DNA of 63,421 nucleotides, counting the filler, from Pelomyxa schiedti (Eukaryota; Protista; Evosea): NCBI GenBank assembly GCA_020536535.1. It is 22 parts of 22 records of this genome, joined end to end, with 100 filler letters (N's around TTAATTAATTAA, not from the genome) between each part and the next. Parts side by side here need not be neighbours in the genome. Positions count along the whole stretch, not along the records: positions 25,277 to 35,479 come from JAHLWZ010000084.1; 21 more parts are not named here. One strand, 5' to 3'. Shown here one piece after another: positions 1 to 63,421 of this stretch (positions within the stretch are counted from its first letter, which is position 1; the number at the start of each line of letters is the position of its first letter). The notes beneath the pieces are model-generated. The model was not told the DNA's origin. It saw only the letters and a program-made list of their open reading frames with translations, and ran no database searches. The position numbers were made by a program, and so were the translations under genes.

Positions 1-1164
1 TGTCTCACAAATTTCGCTGCAAGCACATTCAAGTTCACTCTGAGATGGCTTCACTAGTCCACTCACAATCAGGTGCCTTAAGGTCATCTCCTCCTTGATG
101 ACCAATCTTGCCCAAGTTGGTTGATGGTATTGCTCAGAGAATTGCTTGACCAGATACTTGCACCCCTCAATTTTATCTTCTGATGTCTTGGGGCTGTTCA
201 AAAGACCTCTAAGTATTGCTTCACTGGGGAAGTAATCATGCACTTCCACCATTGGCCAGCACCAGTCTATAGCATCAATGCACCCACTGTCTGCTGCTCG
301 TAATTGTGCTTCACGTCTGTCATTCCTTGTCATAAACTCCCAGTAAACCTGTTCCCGCAGCAGCTTGGCCACCTCAACATGGCCGCCTTTGAGTGCTGCA
401 AGAAATGGTCCCCAGAGATCCCACTTCTGGAACCCAAACCTTGGCACCATCCATTTCGCAACATCCAAGTGACCTGCCCTGCACACGCAGCTCAGGAGAG
501 TCGATGGCACATTGGAATTGTAGTCCCACCTCAGGCTATCCCTCACCTCATCATCCCATGCCCAACAACTTGCAGCAGTGCCTGCATGAAGTGATTGTCC
601 TGGATTGAGCACCAACTGTTGGGCAGCAAGTAGGTTGTTGCTGGAGCACAGGCCCCAAAGCACAGCCAAGCTCTCTTTTTTGATGTTCCTTGACTTCCTG
701 TGCTCCAGTACCCACCTCAAACACCTTGCTGTGCCCAATCCACCACCACCGTCACCCTTCTGCACCCCAGCGATGGCTGCACACTCCACTGCAAAGTATG
801 ATGACCTGTACTTCACTTGGCATGTGGCCCAGAAGTCCTTTGCGCCCTCATCCACCCCTACCCTGTCATCTCTCGTTTCAAGCACCACCGCACAAGCCTT
901 TGCAACCAACGGGAACAGAGCCTCAGCCACGGTCATGATTTTCACGCACCTCTTCATCGTAAACTTGTGTTGGTTGTCTCCCCTCGTCGTCGTTATCCAC
1001 TTTGGAACCACAACATGCTCCCACACCACTCGGGACACGTCAATCACTCGTCGTTCCTCTCGTTGTCGGTCCTGTGGGTGTTTGTTTGAGTGAGTCACAG
1101 ACAAATGGTGAACATAAACACATACGGCAAGACCACTGCTTGGACAAGATCTCAGGGTCGACAT
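1..1164 (-). CDS. Ankyrin-like helical repeat protein, lineage-expanded family; 3'-truncated by window edge
   Basis: ATG 1164 (MSTLRSCPSSGLA), GT-AG intron 1072-1125, then an open frame: DRQREERRVIDVSRVVWEHVVVPKW...VCRAGHLDVAKWMV...AALKGGHVEVAKLL...KIEGCKYL. The G(H)L/V-D/E-VAK motifs are ankyrin-like. Missing from the ORF track because no stop is reached. Confidence 0.7.
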   Translation of the reverse strand, partial: MSTLRSCPSSGLAVCVYVHHLSVTHSNKHPQDRQREERRVIDVSRVVWEHVVVPKWITTTRGDNQHKFTMKRCVKIMTVAEALFPLVAKACAVVLETRDDRVGVDEGAKDFWATCQVKYRSSYFAVECAAIAGVQKGDGGGGLGTARCLRWVLEHRKSRNIKKESLAVLWGLCSSNNLLAAQQLVLNPGQSLHAGTAASCWAWDDEVRDSLRWDYNSNVPSTLLSCVCRAGHLDVAKWMVPRFGFQKWDLWGPFLAALKGGHVEVAKLLREQVYWEFMTRNDRREAQLRAADSGCIDAIDWCWPMVEVHDYFPSEAILRGLLNSPKTSEDKIEGCKYLVKQFSEQYHQPTWARLVIKEEMTLRHLIVSGLVKPSQSELECACSEICET

Positions 1165-1437
1165 GACTCTGTGAGAGTTGCCTTTTTTTTTTATTTATGA
1201 AATATAAAATGTCATCTTGACGTCTTGGTTTGATTCCCCTGTGAGCATGCCACACAAACATTTCCCTGCGGGAGAGTTTTCATTCCCGACGATGGCGTTG
1301 CTGCCTGCAGCGTGACTACTTCCCTGCCTCCTAGCTTTTCCTATTTTCCATGGGAGATGTGGCGAAGTGTCATGGTTCCCCTGCCCCCAGGCATGGATGT
1401 CGAGAAAAAAAAATGAAACTCTTTCGGAGAAGACAAC

Positions 1438-1680
1438 ATGGGGCAACAACAGACACCGCACCAACTCAAACAACAACAACCACGACTACAACCACGACCC
1501 AGACAGAGTCGTTGGTCCTTGCACATGGGCATCCCCATGCGGAATCAATCGATCAGGGCTCATTCTTTCAACCACTCATGACTTGAAATCCTGCAAGACA
1601 CCATGTGTTGTGTTCTCACTTCACGATGGCATCAACACTTTTCACTTGGGTGTGCCTCATCAGTTCTTTTTTGGTGAAAA
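1438..1680 (+). pseudogene. Internally deleted copy of the HPRCG-box family (start fused to C-terminal end)
   Basis: The ATG GGG CAA start with a Thr-rich tract resembles the start at 47539. Bases 1515-1675 (PCTWASP...GLILSTTHDLKS...CVVFSLHDGI..HLG..PHQFFF) match the end of the gene at 47249-47420. Confidence 0.7.
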
Positions 1681-1750
1681 AAAAGCAACTCTGAGAGTTC
1701 TTTTTTTTGGTAACCTCCAAAGAGATGAGTGGATGAAATTTCTTGTCTAA

Positions 1751-2620
1751 TCAAAAAAGACCCTGTCTGGCCAACCACAAGCGTGTGTCTGTGGGGAGTG
1801 TACAGGGGAAGTGTGCCTGGCAGTAGAGTGCTATCTCCTTGGCTGTGAGACCCAGGGTGCGAATAGAGTACTCAATGTGGCTGGGTGATGCTGAGACCAC
1901 CTCATGCAGTGCTGTCTCACAGTCTCTGCTGTAATCCCTGGGAATCGCTGCAGGAGCATCTTCCACGTTGATAGTCTCATTTCAGATATCTGTGTCTCGC
2001 AGGAGGGGAAGTCTATATGTGATGATGATTGTTTCTCAAACATCAGCAACACCTGTTTGTTGTGAGTGAACTTGTTGAAGGAGAGAACATTGTTGAGTGT
2101 CAGTCAACCTCAGGCAGAGTGACAGTGAAGTTTCTGATGAACCAATCAGCACAACTTGTCTTGGATCCTCTGATCAATTGGAACAGCAAACTGTTGTTGT
2201 TTGCCTTGAGCTGCTGTGCTGTAAATGAAGCTATCCATCAGTAAATGTTGAAGTTTAGCTTCCCCTATCTTGTGCACCATCAACTCCACAACTGGAACAC
2301 TGTCTTTCTTGTTGGTGGCCTTCAACAGTTCCTTATCCTTTACCTCGGGCAGGGGTACATGAACTTCGTCAGTGAGGTACTCCAAAAGATTAATATCACA
2401 TATTTTGCTGTAGGCACAGAAAAGCTCAAACCGTCCTGGTGTCACCAAGCCACTCTCTATCAGATATCTCAGTGTCTTTTCTTCCAGGACAGGGAGATAG
2501 TTCCAATTCATTTTTGATGGCCACTGTGCAGAAATCCACTTGCAACCTTCAATCTTGTGCTCAACTGTGTTGCCACTTGCCAAGAAGTAAGTAGCTAATG
2601 CCATTGGGGGTGTATTGTCC
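1751..2620 (-). pseudogene. Frameshifted 3' part of an ankyrin-like family paralogue
   Basis: Shares KIEGCK with the gene at 1-1164. The plausible protein (…QLKANNNSLLFQLI…LSTWKMLLQRFPGITAETVRQH…EVVSASPSHIEYSIRTLGLT…) is split over three frames (ORFs 2146-2604, 1831-2052, 1751-1966). Confidence 0.6.
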
Positions 2621-2720
2621 NNNNNNNNNNNNNNNNNNNNNNNNNNNNNNNNNNNNNNNNNNNNTTAATTAATTAANNNNNNNNNNNNNNNNNNNNNNNN
2701 NNNNNNNNNNNNNNNNNNNN
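2621..2720. other. Artificial contig linker (N44-TTAATTAATTAA-N44); first of 21
   Basis: Identical six-frame-stop spacer flanked by Ns, also starting at 8384, 9938, 12814, 14022, 17970, 23893, 25177, 35480, 37729, 39310, 41501, 42669, 44592, 46240, 48643, 53303, 54488, 56288, 57407 and 59023. Confidence 0.98.
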
Positions 2721-2838
2721 CGCCGCGCCAACCGCCCCGCGGCACAAAACATCAACAAATCCCGGCAAAATCGGGCCGCTTCACCCTGCCTTGCTCACTA
2801 AAAAATTCTGTTTTTCTCACTTGACTTGCCCCCCGGTG
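2721..2838 (+). repeat. Dispersed ~110 bp element, copy 1
   Basis: CCGCGCCAACCGCCC...CCCGGCAAAATCGGGC.GCTTCAC.CTGCCTT.CTCACTAA.AAATTCTGTTTTTCTC..TTGACTTGC...CCGGTG matches the reverse complement of 29988-30090. Confidence 0.85.
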
Positions 2839-3478
2839 TATCCATTTCCTCATCTGAATTAATGCTCCTGATGCTGGAATTCCGTAATTGCTTCTTCTAC
2901 AACTTGATGGAGGTAAAAAGGAAACCCCCCGCAAATCGATCAGTTTTGACTCACATCGACACAGGTGAGCTGGCCGGTGACTGCACTGAGCACCGGAGTT
3001 CCGGGATTCAAAATCGGCAAGTCCGGAACACTCATGGCCAATCCACTTCTTCCTCAGCTTGTACCTCCAATGGCCTGCATTTGGAACTGTCTGGCATCAT
3101 CATCACCCCCAACAAACACAACGCCAACATCACCTCCACCGTCGGCAACAGCAACAACAACCACAAAAGTGATTCCAATGATTGAGCTGTGGGATATGCT
3201 TGTTGGAGCAGCTGGACTGCGTGGGGGACCATCAATAACACCAACTGTATCCCAACAAACCACAGTCAGCCCAACACAACATGATGCAGCAACAACAACA
3301 AGCAGCAATTGCAACAAACACCACCATAACAACCCCAAGCACCACATTCACAGTTGCATCCCACAGGCAACACCACTGACGGTGTGAAAAATTCATTTCA
3401 GTTCAATTCAGTTTGTACTAAGAAAAGACTGTGGTGAACGAAAGAAAAAGACCCTCACATCCAAAGTTTTTTCTGCAG

Positions 3479-6234
3479 CTACAAATGAATTTTGTCCTTG
3501 ATGAAGGTGCGACAATGAGGGCACTTCTTCATGACTGCTGCACACTGTTGTGTTGTTTTTTGTGTCTTGATGAAAAAAAGATAAAAAAAAAGTCATACTT
3601 GGGAGCACAGGACAACGTGGCCACAAGGCTGCAACTGCACGTCTGGTGGCCTCTCTTCACATTCCACGCAAACATTGCTCTCATTGTTGTTGCAATTTGG
3701 CACTGATGAGAGCAAGACTGGTGACACTGATGATGAGGTGGCAGTGCATCCTGGAAGAGTGGTTCCTCCCGCTGCTGTTGATTCCGTTGTCATTGAGGGC
3801 AACCTTGGTTGTTGTTGCTGCTGGCTACCACCAAAACAGGCAGATGATGATAACGTTGCCTTGGAAAGGCTCAACTCCACGATGGCTTGTTGAGCCTGAG
3901 GGAGCAACTCAGAGAGCTGAGACCACACACAAGGCATCCCAATGAACTTTTCATCACCCTCCAACCCTCGCTGGAGCCTCCACTTTCCCTTGTGCTCCCT
4001 CTGAAGCTCTGAACACTCTCTCTGTGTCTCATTGATGGCCTTGTGGAGTGTGCCTCCAACTGAAACTTGCTCAGACAGCTCCTTTGACAGAACCGTGTGT
4101 TTGTCAGCGAGCTTTGTGCACTCGTCAAAATGGCACCTCTGGAGCTGTGCAAGTGTGTCTGAGAGAGTGCACAGCAACTGGAATGGTGGTGTGAATGTAT
4201 GAGGCTGTGGATCATTCACAGTCAGAAGAGGTTTCATCAGAATGTCATCCACAGTGTTACCATCACCCTCTGTGTTGTTTTTTTTTTTTTTTGGGTGTTT
4301 ATGTTTGTTTGATTGTCAAACTAACAGTCAGAGATGGGTTTTACCTTCTTCTTTTGGAACAGTCTCCATTTCTGATGTTGATGATTTTGCAGAGGACTTG
4401 ATTCCCAAAACCTTTTTTGTGAGTGTTGAGATGTTCCTGGCACACTCCTGGATCTCAGACTCGCTGTTCTGCACCGTCAGTGTCTGCCCAAGGAGCTTCT
4501 TGCATGCAGAATCTGATTCGTTAAGTTTCATCACCAGTGTTCCTTTCAGTTCAGTGAGTTTCTTCAGGTGTGATGCCAGTTCCTCGTTGGATTCTGTTGC
4601 TCTCTGGAGGCTGTCATTCACTTTTCTCAGCGATTCCTCGAGCAGGACGAACTGTGGTTCCAAAATCAGCAACTGAGACTGGAGCAACTTCGCTGATTCA
4701 AAGGCTTCCCTGAACTCAGAATGGGTTGTTGTTCTCACAAGAATCGACTTCCTTTCATCATCATCATCTTCTTGCTGCTTTTTTTGAAGTTGGTCTTGCA
4801 GTTGTTGGAGGTTTTTCTTCACTTGGTTGAGTTGCTCACTGTGCTTCTCATTATTCCTTGCAGTGATTTGCTTCAAACAAGAGAAAAAATAAAAAGAAAG
4901 ACGTGTCAGTTGGTCACAGTGAAAGAGAGACACAACACAAGAGTCACACTCACTTCCCACTCTTGTTTGGCTGCTTTCATTTCTTCTTTCAGTTTTGCCT
5001 CAAGTTCACTTTTCTCTTTGGCGGCCTCGTTTTTCAGTTTCTGTGTTTTTTTGTTTGTTGTTGGAGCAAACAAAATGAAAAAAGAGGATAACAGCACCCA
5101 CACGTCCCACATTTGTGCACATGGAATGGAATTTAAGGAAAAAAATAAAGCTGAAAAGATATCACACACACTGACCTCAATCAGCTGACAGTGTTCAAAC
5201 TGTGATGATCCCATTTGATGTTTCACTCCTGGATGACTCGCACCTTGAAACAGGTTGTTGTTGTTGAGGGTGCCCTTCAGATTGGATGATGATGGCGATG
5301 ATGACGATGACAGTGTTGCGACACCCTCACCACCACGGCACCAATTTTGGGTGAACGTGCCTTCAAACATGTCACCGTTTGGCCACCTTCTCGTCCCCTT
5401 TGTTGGAACACCATCCTCCCACAACCCAGTGAACGACGATGATCCATCCCTGCTCCACGTCTTGGTTCCTTCACCATGCTCCTTGCCACCAACCCACTGG
5501 CCATCGTACCTGTCACCGTTTGCCCACAGCCTCACACCCCGACCATGGAACACGTCGTCCTTCCACTCACCAACGTAACTCCCACCACCTCCTTCTGGGT
5601 TGTTGTTGCCTCCATAATCACCACCACCACCAAACAGGATACTCTCTGTTCCACATTTCACGTCGTGATCAAATTGACCATGGTAGATGTCACCCGAGCC
5701 ATCAGGTGACCACCACGTTCCCACACCGTGCCACGTGGACCTGTCCCACTCACCCTCATACACCGTGACCACCATTTTTACTGTGGCCCCCCCCTTGGTT
5801 GTCATCCTCCTTTGCACACCCCACCCCTGCATGTCATGACCATTTGCGGTTGTGTTCCACACCCACTCGCCATCCCACACATCCACGCCGTTGCTGTGGT
5901 GCCACGTTCCCCTTTTCCAGTGGTCGTCCCTCCACAGCCCCTCGAACCAGCTGCCATCAGCACAGTGGGCCACACCCCACCCATCCCTCTTGTTGTTGAG
6001 CCACTCTCCCCCGCGGGTGTCGCCATCGGGCCACTTTAACACCCCTCGGCCCGTCCTGGCTCCGTTGAGCCACACACCGTCGTACGTGTCGCCGTCTGGC
6101 CATTTTGTGGTGCCCCTGCCGTCGGGTTTGCCATCGACCACCCGACCAGTGTATGTCGCGCCACCACCCACCGCTGAGGTGTCGTCGACAACCATGGTCG
6201 CAGCACCCACTCGTTTGTTGGTTGCGGCTGCCAT
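3479..6234 (-). CDS. MORN-repeat / coiled-coil / C-terminal RING (C3HC4_3-like) protein, multi-exon
   Basis: Many MORN repeats (Y.G.W..G...G.G...W.DG..Y) in 5200-6180. Coiled-coil exons lie at 3900-5060. The RING CVECEERPPDVQLQPCGHVVLCSQ|CAAVMKKCPHCR is completed across a GT-AG intron (~3546-3597); stop at 3479. Confidence 0.88.
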
Positions 6235-7432
6235 GACCGTGATGAAATGGAACAAGAAACACCATCACTAACAACGGTTGGGCAACCAACGTCAAGCATT
6301 GCGGGAACAACAACAACGACAACAACAAGAACACTCATTCATGCTCTCTGCCTCATCTTCTCAGTCCAGACCGCCTGCCCTGGGATCAATCACCACTGCA
6401 GTCCACATCAGTTAGTGCGTGCAGTGATGTGAGTGGAATGGCATGCCATACTCAGCCGGGACAGAACCGGATATTTTCAGCACTGATGCGGTCATTTCCG
6501 GCACTGGCCAGCCATGCACGCACTCTGCAGTGACATTAGCATGGAAATCATGAGAATTGTTCTCGTAAAGCGGGGGAATACTACAAACCCATATCCTTTT
6601 AGCTGGAATGTAACTTTGTTTACAATGTAAACAAAAGTTCGTGGTAATAGAGGTGAGTACAACACTGCCTGGCTGTTTCGGCAAGAACAAGGCGAGTCTG
6701 GGGGGTTGGCATGGATTAGAAATCATCAGAAACATTTAGAAACCGATTAGAACGTCCATTTGGACGCTTTTTACGGGAAACTCACTAATACCTTACCCTC
6801 CGCCTAAAAGGACATTTGAAGCTCAGGTAAAATCACTGGATCAAATTCAAATCTACGTGTTCACGAGAATCCTATTTTCACTTCAATTTTCAATTAGTTC
6901 ATTCATTTTGTTTGCCTTCATCGTTTTATTAGCTTCCGAATTTTCGTTTTAAAAGGTTATTAAGCGCTGCAGCAGATAGAATCTATTAATTCAATAAATA
7001 CAAGGAAAATATAAACAAAGCGAAAGGGAACTAATGAGGAGTTCAAATAAGTGAAGACAAATTTAATACATAAAAGGAAAATGTGATGAGACTTACTTCT
7101 TTCATTGAAAGTGTCGGTGATGTGATGTTTGAAGATACTTCAATGTGGTCACAAGGCTAAGTTCATCATTTCAACCAGAAAGCAAGAGAACAAGTGAACG
7201 GGTTGCACCAACCACTGCAAAAAAAAAAAAAAAAAAAACAGGAAATATACATTATGGGGGGGCTACTACAAATGCAGGCGCTAACATTGTGTGGCAAACC
7301 TGTGCACAGGGGTGCTTGGGCCTGCGCGGTTGGCTGTGGATCCGTAAAACGCAGCTGTGTTTGTTGATGGTTCCATCAACAAGGAAAAGCAGGGAGGGGA
7401 GGTGCCCCGATCAGCCAACAAACCAGATCAAA

Positions 7433-8135
7433 ATGGGCGTAGGTTTTCAGGGGTGGAGCCTTCGTGCAATGGTCTTGTTGTTGTCGTCGTCGTGGTGGAA
7501 GACGTCTTCGTCGCAGCCCGCCATCATAAAAAACTCGAAAACAACTTCGAAGAAAATAATGATGATTACGGCACACGATGATGTACTTCATCTTGCACGC
7601 GACCAACTCGTTGCCTTGCTTTCCAGCACGGTGGCCACTCCGCATTGCCGTTGTGGGGCGGGCAGCCCAGCGAGGGTGCTCCCTGCCGCTGTCATCGCCC
7701 ACGAAATAGGGGCCAAGTGGGTGATGCACGTCGACAGGAGGGCCGTGATCAGGGGTCACTCCTCCACCACCACCAGCACCAGCGCCGCCACCGCCGTCGC
7801 ATCCAACGCCACCACCACCACCACGTACCACATCGTGTTCGTCGGCGTGTCACACACCTTGGGCGTCGTCGAGCGGGAGACGTGGTGCAGGCCAGGCGGC
7901 GGCGACGACTGCGAGTCGAGGGCGTACTTCAACGCGATAGTGTGGTTTGGGCACGGCGGCGCCGTGGTGAATGACTGCGAGACCAACAGGGCCCTCGGTT
8001 CTGGCAGCCGCAGCGCGCTTGCGATCGCGAATCTGCTGGCTGGTGGGGCTGTTGCGAGGAACGTGGCGGAGATTCCGACGAGCTCGCAGCTGGGCTATTG
8101 CCCAGAGACGCGGGTGTGCACAAATCTGGATCAGT
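7433..8135 (+). pseudogene. HPRCG-box family protein, interrupted by a palindromic element
   Basis: ARDQLVALLSS…HCRCGAGSPARVLPAAVIAHEIGAKWV…VGVSHTLGVV. Family-like sequence stops at …CTNLDQW, where the repeat array begins. Confidence 0.7.
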
Positions 8136-8300
8136 GGGCGGTGATTTTTTTCCCTACAAAAAGTGTATCATCACCGCCCAAAATCACCGCCCGGGCGGTG
8201 ATTTTGGGCGGTGATGATGCACTTTTTGCAGTCAAATCGGATCACCGCCCCGGGCGGTGGTTGAGCACATAAGCCAGTCAGTAAAATCACCACCCTGGGT
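8131..8300. mobile_element. Palindromic array of ATCACCGCCC/GGGCGGTGAT motifs; probable DNA-transposon end
   Basis: 72-bp palindrome at 8157-8228 (one mismatch), outer inverted arms at 8136-8145 and 8241-8250, about 8 motif copies. Begins TCAGTGGGCGG inside a coding region. Confidence 0.6.
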
Positions 8301-8483
8301 TAACCACAAGAAAAAAACTTTTTTTTATGTTGCTCTTAATCTAACTCAATATTTAACAGTGCTGACAGGCCAGTTAAAGCCACNNNNNNNNNNNNNNNNN
8401 NNNNNNNNNNNNNNNNNNNNNNNNNNNTTAATTAATTAANNNNNNNNNNNNNNNNNNNNNNNNNNNNNNNNNNNNNNNNNNNN

Positions 8484-9124
8484 CCTGCAGCAAGAACAAC
8501 AGCAACAGGAAGCAATGTAGCCATTGGAAGACTGCCTGAGAAAGCACTGCACCATAGGCGGAGTAGTAGCAGTGAGAGCCATAGTGGAAGTGAGAGTGAG
8601 GGGGTAACACAATGTACCTGCAGTTCTTGTATGGTGACAGTTTACGAGGGAGAGTGGTATAGAGACATGGTGCACGGCACAGGAACCCCGTCTTCAAACC
8701 AGTAGGTTCCACTGCTCCAGTGTCCAGCTTTCCACATGCCCTCGTACCTTCCACCATTTGGTTTTGCCAGCACCCCCCACCCTTCCTTCTCGCCCTTGGC
8801 CCATTGCCCGTCATAAGTGGTACCATCGGCCCATGTGTACTTCCCTCGCCCCTCCTTTACCCCCTGGAACCACTGGCCGTCGTAGTTATCCAACGGCATG
8901 TGGTATCTGAAGGTGCCGCGACCGTCCATTTGGTTGTTGACTAGCCTGCCCGTGTAGTGGCCGCCCTCAAGGCTGTCGATGCGATTGGTGACGAACGTGG
9001 TGGTGGTACTGGGGACCAACGCTGGTGGGCGGAACGGTGATGGATCGTACATCATGATCCCGGAAAAAAAAGTTGTGGTGATCAGAGCAAAGTTGGTTTC
9101 CAACGCAACGACGGTTGGATTCAC
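8484..9124 (-). CDS. MORN-repeat protein (partial)
   Basis: YTGRLVNNQMDGRG…YDGQWFQGVKEGRGKYTWADGTTYDGQWAKGEKEGWG…YEGMWKAG. Exon boundaries not resolved. Confidence 0.8.
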
Positions 9125-9266
9125 TCACTGATTGGTTATTTGAGCAGGTGGAGGTGGCGTTGGATGGTGTAACCTGACAAATTCCGTTTCCGTTTTGTTG
9201 TGTTTGATTGATCTCGTTTTTTTGTGCCAGAATCCTCACTCAAGAGGTTCAAATGTTGTTGTCTCA

Positions 9267-9937
9267 TCAGGACAAGTTGAGGAGGAGCAGGTTGTTCGGT
9301 TGCACGAGATGTTGTTGTCGTTGGACTCTCACCCTGCTGTTTCCAGTGTTGTTGTTTTTGCTTATCCCTGGTTGTTGGTGTGCGGTTCTCGTTCTCTTTG
9401 CCTGTGGTGCTGCTGCTGATTGCTCTTGCTGTGATTCCGTTGTTGGTGTTGCTGTTGCTGTTTCTGTTTGTGTTTGTGTTTGTGGTGGAGGAGGTGGAGG
9501 AGGAGCTTCCTTCAGCTTCCTGATACTGTCCGCAATGGCGGCCCTCTGTTCCTGAATTGACTTCCGTTTGTGTGACAGCGCAGCGAGCCTCGAGTCGGCG
9601 CTCCACTCTGGGTGTTCTTCCAGCTTGGCCTTCCTCGCTGCCGCAACCTTGGTCTTGGGCTTCGCTTGCGGCCGCGGGTGCGTGACTGTGTGGCTGAATG
9701 TCCCAGAGCACACCGGGAACGGCCGGTACCGCTTCGGCAATGGAATGCGTGGATGAAATGGTTCAGTGTAGCCTTTGGCCAGCAGAGTGAGCTCGTGGAT
9801 AGCGGCTTGCGTCTGAAGCCGCGGAACATTCCGCGAGCACCACTTGAACAGCGAGAGCGGGGATGAGAGGTTGGAGTGGATGTGCTCGGCGCACCTGAGG
9901 CCGAGCCACGCATCTGCTGCGGCATAGATGACCTTTT
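9267..9937 (-). CDS. Hypothetical protein fragment (basic / coiled-coil / Pro-Thr-rich)
   Basis: Open frame containing KRKSIQEQRAAIADSIRKLKEAPPPPPPPQTQTQ; may be upstream exons of the MORN gene. Confidence 0.4.
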
Positions 9938-10610
9938 NNNNNNNNNNNNNNNNNNNNNNNNNNNNNNNNNNNNNNNNNNNNTTAATTAATTAANNNNNNN
10001 NNNNNNNNNNNNNNNNNNNNNNNNNNNNNNNNNNNNNCTCGGTGTGCATTTATAAAGGATTCCAAAGTCAAAGGAAAGGTCTTGGGTATCTCGATGATCT
10101 TTCTGTGAACTTGATTTCCGAACTTGGTAAGTGATGACTCAGCCTCTGAGTCTCCAGTATCGAGTCTTGCGAGTGTGCCTTGCGCACAGTTTGCCTGTGT
10201 GTTCGCAGAATCACACAAAAAAAAAAATATATCTCTGAGGTTCACCCCCTTTTGAATTCTGCTGGGAGATCCTTACCTGGCTTCATCACCAGTCACCTGG
10301 CCGACATTGACCTCCGCCAGACAGGGTGTCAATATCCGCCCCCTTAGCATTGATCAACACCAGGGGCTAGAGCGCATCGAATCCCGTGGCCTATTCCATC
10401 ACGCACAGGGTATCCTTGGTTATTCTTCCCTTGTAGGTGGATATCGGTTCCGGGAGAGCTACTTTCGCCCCCTGCTTGAGTGACCTCTTAGCAGAAATTT
10501 TGAAGCCAGAAGTTTAGGTAGTCGCCGTAACTTTTAGAAGGAAAATTTCCGGCCGAGAACAGTTATGGGTCGAAAAAAAGAAAGTTTTGTTTTCATAGGA
10601 CAAATTGGGT

Positions 10611-12080
10611 TTATGGGGTTTGGCTGTGAGGGGAACAAAACGAAAAACACTTGAAGAAGGAGGTGTCGGCGTACCAACGTTGTCTCAGGGTCAACCGGAA
10701 CAGTGATCTGTTATCCTCCACGTTCCTCACGTCGATGTGTTGGATGGTGTCCGAGTTGTTGTTGTTCCCGGCGCTTTGGACGAGGTGAGGTGCTGCTGGA
10801 TTCTTCCTCACGATGACGTACACTCGACCCGTAGATGACAGTGCAACCACGACTGCGTTGTCGCCCAGGTTGTAGTAATCAGAGGAACCAGACCTGATCA
10901 CAAATGCCCTCGAAATAGTCTCACATGGCAGGGCCTCGATCCCAGTCACCAGCCACCTCTCGATCTCGTGGAATCGCTTGCTCTCCATGGACTCCTTCAT
11001 GCTCCAGAATATTATCTGGTGCTCTGTTGGTGAGATCGTCGGCTTCATCTTCCGAGAAACGAGGAGCGCCACGTGGGGTTCCCTCTTGCTCATAGTGACC
11101 AAGGATATCACGTGCCCTTCCAATAGGCCCAGGTCTTCTTGTTGAACTTTCAAGAGGGAGGAGGAAGATGACGATGAGGCACTTCCAATTCGTGGTGTGG
11201 GAAGCAGGGCAGGCTCAATGTAAAATTCTGGTTCACCTCTACAGTAATAAGGGATCCAGTGGCTGTTTGTCCTGCAGTGAAATACTCGAGGGGGAGGCTT
11301 GCTGCACTCCAGCAAGACCCTCGAATCTCCCAGACTTTGAATATTGAGAAGCTTGAAAATGGAAGCGGAAGTCATTCTTGTCTCTGCACTATTATCGGCT
11401 GAGTCTGTTGGATGGAACTGCGGATTTATGTTTGGAGGCTTTTTTGGTGACTCTTTCTTGAGTTCCAATTTGATCCTCTGACTTTGTAGATGAAGATAAT
11501 GTGAGGCTCGGCCCATTTGTTTCCTTTTCAGCGACTCGTGCACCTTCAGCAAGACCAGCAGCAGGCGTGATGGTGCTGATGGTTGGAGTGAGGCCGACAA
11601 CAACAAGTGGTTTGCGTGGCTCCACCTTTTCAGATACCTTCCCCCTTTTGGGTTTTGGGGGATTGGGCCTCTTCACGGTAGGCTTGCGCTGGCTCTTTGT
11701 CACTTCACTTGGGGTGGAAGAGGTGATGGCTGTGGACGAGGAGGATGAGGACGAGGAAGAGGAAGAGGAGCCGGGTTTTGGTGGATAGTTGTTGTCGGAT
11801 TAGGAGTTGATGATGATGATGAACCCGACGCGGCGGCGGCAGTATTGGTCGTGGTCGTGGTCGTTGGGGCGATGGCGGTGGTGGTGGATGATGATGATGA
11901 TGACTGGTGCGCGCGCGCGCCTCTCCTGGGCCTCTTTAGCTGGGATGTGAGGGGAGCACCTCGGGCGGCCATGAGCATATCCCGGATGTCTTGGGGTAGA
12001 CCCGAAAACTCGCGCTCCATGTAGGTTTCGCATGATGGAGCTTGGTGCGTGGCGGAGAGGTCGCTGCTCATTTCCTTCAT
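10611..12080 (-). CDS. Hypothetical protein with low-complexity N-terminus, spread over three frames (introns or frameshifts unresolved)
   Basis: Overlapping ORFs 11700-12080, 11392-11703 and 10611-11606; the last encodes beta-strand-like globular sequence. Confidence 0.45.
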
Positions 12081-13374
12081 GTCGACGATTACGAGGTAAG
12101 TTTACCGCACCTGCTCCTTCTTTTTCCTTTTTCTTCTCTTTTTCTTTTTGTTTTGTTTTTATTCTAATTCGCAACTACGGCAATTGAAGCGGCTTGAGGA
12201 CATTTGAGAAAGAGCCACCGTCCATGGAACACTGGAATGGCTGTAGAATGACAACACCCTCATTCATGCGAGCCCAAAATTGGATGAGATCCAGAGTTTT
12301 TTTTTCATTCCGGAAAAAAGCATGGCAGCAGAACCGCTCTGTTCACTTCTCACCGAAATGTGGAGGCTCCGTAGTATAATGGTTAGTATGGGAGATTTTG
12401 GCTCTCTTGATCTCAGTTCGATTCTGAGCGGGGCCATTATTATTTTTCTTCACGCTTCAAATTTTCTTGTTTTTGTAACGTTGGCCAGGATATGTTGGAG
12501 TTTGAAAAGTTGAGAGTTGCCGCACTGTGCAAGTGATTTTTTGGAGTTGCTCTTAGTCCTGAGAGTAATTGTGGTACTTGTTACAAAGGCATCAACTTGT
12601 TGGTACACGGTGACACGTACACATAGCTGTTTGGAAACTAGGTATTGAGCCACGTAGTCCATGTAATCTGGCTTGAGAAGTTCTCTCATTTATTGTGGCG
12701 AGGTGACTTCGCGTCGCTGTAGTTCTAAGTACGGTTCTAATCACTGATGGATTTCTGGGAAAACTACCGCGAATCTGTTGGGACCCTGAGGGAGATCCAG
12801 GCGACACCTAGAANNNNNNNNNNNNNNNNNNNNNNNNNNNNNNNNNNNNNNNNNNNNTTAATTAATTAANNNNNNNNNNNNNNNNNNNNNNNNNNNNNNN
12901 NNNNNNNNNNNNNTGTTAGATTTAATTACAAGGTTGACCATTAACCGTTTCGGCCTCAAAGGCAAGTTTATCCAAGTAAGCAAAGGCACGTGATACAGTT
13001 GACTTGGCCACGTCATCATGGCAGTGAATGAAGGGTACTTCCTCACGTGGTTTCTTGGGGCACGGCTCACGAGCCTGTTCAGGAGCAATCGTGGGGGCAT
13101 TGTTGTTATTAGTAGTAGTGACTATGCTGCTGTCTTGTTCATTGTCGTTTCCGGCTTGGTTTGTATGCAAAGGATCTGTGTTGGCGCCGTAGGCCCGCAT
13201 AGATCTCGCTGCGAAACAGAATGACTAAATGCCAAAAAAAAAAAAAATATGTGCGGTACCACTTGTAAGTTTGCCGGGAACTGTTGACAGTTTTCAGTTT
13301 TCAGTTTTCGCCAGAATGTTTCTTTCTTCCTCCTATCTTTCGTTTTTCGCGTTTTGTGTTTTCCCATCAGTCGA

Positions 13375-13758
13375 TCAATCAAGGGGTCTAAGGCGGTAGT
13401 TTTCGGCAAAGTGGTCTGTAACATCGATTCTGAGATGGAACTTGCTGGGTACTTTGCCGCACCAGGACTCCAGACTCAGGGGTATCACATCTACTGTGCC
13501 GTGGCCTGTTTCCGCCTGCTCAGCGGCTGGTGCCACAAACTCCTGCTGTGCCAGGGTCTTCTTTTGACGTGAGTCCGTTATCTCTATTGCGAAGTGCTTG
13601 GCTTGTGCATAGAGCTTCATTTCCTCAACCCAATACTTAACAGTGAAGCCGGTTGACTGCACTGTAACCTGGAACCAGAAGTCTGCCGTGGGGGTACTAA
13701 CAGTGCAGCAATCCATGAGCTGCCACACTTCCCCATATCTCTCAACCGACGTTTCCAA
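13375..13758 (-). CDS. Hypothetical protein
   Basis: 127-aa ORF with protein-like composition; no recognised motif. Confidence 0.3.
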   Translation of the reverse strand: METSVERYGEVWQLMDCCTVSTPTADFWFQVTVQSTGFTVKYWVEEMKLYAQAKHFAIEITDSRQKKTLAQQEFVAPAAEQAETGHGTVDVIPLSLESWCGKVPSKFHLRIDVTDHFAENYRLRPLD

Positions 13759-14121
13759 TGTACATTCAGTTCTTGCGGCTGTTTAAGAACGGTTAAATTG
13801 TTCAGTGACATTAAAGGAACCCAAACCTTCACATACAGCAGTCCAGAAGTCAAGGCACACCAAGCGAGCAGCCAGAACAGATTCGGGGGGTAAGTACTCA
13901 ACAATATGCACCAAAATATGGTGGGGAAGGTCTAAAATGCGTGTTCCTATTTGTGTTAATTGAGAAAGGGTTTGCTTGGCACTCGTACCAGAGACAATGG
14001 AAATGTTACTGAGTGTGTTTTNNNNNNNNNNNNNNNNNNNNNNNNNNNNNNNNNNNNNNNNNNNNTTAATTAATTAANNNNNNNNNNNNNNNNNNNNNNN
14101 NNNNNNNNNNNNNNNNNNNNN

Positions 14122-16078
14122 CAGTTGCTGTTGGATGGGAACAATGGAAAGTGCAAAGCTAGGGAGCCAACAACAGGTTTTCGCGGGGTCCAAGTGAGCC
14201 TTGAATGAGAACAGCAGTGTGCCAGTGGTGGCATCAGTGACCCTGTGGCTCACATCCAGCAGCGTTGTATTTTCAGCCTTTGTTGTTGGAGTGCAATTGC
14301 TGTATGGGCCTGCACGGCGCCTCTTGCTTGCAGGCTCAGATAAAGATGACAAGAAGTTGGGGTAAAGAAAGGTCAGTGTGCTGCTTACGATCAGGCCACC
14401 TCCAGTGATCACAACAGCGGTTCCAGGAGGGTGCTGAATGGAGCGGCACAAGCGAAGTACTGTTGATGAAGACACTTGGGGAAGCGCATGTTTGATGAGG
14501 GGGGTGGAAAGCTGGAAAACGGAAGTTTTGTAGCACAACAAGTCAGTGGTGCACATGTGAGTCTCATCAACAGCCTGCACAACAAGTTGGGAACTCCCAT
14601 TCCCACCACCATCACCATGACCAAGCCAAGTCAGCACTTGCCCTGTGTTGGCAAACAGAAGTTTTTCTTGGGATCTTTCAGCTGAGAATGGGAAGAAGTA
14701 CCACATGTGTAGCCTGTCAACGAGTGGTGCACAAAGAGTATCAAAAAAGACCGGGTTCTTGCACTGTATGTGAAAGCCACCCACAGGTAAAACTCCCTTC
14801 TGGCAATCAGTGAGCAGGGGGTCAGTGGCTCTCTTCAGGTCGACATGCATCACACAAAGGAAGTGCCCCTCCTCAGTGGTGTCTTCTTGTTCTTCGCTGC
14901 CATCTTTGTCATCATCTTTCCCACAATCAACATGAGCACCAGAGTCGTAACCTCTGAAGTAACTTCGACGGAAAATGATTTCGAGGGTGTCAGACTCACA
15001 GTTGTATTCACTTGGACCAAAGAACCTCACTGAGTAAACAATGCACCTCTTCCAAGGCAGGGACAGGATATTTGTGTACGGCCTCGGCCAGCAGTGATCC
15101 ACATAGAACTTTGGCTCTTCAGAAACCCAGTATTCAGATTTGTTCAAAAAAATGACCACCTGGTGCACACCAACAATCCACCTGCTGTTGAAACACATTG
15201 GTGGCTCAAAGGTAAACTCGTCATGAGTGTCTGTGCCCCCACGTGAGGTTCCACACACAGGAGTATTCAATAACATCAACACTAATACTATAACACTAAT
15301 AGGTAGGATTAATATATCAGTGCCACCACCCACCATGTCTGTTGAAGTAACTGGCCTCGGATTCCCCATCTACAGCTTGTATCACAACGGAATGTTCTTG
15401 TCCCTCAGCTGCGCAGAGCATTGGTGCCACGGAGCCGCCGCCGCCGCCGTTCACCAGCCGAGGAAGCTCAACAGACAGAGGCCCACCGCGCAACAGCCCA
15501 AGCGTGGCAGACAGTGAGACGAACAGCCGCCTGTCGCGCTCCAGATGCGCCTGGTGCTCGCCGCATCCCCTGCGCTCCTGCCTCTTCCCCTCGACCGACT
15601 TGAACCCAAGTGTGAGTATCACGTTCCTCTCGGGCCTCATGACCCACGCCTTCCCAATGCACTCAATCACGACCCACAATGGAAGCATCCCGACGTAACA
15701 AGGCGAAGTGGCGGGAGAAGAAGAAGAAGAAGAAGAAGAAGTGGCGGCGGTGGAGGAAGCAGAATTGTGGGATGATTCCACATGCACGACAAGAGGGGCA
15801 GAAGAAGATGACGAGGAGGAAGAGGGCGAAAGTTTCTCGGCGGCGGTGGCGGCACTACCCGGGAGCAAAAAAGACGGCGTGTTTGGGATTATGGGACTGG
15901 TGGTGCACTGTTGCCGGCGACTTGTTGCTTCTGTGCGGGTAGTGGCGGCGGCATGCAATAATGGGATGAGTTGGTCGGCAGCCTTAACGACACCGTTGGG
16001 GGTGGTCATCTCCCATGCCTTCAAGGTCCGACGTTGCTGCCACTGCAGTGACCGTGACTCCCGGTACCACATCATCAT
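14122..16078 (-). CDS. HPRCG-box family protein (split-box subtype), one intron; 3' end at gap
   Basis: KAADQLIPLLHAA…(Ser-rich insert)…MLPLWVVIECIGKAWVMRPERNV…FVSLSATLG. A ~52-nt GT-AG intron near 15282-15333 joins the two ORFs; body has CFNSRWIV and VTDATTGTLLFSF. Confidence 0.8.
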
Positions 16079-16145
16079 TGTGATTTTCTTGATAAAGATT
16101 CAAGGCAGTCCTCAGAGGAGTTCTTTGAGTTCGTCGTTGTTGCAC

Positions 16146-17600
16146 ATGAAAAGGGGCCCCGCCAACCAACGGGTTGTTGCGACCAACGGCCGCGCCGCCA
16201 ACCGAAGCTTGGGCGCTCGCGAACCCACAATTTCGGTTGGGATCCACCTTTCCGCCAACGCCCAGATGCTCGCGCTGGCGACATCGTGGCACCCACGATG
16301 CGGCGCATCCAGCCCCGCACGCCTCCTCCAGTCCCAACCCGCCGTTCTTCGTCAATTATGGGATTCCTGCGTCTCTTCGTTTGTTCCTCCTCCCCCGCAC
16401 ACATCAACACCAACACCAACAACAGCGCAATCACACCACCCAACAACGGCACCAACAGCAACAAAATCAACACAACCATCACAGTCACAGTGCTGTTGTT
16501 GCTGTTGGCCAACAACGTCATTGATTGGTGTGGTGGTGTCAGCTGAGCCACAGGGTGGTCTCACTGACAAGAGGCTCATCACGTTTGGTGTGTCAAGGGA
16601 ACTCGTCGGTGCGTTGGCTGGGTCTGTGTCTGTCAGCCCTGCGTGGTGTCAGCCAACCTCTTATTGGCGCGACCCGCCGTGCTGTGTTTACGCTGCTGGG
16701 AGTGGCATCCACGTGCTGGAGAAGAATTACTCGCTCAACCAGGAGTTCGCTGAATTCAGCATGGTGTTGCCCTCGGCAATCGAAGAGAACGGAAGAACAC
16801 CAGCCAACAAGGCGATGTGGCGGTGGGGCGGGGAGACATCACAGACAGCAGATGGAATGGTGAACAGCAAGTGGTGGGTGGTGTATTGTGACATGAGTCG
16901 CTGGCTGCCCTCAGAGGTGTGCATCTCCAGGATTTCTGGAAGCCATGGTGGCGAAAGGCTGGGCCCAAGTTCTGGTGGCACCGTGTGCAGATTGAAGGTT
17001 CCCTTTTTGATGGGGTTCTTCCTCAGCAAGTTCGACCCAGATGAAGCTGCAATGGTGACTGCAGACCACGCGAATGGGAGCCTAGTTATCTCTGTGATTG
17101 ATGTTGAAGCTACTTTCTCGACTGGTGCCGCAAAGCTTCTGAGTGAAACCAAGTGGTTGATTTATGATTACAACTGCTTTGTGCTCTCAGGCATGATCTT
17201 TCACCACCAAACAACAGGGTCAAGGAGCTTCGTCATTGTGACACATTCAACCATGCCGGATTTCGAAGAGTCAGAGGCATTCATTGTGGAAGAGAGCACC
17301 AGTTGTCAGAGGAAAATCGATGGTTACTTCAGAGAAGTTTCACAACTGAATGAGTCTCTGTTTTGTGTGTCACTTTCAGCAGAATATCAACTGTGGGAAG
17401 CGAGAGTGGCCAGGGAACAACCACTGAGGAGGGTCTCAATTTGCCATCATGATGTTGTCACTGCCGAGTGTGGTCTGTTGTTCCACAGGACACAAGGCAA
17501 TTCTGTTGTAAATGTGACTCATGCTGCAACAGGAATGCTCATCCTCTCTTTCACTGTTCCTCCTAAGTCCGCCACTCACATTTCTGGCTTTCTTCTTTGA
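16146..17600 (+). CDS. HPRCG-box family protein
   Basis: SANAQMLALATSWHPRCGASSPARLL…LRQLWD…FGVSRELVG…VNSKWWV…SQLNESLFCVS…THAATGMLILSF. Start taken at ATG 16146; the upstream part of the track ORF is antisense to the neighbouring gene. Confidence 0.85.
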   Translation: MKRGPANQRVVATNGRAANRSLGAREPTISVGIHLSANAQMLALATSWHPRCGASSPARLLQSQPAVLRQLWDSCVSSFVPPPPHTSTPTPTTAQSHHPTTAPTATKSTQPSQSQCCCCCWPTTSLIGVVVSAEPQGGLTDKRLITFGVSRELVGALAGSVSVSPAWCQPTSYWRDPPCCVYAAGSGIHVLEKNYSLNQEFAEFSMVLPSAIEENGRTPANKAMWRWGGETSQTADGMVNSKWWVVYCDMSRWLPSEVCISRISGSHGGERLGPSSGGTVCRLKVPFLMGFFLSKFDPDEAAMVTADHANGSLVISVIDVEATFSTGAAKLLSETKWLIYDYNCFVLSGMIFHHQTTGSRSFVIVTHSTMPDFEESEAFIVEESTSCQRKIDGYFREVSQLNESLFCVSLSAEYQLWEARVAREQPLRRVSICHHDVVTAECGLLFHRTQGNSVVNVTHAATGMLILSFTVPPKSATHISGFLL

Positions 17601-18127
17601 TTGAATTCATAAGTTTACACTGTTTTCTAAAATGGTTCCTCATGTGAAGGAGGGAGAAAGTGAGTCAGTGAACCAAGAGTAGTGTGAAAGTGATGACTTC
17701 CAGAAAAGGGAATCACAGAGTTGGCACTGAGCGACCCACAGATGTCGGAATGCAATGACACGTGATGCTTTGATCTCGTTACGAACCCCCATTCACAGTA
17801 GCGGGTTACACAGCTGAGGAGAGTGCCTGAGCAAAAAAAAAAGAGGGAGGAGTTTAAAGACCACACAATAGAGAAACCAGTAACAGAGGTGTCACCGACA
17901 GAGAATACAAGTGCCCCCGGGTCTCATCAGTGCGGCCTTCAACTCAAGGTACTTGAGTTTTTAGAGCTGNNNNNNNNNNNNNNNNNNNNNNNNNNNNNNN
18001 NNNNNNNNNNNNNTTAATTAATTAANNNNNNNNNNNNNNNNNNNNNNNNNNNNNNNNNNNNNNNNNNNNACAGCAGGGTGGAACCCACACAGCAACAAAA
18101 GCAGGTTTGTTTTTTCAATCTCAGCAC

Positions 18128-19318
18128 TCACAACAAGAACGAGAAAAGGTGACCAATTTGGTCCACTGCCAGTGAAGTTTCCAATGTGATAACTGTGGAA
18201 CCAGAATCATAATCAGTGACAACGATACAGTGATCATCCCTCATGTGAAACAGGAGCCCAGAATGCGCAATTGCCATCTGGCAGTGTTCAACGTGGTCCA
18301 CAATCCTCAGGGAACGTGAGGGACTGTTGCAATCCCAAATCTCCACTCTGTTTGGGCAGGACACACAAAAAAGCCTCTCGTTCAACTGTGACAGAGCAAC
18401 ACTGCCTTCAATGAAGTTGTAAACTGTTGTGTTGGTTGCATGTGAGCCTGAAGTGCACTCCCTGAACTGGAGGAGGATGAATTTTGAGCTGTAAACCATC
18501 ACCACGAAGGAACGCTCCTTGGATTCCGTCTGAAGAACAAGAACCTTTGGAATCGAGCATCTTTCGTGCATGGTTCTAGGAGGGAGTGTTATGGAAACAG
18601 CCTGTGTGCACTGAGAGCGAGAGTCGAACCACATCCGTGCAACGTTGAACACGCACAGCTCAATAACACGGGGAAGAATGGAAACTAACACAGCTTCGTC
18701 GTGGCGGCTCTGGTTCATGAATACATTCACCACATTCACCATTTCCGGCATTGGAACTCCAACTTGTGTCATGGTACCAAATCTGTTTTTCTCCAGCAAC
18801 AGGTTCCCAAGCACAACCCTCGTGTTCCTTGGATCATGTAAAACGAGCCACCTGTGGTTCATTGCACAGGGCCCCTCCACTATACTCTCTGGCCCGCAGC
18901 TGACTCCGCGTGGCGGGTTCTTGTTCCCAGAGGAGGAGGCACTGAACGTCAGCCTTCTCAGAACGCAGAGCGACTCCCTTGAGTAGTAGGAGTTTCTCTC
19001 GACTACATTCAAGTGATTGGCACCAATCATTTCGCAGGCGAACGAGTAGCTCGGCCTCTGGAGCGGTGGCGTCGGCACGACCCCGTGTGTGATTGGCGAC
19101 ACCCCAAACGTGAACAGGGTCGAGTGGTCGCGCGTTGGCACGGCCTCGACGCTGAAGTGCATTGTGGGACACACCGAGACCCACTCCCACACGAGCCGGG
19201 CGACCGAGGACGCAGACACGCCGTCCCACAATGGCAAAATGCGAGCGAGGGGCGTGTCGCCGCCGCACCTCGGGTGCCCCATCGTGCACAGTGCAACAAA
19301 CTGCGAGACGAGGTCCAT
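18128..19318 (-). CDS. HPRCG-box family protein, triplicated subfamily copy A
   Basis: Intronless 396-aa ORF: SQFVALCTMGHPRCGGDTPLARILP…SQLNERLFCVS…WDCN. Confidence 0.9.
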   Translation of the reverse strand: MDLVSQFVALCTMGHPRCGGDTPLARILPLWDGVSASSVARLVWEWVSVCPTMHFSVEAVPTRDHSTLFTFGVSPITHGVVPTPPLQRPSYSFACEMIGANHLNVVERNSYYSRESLCVLRRLTFSASSSGNKNPPRGVSCGPESIVEGPCAMNHRWLVLHDPRNTRVVLGNLLLEKNRFGTMTQVGVPMPEMVNVVNVFMNQSRHDEAVLVSILPRVIELCVFNVARMWFDSRSQCTQAVSITLPPRTMHERCSIPKVLVLQTESKERSFVVMVYSSKFILLQFRECTSGSHATNTTVYNFIEGSVALSQLNERLFCVSCPNRVEIWDCNSPSRSLRIVDHVEHCQMAIAHSGLLFHMRDDHCIVVTDYDSGSTVITLETSLAVDQIGHLFSFLL

Positions 19319-19365
19319 GGTTATTGGTGAAAGTTAAACTCCCACCCACATCAACTTATGCGAAA

Positions 19366-20751
19366 ATGGACAACGCTTGGTGCATCAGCGGCACAGGGTA
19401 TTGTCGGTGCGACACAGTGATCGATACACACGCACAGTTTCTGGCGCTTATGGGATCGAGCCACCCGCGGTGCGGCCTCGGGTGCGCCCCGTCCCTCGTG
19501 GCGCTATCGCGCGACGAGCCGTTCATGAGGTCCCTCTGGCTATCGTGGGCCGTCGACGGCGCCGTGTCCGCGGTGCTCATGACGGCGCTGTCACGCTCGA
19601 GCGAACAAGCCCACGTGGAGGTGCCGCTGCGGTTCTCGCCGCTCCTCGGCAGCGTCTCGATTATGGGTCGCGGGGTCAGGCTGTGGCCGCCCCACGACTC
19701 GTGGCGCTGGGTGGGCTCCACCCACTGCCTCGTTGCCCCACCCAGAGTTATGGGAATGGATCCTGCCCCATACCATTTCAAGAACATGACCCATGAGACT
19801 AACAGCAGTAGTAGTAGTGGTGCAAGTAGTGGGTGTGATGAAGTTCCAGGGTGCCTGTATCCATTCACAAATGGGAAGTGGCTGGTGTGGCCCACGGGGG
19901 ACAGAAGCGAGGCGGGCAGAACCGTGGCTGTCGCCGATTTGCAGAGCCTGATGCGGCATGAGGGTACAGTGCCAGTTGTTACTGAGTATTCGGCTGAGCA
20001 TGGCGCTGATATACGGGCAGGTGCATTTTCTGGTGCAGATGAGCTTGTGATTGCTGATCTCGTACCAAGTGGGCAGTGGACTGGCTCCACTATGTTCAGG
20101 GTGTTCGATCTGGCCAAATCCACCTGTGATGGGGAGTCACGTACTCTGCATCTCGTTGAATCCTTTGAGGTGCCTCTGAAGCTCTGTATAGTATCTCCCA
20201 TTTTGTTGATGAAGAAAATGGATGGCACCAGAGTCATCATTGCAGCGATGAGAAAGGAGGCATCACCATTCGAAAAAGATGAAATCCACTGGATTCGTGG
20301 GAATGGGGATTCAGTTGCAATCACGAGTGGTTGCATCAACCTGCACAAGGCAACAGAGTCGTTGTTCTGTATCATCAAGAAAGACACACATGAAGTCTGG
20401 GATGTGAACAACCCAAACGATCCCTCTGCAATTGGTGTGTGCAAAGCAGTCATCAAGAGTCCTGTGAACACTGCTCCAGCAGTAGCCACTGTCTCTGTCT
20501 CAGACAACAAACCCAAAACGGTGTTTGATATCTTCGAAATGGCGCTACCTCCAGTTCCAGTGGGAGGGTACATCCGTGGCTGGTTTCAGTGCTGTGGAAC
20601 ACTGATTTTCGTGCTTGTAAAAGCCAAAGTGAGTGTGGTGGACATGCTCACTGGTTATGTTCTTCTCAACGTTTTCCCACAAGAAGGCTGGGAATTTGAG
20701 CCACTGCATCGCTGGAGTTGTGTCCCATTGCCTGTATCCTCCTCTTTGTGA
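19366..20751 (+). CDS. HPRCG-box family protein
   Basis: AQFLALMGSSHPRCGLGCAPSLVAL…SLWLSW…FSPLLG…NGKWLV…ESLFCI…WDVNNP…VVDMLTGYVLLNV. Confidence 0.88.
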   Translation: MDNAWCISGTGYCRCDTVIDTHAQFLALMGSSHPRCGLGCAPSLVALSRDEPFMRSLWLSWAVDGAVSAVLMTALSRSSEQAHVEVPLRFSPLLGSVSIMGRGVRLWPPHDSWRWVGSTHCLVAPPRVMGMDPAPYHFKNMTHETNSSSSSGASSGCDEVPGCLYPFTNGKWLVWPTGDRSEAGRTVAVADLQSLMRHEGTVPVVTEYSAEHGADIRAGAFSGADELVIADLVPSGQWTGSTMFRVFDLAKSTCDGESRTLHLVESFEVPLKLCIVSPILLMKKMDGTRVIIAAMRKEASPFEKDEIHWIRGNGDSVAITSGCINLHKATESLFCIIKKDTHEVWDVNNPNDPSAIGVCKAVIKSPVNTAPAVATVSVSDNKPKTVFDIFEMALPPVPVGGYIRGWFQCCGTLIFVLVKAKVSVVDMLTGYVLLNVFPQEGWEFEPLHRWSCVPLPVSSSL

Positions 20752-20801
20752 AAAATTGTTGTACCACGGAGTTAGTGTGGTTGTACTAGGCACTGTGAAA
20801 C

Positions 20802-21080
20802 TGTTAGCTTCTGTGGGAAGAGAATAAAGCCCCACAGAGTGAGAGTGTAAAGGTTCTCTTGCTTGTTCTCGTGCTTGGGTTGCACGTGTTCAAAGGATAA
20901 TTAATTTGGTGCGGTTAGGTGCGGTTAGCTTCAAAGCCACGCTGTTGTCCAATTCTCAGTCAAGATTGCCTCAGAATCAATCACCACTGCAGTCCGCATT
21001 AGTGCGTTCTGTGTCTCATAAGATCGTCACTGCCTTATTCCAGTAATTCCATCAAGCCCGCATTGGATCTCGAGAGTCGA
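20802..21080. mobile_element. LTR-like terminal repeat fragment (TGTTAG end, hairpin)
   Basis: Near-identical to 50906-51203 apart from an indel after the hairpin. Confidence 0.8.
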
Positions 21081-21214
21081 CTCAGAGTTTCAGCTCAATT
21101 TTTTTTGCAGTTTGAAAACAACAGAGTGGCATGCTTGATTATGATAACAAAAAAAGGAGGGACATTTCCACAAAGAACGCTCCAACCAACATCACCACGT
21201 TATTCAGTGAGCAC

Positions 21215-22456
21215 TCACAACATGAACGAGAAAAGGCGACCAATTCTTTCCTCTGCAGCAAAGTGTGAAAGGTACAATGTGATAACAGTGGAACCAGAAT
21301 CATAATCAGTGACAACGATACAGTGATCATCCCTCATGTGGAACAGGAACCCACCATGTGCAATTGCCATCTTACAGGGGAAAATGTGCTCCACAATCCT
21401 CAGGGAACGCGAGGGACTGTTGCAATCCCAAATCTCCACTCTGTGTGGGCAGGACACACAGAAAAGCCTCTCGTTCAACTGTGACAGAGCAACACTGCCT
21501 TCAATGAAGTTGTAAATGGTTGTGTTGGTTGCATGTGAGCCTGAAGTGCACTCCCTGAACTGGAGGAGGATGAATTTTGAGTCATAAACCATCACAACGA
21601 AGGTCCGCTCCTTGGATTCGGTCTGAAGAACAAGAACCTTTGGAATGGAGCATGTTTTGGAGATGGCAGTAGTTGGTGCTGTTCTTGAAAGAGTCTGGGG
21701 GCACTGAAGGTCAAACCAGGTCATTGCAACGTTGAATATACACAGCTCAACAGCATCAGGCAGCATGGAAGCCAGCACAGCTTCGTCGTGGCAGCTCTGG
21801 TTCATGAATACATTCACCACATTCACCCTTTCCGGCATGCGCATTTCAAGTGGAGTTGTGCCACCCAACCCGCTTGGCTCCAGCAACAGGTTGCCGATCA
21901 CAACCTTCATGTTCCTTGTGTCATGCAAAACAAGCCACCTGTGGTTCATGGCACTGTGCCCCCCCCATGATTGGCTCCGCAACGCTGTGACATGGCCACT
22001 GATTCCACGTCGCGGTGGCTCCCTGTTCTCAGAGGAGGAGGCACTGAACGGCAGCCTCCTCAGAACCCGGAATGACTCCAAGTTCCCGTCTCTCTCGACG
22101 ACATTCAAGTGATTGGCACCAACTAGTTCCCAAGCGACGGAGGAACTCGGCCTCTGGAGTGGTGGTGTATGCACGACCCCGTGTGTGATTGGCGACACCC
22201 CAAACGTGAACAGCGTCGAGCGGTTGTACATCCGCACGGCCTCGACGCTGAAGTGCATTGTGGGACACACCGAGGCCCACTCCCAGACCAGCCGGGCGAC
22301 CGACGAGGCCGACACGCCGTCCCACAATGGCAAAACGCGAGCGAGGGGCGTGTCGCGGCCGCACCTCGAGTGTCCCATCGTGCACAGTGCAACAAACTGC
22401 AAAACAAAATCAATCGACGCAATCGTGTTGTGCCAACCGCCACGATTGTTATCCAT
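21215..22456 (-). CDS. HPRCG-box family protein, triplicated subfamily copy B
   Basis: LQFVALCTMGHSRCGRDTPLARVLP; closely similar to 18128-19318 and 22637-23839. Confidence 0.9.
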   Translation of the reverse strand: MDNNRGGWHNTIASIDFVLQFVALCTMGHSRCGRDTPLARVLPLWDGVSASSVARLVWEWASVCPTMHFSVEAVRMYNRSTLFTFGVSPITHGVVHTPPLQRPSSSVAWELVGANHLNVVERDGNLESFRVLRRLPFSASSSENREPPRRGISGHVTALRSQSWGGHSAMNHRWLVLHDTRNMKVVIGNLLLEPSGLGGTTPLEMRMPERVNVVNVFMNQSCHDEAVLASMLPDAVELCIFNVAMTWFDLQCPQTLSRTAPTTAISKTCSIPKVLVLQTESKERTFVVMVYDSKFILLQFRECTSGSHATNTTIYNFIEGSVALSQLNERLFCVSCPHRVEIWDCNSPSRSLRIVEHIFPCKMAIAHGGFLFHMRDDHCIVVTDYDSGSTVITLYLSHFAAEERIGRLFSFML

Positions 22457-22636
22457 CGTGTAAATCAAAAGGTGAAACCGTTTTTTTTCTTCCCAAGAGA
22501 AATCAACTGGGCGGTACAACCTGGCTGCTGAAGAAGGCATAATGCACAGTACAAACTGGGTGAGTTATAGTGCAAACAACAGCAGGGTGGAACCCACACA
22601 GCAACAAAAGCAGGTTTGTTTTTTCAATCTCAGCAC

Positions 22637-23839
22637 TCACAACAAGAACGAGAAAAGGTGACCAATTTGGTCCACTGCCAGTGAAGTTTCCAATGTGATC
22701 ACTGTGGAACCAGAATCGTAATCAGTGACAACGATGCAGTGATCATCCCTCATGTGAAACAGGAGTCCAGAATGCGCAATTGCCATCTGGCAGTGTTCAA
22801 CGTGGTCCACAATCCTCAGGGAACGCGAGGGACTGTTGCAATCCCAAATCTCCACTCTGTGTGGGCAGGAGACACAGAAAAGCCTCTTGTTCAACTGTGA
22901 CAGAGCAACACTGCCTTCAATGAAGTTGTAAACGGTTGTGTTGATTTCATGTGAGCCTGAAGTGCACTCCCTGAACTGGAGGAGGATGAATTTTGAGTCA
23001 TAAACCATCACAACGAAGGAACGCTCCTTGGATTCGGTCTGAAGAACAAGAACCTTTGGAATCGAGCAGGTTTTGGAGATGGTTCCAGGAGGTAGCCCGG
23101 TTCTCGAAGCAACCTGTGTGCACTGAAGGTCGAACCAGGTCATTGCAACGTTGAATATACACAGCTCAACAGCATCAGGCAGCATGGACGCCAACACAGC
23201 TTCGTCGTGGCGACTCTGGTTCATGAATACATTCACCACGTTCACCCTTTCTGGCATTGGAATTTCAAGGGGAGTTGTGGCACCCAAACCACTTGGCTCC
23301 AGCAACAGGTTCCCAATCACAACCCTTGTGTTCCTGGGATCATGCAAAACAAGCCACCTGTGGTTCATGGCACTGTACTCCCCTGATTGGGTCCACAACG
23401 AGGTTTCATATCCACAGTCACTGATCCCACGTGGCGGCTTCTTCTTGTTCTCAGCGGAATTGAACATCATCCTCCTCATGACGTGGAATGACCAGCATGT
23501 ATAAAACGCCCTCCTCTCTACCACATTCAAGTGATTGGCACCAATCATTTCACAAGCAGACGAGGAACTCGGCCTCTGAAGTGGTGGCGTCGGCACGACC
23601 CCGTGTGTGATTGGCGACACCCCAAACGTGAACAACTCCGAGTGTTTGTGCCTCGGCGCGGCCTCGACGCTGAAGTGCATTGTGGGACACCCCGAGACCC
23701 ACTCCCACACGAGCCGGGCGACCGAGGACGCAGACACGCCGTCCCACAATGGCAAAACGCGAGCGAGGGGTGTGTCGTGGCCGCACCTCGGGTGCCCCAT
23801 CGTGCACAGTGCAACAAACTGCGAAACAAGATTGACCAT
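22637..23839 (-). CDS. HPRCG-box family protein, triplicated subfamily copy C
   Basis: SQFVALCTMGHPRCGHDTPLARVLP; C-terminal peptide and 3' flank match copy A. Confidence 0.9.
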   Translation of the reverse strand: MVNLVSQFVALCTMGHPRCGHDTPLARVLPLWDGVSASSVARLVWEWVSGCPTMHFSVEAAPRHKHSELFTFGVSPITHGVVPTPPLQRPSSSSACEMIGANHLNVVERRAFYTCWSFHVMRRMMFNSAENKKKPPRGISDCGYETSLWTQSGEYSAMNHRWLVLHDPRNTRVVIGNLLLEPSGLGATTPLEIPMPERVNVVNVFMNQSRHDEAVLASMLPDAVELCIFNVAMTWFDLQCTQVASRTGLPPGTISKTCSIPKVLVLQTESKERSFVVMVYDSKFILLQFRECTSGSHEINTTVYNFIEGSVALSQLNKRLFCVSCPHRVEIWDCNSPSRSLRIVDHVEHCQMAIAHSGLLFHMRDDHCIVVTDYDSGSTVITLETSLAVDQIGHLFSFLL

Positions 23840-25276
23840 CCACAGACTGTGATTAGGTTTAGGCTGTTCGCTGAACAACTCCCTGATCGGTTNNNNNNNN
23901 NNNNNNNNNNNNNNNNNNNNNNNNNNNNNNNNNNNNTTAATTAATTAANNNNNNNNNNNNNNNNNNNNNNNNNNNNNNNNNNNNNNNNNNNNCTTGGCTG
24001 GCGGACTTTTTAAAGAAGAGAAAGGAAAAGCCTACTGCGGAAGCTGCCACCAAAAATTGTTTTGTTAGGGAGGAAAAAAACAAACACTACATTTCTGTCT
24101 CTTTTTTTTTTTGTAAACCACCAACCTTTACGTCCTGTGATTTGGTTTGGTGCTGTGAATCCAATTCGGTCTCTCTCAGCTTACGACGAGTTCCAACACA
24201 GGAAAAACAAAAACTTGGGCTTGCCCAACGAGGAGACCGCCAGGAATTCTTGGTTCCTCCACGCCCCCTTGCCCATAATTCAGTTTGGAGCACTCAACAC
24301 TGTGCGGAACGGAAGGGAAATTCGGCTCTTTTCTCGGTTGGTTGAAGTGCATAAAGTGACTTTACTTCCTCGAAATCCACAAATTTGTTTGTTTTAATGC
24401 GAAAAGTACACTGCGTGCGGAACGTATTCATCGAGATGTAATGCCTCGGCATTCGTCTTAGAGGTCTGATTCACCTGCAATGGGTGAATTTGGCTTCACC
24501 AAACCCTCCTGCCGCGTGACACCGTTGCCTGCGAAGGACTACGTGTTGTGGGGCACTCCTCAAAAAACTCTTGTGAAGCACGCAACCACAACAACCAACC
24601 AAATTTTTTTACCAGTTTTTCACCCTTGAGGAAACAAATACATGGTTGTCTTGGGACAAGGCTATAAAACACGTGGCACAGGGTTCTAAACTCCACATCA
24701 CAGTAATGGTCACGTTGTAGGGAGACTTCGTGGGCCAACAGCCTCTTTGGTATGACGCAGGGCCTTTAGGCATTACGCCAAGGCCAAGGAAAAGTCGAAT
24801 CTACCAACCAAACACAAACGTACTACCAGCCGAGGCCCCAACTTGGTGTTCCAAGCTTGTCCCACAATCCCGGTGAAATAGAAATTAGCGCCGTGTGTTG
24901 ATTTCGATCTCGAACAGAAACCGTGGTGCTCAGTTGATGTTGTTCATCGAGTTATTGAAAACAGAATTTCAAATCCCTTTCACTGCTACCCCGTGCTGTG
25001 TGAGGATACTCAACAAAATTCATCGAATTACTTCGAATTCTTTCGCGTAGTCCTTCAACAACGCGACGCGGTCACCACATTTTTTGGTTTTTGTTAGCTT
25101 TCATTAATATACAATTCAAATAGGGAAAGGTTGGTGTGTTACAAACACAACCATGTGGCCTGAATAGTGCTGGGGGNNNNNNNNNNNNNNNNNNNNNNNN
25201 NNNNNNNNNNNNNNNNNNNNTTAATTAATTAANNNNNNNNNNNNNNNNNNNNNNNNNNNNNNNNNNNNNNNNNNNN

Positions 25277-27156
25277 GCGCCACTCTCTCTGTCAGTGCCT
25301 TGATTGAGACCAGTGTCCCACCACTCCCATGAACTTCAGCCGGCTGGAGGTTGTATTGCACTGATGCAAAATCATTGTCATCAAGGATCTCCTTGAGTGT
25401 GTGGATGTTGATGTGGTGGGTGATGTTCTTTGCTGAGAGGCATGGTGTCATTGCACCTGATGACACAAGATGTGTGCACTCACAGAGTGTTTCTTTCAGC
25501 TTCTTGTCTGCTGCAATCATGCCCACAATGTCGCTGGACTTGGCGATTTCGTGTGCTCTCGTGATTGTTCTTTTGTGTGTTGACATGCACACCTCGAGGC
25601 ACTCTTTGTGTTCTTTCACATTTGATTCTGTGGTTTTGGTTTGTTGATTTGTCTGAAAAGCAGAAAGAGAGGCAACATACTGATAAACAATGAAAGCAAA
25701 GTGCAGTCTGAGACCACTTTGCTGACCTGCTGTTTCATGGAACACAAGATTGCGTTGGTCTCTGTCTCAACATCGGCTACAATTGACTGAAGAGTTTTGT
25801 CAGACTCCAAAATGGAAGCCTCACATTTTTTAATTGCTTCACGTTCGAGTTCAACTGTTTCCTCAAGCTTGGAAATAGAACCTAGCACACAGTAGAAAGG
25901 TTGACCCAAACTCCACACTGGTTTTTGAATTACACACTTAAAATGGATTCACGGACTTGAGTGCCAATTTCATCAAGTGGGACACACTTGTGAGTGGTAT
26001 GCAAAGAACTGACGTGGCACAAGTAACACATTGGTGTATGGTCTTCCAAGCAGAACAGATCAAGATCCTTCTTTGGGTGTTTGGGGNNNNNNNNNNNNNN
26101 NNNNNNNNNNNNNNNNNNNNNNNNNNNNNNNNNNNNNNNNNNNNNNNNNNNNNNNNNNNNNNNNNNNNNNNNNNNNNNNNNNNNNNAATTTCATCAAGTG
26201 GGACACACTTGTGAGTGGTATGCAAAGAACTGACGTGGCACAAGTAACACATTGGTGTATGGTCTTCCAAGCAGAACAGATCAAGATCCTTCTTTGGGTG
26301 TTTGGGGCATTTGTGTTCCTCAGTCAAAACGGGTGATGTGGTGATTGGTTCCCCCTGAGTGTGATGAATAATTGTATTCTTCACAATTAATGAACCTTGT
26401 GAGACTTGAGTCCTGGTGCTTTGTGACGGATGTGGAAGCATGATTCACAGAACAACATCCCTTTGCACCGCAGACAAGTCATCGTTGCTTTCTTGGCAAC
26501 TGAGTTCTCATCCATGCAATACCCAAGCATGCACAATCCTTCCTCTGGCTCCTGACAAAAAGAAAGTAAACGGCAACAAGGGAGACACACACCTCCTCTT
26601 TTTCTTTCATCACCTGGAGCAGGTAATCACGAGTGGTGACATCAGGGATGAGCATTGACACATCACTCACCCTCAATGATTTTGCACCACACCCCAAAAC
26701 TGGGCATTGAACACTCACACCAGTATTAAGTGCTTCACATGTATTATCGCTTGACTTGTGGGTGGTGGTCCCTGTTGTGCCTCAGCTATTGCTTTGTTTT
26801 TTTTTACATAAATATAAATATATATGCATATGTGTTCACGCCGTCTGACAAGCGTAGAATATGAAGATGGAACCTGGTTGAGAGCTGCCACTCGCGGTTG
26901 TGGACAGAGACACCGAGGACACGGACAGCGGGGCGCGCTCACGCAACATGGTGAGTGTTGCCACTGACGCGATGTGGAGGTAGCACCCACGGCACACGAC
27001 GTGCCCACACGACGACGACGACGAGGGTGCGGAGGAGGCAGCTGATTTGGATGCGGGGAACAACACCGGATTGGTTATGGGACACCCCAGCCCGCCGCAC
27101 ACACTGCACTGTGGGACAGGGGGAGGAGGGACAGCGCGCGGCTCCGATGTAATCAT
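25277..27156 (-). CDS. TRIM-like RING/B-box/B-box/coiled-coil protein 1 (multi-exon, 3'-truncated)
   Basis: RING CSVC…CGHVVCRGC…CPVLGC; B-box 1 CMLGYC…CLRCKGMLFCESCFHIRH; B-box 2 CPKHPKKDLDLFCLEDHTPMCYLC…H..HKC; then coiled coil. Confidence 0.8.
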
Positions 27157-27546
27157 ATGAGTAAATAATTCAATTTTCTGGTATAGATTTGGCAAAGTTC
27201 ACCTGTAAAAAAAAATTCGAAAATTCATCAGTTTTAATTTTTTTTTGGTCCTTTTCTCATGGGGGACGGAAGGGTTCAGGAAGATCGTTTGGGCGTCTTC
27301 ATAAATCACCTGCACCCGATGAGACCGGCACATTCTCACCAAACACAACAACGGCGGAGACTCCAGTTAGGAAGTGTGCCTCAATGAATGAAAAAAACAT
27401 TCCACAAAAAGGAAACAAAAATTGACACCAGATTGGCGTTCTGTTTCCCCCCCGTTGTAACCAGAAAATTGAATTATTTACTCATCAGTTTGATCTTTGA
27501 TTATGATTGGGTTGGTTCGTTTTAGGTGAAGCAGTGTGGTGTCACG

Positions 27547-29902
27547 TCACGAAGACAAAGGAGCCTCCAGGACCAGGAAGTCATGCACGTGGCTCGTATC
27601 CCAGCACCTTGTGTATCCGTACTCCTCTGGGTTCCCAAAAGAACAAGGCTGTTTCCTCACGGCTGTGAAACCACCATCACACACTCCATTACCATTGGGA
27701 GTCAAGATTGGCACCTCAAACCCACCAAACGAACTCCTGGATGGCACAGTTGGGACCCCATGGGTAATTACCCACTCGTGGCCTTTGTACCAGGCCTCCT
27801 GCTTGCCCAGCATCTCACACGTGGATATCAGCAGGGTTGCATCCTCTGTGCTTCTGGGGTGGAACCACTGCAGACCAAGTGTAAGGGGCAGATCCTTGTA
27901 CTCTGCTATTGGCTTGCTGCTATCACTCAGAATTATCACCACTGTGCGGCCACAGCTTGTGTACTGCTTGAATCCAAGTGGGGCTACTTGCTGCATCTGA
28001 AGTGTATGAAGCTGTTGCTTGAGGGAATCGTTCTCTGTTGTCAACTGGGTTTGCTTTGTTTCCAGCTGTGCTTTCATTTCTTTGAAGACGATCCTTTCTT
28101 TTTCAAGGGTGTCTTCAAGTTGCACCACTCTATCCTTCAGTGCCTTCATTGTAACACATGTTCCACCACTCCTTTCAGCCAGCTGAAGGTTGTATTGCAC
28201 TGATGCAAAGTCATTGTCATCAAGTACCTCCTTGAGTGCGTGGGTGTTGATGTGGTGGTGATGTTCTTTGCTGAGAAGCATGGTGTCATTGCACCTGATG
28301 ACACAAGATGTGTGCACTCACAGAGTATTTCCTTCAGCTTCTTTTCTGCTGCAATCAGGCTCACAACGTCGCTGGACTTGGCGATTTCGTGTGCTCTCGT
28401 GATTATTCTTTGGTGTGTTGACATGCACACCTCGAGGCACTCTTTGTGTTCTTTCACATGTGCTTCTGTTTGTTTGGTTTGAGTGGTGAGTCAAAGCTGA
28501 AGGGAGAATAGAAAAGAGACACCAATCAAAGAGGAAATCATTGTGCAATCTGCAACCACTTCACTGGTCTTCTGTTTCATGGAATGCAAGATCGAGTTGG
28601 TCTCTGTCTCAACATTGGAGGCAATTGACTGAAGAGTTTTTTCAGACTCCAAAATGGAAGCCTCACATTTTTTAATTGCATCACGTTCAAGTGCCACCAC
28701 CTCCTCAAGTTTGGGTGTCACACCTGCATTCATTTTGAGTCAAACTTCCCGCATTTTTGTTTGGGCATAAAATACACACTCAAAATGGACTCGCGGATCT
28801 GAGGGCCAATTTCATCAAGTGGGACACACTTGTGAGTGGAGTGAGCCGAACTGAATGCACACAGTGAACATATTGGATCCCTTTCCTCCAAGCAGAACAG
28901 ATCAAGATCCTTCTTTGGGTGTTTGGGGCATTTGTGTTCCTCAGTCAAAACGGGTGATGTGGTGATTGGTTCCCCCTGAGTGTGATGAATAATTGTATTC
29001 TTCACAATTAATGAACCTTGTGAGACTTTATTCCAGGTGCTTTGTGATGGATGTGGAAGCACGACTCACAGAACAACATCCCTTTGCACCGCAGACAAGT
29101 CATCGTTGCTTTCTTGGCAACTGAGTTCTCATCCATGCAATACCCAAGCATGCACAATCCCTCCTCTGGCTCCTAGAGGACAAAAAGGTAGTAAGTGACT
29201 GGCTTATTTACTGAACATGCGTGACACACACCTCCTCTTTTTCTTTCATCACCTGGAGCAGGTGATCACGAGTTGTGACATCAGGGATGAGCATTGACAC
29301 ATCACTCACCCTCAATGATGTCACCCCACACCCCAAAACTGGGCATTTAACACTCACACCTGCAGCATTCAGTACCTCACATGTATTGCTTGATCTGTGG
29401 GTGGTAGTCCCTGTTGCAGGTTACTTTTTATTTCATTTATTAATAAAAAGTCATAAGCCCATTGCCTCTTGTTTAAAAAAGGCTATTTAACAAGAGCTGA
29501 CACTTGTCTGTAACTACAGTAATATTTGAAGAAAAAACCTGGCAGAGATAATGGTGTTGATGATACAGATGCCATCTCGCCAGAATGTTGTTGGTCTTCA
29601 TTGTTACAATTATGAGTACTGCCTCCTGACAGAGAGACTGAGGGCATGCACAGTGGGGCACGCTCATGCAACATCATTAGTGTGGCCACCGATGCGATGT
29701 GGCGGTAGCACCCACGGCACACAACGTGCCCACACGACGACGACGAAGACGACGGTGTGGAGGAGGAGGAGGAGGAGGAGGCAGCTGATTTGGACGCGGG
29801 GAACAACACTGGATCGGTTATGGGACACCCCAGCCCGCCGCACACACTGCACTGTGGCAAAGGAGGTACAGCGCCCTGTTGTTGTGGTGACGGAGATGCC
29901 AT
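27547..29902 (-). CDS. TRIM-like RING/B-box/B-box/coiled-coil protein 2 with unknown C-terminal domain
   Basis: Same motifs as paralogue 1; C-terminal ~140 aa (GFKQYTSCGRTVVIILSD…CWDTSHVHDFLVLEAP) not recognised. Confidence 0.82.
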
Positions 29903-29987
29903 TATTTGTTTTACAGTTTGATCAGGGTATTAGGGGAAAAAGGGATGCATACACCCACACCGACGCGATACAGAAGCGTATTAAGTT

Positions 29988-30090
29988 CACCGGAGTGCAA
30001 GTCAAAGGAGAAAAACAGAATTTGTTAGTGAGTAAGGCAGCGTGAAGCTGCCCGATTTTGCCGGGAGTTGTTGGGCGGTTGGCGCGGGGG
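29988..30090 (-). repeat. Dispersed ~110 bp element, copy 2
   Basis: Reverse-complement match to 2721-2838; ends 85 bp upstream of the TRIM-like 2 ATG. Confidence 0.85.
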
Positions 30091-31889
30091 CAGCGCGTTG
30101 AATCGGGTCTCGCGGCGGCTGCGCGGCCTTGAACATAAGTGGGTTTGATTGTTCAGTGGCTTGTGACTTTTGATTATCGTCAACCACCAAAAAAATCGAT
30201 GAGGGGTGGCCATGCCAGCAGTGGACAAGCAGTACTCTCCCATTTGCTTTTTGTTGTCTTCTTCACCACAACTGTTCTATTTGCTTGTTTATTATTTTAT
30301 GTATCGGAGTGGTGTTTTTGATTTTATTATTTAAATAATTATAATGTATGAACTTCTTTATAAATAATTTTAATTACCAGTTCTTTTTTCCCCATTCCAC
30401 ATTACACCAGTATTTATGGCAGCTTTCCACCAGTATGTGGCTTCTTCTTTCTTCGTTTTCTCACGTAGGATAATTTAGGTGCCGGACGTGGTGTCTGTAA
30501 TTCCAGCTGGCTAGGTAACTTCCTTCTGTATTTTATTATACTGGCACGGTGGTATGTAGTTTTTTTTTTTATAGCTGCGCCAGATGGCAACCGCCAATGT
30601 ACATCCCTCCCCCCCTCGTCATCCCACTCAAAGTACTAGGTACCGGACTGGGCACCAGGCCGAATTCCTCACACTCACTCTCACCATCCTCACACCTCTA
30701 TGTACAAGCCTGAAGTCGAAAATCGACTTCAGGCAAAAAAAAAAAGTTTTCTGCCCTTAAGTCCTTGGATACAAAATCGTGCCACGTTATTTTAAATCCA
30801 CATTTTGGAGAGAAGTGGGTGTTGTGGGTACGCATGAGAGTGAAAGAGTAAGAAGGGAAATTTGGGCCTTGTTGTGCACCCGTCACAGTAAAGTGTGGTC
30901 GTTGGAAAGCGGAAAAGCGGGAGAGTGGGTTAGGGAAGTTGGGGTTGGTCAGTCCGGTACTACAACTGTTCAGCAATGACAAAAAAAGGAGAAGGATATG
31001 CGTCAGTGGTTGTCATGTACAGGAGCGTGATTAATGGTTTGGCCATTTCTAAGAGTCGAATTCTTGCCATGAACACTGACGAGCCAATGCTGTGTAGCTC
31101 TGCTGGCGTTGGGTCATGAAAATATCGAATAACAGTTTCCCTCATCACCTCGGTCTGCTGATTCTCCACCTTGGTTTTCAGGGTCTCCTTCACTCCTTGC
31201 TTGCATTGCCACTTTTCTGTGCAGCTTTGTACTTACCCCAAAGATACATACAGGTTCATTTTCTCCTTCTCAGTCCTTTTGCTCTTCTCCCTCTTGTGTT
31301 TGCTTGAAATTTCACTATCCAACGACAACCTAGCTTGCAGGACATGGGCATGGCCTGCAAGATCAGCTGTTCAGCTCTCTGCATGTTCCACTCCACACAC
31401 AAGATGCCCTTACAGTGCCTGCATTTCTGAAACTTTGCGAGTATGCTTATCAGCACAAGCCAATCACTCTGTTTGTGCTGGATGTTGTCTGGGACTGGCA
31501 TGGTTACTTCTCTCCCTTCTTACAGGGGTCTCAATGGCAATGCCTTGAGGACTGCTTTGGATTTTTGATCTCCATTGGAGTTCCCTCAGGTTCCACCCAC
31601 GAATCTGTAGTGGTGCAGTCAAGAAGATTTAACTCACGAGAACAATGGTCAGAATACAGTGCTGATTTGTTTCCTCAGGGAATTCCAACAGGGGTGCCCA
31701 ACACTGTGCCTGCTGATTTTTCAGTTTTCAAGTCCACTGAAATTGCATCCATTTCGAAAGCACTTCCTCCTTCACTTGGTGGAACTCATTACTCTCTACA
31801 CCTTCAACTGTGTTCCCTGCATTTGGTTCAGGCTCTTCAAAAGTGTGTATTTCTGCTTTATACTGTTCTGCCTCTTCATTATTACAATC

Positions 31890-31956
31890 TGTTAGCTTCT
31901 GTGGGCTTGAGAATAAGCCCCACAGAGTAAGAAAATGAGTGAAGTGAAGAATAAAG
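31890..31956. mobile_element. LTR-like terminus fragment (TGTTAG + hairpin)
   Basis: TGTTAGCTTCTGTGGG…CCCACAGAG, shared with 20802, 39135 and 50906. Confidence 0.7.
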
Positions 31957-32330
31957 GGCTTGGTCTCTAGGGCCAGGGCAAAACACTTGGTGCCTCGGGG
32001 GCACGAGGCTGCAGAAGGGCTTGCCACCTGCAGCATCTTTCCCCACATGCACTCTGACACCTGGCGGCATAAATGCACGGTCCGTGGCATCTACTGGCAT
32101 CAGCAGTAACCAACAAAGCTGTGGCGACATGGTTTTTGATAGGGCAGAAAGGGCTTGGTCTCTAGGGCCAGGGCGAAACACTTGGTGCCTCGGGGGCACG
32201 AGGCTGCAGAAGGGCTTGCCACCTGCAGCATCTTTCCCCGCATGCACTCTCACTTCGTTCGCACATTTTTGGGTGGTTTCCCCTTTATTTCTATGTGGAA
32301 ACTGCATGGCTGTGGTATCACTTGCCGAAG
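31953..32330 (-). mobile_element. Decayed RT/RNase H relic with internal 103-bp direct duplication
   Basis: Reverse complement of ~50530-50810 (encodes VTADAS). 31953-32055 is duplicated at 32148-32250. Confidence 0.55.
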
Positions 32331-32794
32331 ATGACATGATTGCTCCAACTCAGTGAATTCATGGAAGTACACAGTGCTGAGGTTAAGTGGGTGCAGGTGG
32401 AAGTAAAGCCTGACATTGCACTCTGTTTGTCAGCCCTTCTGGCATCCAGGGTCCTGGAGTGGGGTTTTTCATAAAAAGGGACTGTACCTTGGTAATAGAT
32501 TTAGTAGGCAGGTCAGCCTACACCTAAATAATATCTGGTGATGACAGGCTTTCATCTCAGCAGCCACACCAATGGCTGGTGGAGATTCTGAAAGTCAGAG
32601 GGCCCTAATGCCAACACTCCCATGTAAATCAGTGTGAATGCGGAAAAGGACCTAGAGATGTGCATCTGTGTTTTTAATTGTTTTTAATTTTTTATGTTGA
32701 GGTAGCACCAGTCTCAGTTTTGTTTTGTTTTGTTTTGTTTTGTTCCTTTTTGACTTGGCTTTTTGGCTAAAAAGGGTGATAATGGGGATTGTTG

Positions 32795-35073
32795 CTATGA
32801 ATTGCATGATAAACCAATGAACGCCACGTATTGCAGCACAAATCCACATCCAGCATTGCTGCCGTTGTTCTCCAGCAGGAGCAACTTCCAGAACCTGAAG
32901 TGTTGCAAACAATCTGCAATTCTGTATTCACCCACAGCACCACTCACATCGGCAGCAGCGTGGTTGAGGATGCCAGTCCATGGGCCGGTTTCTGTGTCAC
33001 CACCAAGCAGTGAAAATGTTTTCACAATCTGAGTGCCAGATGCGCGGTTCTTGAGCTGGAAAGCTGTAACTCTTTTAGGAGACAGCACCTGGTAAACAAT
33101 GAACACTTCTCCTGTTTTGTTTTGTTGTTTGGGATGTATGTGTGGTGTTTGATTGTTAGTTGATTGATTCTGCAGGAAAGGATAGTTCTAAAAGGACCTG
33201 AGAAAGGCACAAGAGGGGAAGCAAATACTGTGGCATCATCCATGAGAGAATTCTCTGGGAAGTAAGTCTCTGGGTTATTTGGTGTGCTGACATAGGGCCC
33301 ACAGCTCATGGCAACTTTGGCCTCCAACTTGGTGGGGATGTGTGCTGCAAGATCACTCAAGTGAGCGATCTGTTGTTGCTTTTCTTCCAACTGTGCTCTC
33401 AGTTCACTGTTCAGCACAGATTCCTTTGCCAGGCTCTCTTCGAGTTGCACAACTCTGCCTTTCAGTGCTTTGATGGAGAATTGAGGCGCAGCTTGTGGAT
33501 CTGTGGTGATGCTGTTGTGGTACTGCACCAATGCAAAGTCATCATCATCGAGGACCTCCTTGAGTGCGTGGGTGTTGATGTGGTGCACAATGTTCTTTGC
33601 TGAGAAGCATGGTGTCATTGCTCCTGATGACACAAGCTGTGTGCACTCACAAAGGGTTTCCTTCAACTTCTTGTCTGCTGCGATCAAGCTCACAACGTCA
33701 CTGGACTTGGCGATTTCGTGTGCTCTCGTGATTGTTCTTTGGTGTGTTGACATGCACACCTCGAGGCACTCTTTGTGTTCTTTCACCTTTGCCTCTATTG
33801 TGGATGAGAGTCTGAAAAGGAATGGAGGAGCAGGGGACAAATTACCAATCAAGGAGGAAAGTAAATTGCACGTTGAAACCAGATCACTGGTCTTGTGCTT
33901 CATTGACTGGCAAATTGAGTCCATTTCAGACTGAGCCGTAGATGAAATTGAAAGGAGTGACTTCATTGCATCCAAAATGGAGGCCTCACAGCCTTTGATT
34001 GCCTCACTTTCAAGTGCAACTGTTTCCTCAAGCTTGGAAACCGAACCTGGCAGCACAACATTACTTTGAATTCTGTAAGGCAGAGTGTGGCACACCCAAG
34101 ATGGATTCACGAATCTGGGAGCCAATATCATCAAGTGGGACACACTTGTGAGTGGCATGTGAAGAAGTGATGTGGCACAGATAACACATTGGTTCGGTCT
34201 CCTCCAAACAGACCAAATCAAGGTCCTTGGTGGGATGCCTGGGGCATTTATGATACGCGGTTGCAAGCGCGGAAGCAGAGATTGGGTCACCCTCGTGCAG
34301 GTTGGTAACTTCTCATAAAAAAGTAGTTAGTAAGTTTGAACCTTGTGAGACTTGATTCCAGGTGCCTTGTGATGGATTTGAAAACACGATTCACAGAACA
34401 GCATTCCTTTGCACTGCAAGCAATTCAATGTGGCCCTCTTCGCTACTGAGTTTTCGTCCATGCAATAACCGAGCATGCACAGTCCTTCCTGACACCTCAA
34501 AGTGTCAGCATACAATTTATATTTTTCCACACACCTCCTCTTTTTCTTTCATCACCTGGAGCATGCAATCACGAGTGGTGGCATCAGGGATGAGCATTGA
34601 CACATCACTCACCCTCAATGATGTTGCACCACACCCCGCCACTGGGCATTCAACACTCACACAGTACCCAGGAGGTGACGCGGACTGTTCCCCAACTACA
34701 TCAGATGAATTAAAATCAATATAGTATTAAGAGTATATTTTAAATTAACACCGATCAGGTGGTCCTCCACGCACCCACCTTGGTCGCTGTTGTCACACCA
34801 GGACAGGCCTGACTTTGACATTCTCACTGATGACACAGAGTGCCTGGACATATTTTTGAGCTGTGCCACACACGCTATGTGGCGGTAGCACCCTCGGCAC
34901 ATGATGTGCCCGCACGACGACGTTGTTGTTGATGATGTGAAAGAGGAGGAGGAAGTGGCAACGTCTCCGAGAGATGACGACGACGTTGAATGTGGGATGT
35001 CATCATGATCGGAAGGAAACAACACGGGGTCGGAAATGGGACACCCACACACGTTGCATGATGGGGTTGTCAT
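32795..35073 (-). CDS. TRIM-like RING/B-box/B-box/coiled-coil protein 3 with discoidin (F5/8 type C)-like C-terminal domain
   Basis: RING CNVC…CGHIMCRGC…CPVAGC; two B-boxes; coiled coil. C-terminus YFPENSLMDD…FAS…IVYQVLSPKRVTAFQL…VKTFSLLG…W…FRFWKL…VAFIG fits the F5/8C/galactose-binding-like pattern. Confidence 0.82.
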
Positions 35074-35135
35074 TCACTGAATTGATAGGGGAAAAAAAAA
35101 CAAAGTAGAGAAGATTCTAATCAACAATTCGGTTC

Positions 35136-35479
35136 ATGTCGGCCGGTGACCCCAAGAGGGAAGACTGGGTTCGATTGATACGGTGCAACTACGCAAGCGA
35201 TCAATTCATAGCTCTCGCCGTCGCTGCGTGGGCCTCACAACCCAAAACCACCAACACGGGTGCCGCTCAAACACCCCTCATGCGCGATGCTGAACCACCA
35301 TCACAGTCAGGAGGCGTACGACAGCCACCATCGCCACCATCGTCACCATCATCATCATCACCACCACCAGCAGCAGCAGCGGCGAGTATGCTTCCCATGT
35401 ACTTGATGGAATACATCGGGAGGGAGTGGGTGACGCCGACGGCTGTGTACGTGTGCAGGGTGTCACCAATTTATGCGAG
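35136..35479 (+). CDS. HPRCG-box family protein (split-box subtype), N-terminus only
   Basis: YASDQFIALAVAAW…(Ser/Pro insert)…MLPMYLMEYIGREWV. Confidence 0.72.
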
Positions 35480-35579
35480 NNNNNNNNNNNNNNNNNNNNN
35501 NNNNNNNNNNNNNNNNNNNNNNNTTAATTAATTAANNNNNNNNNNNNNNNNNNNNNNNNNNNNNNNNNNNNNNNNNNNN

Positions 35580-36339
35580 ACTCAGAAGAAGGGCCGTTGT
35601 CGGCGATGAGCTGTGTGTGGTCATCATGATGGTGCTCAGGTTCATTTGCACTCTGAGGCCTGTCTTGTTCAGCATCGAGGACGCCGGCGTGTTCCACTCC
35701 TATGCCACCTGCCAAAAGATACTTGGCGGCTACTCCGGGGCCTCTCACCTGTTGTATGCCAAGGTTATTGAACAGTTGCGTGGTGCGCCTTCTTCTGTTG
35801 ATAAAGAGACTACATTCTGTGACAGGAATTCCTGTGTGGCAGCACTTGGGCATTTCCTCGAGGGGTTCCTGCTCCAGACAGGCACACCAACATCCCACAC
35901 AGAGGCGGTGAGTCACTATCAACAGGCCTGTTCACTGTTCAATCCCTGCACAGGCAAGGATACAGTCACCAAGGCACTTACATATTACTGCCTCGGACTG
36001 TGCTACGACAACAGAGAGGGTGTTGAGGCCGATACGGACAGAGCGATTAGGTACTGGAAGCTGTCAGTTGAGAATGGACACCCGTATGCCATGAACAACT
36101 TGGCATGGTACTATCAACAGGGAATACAGGGCACCAAGCAGGAGGCATTCCGGCTGTACTGCATGTCAGCCGATTGTGGGAACACTGTTGCAATCCACAA
36201 CCTTGGGCATGTTTACAGCAAAGATCTGTGTGGTGTGAGCCATGACATGCGTGAGTCTGTGAGGTGGCACAAGTTGGCTGCTTCCCACAAGTATTCCCCT
36301 TCAATTGTGGTTCTGCGTAAGCTCAACATCAACTTGTGA
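35580..36339 (+). CDS. Sel1-like repeat protein (5'-truncated)
   Basis: LGLCYDNREGVEADTDRAIRYWKLSVENGHPYAMNNLAWYY…AIHNLGHVY…ESVRWHKLAA. Confidence 0.88.
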
Positions 36340-36524
36340 TAATTGCTTCCGGACCCGAATTATGATTAGAAAAGATTTGCTCTGTTCAAGTGCTGTATTG
36401 AGAAGCTATGATTTATGCCAAGGGTAATAGGCAAATTATTTTTTATTCCCGGTTAAATACAGGTATTCATATCACTTATACATATGGCTGTACAACGTCC
36501 TAATAAATTGACGGGTAACGGAAT

Positions 36525-37493
<969 letters not shown>

Positions 37494-37828
37494 GCTGTGT
37501 CAGTTTTCAGTTAATATAATAATATTCCTTGCAGCTTTTGGGTTTTTCGGCTGAAAGTGTAAGCTTGATTGTGTATTTCGTTTGGCATGTGCCTGCTGAT
37601 TATGAACAAAAGAATTCACCCCAACTCTTCGCGACACCAACTCCATTATTCCTGGAAATATGAACCCCCTTTGAAGTTGGAATGAGAATGTGTTGCTTCT
37701 AGTATTACTTAATAAGTGTTGTGGGTAGNNNNNNNNNNNNNNNNNNNNNNNNNNNNNNNNNNNNNNNNNNNNTTAATTAATTAANNNNNNNNNNNNNNNN
37801 NNNNNNNNNNNNNNNNNNNNNNNNNNNN

Positions 37829-38114
37829 TGGCAAAGAGAAGAGCGGGCAGGTCAGCGAGGGTCTTAATTGTGGTCAATGGCTCCTGCTGGGTGACATCCG
37901 CACACCTTTCGTCGTGGGCGAACGGCCACTTCTTCTTTACTTCTGCAGGAGGTGGTTGTGTTTCCGCCTCCTCCGCCTCCTCCTCCACCTTTTGTTGTAT
38001 TTGGACCGAAGGAGGCTTGTCGTCCTGACCATTCGACGACACCATTTTGTACGTCACCACGACCAGCGCGCACCCCACTACCGCTACGAGGAGCGCTTTC
38101 TGCCACCGCAACAT
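37829..38114 (-). CDS. Type II membrane-anchored protein, N-terminus only
   Basis: MLRWQKALLVAVVGCALVVVTYK signal-anchor followed by an acidic/Pro-rich stem; cut by linker. Confidence 0.55.
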
Positions 38115-38960
38115 AAGGAACGCGAATGAGGCTCGTTTAGGTTTCGGCACGAAAATTTTCACGCGGGGGTAGGAGGGGCAGAGGTCCGAGAGTTCGAGAG
38201 GCGGAGGTCCAAGCTGTGAGGCGGAGGTTGGTGAATAATATAAATTATTATAACGAAGGAGATTACTTATCGGTCTCGTTTCATTTTATGATATTATAAC
38301 AATTCCATTCCTATGTGGATTTTGAGACAGTGTAGTGCTGCTAATCCCAAGTTTAAGTCTGCTGAGGTTTTTTTCTTTTTTTTTTATTCTTTAACGAAAT
38401 TTTTATTTCAATAAGTTCATCAGCAATTGGTTTCTTCAATATATAGACCAAGATAATAGTGGGAATCACTTAATAAGCATTGATGCAGGCTCTCTTTCAG
38501 GGCTTAGTTTTGCTTTAAAACTAGCGACAACTTGTTAAGTAGTTGCACATATTTATTGTTATTTTACTGTGTATTAGGACATTCATTCTTTATGTTGTCA
38601 CCTGTGAATCACCCTACTTACTTATGGAGTTCTATGATTTGTCCTCAACACCAATTTTCTTCACCTCAACCCCATCATGAAAAGTGGGAAAGTTGTCAAC
38701 TTTATCACCCTGCTCAGAACAATGTTTTGCAGTAATCTTTCATTTCATTCAAGATTTACTCCGGCTCTGGCTCTTAGGCCTGCTATCACTTCCATTGCAG
38801 GCACACAGCACTGCTCCAAAAGGATGATAGTGCAGTGTTCCTCCAACCAGGAAGCACCCATGACATTCCATTCTGTACTGTTATCCTGTTTTCAACTAAT
38901 TCACACACACCAATCCATACCAATCTGTGCCAACTACAACACTTACCTGGGACCCAACCT

Positions 38961-39134
38961 GTTTACTCTGTTTTTCTCCATTTCACTCTGTTTCACTCCA
39001 CTTGACTCCAGTTTACATCAGTTTGCTCCACTTTGCTCTGTTATCTCCATCTTCTCTCACTCCCTGTTTACTCCGATTTACTCCGTGTTACTCCAATTTA
39101 CTCCGGCTCCCTCCCATTGACTCTGATTTACTCT
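38961..39134. repeat. Degenerate 10-bp-period repeat (consensus ~nTTTACTCYn)
   Basis: gtttactctg, tttcactctg, tttcactcca, cttgactcca, gtttgctcca… about 17 units. Confidence 0.7.
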
Positions 39135-39309
39135 TGTTAGCTTCTGTGGGCTCGAGAATAAGTCCCACAGAGGAAGAAAACGAGTGAGACGAGTGAGAGT
39201 GAAGAGAATAAAGAGTGTTCTCTTGTTTGTTTGGTCGTTGTTGTTGTAAGGGGGTAAAAAGGGAGTGTGTAAAATCTCGCAGAGCGGTTGTGCGATTGGG
39301 TTAAAAGGC
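39135..39309. mobile_element. LTR-like terminus, diverged copy
   Basis: TGTTAGCTTCTGTGGG…CCCACAGAG…GTTCTCTTG.TTGTT shared with the other copies. Confidence 0.7.
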
Positions 39310-39409
39310 NNNNNNNNNNNNNNNNNNNNNNNNNNNNNNNNNNNNNNNNNNNNTTAATTAATTAANNNNNNNNNNNNNNNNNNNNNNNNNNNNNNNNNNN
39401 NNNNNNNNN

Positions 39410-40000
39410 GCTCACACTGAAGAACCTGTATTCGCATCGAGTGTATTCGCGCGGACCTGTGTCGGTTGGATTGCAGTTGAATTCGACCAGAACGTTCCTC
39501 TCAGGCCGCATCACCCACATCTTCCCAATGCAATCAACCAATACACTGTGAGGCAACAGCGAGATATAGCAACCACCAGTGCTGCGAGAGCCGTCCCAAT
39601 TCTGGTTATTCACTGGCGATGACGAGCTGGTCCCAGTCACAAACAGGTGTCGCGCACGTGACGAGATATGGCATCTGGAGTGAATTTTGAGCGGCCGCGC
39701 ACGTGGGGCCCACCACTTTGTACTGGTAGGGAGCCGGCGGGGTCTGTGGTTTCTGTCTATTTGTTTTGTTGTGGGGGGTGGCGGTTGTTGCTGTTGCTGT
39801 TGCTGTTGCTGCTGTTGTTGTTGTTGCTGCGGGCGTGGCGTGGTTGTGTGTGTTGTAGACGGAGGAAGAGGAGGAGGAGGAAGAGGAAGAGCGATGGCGC
39901 GGGGGCACGACTGGGCAAGGAGCAACTGAAGAATCTGGCTGCGTGCAGTGGTGCCCAAATGTAATGTCACCTCTTCGTTGGGGTGTTTTTTCGGAAGCAT
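39410..40000 (-). CDS. HPRCG-box family protein (split-box subtype with poly-Q insert), 3'-truncated
   Basis: TARSQILQLLLA…polyQ…SLLPHSVLVDCIGKMWVMRPERNV…FFSVS. Confidence 0.75.
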
Positions 40001-40272
40001 GCACGACAGGAAATACGCAGCACGATGCTAGTGGATTTCTGGGAAATGGCGAATCTGGGGGCTTTCATCAGGCTTCTTACTCCCCTACTTACTACCAAGG
40101 AAAACAACAACCATCCCCAGCACCACCCAATCTACCTCGGCACAATGGGTTTGCAGTTATTTTTGCTCAAACTCTCAACCTCTGCTCGCCATCTAAGGCT
40201 AAGCTGCTTGTGAAGTAGGATATGTTCTGTTTAGTGATCGAAATACAACTGACAATACAAATTGGATGGAGC

Positions 40273-41500
40273 TCAATCACATAAAGGGGAGTGGAAGGGA
40301 ACTGCCTTGGCGTATATTGGAAGGAGAGCTTTGTCCATCCTTTTTTGGTTCATTGTGAAAATGAGTGTGCCTGTTATTGCATCAATGAATTGGTGGTACA
40401 TCTGAACCCTTGGACTACAGAAGTTAGCTGCTGCCGGATCTTTTGTTTTAAAGAGTGTGACTCCTCTTTGGCCCGGTTGCACTGAGTGCATGGAGAGAGC
40501 GCTTGAAACGATAATTCCACAGCCACCAGCAACCATTGATCCTGGAACAAAGTGGTGAACTTGACCCGCATGGGCACTTGGAAAGCAGGATGAATCCTCA
40601 GCCATTAGTGAGAATGTTGGTGAAGGAGCAGAGGAAAGCAACTGCTGGATCTGATAAACTGAAGCAACAGAGCAATCTTCGTTTGTCACACATAAGTGCA
40701 ACTCATCAACTGCCCACCAATCAAATTTAAGTTCCAATTTATGCCTAAGAAATGGGCAGCTCTCAGGCAGCGTGATAATTTCCCCTGTGTTCAGAACCAA
40801 CACACTCAGTCCAGATCCGTAATCACGTGACATGAAGTAATATGTTCCGTCAGGCCTGTTGATGAGCGGCTGCGTGGCCCACTCTGCCCTGACTTCCCTC
40901 TCTGTAATGTAATGGCACTCCCCAATAACAATGGGAATGGGGTTGTCACTTCCAGTGTTGACGTTGATGTGCAACACCCGCATGAGGTTTTCATCTGCCT
41001 CCTGGAAAAGGATTGCCTCGACAACATCAGACTCAAAGTCATATTCAGAGGAACCAAAGAACCTGAGCGAAAACACAGAGTCAATCCACGGATACTTGGT
41101 CACTCTGCAGCAAGGTCCCACTCGTGCGTTTTCAACCTTGTAGACAAACAACCCAGTCGCGGCGGTGCTAGTGTCAGTTCCAGCAACAACAACCCACTTC
41201 TTGTTGCAGCATGCCTTCAATCCCCTTGGATTCATCACCGAAATAGGAGTGCTGATGTATTCCTCCAGTTCTTTTTGTCACTTCAAACACTCCGAGCTCG
41301 TCCACAGAACGATCTTTCACCATGAACCTGTTTCCACCAAGCCACCCAAAGCAATTCTTGTCCCACCACGGCACCTTCACAGGCTCATGGACTATGCCCA
41401 GAGTGGGACTCACACTGAAGAACAGGTACTCAGGCGACTCGTCGTCCCAGCTCATTTCGCTGGGCTCGCCGGCAAATCCGACCAAGACCCTCCTCTCGGG
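40273..41500 (-). CDS. HPRCG-box family protein (5'-truncated; frame change near 41200-41240)
   Basis: RERRVLV…FFSVSPTLGIV then CNKKWVVV…LRFFGSSEYDFESDVVE…AVDELHLC…IDAITGTLIF; parallels 14122-16078. Confidence 0.78.
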
Positions 41501-42145
41501 NNNNNNNNNNNNNNNNNNNNNNNNNNNNNNNNNNNNNNNNNNNNTTAATTAATTAANNNNNNNNNNNNNNNNNNNNNNNNNNNNNNNNNNNNNNNNNNNN
41601 ATGGAATCCTCATCACAATGGAGCAGTTCTTCCAAGAACCAACGATCTTCGGCCTCGCCAGAATCGCCGATGAACAGCAGCAGAAACAAAAGAATCTCCA
41701 TTCACATTCTAATTCTAATACGTAAGCCTCCTTCTCTTCCACAGACTCAGCACACACCACGGCAATGTACCTAAGGCACCATGTGAGACATGCATTTGTT
41801 TGTTTTTTTTTTTGTGAGTTTTTTCAATATAAGTTACGTTTAGTGATTCTGTGATTTTTTTGAGCACTTCCTAAAGCGTGGCAAAAAAACAAGCCCCTCA
41901 CCGGATATTCTCTTTTTTGTCACCCCGTTAGGGGCAGAAATTCACTGAGGCCTCATCACCTCTTGGGTTACCGGACTTCCAAAGCTTGACCAACGCAACA
42001 GGAAAATCCAGAGACAGACGCTGGGTCTGGTTGTCTCCGCGTTCGAACAACTTCGGTGATCGTTTTTTCTGCAATGATGACAGGCCAGAACACGGTTGAA
42101 TGGCAGATTTAATTAATTTTACCGTCACAATAATTGGCCCGGGTA

Positions 42146-42668
42146 ATGGACGATACGTTGGCGTACCCCCCGTCGCCAGCGCCCACTATAGAATCTCCTG
42201 ACTACCAAGTGCCAACCCCACCACAGCAACACGAGTGCGACACCCCAAACCACCGACTGGCGCATCCCATAATGCCGTCGCCGGGTAGTGGTGCCCAATG
42301 CAGCAACCATCGCAGGCACCTTCGTTCCCGCGAGCCGACCGGCGCCAATTACGCGCCACGTTCGTCCCATAATCACTTGACCAGTCACCGCCACGACGTC
42401 AACAAAAAGTGTACAGCAACAACACCAGCGAAGGCAGCAGCAACAACAGCAACAACGCCGTCATCAGCAACACCGACCCCACGAGAACACGCTAGGCATC
42501 ACGGTCACAGCCAGAGCCCCCATTCCCATAATAATCGCCACCACCGGAGCAGTGCCGCGATGTCGCGTCCGTCGAAGGGACACGCCGGGCTGCAGGTCCA
42601 GGATCAGCAGCACGAGAATGAAAGGACTCCTCCTGATAGCATTTCGTCCGACCGTTGTGTGGCTGTTA
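42146..42668 (+). CDS. Hypothetical low-complexity protein N-terminus
   Basis: ORF from ATG 42146 (MDDTLAYPPSPAP…) open to the linker. Confidence 0.4.
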
Positions 42669-42768
42669 NNNNNNNNNNNNNNNNNNNNNNNNNNNNNNNN
42701 NNNNNNNNNNNNTTAATTAATTAANNNNNNNNNNNNNNNNNNNNNNNNNNNNNNNNNNNNNNNNNNNN

Positions 42769-43242
42769 CACAAAAACCAACATCATGAAATCATGCAATG
42801 ACACAAAAAGATCATTGTTTGACATTTCATTGAACAACATTGCCAACGGCAAACAGGGTTCATCGAACAGCTTTGCCAGGTGGCTCGCATGGGCATGCAT
42901 GTACTACTGGTTGTGTTGTGAAGTGGACATGGGGAAAAATGGAAGCCCTGGCTTCCATTTTTGGGTGGAGAGGGAAAAGGGGGTGTTTTTTTTTTGTTGG
43001 GTGTTGTGTGTGTGGCCACACAAAAACCAACATCATGAAATCATGCAATGACACAAAAAGATCATTGTTTGACATTTCATCGAACAATGTTGCCAACGGC
43101 AAACAGGGTTCATCGAACAACATCGCCAACGGCAAACAAGTTTCATCGAACAACATCGTTAACGGCAAACAAGTTTCATCGAACAACATTGCCAACGGCA
43201 AACAAGTTTCATCGAACAACATTGCCAACGGCAAACAAGTTT
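42769..43242. repeat. 33-bp minisatellite (5 units, 43078-43242) plus ~100-bp direct repeat with 250-bp period
   Basis: Unit CATCGAACAACATTGCCAACGGCAAACAAGTTT; 42769-42869 is repeated at 43019-43119. Confidence 0.92.
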
Positions 43243-43439
43243 CATTCTTTGTTTTGTTTATTTGTTGTTTGTTTCGATTTGTGAGGTTTGAGTTGTGATT
43301 CTAAGGTTGGAGTGTGTCAGGCTTATATGGACTCGCAAACAACTTGAAATCGAGGTGAATAATCAGGTAGATTTGCACAACCTTGATTTCCTAAGATGTA
43401 AGGTCCAAGTGCTGACTCAGCAGGTCAGTCTCCCAGTCT

Positions 43440-43620
43440 CAGTGTTTGTGTTTGTGCTCACAGAGAGTTTGCTTGTGTATTCTACTAAATCACACAAAAC
43501 CAGACGAAGCCTGGTTTTCAGGCAAAAGCCTGACTGGGTTGGCAAGTGCTTATCACCTTGATTCCAAAGTGTGTGCAAGTTCCCTGGATGGAATTGGGGA
43601 GAGTTAACACAATTTGTCTG
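43440..43620 (+). mobile_element. Decayed reverse-transcriptase relic
   Basis: GTTTGCTTGTGTATTCTACT.AATCACACA is shared with 50391. Translation VFVLTESLLVYS…GKCLSP*…KFPGW resembles a decayed YxDD-to-FLG region. Confidence 0.35.
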
Positions 43621-45356
43621 TACATTGGAGAGCTGAACTTGTACCCAAATTGGTCCGTTAAACCTAAAGTGGGGGATCTCTCCATCCCACCAAGTCAGAC
43701 GCAGTCAGTTAGCTCCAACCGGGAAGGCACCAACACGCCCAGGATTAATTAACTGAGTTGATTGTTTATACACTTGTCTCCTCTCAGTTGGTGCAGACTG
43801 CAGCAACACGATCTGACTTGGCTGAGAGTGAGGATTTTCCGGGAACATGTTGTTTCTTCTCTTTCATTGCCAGTTGCAAAGAGGAAGAACAAATAAAATT
43901 TAATGCCATTTGGTGGGCCGGAGCCGGCTGGTGTGGTGCGTGTCACGCAGGTGGGTGACTGGTGGTGCGACAGACCTTGCATTTTGGTGTAAGAACGTTC
44001 TGTTGTTTTGTATCGGTTTTTTTTTTCCCGATGTTGTTTTCTTTGTTTGTTTTTAATTTTATTGCGCTTTATCGCACCGGTCTTTTGTTGTTGTTTCTCG
44101 GTTTAGTTTTGTTTTTTTTTTCCGAACTGTTGTTTTGCTTTGTTTTATTTCGTTTTCGTTTAGCTTAGTCTTCTTTCTGTTTTTGTTCTTGTTCTCACAA
44201 CAACACAGGTCATTGAAGATTCCATGACGAGGGGAAGGGGCACAGCAGTATGTTTCCATTTCTCTTCTCTGTTTTTCTTTTTTGACTTCTCACATTTGAA
44301 AACCAGGTGGTGTTGCCGATGTCAGCAGAATGTGTGTGCAGCTCGGCTCCATTCCACTGGTATTCCTCTTCTTGAGTCCCCCCCCCAAATATATAACTCC
44401 CCTCTAGGTCCTTTTATGCATTCATGCTGTATGCACATGGGAGTGTTGGCATTGGGGCCTCTGCCAACACTCACCTCCAATCCCAGATTTTTTCTTTTCC
44501 CACATTTGTGTGACTCCTCCTTTTTTTCTTTTTCGATTTCTGCGGCATCCAAGCAAGGCAGACTTGAACTGCAGGTATTTCTCTGTTTTTCNNNNNNNNN
44601 NNNNNNNNNNNNNNNNNNNNNNNNNNNNNNNNNNNTTAATTAATTAANNNNNNNNNNNNNNNNNNNNNNNNNNNNNNNNNNNNNNNNNNNNCTCCCAAGT
44701 TTGAGGTTTTCCACAATGGAGGAAGCCTCACATCGACTCCTCCCACACTCAGTGTACCTTGCACCTGGGCAGCTCCTTCCCTCGGTGGTGTGCAGTCACA
44801 GCTGGTTGTCTCGACAACACACAGTTCAGAGACTCAAGGCAGTGCCACTGAGATCAAGTTCGCGGTGCATGATTGCTCAACAGGATTCCATGTTGGTGAC
44901 TTCACTTTTCTTTAATTTTACAAGCAAAAGCTTGGGAAATTACCTGACCAGACTACAAATGGTGGACATGCACATTTGCAGCAGTTAAAATAAGACAAAA
45001 ACTTTTGTGGAAGTGTACATGATCTTCAATTGTGAATTCATGACGAAATAACAGGCCACCCATTGCCGTTTTTCCACAATCTACTCAAAGCCGAAGATCA
45101 TGTACACTCTTCTGTGGAATTTCATGAGGACTGGAAAGCTGTTTGTGCCACTGAGCGTAAATGCTGATCCAGTTTACAACGAGGCTGAGTATTACCAGAT
45201 ACAACTTCCTGAGAGACCACCACCACAGCCACAACGACAACAACAACCACCAGCAGTCATTCATGACTACTTTGCCCTCCGTGTGGTCAACAACTCGGAG
45301 TGGCGCAACCAGGAATTTGTTCTTCAACCAACTCAGTGAAAAACTTTTTTTTGTAG

Positions 45357-46239
45357 ATGTCGACAAAGCCGGGCGTCGTCGAATTTGTTGACAACGCGGT
45401 GCAACCCGGTGGTGTGTACACTGGACGTATTGTAAACAACAAGCGAGATGGCAGGGGCAAGTTCACGTACATGGCCGCGGGCAAGGTCCAGCAGACCTAC
45501 GACGGCGGCTGGAGCGACGGGATGAGGAACGGCCGGGGGGTGCTCACATGGTCAGACGGTGTTACACACGACGGCGAGTGGAAGAACGACGCCCAAGACG
45601 GGTGGGGAGTGCGGCACTGGCCAGACGGCTCGTGGTACGAGGGGCTGTGGCGCGGCGGGTACTGGCGCAGGGGGACGTGGCACGACCCCAACGGCGTGGA
45701 CGTGAAGGAGGGCGAGTGGGCATGGGATGCCTCGGCACAATGGCACGACATGCAAGGATGGGGAGTGCGGAGGAAGAGGCTGATCAAGGGTGATGATGGG
45801 AGATACATCGAGGCCAAGACGACCCAACCTCCTCGTGGTGGTGACACAGGCCGGCGCCACCACAGAGGCGATGGTGACTGTGTATGAGGGTGAGTGGGAC
45901 AAAGATGAGATGCACGGGCATGGAATGTGGAAGAGTGTAGAGACAGGCACCATCTGGTGTGGTGAGTTTCAACACGGTGCTGACAATGGAAAAGGGAGGA
46001 TGCTCATTGGTGAGAACAGCCGCCTCAACGACTCAGGAGGGAGCTACGTGGGTGAGGTGAGGGACAGGGAGTTCCACGGGGAGGGTGTGAGGTTGTGGTC
46101 AAACGGTGACAGGTATCACACTGTGATTTCGAATCACACCCAGAGTGGGTTCCAAGCTGTTCCCAAAGGGTGGTCTCAAAATGTGAAAAAACACTACCCA
46201 AGTGGAGAAGGTGGAGGTAAAATCACAATGGGCTCGATG
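45357..46239 (+). CDS. MORN-repeat protein (frame change near 45790-45865; 3'-truncated)
   Basis: MORN repeats paralogous to 3479-6234 (HDMQGWGV…VTVYEGEWD…SYVGE…FHGEGVRLWSNGDRY). Confidence 0.8.
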
Positions 46240-46339
46240 NNNNNNNNNNNNNNNNNNNNNNNNNNNNNNNNNNNNNNNNNNNNTTAATTAATTAANNNNN
46301 NNNNNNNNNNNNNNNNNNNNNNNNNNNNNNNNNNNNNNN

Positions 46340-47446
46340 GAGGACTGGGTGCTCAGGCCCGAGAGGGACGCTTTTTTTCAGCTGCCGGCGTGGCGAAGCC
46401 AAATTGTGGGGCATCCAGTGAAACTGTGGAGGCCCTTTTTGAGCGTGAGTGTGTCACCAACACTTGGTGTTGTCAGTTGGTCTCTGTTCAGGTGTGAGGA
46501 CTCGTGTGTGTATGGGTGTGTGGGAACAGACAGGATCCTGTGTGATCACAAGAGGGGTGACAGGTCTCACCATGCACTCTCTGACTTCAGGGTTCTGAGT
46601 GTGTCAGATGCGAACGGGAATGTTGATGTCTGTGATTCTCATGGAGAAGAAGAAGCCAGAGTGGTGTGGGACTCGGGGCTTCACATTGGCATGTCTCCTC
46701 ATGCCTACTGCAACAGGAGGTGGATCGTTGCGCTGCGGGAGTCCTCCCGTGTTTCTGGCCAGACTGACCTACGGGTTTGGAAGGTGGCACGTGGTGATGG
46801 AATCCCAGTGGAACCACCAGTGGACTTGTGTGGACTGGAACTGAAAGCTGCAGGTTTGGAGTTCCCACACCTGTGTGCTGACCTCGTGATGGTGTTTCCA
46901 CTTGAAGAAACTTCAATTCCTGTTGTTGATTTGGCTGCCAGCTTCAACACAGGCTCGTTGGTTGTCCCTTATTCCATTTCCTGTGTCCACAAGTTCCCAA
47001 GGAATGTTGTGTGGATGCCTGATGGGAGCCATTGGACACTGCATTTCGACTCCCCTTTCGAATCCCCCGTTTCCTTCCTTGAGAATCCTGAAAATCACCA
47101 GAGGCATGTGTTCCAAGAGGAACGTCAAGTTGCAGCAATCAGCAAGAAGCACATTTTTGCGGTCTCAACGCTTCCCAGCGGTCTCCTTCAGTTCAAAGTG
47201 TACCGGACTGGGAGGAGCCTCAGGGCCTTCAGGTCACCAACACTCTGTGTTCCCTGCACATGGGCATCTCCAGGAAACATGTCACAGACAGGGCTCATTC
47301 TTTCAACGAGGCATGACTTGAAATCCTACAGTCCACCCTGTGTGGTTTTCTCACTTCACGATGGCATCAGCACTATCCACTTGGGTTGCTTCTCTGTTCC
47401 TCACCAGTTCTTTTTTTGCAACTCAAGTGCTTGCCTTCTTCTCTGA
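46340..47446 (+). CDS. HPRCG-box family protein (5'-truncated)
   Basis: DWVLRPERD…LSVSVSPTLGVV…CNRRWIV…VVDLAASF. Confidence 0.82.
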   Translation, partial: EDWVLRPERDAFFQLPAWRSQIVGHPVKLWRPFLSVSVSPTLGVVSWSLFRCEDSCVYGCVGTDRILCDHKRGDRSHHALSDFRVLSVSDANGNVDVCDSHGEEEARVVWDSGLHIGMSPHAYCNRRWIVALRESSRVSGQTDLRVWKVARGDGIPVEPPVDLCGLELKAAGLEFPHLCADLVMVFPLEETSIPVVDLAASFNTGSLVVPYSISCVHKFPRNVVWMPDGSHWTLHFDSPFESPVSFLENPENHQRHVFQEERQVAAISKKHIFAVSTLPSGLLQFKVYRTGRSLRAFRSPTLCVPCTWASPGNMSQTGLILSTRHDLKSYSPPCVVFSLHDGISTIHLGCFSVPHQFFFCNSSACLLL

Positions 47447-47538
47447 AGAAGAAAAAAAACTCACTGCCTGGACACAGCAGCATTGCCAGGTATTTTTTTT
47501 TTTTTGCTTTCCCACCTATTCCAATAAAAAAAGTGATC

Positions 47539-48642
47539 ATGGGACAGCGACAAAGCCAAGAAACAACGACCACGACGACGTCGGCCAAGTCACAAGTGAT
47601 CGCGGTGTGTTGCTGTGGCGTCGCGAGGTGCTCCAAAAAATGCAGTCCCACAATGCGTGACTGGGCACGCTCGCCATCCCTCATCAGGCAGTGGGCCGAG
47701 TGCTGGGTGCTGAGGCCCGTCGCAGATTCGGTGTTCGAGCTTCCAGTGTGGTGGGGAGGTGGCAGGGGCGACAGCACCCCACGGTCCCGAGCGGGGAGGC
47801 CGTACCTGGCCCTGAGTGTGTCGCCAACCCTCGGTGTTGTCAGCTGGTCCCTGTTCAAGTCCGACATGCGTTATGTTTATGGGTGCGTGGGACCCAACTC
47901 GGTGCTGTGTTCATGCATCCAGCACGAACACAGATGGACTGGCGATTTGGCTGGTGCTGGTGATTTGAGGGTCGTGAAGATGCCCCACAGAGGGAATGGC
48001 AGCGACAGTGGTGCTGGGGAAGAGGAAAGGGAAAGGGACAAGGGGACAGAGGTGTGCAGCATCAGTGATTGCGTGGAACCGTCGGATGACTGGATGGTGG
48101 TGTGGTCGTTCAAGTGCGTGTTCCCAACGCTGCCATCGGTGAGGTGCAACAGGAGGTGGGTAGTGGTGTTTTTTTCGGGTTATGATGAACTGTGGATTTG
48201 GAGGGTTGCGGGAGGGAATGGGGAGGGAATTCCAGTGGAGGGGCAGGTGAAGCTGAGTGTTGGTGATATGAAACTGGCGAGTGCGTGCTTCTCACCACTC
48301 AGTGGTGATGCTCTAGTGATGTTCCCCGATGGTGATTGTGGTTCTGATTTGGTGGTTTTTGTTGATTTGTGTGCCACCTACGAATCAAGTTCCTTGGTGA
48401 TCACGTCCAAGCTCGTCTGTGGTGAAGTTTGGCCTGTGGGTGGTGTGATGTGGATGCCTGATGGCTCAATGAGCTCCTTGCATTTATGTTCCCCAACAGC
48501 TCCTTCCTTCCAGCTTGTGAATGTGGAGTCAAATCACAAGACACTTTTTTTTCCGGATGGGCTCAACATCACACCAATCAGCCAACACCAGGTCGTTGGT
48601 ATTCCAAGCTTTAGAGGAACTCTCGTTCAGTTCAGTGTTTAT
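47539..48642 (+). CDS. HPRCG-box family protein with N-myristoylation motif (3'-truncated)
   Basis: MGQRQS start; SAKSQVIAVCCCGVARCSKKCSPTM…WVLRPVAD…LSVSPTLGVV…CNRRWVV; tandem paralogue of 46340-47446. Confidence 0.82.
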
Positions 48643-48742
48643 NNNNNNNNNNNNNNNNNNNNNNNNNNNNNNNNNNNNNNNNNNNNTTAATTAATTAANN
48701 NNNNNNNNNNNNNNNNNNNNNNNNNNNNNNNNNNNNNNNNNN

Positions 48743-50326
48743 AATCCATCACAAGGCACCTGGAATCAAGTCTCACAAGGTTCAAACTTACTAACTACTT
48801 TTTTATGAGAAGTTACCAACCTGCACGAGGGTGACCCAATCTCTGCTTCCGCGCTTGCAACCGTGTATCATAAATGCCCCAGGCATCCCACCAAGGACCT
48901 TGATTTGGTCTGTTTGGAGGAGACCGAACCAATGTGTTATCTGTGCCACATCAGTTCTTCACATGCCACTCACAAGTGTGTCCCACTTGATGATATTGGC
49001 TCCCAGATTCGTGAATCCATCTTGGGTGTGCCTCACTCTGCCTTACAGAATTCAAAGTAATGTTGTGCTGCCAGGTTCGGTTTCCAAGCTTGAGGAAACA
49101 GTTGCACTTGAAAGTGAGGCCATCAAAGGCTGTGAGGCCTCCATTTTGGATGCAATGAAGTCACTCCTTTCGATTTCATCTACGGCTCAGTCTGAAATGG
49201 ACTCAATTTGCCAGTCAATGAAGCACAAGACCAGTGACCTGGTTTCAACGTGCAATTTACTTTCCTCCTTGATTGGTAATTTGTCCCCTGCTCCTCCATT
49301 CCTTTTCAGACTCTCATCTATAATAGAGGCAAAGGTGAAAGAACACAAAGAGTGCCTTGAGGTGTGCATGTCAACACACCAAAGAACAATCACGAGAGCA
49401 CACGAAATCGCCAAGTCCAGTGACGTTGTGAGTTTGATCGCAGCAGACAAGAAGTTGAAGGAAACCCTTTGTGAGTGCACACAGCTTGTGTCATCAGGAG
49501 CAATGACACCATGCTTCTCAGCAAAGAACATCGTGCACCACATCAACACCCAAGCACTCAAGGAGGTCCTCGATGATGATGACTTTGCATCGGTGCAGTA
49601 CCACAACAGCATCACCACAGATCCACAAGCTGCGCCTCAATTCTCCATCAAAGCACTGAAAGGCAGAGTTGTGCAACTCGAAGAGAGCCTGGCAAAGGAA
49701 TCTGTGTTGAACAGTGAACTGAGAGCACAGTTGGAAGAAAAGCAACAACAGATCACTCACTTGAGTGATCTTGCAGCACACATACCAACCAAGTTGGAGG
49801 CCAAAGTTGCCATGAGCTGTGGGCCCTATGTCAGCACACCAAATAACCCAGAGACTTACTTCCCAGAGAATTCTCTCATGGATGATGCCACAGTATTTGC
49901 TTCCCCTCTTGTGCCTTTCTCAGGTCCTTTTAGAACTATCCTTTCCTGCAGAATCAATCAACTAACAATCAAACGCCACACATACAACCCAAACAACAAA
50001 ACAAAACAGGAGAAGTGTTCATTGTTTACCAGGTGCTGTCTCCTAAAAGAGTTACGGCTTTCCAGCTCAAGAACCGCGCATCCTCCACTCAGATTGTGAA
50101 AACATTTTCGCTGCTTGGTAGTGACACAGAAACCGGCCCATGGACTGGCATCCTCAACCACGCTGCTGCCGACGTGAGTGGTGCTGTGGCTGAATACAGA
50201 ATTGCAGATTGTTTGCAACACTTCAGGTTCTGGAAGTTGCTACTGCTGGAGAACAACGGCAGCAATGCTGGATGTGGATTTGTGCTGCAATACGTGGCGT
50301 TCATTGGTTTATCATGCAATTCATAG
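48743..50326 (+). CDS. TRIM-like protein 3, second haplotype or recent copy (5'-truncated)
   Basis: Near-identical reverse complement of 32795-34380, introns included (e.g. intron 49924-50009). Confidence 0.85.
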
Positions 50327-50390
50327 CAACAATCCACATGATCACCCTTTTTAGCCAAAAAGCCAACCCAAAAAGGAACAAATAAAATTT

Positions 50391-50810
50391 CGTTTGCTTG
50401 TGTATTCTACTGAATCACACAGTCCTCAATCCACTAAACTGCACCAGGACTGCAGGGCCTCATGAGCAAGCCCAAGATCATGTACTTTGTGGAAGGACAC
50501 AATTATCCTGCAGGTAACTGGCGTTCCTAACTGGGCAAGATATACCACAGCCACATAGTTTCCACATATAAAGAAAAGGGGAAACCACCCAAAAATGTGC
50601 GAACGAAGTGAGCCATTTTTGGGTGGGATAGATGAACTACAGTCAGACGCTGCAGGTGGCAAGCCCTTATGCAGCCTTGCGCTTTGGAGGCACCAAGTGT
50701 TTCGCCCTGGCCCTAGAGACCAAGCCCTTTCTGCCCTATCAAAAACCATGTCGCCACAGCTTTGTCAGTTACTACTGATGCCAGTAGATGCCATGGACTG
50801 TGCCAGGTGT
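50391..50810 (+). mobile_element. Decayed RT-thumb/RNase H relic (DIRS/Ty3-like)
   Basis: Fragments LLVYS…, WVG*MNYSQTLQVASP and ALSVTTDASRCHG in shifting frames; TDAS is the RNase H first-Asp motif. Confidence 0.55.
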
Positions 50811-50905
50811 CAGAATTGTTTTTTGGTTTTCAAGTCCACTCAGAATTATTTACCACCTGTGCTATCCTGCAGTTCAGTACCCTGCTGCCAAGTCAGCAGT
50901 GAAAC

Positions 50906-51576
50906 TGTTAGCTTCTGTGGAAAGAGAAGAAAGCCCCACAGAGGGAAAAGAACGAAAGAGAGTAAGAGTGTAGAGGTTCTCTTGCTTGTTCTCGTGCTTG
51001 GGTTGCACGTGGTCAAAGGATAATTAATTTGGTGCGGTTAGGTGTGGTTAGCTTCAAAGCCACGCTGTTGTCCAATTCTCAGTCAAGATTGCCTCAGAAT
51101 CAATCACCACTGCAGTCCGCATTAGTGCGTTCTGCGTCTCATAAGATCGTCGCTGCCTTATTCCAGTAATTCCATCAAGCCCGCATTGGATCTCGAGAGT
51201 CGAGATTCGTACAGAGTCCGCAGAGTGTCCATAGAGCTAAAGCTCGTGTACTTGCTAAAGTACACACGTTCCCCCTCCTCTTCAGCACGAATGTGTGTTC
51301 CAATCACAAGAGTTCACATAATAATAAATAGGCAAAAAATGCGCAGTCAGGTGCGTAGCCGACGACACGGATTGGATCGCGGTGGTAGTCCGGTGAAGTA
51401 GAAACTGTCGGGATCATGATGCCGTAGTTTGTGAGCATGTATGAGCTCGGCTGGGTTCGTGCCCGATCGCTCTTGGTGTGAAAAGTAAAGTAGGAGCAGT
51501 AAGAGCTCGGCGAGGCTGCGTTTTTGTTGCCGCAAGTGTGTTGATACCGCCAGTGAAGCGGCGATCCAGTGGTGCA
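50906..51576. mobile_element. Longest LTR-like repeat (TG…CA, ~670 bp)
   Basis: Starts TGTTAG and ends GGTGCA, immediately before a T15 run (a purine tract on the minus strand). The first ~300 bp recur at 20802. Confidence 0.6.
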
Positions 51577-51599
51577 TTTTTTTTTTTTTTTCAAAGTTA

Positions 51600-53302
51600 G
51601 ATTGCACTATACTCATGTGCGCTACTAGGTGCGGTCTTTGCTGTGAGTTTGAATTTGAACTGGAAAGTTGTAAAATGCTTGCAAAACTCCAGTTGCATGT
51701 CATGTGTGCACAGTTGTACTCAGGATGGATTCCCCATCTGCCACTCACTAAGATGGATTGATTGGGTCTGCTGTGTACCCTTTGGTATAATCTCGCTTCT
51801 AACAGTGACCCAGGGTCAACCTCTTTCTGGGTTTGGAAGTTCCACTGGCCTGCCCACACACCCAACTCAAGTATCCCTGCAAATTCGTGTTTGCATGGTA
51901 ATTTCTAATAGTAATCAGGTCTTCATGTATAGCCACAGAGAAGAGTATTGATTCCCTTTACTGGGTTGCTTCCTTGCCTTTCTCGTTGTGGTTTGTGCTC
52001 ATAATATTTCCCTGTTCCAACTCTGAATTCAAAGATATTTGCAAGGCTTCGTAGTAACGATTTATCAATCCAATGCCATTGGTTCTCATCCTGCCTCTGT
52101 CTTGGTATCCATGGCAATGTCACTGATGCATGACTTCTGCCTCAGCTGAAAGTTTCGTACATTGTATGATTCCTATTCCCCAAAATGTTGCTTCAATTCG
52201 GTGCTGGTAACTTGTGCTTTCCCTCCAACACCGCTAACACCACACAAAGGTTCCCTCATATCTGTCCTGGCTCTGCAGGACCATTAGCGTTGTAAAAACT
52301 GTGTCCAGCTTGAATAGAATAATGAGTCCTTCATGCTGCTCTGCTTTGTGTATCTCCAGGTGTGTCTGCCACTTCTCCTAAGTCTCTCAGATTCCTTCTA
52401 GCGTAGTATTTGTGGCATCCATATACAGGATTCTGTTTGAATTGTACGAAACTTGTGTTTTCTGCTTGTATGTGTATTGCCCAATGATTGCTGACCATTG
52501 TAAGCTGCCTCCTTCTTGCTAATAATCGCTGTTGATGGTACCTTTCATGCCAAATTCGTTTTCAGTGCTCCAATGTCACTACAGTATATGCCTAGCTGCT
52601 CACCTCAGATCCTTCCAACCTGAAGGTATTCCCCATGTTTTGCTGACTCTCCACCCAACTTAGAATTGTACAAAGCAGTTCCTGGATTGCGGTTGTGGCT
52701 AGCAGGTTAGGGCTCTCCCTGTTGTGAGAAGTCATCACTACTGTTGTTGCCATGCCCCTTTCTGCAAATCCAAAATTTCCAAATGTATCTGCTGCATATT
52801 ACACTGAGCTGTGCTTCTCTGCAGGTCTTTACTACGATGTTCCGAATGATTCAGGTTTGTTTCTCACGATATTCAAATTCTGATTCCGTTTTAGGTTGCA
52901 TTGAATTCTAAGCTGATTACAGGTGTTGAGAGCAAGGCTTCCACTTCTGCAATTCTACTTGCGTGCTGCTAATTCTGCCTTAACTAATTGAAAAGTGTCT
53001 GCATTGCAGCATTACTGTTGAGCTGTGTGTTTCCTTTTCCCTTTTGAAAAGGAGTGTATATTAGTCTCACTTGCACATCGCAAAGTCTTGAGCTTTGTTT
53101 CAGTGATCACTGTGATACTCTGTCCCACTATTCTTGCTTATGGCGGTCCTAATTCCAGTGCTGAATCGCTCTCAATGCTCACGTTGCTAGGTTGATGCTG
53201 CTTGGCAACTCTGGTATGTCTAGCTCCTCATAGCTTGCTTCTAACACAAGTAGTAAGTCCGCTTTGAAAACTTCCCAGAATGCTGAGCAATTTCTTGCTT
53301 TC
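51600..53302 (-). mobile_element. Heavily decayed retroelement pol-like region
   Basis: Stop-ridden minus-strand fragments WGIPSGWK, LGIYCSDI, ILYMDATNTTLEG and LPWIPRQ occur in RT-then-RNase H order. Confidence 0.4.
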
Positions 53303-53941
53303 NNNNNNNNNNNNNNNNNNNNNNNNNNNNNNNNNNNNNNNNNNNNTTAATTAATTAANNNNNNNNNNNNNNNNNNNNNNNNNNNNNNNNNNNNNNNNNN
53401 NNAGTGCCCTATGAACGACGCATAACTGTCTCGGTGCTGATTCACCGCCCATTCACTATTAAGAGACGATGTTAAAAACGGGGAAAAGCTAATACAATTC
53501 CTATCACTAACCAAACCCTAGTATCAGCACACAACGGGGTATACAAATCGGGATGCGGCACGGCCGAGGAAGAGGAAGCCGCGGCAGCCGCCGAGCGCGA
53601 GGCAGCCGAGCTCCGAGACGCGGCGGCGCAGCTGGCCGCCCAGGCAAGCATGTACGTAGCCGCCACCGCCGGCATCCCCGCACTGCCCCCTCAACACGTC
53701 CCAAAAGTACCCCCTGGAAAAACAAGTTAGGCACAAACCCCCGTCACCAAAGGCAAACCAAAATCAGACACAGCACTGTCACCTACAGAACACAAAACAA
53801 AAAAAAACCAACACAGAGACCCCTTGTAGGATTCTGTGTAGTTTTATCAATGGAACACAGGGAGTGGCAAAACAATAGTTTTGTTATGGGACTTACTTAG
53901 TGCCCACTGTTGTTGTTGGTAATGTTATGTTGTTGGGTAGG

Positions 53942-54487
53942 TTATAGCGAGCCTAGAGCGGCTTCAGAGCACGAGATGCATTGGGAAAGGAACACTTTGC
54001 GGGCAACGTCGACGTTATCGGCCTTACCTAGTGGTGTTGTTGGTACCGAGGAAAGTGGGAAGAGATAATGAACCTTTCCAAGCGGCGCGGCAAGAGTCCT
54101 GTAGGGCTCTGCCAAATGAGAAGCCGAGGTACCACGGTTTGGGTCCTACGCCTTGGTTGATCAGCTTTAGCAACAGGGTGGCCTTGGAGTCTTGGATTCC
54201 GCCGGACAAGAACTGTGGTAAGGCGTTTTAGTAGGGGAGAAAAGGATAGGATGTGGGAAACCATGATGCAACGAACAGCCGGAGGAACGGTCCTGCTGAC
54301 AGCAAGCAGGGTAGCATCAGCACATTGCTGAGGGGAAGCTCGGGAAACACAGGTAGTGCCATTTATAACCATGCTTGGTTTTAGTATGATACCTTCGAGC
54401 ACTACATTGAATCTGCTAAGTGCTTGGAAGACGGCGGTGAGGACTTGCTGGGTTGTCTCAAGGCATTGTTGCACTGTATGGCTCCCT
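53942..54487 (-). CDS. FBA: Fructose-bisphosphate aldolase class I (3' part)
   Basis: VLEGIILKPSMV (Schiff-base Lys)…TVPPAV..IM|FLSGG…PKPWYLGFSFGRALQ…AWKG|K…AALGSL*; introns 54213-54261 and 54028-54073. Confidence 0.93.
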
Positions 54488-54587
54488 NNNNNNNNNNNNN
54501 NNNNNNNNNNNNNNNNNNNNNNNNNNNNNNNTTAATTAATTAANNNNNNNNNNNNNNNNNNNNNNNNNNNNNNNNNNNNNNNNNNNN

Positions 54588-55065
54588 ACTTGATCATTTC
54601 CGTATGAATCAGAATGAAGACTGGCATACAATGATAAGCCGATTCCGCAGAGTGTACTTGGAGGCGGCAGGAACAGCCTCAGAGTTTGGGTTGGTACAGA
54701 ATTTCAAGCGGCTACTCCCAGATGATTGGCTCAAAACTATAGAGGTAATTCACCTGCAATTTTCTACCTTCAAGGAATTAGCTGATTGTGTGGGCTGCTA
54801 TTACCTCCGCAAACCAGACAAATTCCCCAAGGTGGACAGCCCTGCCAAGAGCACAGTTAAGCCAGATGTTGCACTTTGTAAATTCCCAGAGGGGTGTGCC
54901 AAGGCGAGGACATATGAGAGGCAGAGGAGGTGAAGTGGTCCGAGGAGCTGTGAGAGGTGGCTTTTATCAGAGAGGCTCAAGGCAGACATTCAGCTGGGGC
55001 CCCATGCAAGGCAGGGGTGCAGGAAAGATGAACTTCATTAGCTCTCATGAGAAGTCATATCTGGG
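54588..55065 (+). mobile_element. Retrotransposon gag-like fragment
   Basis: MNQNEDWHTMISRFRRVY…LVQNFKRLLPDDWLKTI…TFKELAD resembles the Ty3-type capsid C-terminal pattern, followed by an RGG-rich stretch. Confidence 0.5.
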
Positions 55066-55185
55066 TCAAAGGGTGGCTGTTTTTTTTCCTGTCAAGTTCC
55101 TGTAAAAACAGCCGCCCATTTTTTTTGGGCAGCTGTCCTATCAAAACCACGTGCAAAACAGCCACCCCCAAGGGTGGCTGTCTGA
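55066..55185. mobile_element. Alternating GGGTGGCTGT/ACAGCCRCCC motif array; probable DNA-transposon end
   Basis: Five motif copies in alternating orientation; the start TCAAAGGGTGGCTGTTTTTTTTCC parallels TCAGTGGGCGGTGATTTTTTTCC at 8131. Confidence 0.55.
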
Positions 55186-55410
55186 AGTGCTGTGGGAAGT
55201 GGCTAGCACAAAAGGAAAAGGTGTCCCCTGTTGTGCAATGATGGAAGAACAGCACAGGAAGGTGGTAAATATGAGTGTGTTTGTTTTGATTGGAAAAGCC
55301 ACCCTACAATTAACATCCTGGTAAACACATGATAGAACAGAGTAAGTGGCCTTCCAAGCCTCCCATGTCCGAGCAGATCCCCTTGGATCAACAACAAAGA
55401 AAAAACCATT

Positions 55411-56136
55411 TTGGTTTTTTTTGATGGGGAAGAACCACGCAGCAACAACGCTGACACCCCCAACAAAGTTCCCAGCAACTACACTCACACCCCCAGGGCA
55501 AATGGTGGTGAGAAGTCCAAAAGGAAAACCAACAGGAGGGGTGGTGGAAACACATACTTTGACACCACCTCCCTTCATGCAAGTGCCAACACTGAAGTGG
55601 GGGTGTACACCCGCGGTGATGCCTGCAGCGACTCAAACACTCACAACTACATAATTCAAAGCACATTGCTCACCCAGTAAGTAATTGCCTATGTTAAATA
55701 ATTAAAGAAATATTTTTTTTAATAATTGATGTAGGACCAACGTTTAGTATCTGTTCTTCTTGTGCAACTAGATGAATCTAAGAAGGCTCTCCAAGAAGAG
55801 AAAGAAGAGTGTGAACGTCAACGTTCCAGAGAAAGGCATTTCTTTCAAGAACAAATCACTAAGTGTGAAGCAAGGATTGCTCAATTGGACAAAGATAATG
55901 CAGCACTGCTTTCAAAGCAAGACTTAGAAATTGCACAGTTGAAAAAAGATCATGCCACAGAGATTCAAGTTCTCAAACAAGAAAATGCTCTTAAAATCAC
56001 ACAGCTCAATGATGAACACAAGATAGCTGTTCAACTTTATCAACAACAACTACAAGTGTTCTCTCAGACCAACTCCTCTCTCACTCAAAACTTCTCAAGT
56101 ATTGTGTCTCTTATTAAAACTCCTTTGCATTCTTAG
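55411..56136 (+). CDS. Coiled-coil protein (partial, probably two exons)
   Basis: ORF 55762-56136 is a clear heptad coiled coil; an AT-rich GT-AG intron-like stretch lies at ~55677-55735. Confidence 0.5.
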
Positions 56137-56502
56137 AATTTAGAATTTCCAAGCAGTGAACAAATGCCATGGAACCAACTTCAAAGTCGCATGTCACAAC
56201 AAAATATCCAACAACGAAAGAGTGAGATAGAAATGGGTACATTCATCAAATTACAAATGAATTTGTCAAATCCAGAGTGGACAAACTNNNNNNNNNNNNN
56301 NNNNNNNNNNNNNNNNNNNNNNNNNNNNNNNTTAATTAATTAANNNNNNNNNNNNNNNNNNNNNNNNNNNNNNNNNNNNNNNNNNNNTTTTCAGTTGCCG
56401 GGGGTGGGGAAGAATTGGAGTGCTCCTCTGTGTGGCGAATTCTGGGGCAAGAGGGGTTTATTCCACATCATGGGAGAAGTGAGCATAAATGGGCATTTGG
56501 AT

Positions 56503-56558
56503 GTGTTGGGGGGTGGGGTTTGAACCCACGACACCGTGGGTGACTAGCCTAAATCTAG
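56503..56558 (-). tRNA. tRNA-Leu(UAG)-like 3' half (pseudogene fragment)
   Basis: Minus strand: CTAGA-TTTAGGC-TAG, variable arm CACC-CAC-GGTG, T-arm GTGGG-TTCAAAC-CCCAC, acceptor 3' strand CCCCAAC-A. No D-arm or GTTGGGG 5' strand was found. Confidence 0.55.
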
Positions 56559-58045
56559 AACTCCACTTGGAATCTGGTAGGTTTAAGCAATGGTCTTACG
56601 GTCTTGCACTGAACTCCAAACACTGAGGCACTTTTTTTTTGGAATTAAGACAATGCCACCACAAGCAGGCTTTTGCCTGGTAGTCAGGCTTTTCAAAATG
56701 AGGAAGAACAGGGAAAAAAACAAAAGAAACCACCATTTTTGAAAAGAGACAGTTTTTTATGAGCAATAAGCCAGCCACTTTCAAGAGATTAGGGGGTTGT
56801 TTTAGGAATTGTGTGGAGAAACCGAAAAAGCACCCTCAGGAGGAAAGGCAGTCTTACCAGACATTTTCTTCATGGTGTGGCACAGGGGGATGGGCAATCT
56901 CATTGTGAGGAACTGTTTCAAGGTGTTTCTTTGTGTCCTTCTTCTTAGCAAAGGACATAGCTAAAAAGCAGTGACCTCTCCAAACAATAAGAGAAGAGAA
57001 TGTGTTTACCTGCGTGCAACATAGAAAAAATGAGGAGGGTTCGTGGAAGTGTAGATTGTTTCATGTGTCACTAGGAGAAGTTAAGGAGTGGAAGGGAAGG
57101 TGACACACTTGGGGTATTCACCAAGCAAGTAAGTTCTGCCACACCACCATCGAACAGCACCACAATTTCATGTTTGCTGAGGCCCTCAGATCCTCATGTG
57201 ATTGTAAATAATTTGTAATTTATTAAGGTTACTCAAAAAAACAGATGCCTGCGTGGTAATTGGAGGCACAGTGAGCCTTGCATCACAAGGAATAAATCCA
57301 GTTGTGCTCCAAAAGTTGTTCTCATCCCACTGTGCAGCCAAAAATCACTCAGTTAAACCAAAATCACTCACATACCAAAGGAACTTGCAGGATTGGAACC
57401 AAGAAANNNNNNNNNNNNNNNNNNNNNNNNNNNNNNNNNNNNNNNNNNNNTTAATTAATTAANNNNNNNNNNNNNNNNNNNNNNNNNNNNNNNNNNNNNN
57501 NNNNNNTGATATGATTATGAGATGCCGTGCAACTGCTGGCATTATGGAGACATGATACTGTCCATATGAGAACGCAGTAAATGCTTATTGGACTGGCAAG
57601 CGAAGGCAGCACTCCGTATTGTTTTCTTTTAAGGTAGTGTAAGTGTAACTGACCGCCTATCCTGATCGTGGGCCCACGATAACGAAATTGACAGCATTGG
57701 TGTTTTATCCCTTCACCAATTGTATTTGCCTCAGTGTTCCAAGTTGGTGTTTTCTTCGAAGAAACAATACCATAAAAGAAAGCAGGGCGGAGTTAAATGG
57801 AGACGTACGTGACACAGATCATGTACAGGCCGTCTGCGCCAACATCCATTAGAACTGACGCAGTTGTGCTCGGTTTCTTGTCCATTTTTTTTTTTTTTTT
57901 GCGCGTTTTTTTCCCAGCCCTTTTTTTTTGTGTTTTTTGTCATTTTTCCCAACCTTACTCTTCTTTACAACAACATAAACAAAACAAATAAACAAACATA
58001 AACAAACAAAGATAGTGGTGCGTGATACACACGGATCTTCTTAGC

Positions 58046-58190
58046 GTGGCTCTGTTGTGGGAGTGTTCAGTTAAGTTTGGCGGCGGCTCTGTTCAGTTAA
58101 GTTTGGTGGCTCTGTTGTGGGAGTGAGCGGGACTTCACTTCAGTTCAGTTAAGTTTGGCGGTGGCGGCGGAGGAGGACTTCAGTTCATAG
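58046..58190. repeat. Interleaved short direct repeats
   Basis: GTTCAGTTAAGTTTGG x3 (58065, 58091, 58143) and GTGGCTCTGTTGTGGGAGTG x2 (58046, 58106). Confidence 0.8.
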
Positions 58191-58318
58191 GCGGTTCTAT
58201 GGACAACCGCACAACCCAAGGTGGCTTCATTGTGGCTTCCTTCCAACTGTATTTTTTGTGGAACCTTCAACAAACAAATTTTCTTTTGGTGGTTTTTTTT
58301 TGTTGCTGCTATTGCTTT

Positions 58319-59022
58319 TTAGTTGGTTCTTGTGATTGCGTGGGTGTAGAAGGTGCAGCGGTTGTTGTTGTAGTGGGAGTTTTGTGGACAATGACTATTT
58401 TTATGCCTGAGGAAGATGTGGATGGCTTTGTGACCTGGGACGAGTCTGCTGGTGAAATGGGTTGTGGGATGTGACTGTTGCTGGGCGGGGGCAGAGGGAT
58501 TTGCTGCTGTTGGTGATGTCGTTGCTGTGGTTGTGGTCTTTGATGATGCCGTTTGCTTGTTTTGTTGGGTTGTGGGCCGATTTAGCCGGTTGGCTGCGGC
58601 TACTTCCTCTCGGGTTGTGGACTTGAAGCCGAGAAAGTCGGGCCTGGACACATACTTTTTCTTCTTGCCCTTGGAAGATGCTGATGGTTGCTGTTGCTGC
58701 GGCGGCTGTGGTTGTTGCTGCTGTGGAATTATGGATTGTTGCACCAGAGGTGGAGCGACAGTTGCTGATGCAGAAGTGGAGTAATATACCGGAGTGCGTT
58801 GAGAGGGGGCGGAAGCTGCTTTTTGTGGAGGAGGGATGTGGAAAGTTGCGGAGTTTTTGAAGAGGGCTGTTTCTTCTTTTTGTCCTTTGGTGCGGCAGTT
58901 ATGGCTGGGATTGCGGGTGCATTCTTTGTCACTTGAATTGTTATTTTGGTGTTTGTCACCTTTGACTCCACAGTGGTTGTGACTATGGTGGGTGGCGGGG
59001 GCACCAACTTTTTTGAGGATAT
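58319..59022 (-). CDS. Low-complexity Lys/Gln/Thr-rich protein fragment
   Basis: Overlapping ORFs 58729-59007 and 58319-58744 with basic NLS-like runs (KDKKKK, KGKKKK). Confidence 0.35.
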
Positions 59023-59522
59023 NNNNNNNNNNNNNNNNNNNNNNNNNNNNNNNNNNNNNNNNNNNNTTAATTAATTAANNNNNNNNNNNNNNNNNNNNNN
59101 NNNNNNNNNNNNNNNNNNNNNNACAGATGTGAGATAGAGTGGGGTGTGCAAGGGCAAGAGGGTGGTGGGTGTGGAGGTGAGGTGGATGTCAGTCCTTCTG
59201 GCATCTGTGGAATTGTTGAGTGTGGTGAAGATAAAAGGGGAGAGGGGATGTAAATTGGTGACAGGCTCTCAGCTACGAAGCTGGCAAGGCACCATCTATA
59301 ATAATAATAATAGAGGTGAGAGACTGAAAAAGAAAAAAAGGAGACACATACCAGTGTCGCTTGTGCCGGAAATGCCGAAAACGCTAGCACTGTGCAACAC
59401 TGGGAGGGCTGTTCAAGGTTGAATGGTGGGGGAAAAAAAAAACCTGATATTGGAGGTGAGGCAAGATTGAGGGTGTAAATGAACCTGAGAAATAAAATTA
59501 AATACATTTTAAATAAAATAGC

Positions 59523-60547
59523 TCAATAAACAAATAAATATACTGTTGGCAGAAGCTGCCCTGCACCCCACGCACCATGCACCACGCACCACGCACCAAT
59601 GAGGCACTTTGGTTCTGTGAGTCCATGGGATGTTGCTGTGGCTGCTATTGCACAGGTTCCACTGCGGTAGCCGGCGTAAGACTGGGAGGGAGAGTGGGTG
59701 CTGTTGCCGTTACTATAATTGTAGTTGTTTATAGTAGTGTGGTGGGTTGTATTGTGGTGGTGATTCTGGGACCACCGGTAGTTGTTCGTTAGTGTGTTGA
59801 CTACACTTTCCGTTTCCATTGGTTTGGTTGCTGGTGCAGATGGGGGAGTGGGTGCAGTTGTGATGGGTGTACTGTTGCTCACCTCTAGAGACTCAGTCAC
59901 AAGAAGTTTCCAAAACTCCATAACAAGGTCACCGGCGATTTTGGAGTCCTCAAACACTAGTGCTAGTCTCCTCTTGAAATCAGATGGTGTGACGTGGGAC
60001 TGAAGGTTTTTCAGTATGAAGTACTGGAGAATTGAGTCCGGCTCTCCCATTAGGTGTGCTACTCGCCCAAAAAGCCGGTAATCAATATGGTCGCTGAGAA
60101 TCGCGTTCTGTGGAATTTCAGAAATGAAACGTTTGTTATTTCTTACGTTACAAAACTTCCATACTCTCCGGTGTTCATTTCAAGTGGGTACAAAGGTGAA
60201 AGAGGGTATTGCAGTGCCCTGCTAAAGGTGTCAGGATGGTATTGTTCCAGATGCCGGTCAATATAATAATAATATCAGAATATAATATGATCGGAGTCAT
60301 TAATAGGTTTACTGTCAATGCCTGATGGTAATGTAGTATCACTATACATTCCTTATCTTTTGAAAAAGGGAGTCAGCAGTTTACCAACTGGATTATCTGT
60401 TGGGCGGAACAGAAGGAGGGGTGAAATTGACATAAGCATTTCGTGTTGGCTCATCAGAGCGCGGTCCACCCTCCATTTCCAGCGCCATTGACATTGACCT
60501 TGAGGCGTCGCATCTGCCGACACCGCTGCCTCCGCGATCGTATGCAT
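59523..60547 (-). CDS. PWI-domain protein (RBM25/Snu71-type PWI), multi-exon; boundaries approximate
   Basis: MGEPDSILQYFILKNLQSHVTPSDFKRRLALVFEDSKIAGDLVMEFWKLLVTES fits the PWI pattern (GE.E..LV.FI...V....P......L..V.D..A..FV..MWRLL..E). Confidence 0.65.
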
Positions 60548-60798
60548 GGCCGTTTGTGCGCTGGTCTAGATCTTGAGTACGACGAGAACTGGTGTTAGTG
60601 TGCTGCCGTTAACACGCGGTGGAGATACAGACGGAGACGACACCGGAGATGGGAGTATGACTTCTAGCCGGATCTGCGACCAACGGGCGTCTCCAACAGC
60701 ACCACCAGGCGACACCCGCGACACGGTTTGTCTTTGAATTTCTGCGTTTTTTCGTTGTTTTTCCCTCCTCAGCGCAAAGGGATAATAATAACTCGACG

Positions 60799-63421
60799 GT
60801 GATGATTACCAACAGCGTTTCGGATAGAGGAGGCGCCACCACCACCGACGACGATGCGTTGCAGCCACACTGCAACCCCAGCAACGGCGGAGGTGACGTC
60901 GTAGCGAATTATGGGACTCCCACTGCTGATTCCCCCGACGACGTTGTTGTCGGGGTGGTGGTGGTGCAAGATGAGACAGTGAAAGACGCCACAGCAAAAT
61001 CACCAGAAACGAAACGGCGCAGGACAAGAGCAACAACAACAACAGGAAAAACAACCACAGCCAGCGTGGGCGTCGATGTTGTTGACACAACGGCAGTCCA
61101 TTCTTATGATCAAATGTGGAGTGACAAAATTGCTGCTGCCTGTTCATGTACAAAGAGCACACAAATAATATTGTTATTATATAATACATGGCACTCACAC
61201 TCACTACACATTTTTTTGAAAAAGATGGAGGAGGGGAGAAGAACCCTCAGAACAAACTGATGATTGAAGCCCTGCACCAGTTGGAGCTGGGCAACATCAG
61301 TTCCGCTGTTGGACTTGTCTCACAGGCATACTCTCACTTCATCAACAACTCTGATCCCGATTCAGTCTTCACTTTGTCTCCTCCTGGTTTGTTTCACTTC
61401 ACTCTTTTTCACTCATGTTCCTCCTGGTGGTAGGGTGTTGTGATTAACCAATCTTGCCAAACAGAGAGTGACGATGACAAACCGAAACAGCAGCACTACC
61501 TTCCAGGGTTGTTGTTCCTTTATGGACTGAGCAAACTCACACCAAATTGTGAGAAGCTCTACCACGAGATTATCCCACCAGATTTGTCCACTGCTTTTTC
61601 CTTTGCAATTTCAACTGCAGTTTCTAAGTTGAGACAGTTCTGCCACACCATTCTGCGACTAAATACAACAAGAAAACCACCAGGAGGGGGGAGGCCCCAA
61701 GTGATTGATGAGTGGAACAGCTTGCTTTCAGCAGTGGCATCACCCCACCACATTACAAGTCACCCCCCCACTTCAGCCCCTCCTCAGTCATCATCACCAA
61801 CACCAACAACAACATCGTCATCAGGGTGGTGTGACCAAAGCATGGACTCTTCCTCTCTCATCATCGTTGCAACACACCAGAACACTGACCCATTGTCCTC
61901 TTCCTCCTCCTCATCGTCATCATCATCAATGAGAAGATTCCAATCATCCTCGTCGTGGTCGTGTTCATACTTTGTTGCACTCTGGATGGTATTTTGTTGG
62001 GAGGACCGTGGTGAAAAAAGCATGCTTCTGGCTGACCTTTCTGCAAAAGAAGAAGTTCCTCCTCCTTCCGTTGAACCTGCTGCGACTATGAGCACTTCAG
62101 CAGGCGGACATCCCTCACCACAATCTCCACCAACCCTCTTGAGGTGTGCCTGCATTACTCTGCTGGGGCATTTACTTCATTACAACCACCCAAGACGAGA
62201 TACCAACAGAGCAACTTCAATGTGGGAGAGTGCTGCGAGTCAAGGTTGCACGACTGCAATGTGGGAGCTGGCCTTGCTTTGTGAAAATGAGGGAGCACAC
62301 CAGAAGGCTGCCTCACTTTATCAGATGGCTGCTGACTCTGGTGACCCACGTGCAATTTGTTCACTTGGAGTCTGTTGCTACATTGGGAGGGGTGTTGACA
62401 AGGACACAAAAAAAGCCTTTGGGTTGTATCAGAGGGCTGCTGAGGGTGGATGCACCACTCCATTTGACAACCTGGCTGAGTGTTACTACTATGGCAACGG
62501 TGTTGAAAAAAACTTATGCAAGGCTGCTGAGCTCTACCGGCAGGCCATTGATGCGGGAGACACAAGTTGTGCCTATGATCTTGGATACTGTTACGAACAT
62601 GGGGAGGGTGTTGCCAGGGACACCACGAGAGCAGCAGCACTGTATCAGAGGGCTGCTGATGCTGGCACCCGTGAAGCCATTCACAGCCTGGCTGAGTGTT
62701 ACTACAATGGCACAGGCGTGGAGAAAGATTTACACAAGGCCGCAATTCTCTTCCAGCAGGCCATTGATGCTGGAAGCATCTGTTCTGCGTGTGAACTTGG
62801 ACTCTGTTACTACAAAGGTGAGGGTGTTCAAAGGGACAGAAGCAGAGCGGTGGCCCTGTATAAGAGGGCTGCTGATGCTGGAACACCTGAAGCCATGCGC
62901 AAACTGGGTGAGTGTTATTTCAACGGTAGTGGTGTTGACAAAGATCCCACGAGAGCAGCAGCATTGTATCAGCAGGCTGCTGATGCTGGGCTCCCTGCTT
63001 CCATGTGCGATCTGGCTGAATGCTATGAAGATGGCACTGGGGTCAAGCAAGACTTCAACAAGGCTGCTGCGTTGTATCAGAGGGCTGCTGATGGCGGCAG
63101 TGGCAGGTGCCCAAGGGCACTCTACCGCCTTGCAAAGTGTTACCGCGATGGCCTGGGAGTCCAACAAGACTTCCCAAAGGCAGCAATGCTGCTCCAGCAG
63201 GCCCTCGATGAGGGGTACACCTTTGCTGCGTATAACCTTGGAGTCTGCTATGACAATGGGATTGGTGTTGATAAAGACCCAACCAGAGCAGCACATTTGT
63301 TTCAGAAGGCTGCCGATGATGATAAAAACCAAGAAGCCATGCACAACCTGGCTGTTTATTATTATGGTGGAACAGGTGTCAAGCAAGACTTCAGCAAGGC
63401 TGCAGCTCTCTTCCAGCAGGC
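60799..63421 (+). CDS. Sel1-like repeat protein, multi-exon, 3'-truncated
   Basis: From ~62280 about ten 36-aa SLR units (A...LG.CY..G.GV.KD...AA.LYQRAADAG), open to the window end; the 5' exon structure is approximate. Confidence 0.88.

What the first reader, a model, noticed from the sequence alone, without database searches (positions are those of the whole stretch)
18128..23839. Hypervariable loops inside a near-identical framework in three tandem paralogues
Copies A, B and C are almost identical over long stretches but differ sharply in short windows. Examples: AVPTRDHSTLF / AVRMYNRSTLF / AAPRHKHSELF; VERNSYYSRESLCV / VERDGNLESFRV / VERRAFYTCWSFHV; GVSCGPESIVEGPC / GISGHVTALRSQSWGGHS / GISDCGYETSLWTQSGEYS. 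Concentrated substitutions and indels between predicted beta-strands resemble the diversifying binding surfaces of immune-type receptors (inference).
Basis: partly seen in the sequence, partly recalled or inferred. Interest (0 to 1): 0.72.

Follow-up and report, generated by a model that had tools for sequence, protein, structure and literature searches.

The report
Amoeba propeller family with hypervariable face
Three neighbouring genes of the amoeba Pelomyxa schiedti belong to a large unnamed family of predicted seven-bladed propeller proteins whose loops differ sharply, mostly on one predicted face, likely because DNA exchange between copies keeps the framework alike while the loops escape it; the apparent signal of positive selection is not robust, and a binding or immune role is untested.

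Summary
In detail: all nine quoted peptides are present, and variation is clustered in 8 windows (39-55% amino-acid identity) within a 92-96% identical framework. The DNA is a 5,823-nt Pelomyxa schiedti scaffold. A, B and C belong to an unnamed family of at least 204 clusters; all 20 named proteins checked are P. schiedti. AlphaFold2 (pLDDT 87) gives a 50-residue helical box with no database match plus a seven-bladed propeller. Variable sites favour the top face (55/120 vs 41/152; topology inferred), and a fourth copy varies in the same windows. Allowing for that, omega is 0.8 (about 0.5-2), and simulations without any omega>1 reproduce the signal in 55% of runs. Best reading: islands of divergence in copies homogenised by gene conversion, likely kept apart by selection on a binding face. 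Substrate adaptor or immune function is inferred only. The scan noted loop-variable propellers before, in bacteria and phages. New variant of a known kind.

The parts
18128..19318 (-). Copy A, 396 aa uninterrupted ORF: N-terminal helical box plus predicted seven-bladed beta-propeller
19169..19318 (-). N-terminal box of A (residues 1-50, three predicted helices, HPRCG motif); conserved family-wide, no database match
19366..20751 (+). Gene X, distant member of the same family on the opposite strand, head to head with A
   Evidence: E 2.7e-44 to the family profile
21215..22456 (-). Copy B, 413 aa from the ATG at 22456 (ORF is open to 22540)
22637..23839 (-). Copy C, 400 aa; the NCBI model Pelo_17756 fuses it with B, probably wrongly
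   Evidence: contig of RNA run X3 runs to a separate stop
19118..19141 (-). Window 1 in A (B 22214-22237, C 23636-23659): b-c loop of blade 1, top face, no indel among A/B/C
19025..19048 (-). Window 2 in A (B 22121-22144, C 23543-23566): end of d-a loop and strand 2a, top face, no indel
18866..18997 (-).
18752..18790 (-). Window 4 in A (B 21839-21877, C 23258-23296): c-d loop and outer strand of blade 3 (bottom or rim), no indel
18662..18688 (-). Window 5 in A (B 21749-21775, C 23168-23194): b-c hairpin of blade 4, top face, no indel
18560..18637 (-). Window 6 in A (B 21653-21724, C 23069-23143): c-d loop, outer strand and d-a loop after blade 4
18278..18292 (-). Window 7 in A (B 21371-21385, C 22787-22801): d-a loop into blade 7, top face; A and C identical, B 53% nt
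18158..18181 (-). Window 8 in A (B 21245-21274, C 22667-22690): d-a loop before the closing strand, top face; at least four versions exist among copies
18070..18196 (-). 127 nt (last 22 codons, stop, 58 nt of flank) identical between A and C up to the scaffold edge; recent exchange or collapsed repeat
17970..18069 (.). Artificial spacer, left edge of the 5,823-nt scaffold
23893..23992 (.). Artificial spacer, right edge of the scaffold

Best explanation
A, B and C are close copies in a large Pelomyxa schiedti family of predicted box-plus-seven-bladed-propeller proteins, and their variable windows are likely islands of divergence: gene conversion between copies would keep the framework alike while loops, mostly on the predicted top face, escape it, likely because selection keeps different binding surfaces. 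Shown: clustering, 3-fold deeper synonymous divergence in the windows, omega near 1 there against 0.07-0.2 in the framework, paralogue-derived bases in younger copies, recurrence of the same windows in a fourth copy. Predicted: the fold and the face. Inferred: gene conversion as the cause (about 0.7), selection maintaining the islands (about 0.55), cytosolic substrate-adaptor function with the conserved box docking on a shared partner such as a cullin ligase (about 0.35), defence against microbes (about 0.25).
For: Synonymous change at amino-acid-invariant columns: 20/39 in windows vs 41/228 outside (p=4e-5), rising with local amino-acid variability from 20/128 to 12/22. A two-state model with its own time scale fits best (windows 3.3x deeper, omega 0.80; equal depth rejected, 2dL 15.4; 8.95 without codons near gaps). 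Equal-depth positive selection never gave the synonymous excess (0 of 150 in each of two settings). All 11 framework differences between the X3 RNA contig and C carry a base found in A or B, while the two have 0 differences over 23300-23691, so the windows do not look like current mutation hot spots. The odd-one-out copy switches along the gene (59 runs vs 86 expected, 0 of 5,000). P0002 differs from C at 25/112 window and 14/257 framework residues (p=4e-6). Five of 8 windows have no indel among A/B/C yet show the synonymous excess (7/11 vs 40/233), so indel barriers alone do not explain them. Fold: pLDDT 86.9, pTM 0.84; best matches are propellers, Z 15-17 over residues 52-396. Top-zone enrichment. 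Theory of such islands: passages of PMC3728101.
Against: Only three DNA sequences. The mosaic test on synonymous sites alone is not significant (38 runs vs 40, p=0.34). Structural zones drawn without the codon data show only a weak synonymous excess (top 18/64, bottom 22/107). The model-derived windows use the synonymous data, so tests on them are partly circular; the fitted null itself reached the observed gap in only 2 of 150 runs. The same windows are the gappiest, most variable positions in 97 distant members (entropy 3.15 vs 2.65), as tolerant loops would be. No omega>1 class is detected once depth varies (2dL 0.0). Three bottom loops also vary. The face assignment comes from DSSP strands and recalled propeller topology, not coordinates; strand 2d rests on one bridge residue. 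The box matches no F-box or SOCS-box profile. Short-read contigs can be chimeric between copies.
Confidence: 0.55

Rival explanations
1. Neutral version: the windows are tolerant surface loops evolving at omega about 1; once they hold a few substitutions or indels they stop pairing and escape conversion, with no selection for different specificities.
For: Omega 0.80-0.85 in windows, no omega>1 class; windows coincide with family-wide gappy positions; PMC3728101 passages say small clusters of substitutions or indels can themselves cut conversion.
Against: Five windows of 5-13 codons have no indel and sit between near-identical flanks; top loops vary more than bottom loops as units (p=0.008) and the a-b loops hardly vary; the young C/P0002 pair already differs mainly in top zones (31/120 vs 13/148).
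Confidence: 0.27
2. One reading: classical positive selection (omega>1) on loop codons against a uniform synonymous clock, as in immune receptors.
For: M1a/M2a 2dL 9.39 (p=0.009), M7/M8 10.48 (p=0.005), omega 3.3 at 14% of sites, with top-ranked sites in the windows. The interval for omega in the quoted windows reaches about 2.
Against: Uniform synonymous depth is rejected; a null without omega>1 gives 2dL of at least 9.39 in 55% of 60 simulations, median omega 3.2; the abstract of 10.1101/174839 describes this false-positive route.
Confidence: 0.1
3. A dedicated diversifier (retroelement-like or cassette-based) rewrites the windows.
For: Block-like multi-base differences in very short windows (window 7: 53% nt identity over 15 nt).
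Against: No template or silent cassette in the window by self-BLAST; bases at variable sites are not adenine-biased (C 96, G 92, A 90, T 65); C and the X3 contig are identical over 23300-23691. The rest of the genome could not be searched.
Confidence: 0.04
4. The mosaic is mainly an assembly artefact of collapsed paralogues.
For: A and C share 127 identical nt up to the scaffold edge; summed depth over C is several times that of gene X, and no listed contig spans the stretch; a second scaffold holds a 99% identical C-B block.
Against: Each window type is on its own contig in two DNA runs of one sample; the C-to-B junction is in two scaffolds; chimerism could shuffle windows between copies but cannot create them or their synonymous excess.
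Confidence: 0.04

Closest known systems
Podospora anserina HNWD genes (het-d, het-e; PMC1805685, abstract and section headings seen)
   Same: Paralogue family with beta-propeller domains under concerted evolution; variable residues grouped at the interaction surface.
   Different: HNWD homogenises repeats within and between genes and has four sites per repeat under positive selection; here whole genes are homogenised, blades are not alike, windows are 5-50 codons with indels, omega>1 is not shown, and no NACHT domain is present.
Expanded F-box families of Caenorhabditis and plants (PMC8120010, passages seen; Thomas 2006 seen only as cited there)
   Same: Hundreds of tandemly duplicated genes with a conserved short N-terminal module and a variable C-terminal binding domain; weak Pfam hit to the KIB1-4 propeller.
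   Different: The N-terminal box is not an F-box by Pfam or hhalign; adaptor binding is unknown; positive selection is not shown here.
Islands of divergence under gene conversion (Teshima and Innan model, as described in passages of PMC3728101)
   Same: Short exonic regions with raised divergence amid homogenised sequence, some without indels.
   Different: Here eight islands map largely to one predicted propeller face in a multi-copy family rather than a gene pair.
Seven-bladed beta-propellers of the PDB (integrin alpha, WD40 proteins, methylamine dehydrogenase heavy chain)
   Same: Fold of residues 52-396, Z 15-17, rmsd 4-5 A over about 260-310 residues.
   Different: Identity about 4-16%, no match stands above the rest, no WD40 Pfam hit; the fold gives no function.

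Membership tests
F-box propeller substrate receptors (SCF) | F-box motif at the N terminus | tested here: not met
   No F-box Pfam hit in 104 members or 22 box fragments at E up to 10; hhalign probability 0.3% against the window's true F-box; no PDB sequence match. Sequence level only.
F-box propeller substrate receptors (SCF) | F-box-like fold of the N-terminal helices | tested here: inconclusive
   Three helices predicted but fold searches covered residues 52-396 only.
F-box propeller substrate receptors (SCF) | C-terminal beta-propeller | tested here: met
   (prediction)
F-box propeller substrate receptors (SCF) | Binding to Skp1 and Cul1 | not testable with these tools
   Needs a pull-down or a prediction with the host's own adaptors.
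SOCS/VHL-box or DCAF cullin receptors | SOCS-box profile match or WDxR motif (motif definitions recalled) | tested here: not met
   No such Pfam hit; the conserved strand motif reads IWDCN. Degenerate boxes can escape these profiles.
KIB1-4 beta-propeller (PF03478) | Score above the curated cut-off | tested here: inconclusive
   25.0 and 23.6 bits against 27.4 for A and C, none for B; 4 of 104 members hit.
Fungal HNWD receptors | NACHT domain and N-terminal effector | tested here: not met
   396 residues are accounted for by box and propeller; no Pfam hit.
Fungal HNWD receptors | Near-identical repeats within the propeller | tested here: not met
   Repeats found are between copies, none within a copy.
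Fungal HNWD receptors | Concerted evolution among paralogues | tested here: inconclusive
   11 of 11 paralogue-derived bases and switching odd-one-out support it; the synonymous-only runs test does not (p=0.34).
Fungal HNWD receptors | Omega>1 at interaction-surface codons | tested here: inconclusive
   Significant only under a uniform synonymous rate; absent when depth varies; three sequences give little power.
Diversity-generating retroelement | Template repeat and adenine-specific variation (features recalled) | tested here: not met
   No template in the window; no adenine bias. The whole genome was not available.

The most novel reading that the evidence does not exclude
Pelomyxa, an amoeba filled with prokaryotic endosymbionts, runs its own intracellular recognition repertoire: more than 200 box-plus-propeller genes (over 1% of its proteome) whose undescribed N-terminal box docks on a ubiquitin ligase while gene conversion reshuffles the binding loops among copies to track symbiont or pathogen proteins.
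Probability: 0.2. Interest if true: 0.8.

Novelty: new variant of a known kind. Interest (0 to 1): 0.52.

Why it matters
The family is large, apparently confined to one amoeba among the collections searched, and has an N-terminal module that matches nothing in Pfam or the PDB. If it is a receptor or ligase-adaptor repertoire, it gives a concrete handle on how a symbiont-packed protist recognises foreign proteins. The case also shows that the standard M7/M8 test gives a false-looking positive on such paralogues, because conversion makes synonymous divergence uneven along the gene.

Tried and rejected
Single-sequence AlphaFold2 failed (pLDDT 39); replaced by a 104-row alignment. No whole genome is held, so close copies could not be counted or analysed at DNA level. 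The search for shorter homologues found none among 517 candidates. The ESM Atlas gave no result. A PDB sequence search with the family profile gave nothing below E 0.04. One partition fit for the three quoted windows diverged and was redone as a profile. One complex prediction of the box (residues 1-56) with stand-in Skp1 and Elongin C-like proteins from viral contigs returned no answer (score 0.02, alignments not used); it is no evidence either way. Viral fold matches (BTB-WD40 proteins of giant viruses, TM about 0.5) reflect the common fold and were not taken as ancestry. No contig of RNA runs X3 or X4 covers A; this is not evidence of silence. Fusion of C and B into one protein (NCBI model) was rejected as likely over-joining. 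A diversity-generating retroelement was rejected.
Full report
Setting. The window is 22 short scaffolds joined by 21 linker spacers, plus one plain N gap. Copies A (18128-19318), B (21215-22456) and C (22637-23839), all on the minus strand, share one 5,823-nt piece; a distant paralogue X (19366-20751, plus) lies between A and B. A named protein, Pelomyxa schiedti Pelo_17756, is C and B fused and sits on a contig of 5,823 nt, which identifies the organism. Each copy is an uninterrupted ORF, although the genome averages 7.43 introns per gene (passage of PMC8887013).

Observation. All quoted peptides are present. 123 of 404 columns vary and are clustered (118 runs vs 172; 0 of 20,000 shuffles). 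A two-state model finds 8 windows, with 39-55% amino-acid identity against 92-96% in the framework. Contigs of DNA runs X1 and X2 (one sample) and RNA run X3 cover the main windows of each copy with 0-5 differences. C-type and B-type contigs in X3 suggest, but do not show, expression.

Family. A profile of 7 close sequences hits 204 clusters at 50% identity (E up to 0.001). All 20 named proteins looked up are P. schiedti (P0002-P0011; 10 of 10 further representatives); the other hits were not named. That is at least 1% of 19,876 predicted proteins. Nine stretches on 5 of the 22 pieces of this window hit the family profile. Close copies beyond A/B/C: P0002 (83% to C), P0011 (a 99% identical C-B block on another scaffold plus a further C terminus) and P0001 (C-type windows, different C terminus).

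Structure. With 104 aligned sequences AlphaFold2 gives pLDDT 86.9 and pTM 0.84: three helices (3-48) and 28 strand positions. All top structural matches are propellers over residues 52-396. Variable residues: top zone 55/120, bottom zone 41/152 (p=0.0014); loop residues alone 31/67 vs 33/99 (p=0.11) for A/B/C and 40/67 vs 35/99 (p=0.0025) with five sequences; loops as units p=0.008. Exceptions are the c-d loops of blades 2-4. The box enters the propeller at the opposite end. A crude hydropathy scan shows no N-terminal hydrophobic stretch, so a cytosolic location is inferred. The box is found in 127 of 156 stored proteins and matches no Pfam family of cullin adaptors or PDB sequence.

Selection. 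But synonymous change at invariant residues is 20/39 in windows vs 41/228 outside. A model that lets windows be deeper fits far better (lnL -2648.6 vs -2687.7): depth 3.3x, omega 0.80; equal depth is rejected; adding an omega>1 class gains nothing, and omega in the quoted windows is about 0.85, range about 0.5-2. Simulated without omega>1, 55% of 60 data sets give a test statistic as large as observed; simulated with equal depth and positive selection, 0 of 150 in each of two settings give the synonymous excess. The abstract of 10.1101/174839 describes this false-positive route.

Mechanism. Deeper windows are what gene conversion predicts if it homogenises the framework and spares some segments (passages of PMC3728101; the Teshima and Innan paper itself was not read). 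Support: the odd-one-out copy switches along the gene; all 11 framework differences between the X3 contig and C carry an A or B base, while the two are identical over 23300-23691. Against: the synonymous-only runs test is flat (p=0.34), a-priori structural zones show only 18/64 vs 22/107, and short-read contigs may be chimeric. Selection rather than drift as the keeper of the islands is favoured by five indel-free windows, by top-face enrichment, and by P0002 differing from C in the same windows (25/112 vs 14/257 after skipping a 13-residue gap taken as a false intron). It is weakened by the windows being the family's tolerant positions. I put selection-kept islands at 0.55 and the neutral version at 0.27.

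Function. Inferred from anatomy only: conserved docking module, variable top face, hundreds of copies. This works like the expanded F-box families of nematodes (passages of PMC8120010) and like Podospora HNWD genes (abstract of PMC1805685), but it fails the membership tests for both. Partner and targets are unknown.

Novelty. Searches that found no description of the family: Pelomyxa schiedti plus genome (listing), Pelomyxa with gene family, expansion, F-box (listing), a related motif word recalled from memory, Mastigamoeba gene-family search. PMC8887013 has 0 hits for gene family, ubiquitin or F-box in its main text; PMC8136499 has 0 for propeller, F-box or cullin. Supplements were not opened. 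Earlier notes of this scan report loop-variable propellers in bacteria and phages, at blade level, and nothing on this genome or sequence. Verdict: real, a new variant of a known kind, interest 0.52.

Noticed in passing
window 7133-8269 (+), 15699-17597 (+), 41177-41500 (-), 46340-47443 (+), 47317-48642 (+): Further distant members of the same box-plus-propeller family (E 9e-5 to 5e-75 to the family profile); the family occupies 5 of 22 pieces.
   Followed up: partly
window 13786-14019 (-): A canonical F-box (PF12937 and PF00646 above cut-off), showing that ordinary F-boxes of this genome are detectable.
   Followed up: partly
window 1-1194 (-): Ankyrin-repeat ORF (weak Pfam hits) whose N terminus loosely recalls the box (not significant, iE 18); the box may be used with other binding domains.
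   Followed up: partly
window 25277-35479 and 48743-50382: Another paralogue group (coiled-coil-like, no solid Pfam hit); a 1,640-nt stretch at 32739-34378 is 98% identical to 48743-50382 on another piece, a haplotype or recent duplicate.
   Followed up: no
window 20795-21080 and 50899-51203: Dispersed repeat of about 300 nt between X and B, 91% identical to a copy elsewhere, with summed depth up to 4,300 against 96 over gene X in run X1; a possible mobile element.
   Followed up: no
window 61434-63419 (+): ORF with tandem 36-residue repeats resembling SEL1 units (label recalled); a second such ORF at 35581-36336.
   Followed up: no
window 4909-6264 (-): MORN-repeat ORF (E 7e-26).
   Followed up: no
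P0005, P0011 and other stored proteins: NCBI gene models often fuse neighbouring family members (19 of 127 box-bearing proteins carry two boxes) or join them to unrelated domains; family size is probably undercounted.
   Followed up: partly
L144, L145, L148, L149 and L151: Very large viral contigs carry Skp1 genes that appear to be interrupted by introns, and one giant-virus bin carries an Elongin C-like gene.
   Followed up: no

Follow-up and report, generated by a model that had tools for sequence, protein, structure and literature searches.

A TRIM-like gene family with exchanged C-terminal domains in the amoeba Pelomyxa schiedti

Can an amoebozoan carry a modular TRIM-type family whose members exchange their C-terminal domains? 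In the portions of the literature cited here, modular TRIM proteins with variable C-terminal domains (tips) are held to be animal-specific except for the MATH-bearing TRIM37 relatives (PMC2533329, PMC3503706). The question is raised by a 10.2-kb contig piece of the anaerobic amoeba Pelomyxa schiedti (25277-35479, flanked by spacer runs), part of the 63,421-nucleotide stretch that we analysed and call the window. It carries three minus-strand genes that encode a RING, B-box1, B-box2 and a coiled coil. Our preferred reading, to which we give a probability of roughly 0.55, is that they belong to a real, recently expanded Pelomyxa TRIM-like family whose tips have been exchanged and whose products are likely ubiquitin ligases of the cytosol that would read repetitive sugar-bearing surfaces.

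The three genes share 73-88% DNA identity in pairwise comparison across 0.55-1.3 kb, and in each of them RING ligands, B-box1, B-box2 and a long helix follow in this order. The first-pass annotation, which had described three same-strand paralogues of this type on one contig, is thus borne out. Copy 1 (25277-27156, public model P0009) contains the RING (26689-27108), B-box1 (26399-26533), B-box2 (26211-26309) and coiled coil. It is truncated by the contig end where the second coil begins, and therefore its tip is not readable in the window. Inside it lies a 100-N scaffold gap (26087-26186, no strand) beside a duplicated 121-bp overlap, 25966-26086 being an exact repeat of 26187-26307; this duplication is an assembly artefact. 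Copy 2 (27547-29902) has six exons (29902-29539, 29410-29232, 29172-29017, 28975-28780, 28723-28523 and 28465-27547) with the RING at 29328-29851, B-box1 at 29020-29154, B-box2 at 28832-28930 and a long coil at 28376-28822. Copy 3 (32795-35073) is intact, with seven exons and a 637-aa protein identical to public model P0001. Its RING (34631-35058), B-box1 (34345-34479), B-box2 (34148-34246) and long helix (33706-34135) are followed by a hairpin and linker (33517-33696) and by a second coil (33343-33474). Such a short second coiled coil sits between main coil and tip in the family, and the introns, of just 41-128 nt, are spliced out. On the plus strand of a different contig piece of the window, copy 4 (48743-50326), whose 5′ part is lost at the contig edge, matches copy 3 at 98% identity between B-box1 and the stop, with 14 silent and 8 changed codons; it is either an allele or a recent duplicate.

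Usually, an arginine follows the last cysteine of a RING. It is missing in the Pelomyxa family, in which the RING has two Ser-rich inserts, 44 and 52 residues long, and ends in a C-x4-C pair; the eight zinc ligands of copy 3 are C6, C9, C54, H56, C59, C62, C115 and C120. Because of the Ser-rich inserts, the RING scored below the Pfam cut-off (best E 0.004, with window fragments). The B-boxes exceeded theirs (PF22586, E 6e-9; PF00643, E 1.6e-10), with B-box1 preceding B-box2. In a sequence search of the PDB the best matches were TRIM39, TRIM3, TRIM41 and the tandem B-boxes of MID1, the latter at E 0.002. Right after B-box2, the copy-3 model shows a continuous helix (residues 254-363) with a hydrophobic period of 3.6. 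A homodimer model of residues 208-430 scored 0.66, against 0.00 for the best of three controls, with a pLDDT of 85. Its runs agreed in at least 94% of contacts, residue 276 pairing with 351 and 297 with 326. The dimer-score mark was reached by 21/30 microbial and 17/29 eukaryotic solved homodimers and by 0/23 and 0/30 single chains. The coil is thus predicted to form an antiparallel dimer. TRIM coils have solved structures, so the dimer model may have passed because the predictor had learned them. Modelling at full length gave a poor result (pLDDT 45.5 overall, about 35 at the discoidin-like tip), and fold searches with this model tested only the coil: the top Foldseek match was TRIM5alpha at E 0.14, and in the VIA fold search TRIM5alpha was tied among generic coils.

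The family resembles the animal two-B-box TRIMs (MID1/TRIM18, TRIM3 class) in having RING, B-box1 and B-box2 in this order, then a coil some 110 residues long. With animal TRIMs, including TRIM5alpha for the coil, it shares the predicted antiparallel dimer, a variable C-terminal domain and tandem clusters. Since its layout of B-box1, B-box2 and antiparallel coil is like that of animal TRIM3, MID1 and TRIM5, it fits shared ancestry at least as well as independent origin. Unlike animal TRIMs, it has an amoebozoan host, the two RING inserts with the C-x4-C pair, and a second coil before the tip. Its discoidin-like and C-type-lectin-like tips lie outside the C-terminal domains given in the legend of the human table (PMC2533329). 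Outside animals, the TRIM-type genes in the cited parts of the surveys belong to TRIM37/Subfamily A, including DdTRIM of Dictyostelium (PMC3503706, PMC5758549), and many protists carry TRIM37-type genes (PMC3503706). The earlier statement that the full RING-B-box-coil module is mainly documented in animals therefore holds in that the surveyed non-animal TRIMs are TRIM37-type, and falls short in that the module is not animal-only (PMC3503706). According to the same passages, TRIM37/Subfamily A proteins have one B-box, usually a MATH domain, and a single copy in Dictyostelium. In contrast, the Pelomyxa family has two B-boxes per protein, no MATH match in 11/11 models, and at least 11 members, a count that rests on public protein models. 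The full RING pattern and domain order were present in 5 of the 11 and partial in the others, two ended in low-complexity tails instead of lectin folds, and a scan of five models for membrane-spanning stretches found none. A tree of B-box1 left the branching without resolution, and a search of the open-access literature found no description of a Pelomyxa two-B-box TRIM-like family or architecture.

The tips set the copies apart. The tip of copy 3 (32813-33333, minus strand, split by an intron at 33112-33197) is likely a discoidin/F5-8C-like beta-sandwich. Tips of this type matched PF00754 at E 0.009 in 2/4 members and PF22633 at E 0.03, both below cut-off and with no other Pfam match, and hhalign gave a probability of 1.9%, which is weak, yet above all 60 shuffles. 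The earlier assignment of a discoidin/F5-8C-like domain to this copy stands as likely, although the controlled tests were negative: a profile of the tip failed to place 8 bacterial F5/8C domains ahead of 1072 background frames, and none of 16 pairwise z-scores reached 2. Nor was there a match in the PDB (profile search), in viral and prokaryotic contigs or plasmids, or in PHROGs at E < 0.08. Among the tips of the family the likely discoidin type is the most frequent, the C-type-lectin-like type occurring once, in the frameshifted copy, and the discoidin-like tip is probably the older one. No homology was detected between the tips of copies 2 and 3 (hhalign probability 0.1%), which agrees with the original claim of swapped C-terminal domains and leaves the opposite case, two homologous folds, unseen.

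The tip of copy 2 (27550-27984, minus strand), out of frame in the assembly, had been recorded as an unrecognised domain of about 140 aa. It is now predicted to have a C-type-lectin-like fold. Its model reached a pLDDT of 94.9. The best match of the fold search had Z 7.6 (rmsd 3.3, 116 aligned residues), the top seven rows spanned Z 7.0-7.6 across 100-116 residues, and all 50 rows with Z of at least 5 were C-type-lectin-fold entries, judged by their titles. Z scores below 8 lie in the range that the search tool calls common. Foldseek gave a probability of 0.89 and a best E of 0.042. The suggestion that one tip might be a lectin is thereby strengthened, at the level of a modelled lectin-type fold. 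Pfam Lectin_C was not matched, and the PDB (by sequence), NCBIfam, phage records and JGI metagenome contigs gave no useful match. A word-indexed search of longer proteins returned only the query itself and missed P0013 and P0014, and a full HMMER scan found 57 relatives. The fold prediction falls on an unnamed bacterial and protist domain family outside Pfam coverage. In the same species, tips of this type also cap P0013, a RING-B-box-coil protein, and P0014, a TRAF-like protein with a TRAF zinc finger. The single closest relative comes from a second Pelomyxa data set; by sequence, the nearest kin are secreted, Cys-rich proteins of bacteria, and 10/18 genome loci are labelled Myxococcota or a group within it. 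The predicted fold is like that of the C-type lectin-like superfamily (CEL-IV, PLA2R CTLD7, langerin). It is unlike these members in its identity below 15%, its bacterial sequence relatives and the loss of the outer disulfide in the Pelomyxa clade. The first cysteine of this disulfide was kept in 29/29 rows outside the Pelomyxa-containing clade and missing in 14/15 rows within it, the remaining one not reaching the position; copy 2 lacks both outer cysteines. Relocation to the cytosol would be expected to bring such a loss.

What these tips would bind is the main point on which readings divide. Ca-dependent C-type lectins have the outer disulfide and the EPN/QPD and WND motifs. The copy-2 tip has neither the disulfide nor the canonical calcium/sugar motifs as such, NP and CWD standing by eye at the likely matching positions. 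Proteins or lipids are the ligands of many C-type-lectin-like and discoidin-like domains, and many of the top fold matches are protein- or lipid-binding, among them LOX-1, Ly49 and NKG2D. There is hence a real, if minor, chance that the same modular ligases use their tips on proteins or lipids, as housekeeping substrate receptors. Precedents are the discoidin-like DOC/APC10 domain in other ligases and the C-type-lectin-like domains of NK receptors, and the tips of copies 3 and 4 show no excess of changed codons (3 changed, 5 silent). Against this, one chassis has recruited two unrelated folds that are both lectin-type, three different ligase-type chassis have recruited the lectin-like tip, and tandem duplication, conversion and gene decay would suit recognition repertoires better than housekeeping.

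The last coil exon suggests how copy 2 came by its tip. Copy 2 shares 116/120 B-box2/coil residues with a discoidin-tipped paralogue despite the different tip, which points to recombination. Exon shuffling at an intron was rejected because the homology of copies 2 and 3 stops at 28051/33376, within one exon. Copy 2 therefore likely acquired its tip by recombination within the last coil exon. A likely gene-conversion tract (26355-26551, minus strand) is common to copy 1 and copy 2 (28976-29172): exon 3 is identical at 149/156 and intron 3 at 41/41 positions, against 50-61% in the other four introns. Adjoining the copy-1 start codon is a MITE-like insert (27157-27485, no strand) with 26-bp perfect terminal inverted repeats. 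The two runs that look genomic each have one contig that lacks the insert and joins 27159 to 27487.

The window's own tip-swapped copy is frameshifted, a 1-base deletion that the first-pass annotation overlooked. One base is missing near 28257 (28256-28259, minus strand) relative to copies 1, 3 and 4, so that the spliced frame runs into a stop at 28148, 471 residues in and short of the tip. The public model of copy 2 bypasses the site by a predicted 122-nt intron. We consider this rescue intron unlikely because two paralogue RNA contigs read through the stretch and conserved residues of the predicted dimer interface would be deleted. In its present state copy 2 is probably an allele that is decaying or has no tip. 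The frameshift would also suit a reading in which the family is real but this subfamily swaps its tips neutrally, with copy 2 as a dead chimera and the working genes carrying the discoidin-like tip. So would the residue changes in 8/9 of the listed read differences in the last-exon frame of copy 2, against 8/22 when copies 3 and 4 are compared (Fisher p 0.015), the presence of its tip type in only 1/11 family models, and the repeats and MITE around the genes. We judge this reading unlikely, as the frame behind the frameshift is open for 256 codons, the tip is in frame in the P0013 model of a second RING-B-box-coil subfamily, and an RNA-library contig covers the tip (27563-28045), though it is intron-free there and hence could be DNA.

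RNA contigs connect parts of the genes. One RNA contig skips introns 5 and 6 of copy 3 and joins coil to tip with 1 mismatch in 892 nt, and others skip introns 1, 4 and 5 of copy 2 or a near-identical paralogue. Against the idea that RING and B-box exons belong to separate genes, B-box2 is spliced to the coil, and the coil to the tip, in RNA contigs; the join of RING to B-box1 is not among the contigs displayed. Animal contamination, or misassembly of near-identical paralogues into false fusions, is very improbable: a single-cell assembly with gaps, paralogues identical right at the frameshift site and the lack of a whole-gene contig among those listed would allow it, but every one of the 11 homologues found is a Pelomyxa schiedti model, the introns are short and spliced, the two runs that look genomic each contain one unbroken contig that joins the family-type linker, second coil and copy-2 tip (27487-28255), the copy-3 RNA contig links coil to tip, and a second Pelomyxa data set holds the closest relative of the copy-2 tip.

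Domain order, mosaic sequence and unrelated tips together support the earlier proposal of a modular non-animal family that exchanges its tips. By analogy, its members may act as E3 ligases, and their tips may bind sugar. As in animal TRIMs, the antiparallel dimer would place the RINGs at both ends and pair the tips on the short second coil. A repetitive target could then cluster dimers via B-box2 and so activate the RINGs, which would mark it for autophagy or the proteasome. The most likely targets would be cytosol-exposed glycans, either on the surfaces of bacteria, whether prey or endosymbionts, or on the lumenal side of vacuoles that have broken. According to the cited part of PMC10579272, prokaryotes live both in the cytosol and in the vacuoles of the host. 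In known systems, as far as the cited part of the source goes, TRIM16 with galectin-3, Fbs1-3 and plant F-box/Nictaba proteins link the recognition of cytosol-exposed glycans by a lectin with ubiquitination and autophagy (PMC6389600). The Pelomyxa proteins may likewise couple glycan recognition to ubiquitination. In those systems the lectin is a separate protein or SCF subunit, whereas here the RING and the lectin-type fold share one chain.

More tentatively, and with some doubt, we suggest that this amoeba built a diversifying set of single-chain, sugar-sensing TRIM/TRAF-type ligases, with a C-type-lectin-like tip of bacterial origin, that polices symbionts, prey and damaged vacuoles. If such a sugar-sensing repertoire is true, the two-B-box TRIM chassis with variable tips would predate animals or have arisen twice. 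The family supplies testable candidates for one-chain glycan-sensing ligases, and a multi-copy two-B-box family with recombination-exchanged tips in an archamoeba questions the animal-specificity of modular TRIMs.

The window chains contig pieces with spacers, and 25277-35479 is a single piece with one 100-N gap inside. Its minus strand carries three TRIM-like genes (copies 1-3), whose exon limits were set by comparison between the copies and by GT-AG ends. Copy 3 (35073-32795, minus strand) comprises seven exons encoding 637 residues with no internal stop, the same as in the public protein model P0001. Copy 4, elsewhere in the window (48743-50326), is 98% identical to copy 3, and the 14 silent and 8 changed codons between them fit purifying selection. 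Copy 1 (27156-25277, minus strand) is truncated by the contig end. Copy 2 (29902-27547, minus strand) is one base short near 28257 compared with copies 1, 3 and 4; its spliced frame reaches a stop after 471 residues, upstream of the second coil and of the C-terminal domain (the tip). Introns measure 41-128 nt. In copy 3, the intron that separates the two B-boxes (34292-34341) ends in GAG instead of the usual YAG, and the public model agrees on the site.

The stretch is present in four runs of a single study, all as assembled contigs. Two runs are recorded as RNA, from a sample different from that of the other two. An RNA contig over 32932-33960 skips both introns of copy 3 with 1 mismatch in 892 nt, and thus coil and tip belong to one transcript. 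A second RNA contig skips the RING-internal intron, either of copy 2 or of a gene nearly identical to it. A third, which skips introns 4 and 5 and links B-box2 to the coil, keeps the reading frame across the deletion site; a 6-nt deletion and downstream letters suggest that it derives from the paralogue P0003. Contig pieces ending at exons 3 and 4 are consistent with introns 2 and 3. The single-gene structure, for which the first-pass annotation had looked to transcripts, was supported at the coil-tip joint (copy 3) and the B-box2-coil joint (probably P0003), while no RING-to-B-box1 joint was found among the contigs listed.

Five listed contigs show an indel at the copy 2 deletion site; all of them have the extra base and resemble other paralogues. 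Run X2 may itself be the source of the assembly. After depths are subtracted there, one contig remains (depth 40.3) for which no difference is listed, indirect evidence that the deletion is probably present in the real DNA. Eight of the nine read differences listed for the last-exon frame of copy 2 alter the residue, which fits decay.

A MITE-like element (27157-27485), whose inverted ends match perfectly over 26 bp, lies directly at the copy 1 start codon. It is missing from one contig in each of two genomic-looking runs and is therefore probably a polymorphic insertion; without it, about 60 bp separate the copy 2 stop from the copy 1 start. Between copies 2 and 3, multi-copy DNA (29907-32700; contig depths summing to as much as about 3500, versus about 40-80 in unique parts) contains a 106-bp direct repeat and a DUF7869-like fragment (31334-31930, E 9e-6), and probably represents transposon remains. 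The adjacent contig piece encodes a Sel1-repeat protein (35581-36339, E 2e-19). Elsewhere, a tandem trio of paralogues without introns (18070-23830; about 400-450 aa each) shares 83-86% DNA identity, and one member weakly matches a KIB1-4 beta-propeller (E 1.8e-5); frames of similar appearance, unassigned, lie at 14122-15369, 15699-17600, 19156-20751, 40273-41277 and 46340-48642. MORN-repeat genes are spread over three contig pieces (4906-6264, Pfam E 7e-26; 8642-9124 and 45357-46287, by likeness). Tandem repeats recurring about every 108 and 216 bp (62155-63421) likely form a minus-strand leucine-rich-repeat gene.

The chassis common to the copies has the layout RING, B-box1, B-box2, coiled coil (RBCC). 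Both B-boxes scored above the Pfam cut-offs. The RING remained below its cut-off in the profile search, since its eight ligands are divided by two Ser-rich inserts, 44 and 52 residues long. PDB sequence matches were TRIM39, TRIM3 (residues 174-338), TRIM41 and the MID1 tandem B-boxes, and no membrane segment was found in the five models scanned. A low-confidence full-length model predicts a single helix (254-363) that leads, by way of a hairpin and then a linker, to a second one (441-484). Modelled as two copies, residues 208-430 scored 0.66 versus 0.00 for the best of three controls (pLDDT 85), with antiparallel contacts of which at least 94% were common to runs. Among solved homodimers, 21 of 30 microbial and 17 of 29 eukaryotic ones attain the two-copy mark, but only 1 of 7 that lack an older solved relative; no single chain attains it (0/23 and 0/30). 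This predicted score is a measure of likeness to solved TRIM coils rather than of binding.

As the first-pass annotation had proposed, the C-terminal domains of copies 2 and 3 are unlike, and no alignment between the two tips was found. The copy 3 tip (32813-33333) resembles F5/8C by eye; its sole Pfam matches are F5/8C models under the cut-off, and profile tests for F5/8C were weak or negative. It is probably a discoidin domain. A model of the copy 2 tip (27550-27984), built using 44 of the sequences at hand, reached pLDDT 94.9 and pTM 0.90. By their titles, all 50 VIA rows at Z of at least 5 are C-type-lectin-fold entries (best row Z 7.6, rmsd 3.3, 116 residues), and Foldseek concurs (E 0.042, probability 0.89). 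Evidence for this predicted fold is a uniform list of matches, each single score being middling.

At E up to 0.001 the copy 2 tip has 57 relatives, mostly C-terminal in their proteins, many with Cys-rich repeats and signal-like starts. Pelomyxa aside, those with an organism name are bacterial; of 18 genome loci, 10 bear the label Myxococcota or that of one of its subgroups. The best three matches are the Pelomyxa proteins P0012, P0013 and P0014. P0013 (RING, one B-box, coil, tip; 27-33% identity to the B-box2 and coil of the TRIM-like family) represents a second RBCC subfamily of Pelomyxa schiedti, also ending in the lectin-like tip. P0014 consists of a TRAF zinc finger, coil and tip, the tip holding the position usually occupied by MATH. 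A cysteine-poor lectin-like tip also occurs, several times after a coiled coil, in P0025, P0027, P0039, P0045, P0048, P0051, P0052, P0054, P0059 and P0068, proteins probably from other protists; by eye, a B-box end and coil seem to precede the tip in P0059. The 44-row tip tree places all Pelomyxa rows and unnamed rows of skewed composition in a 15-row branch (98/87). The first outer cysteine is absent in 14 of these 15 (one stops short of the site) and kept in all 29 others. The simplest reading of this unrooted tree of mostly unnamed rows would be bacterial transfer followed by cytosolic adaptation.

Homologue searches returned 9 and 11 proteins, every one named Pelomyxa schiedti. Among the 11 models, five have discoidin-like tips (two break off within the tip), one the copy 2 tip, two Ser- or Lys-rich tails, and three no visible tip. 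By sequence comparison, the family's genes are mosaics. Copy 2 matches P0003 at 39/41 B-box2 and 77/79 coil residues with unrelated tips, and its B-box1 is nearer copy 1 (44/46). Intron 3 (41 nt) is identical in copies 1 and 2, the other four introns being 50-61% alike. In the B-box2 and coil tree (8 rows, midpoint root), copy 2 is sister to discoidin-tipped P0003 (99/98) within a group holding low-complexity tails (96/94), and two further discoidin-tipped genes fall apart from it. Together with the mosaic matches, this indicates either repeated replacement of tips or conversion of chassis segments. Homology of copies 2 and 3 stops within the last shared exon, so an intron-mediated swap was rejected and exchange without an intron is indicated.

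The tandem TRIM-like genes with swapped tips are thus real and mostly as first described. The window's own example is weaker, because copy 2 is frameshifted; the wider claim of modular tips gains strength from the predicted fold of the copy 2 tip and from the recurrence of that tip on other ligase-type chassis. The tripartite motif has been termed exclusive to metazoans (PMC2533329), and in the classification of PMC3503706 only Subfamily A (MATH-bearing, single B-box) is extended to other eukaryotes. Dictyostelium has one TRIM37-like gene (PMC5758549, PMC11552500). The source of assembly and intron facts for Pelomyxa schiedti (PMC8887013) does not use the word 'ubiquitin' in its main text. We found no description of the Pelomyxa family in open-access papers; a number of models in public databases already carry the automatic name 'tripartite motif-containing'. 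The family is a variant of the TRIM kind.

Animal TRIMs are the model for RING separation in an antiparallel dimer and for B-box2 clustering. By analogy, an antiparallel dimer would keep the RINGs apart until a repetitive surface is bound by the paired tips; dimers would then cluster through B-box2 contacts, turning on ubiquitination. A serious rival to glycan binding is that the tips bind protein or lipid ligands. Glycans visible in the cytosol are established signals for ubiquitination, recognised by F-box proteins that bind sugars and by galectin-3 together with TRIM16 (PMC6389600), and Pelomyxa schiedti houses prokaryotes in its cytosol and vacuoles (PMC10579272). In contrast to these readers, the Pelomyxa proteins would have lectin fold and ligase in one chain, and such a fused ligase would by itself do the job of glycan-reading ubiquitination.
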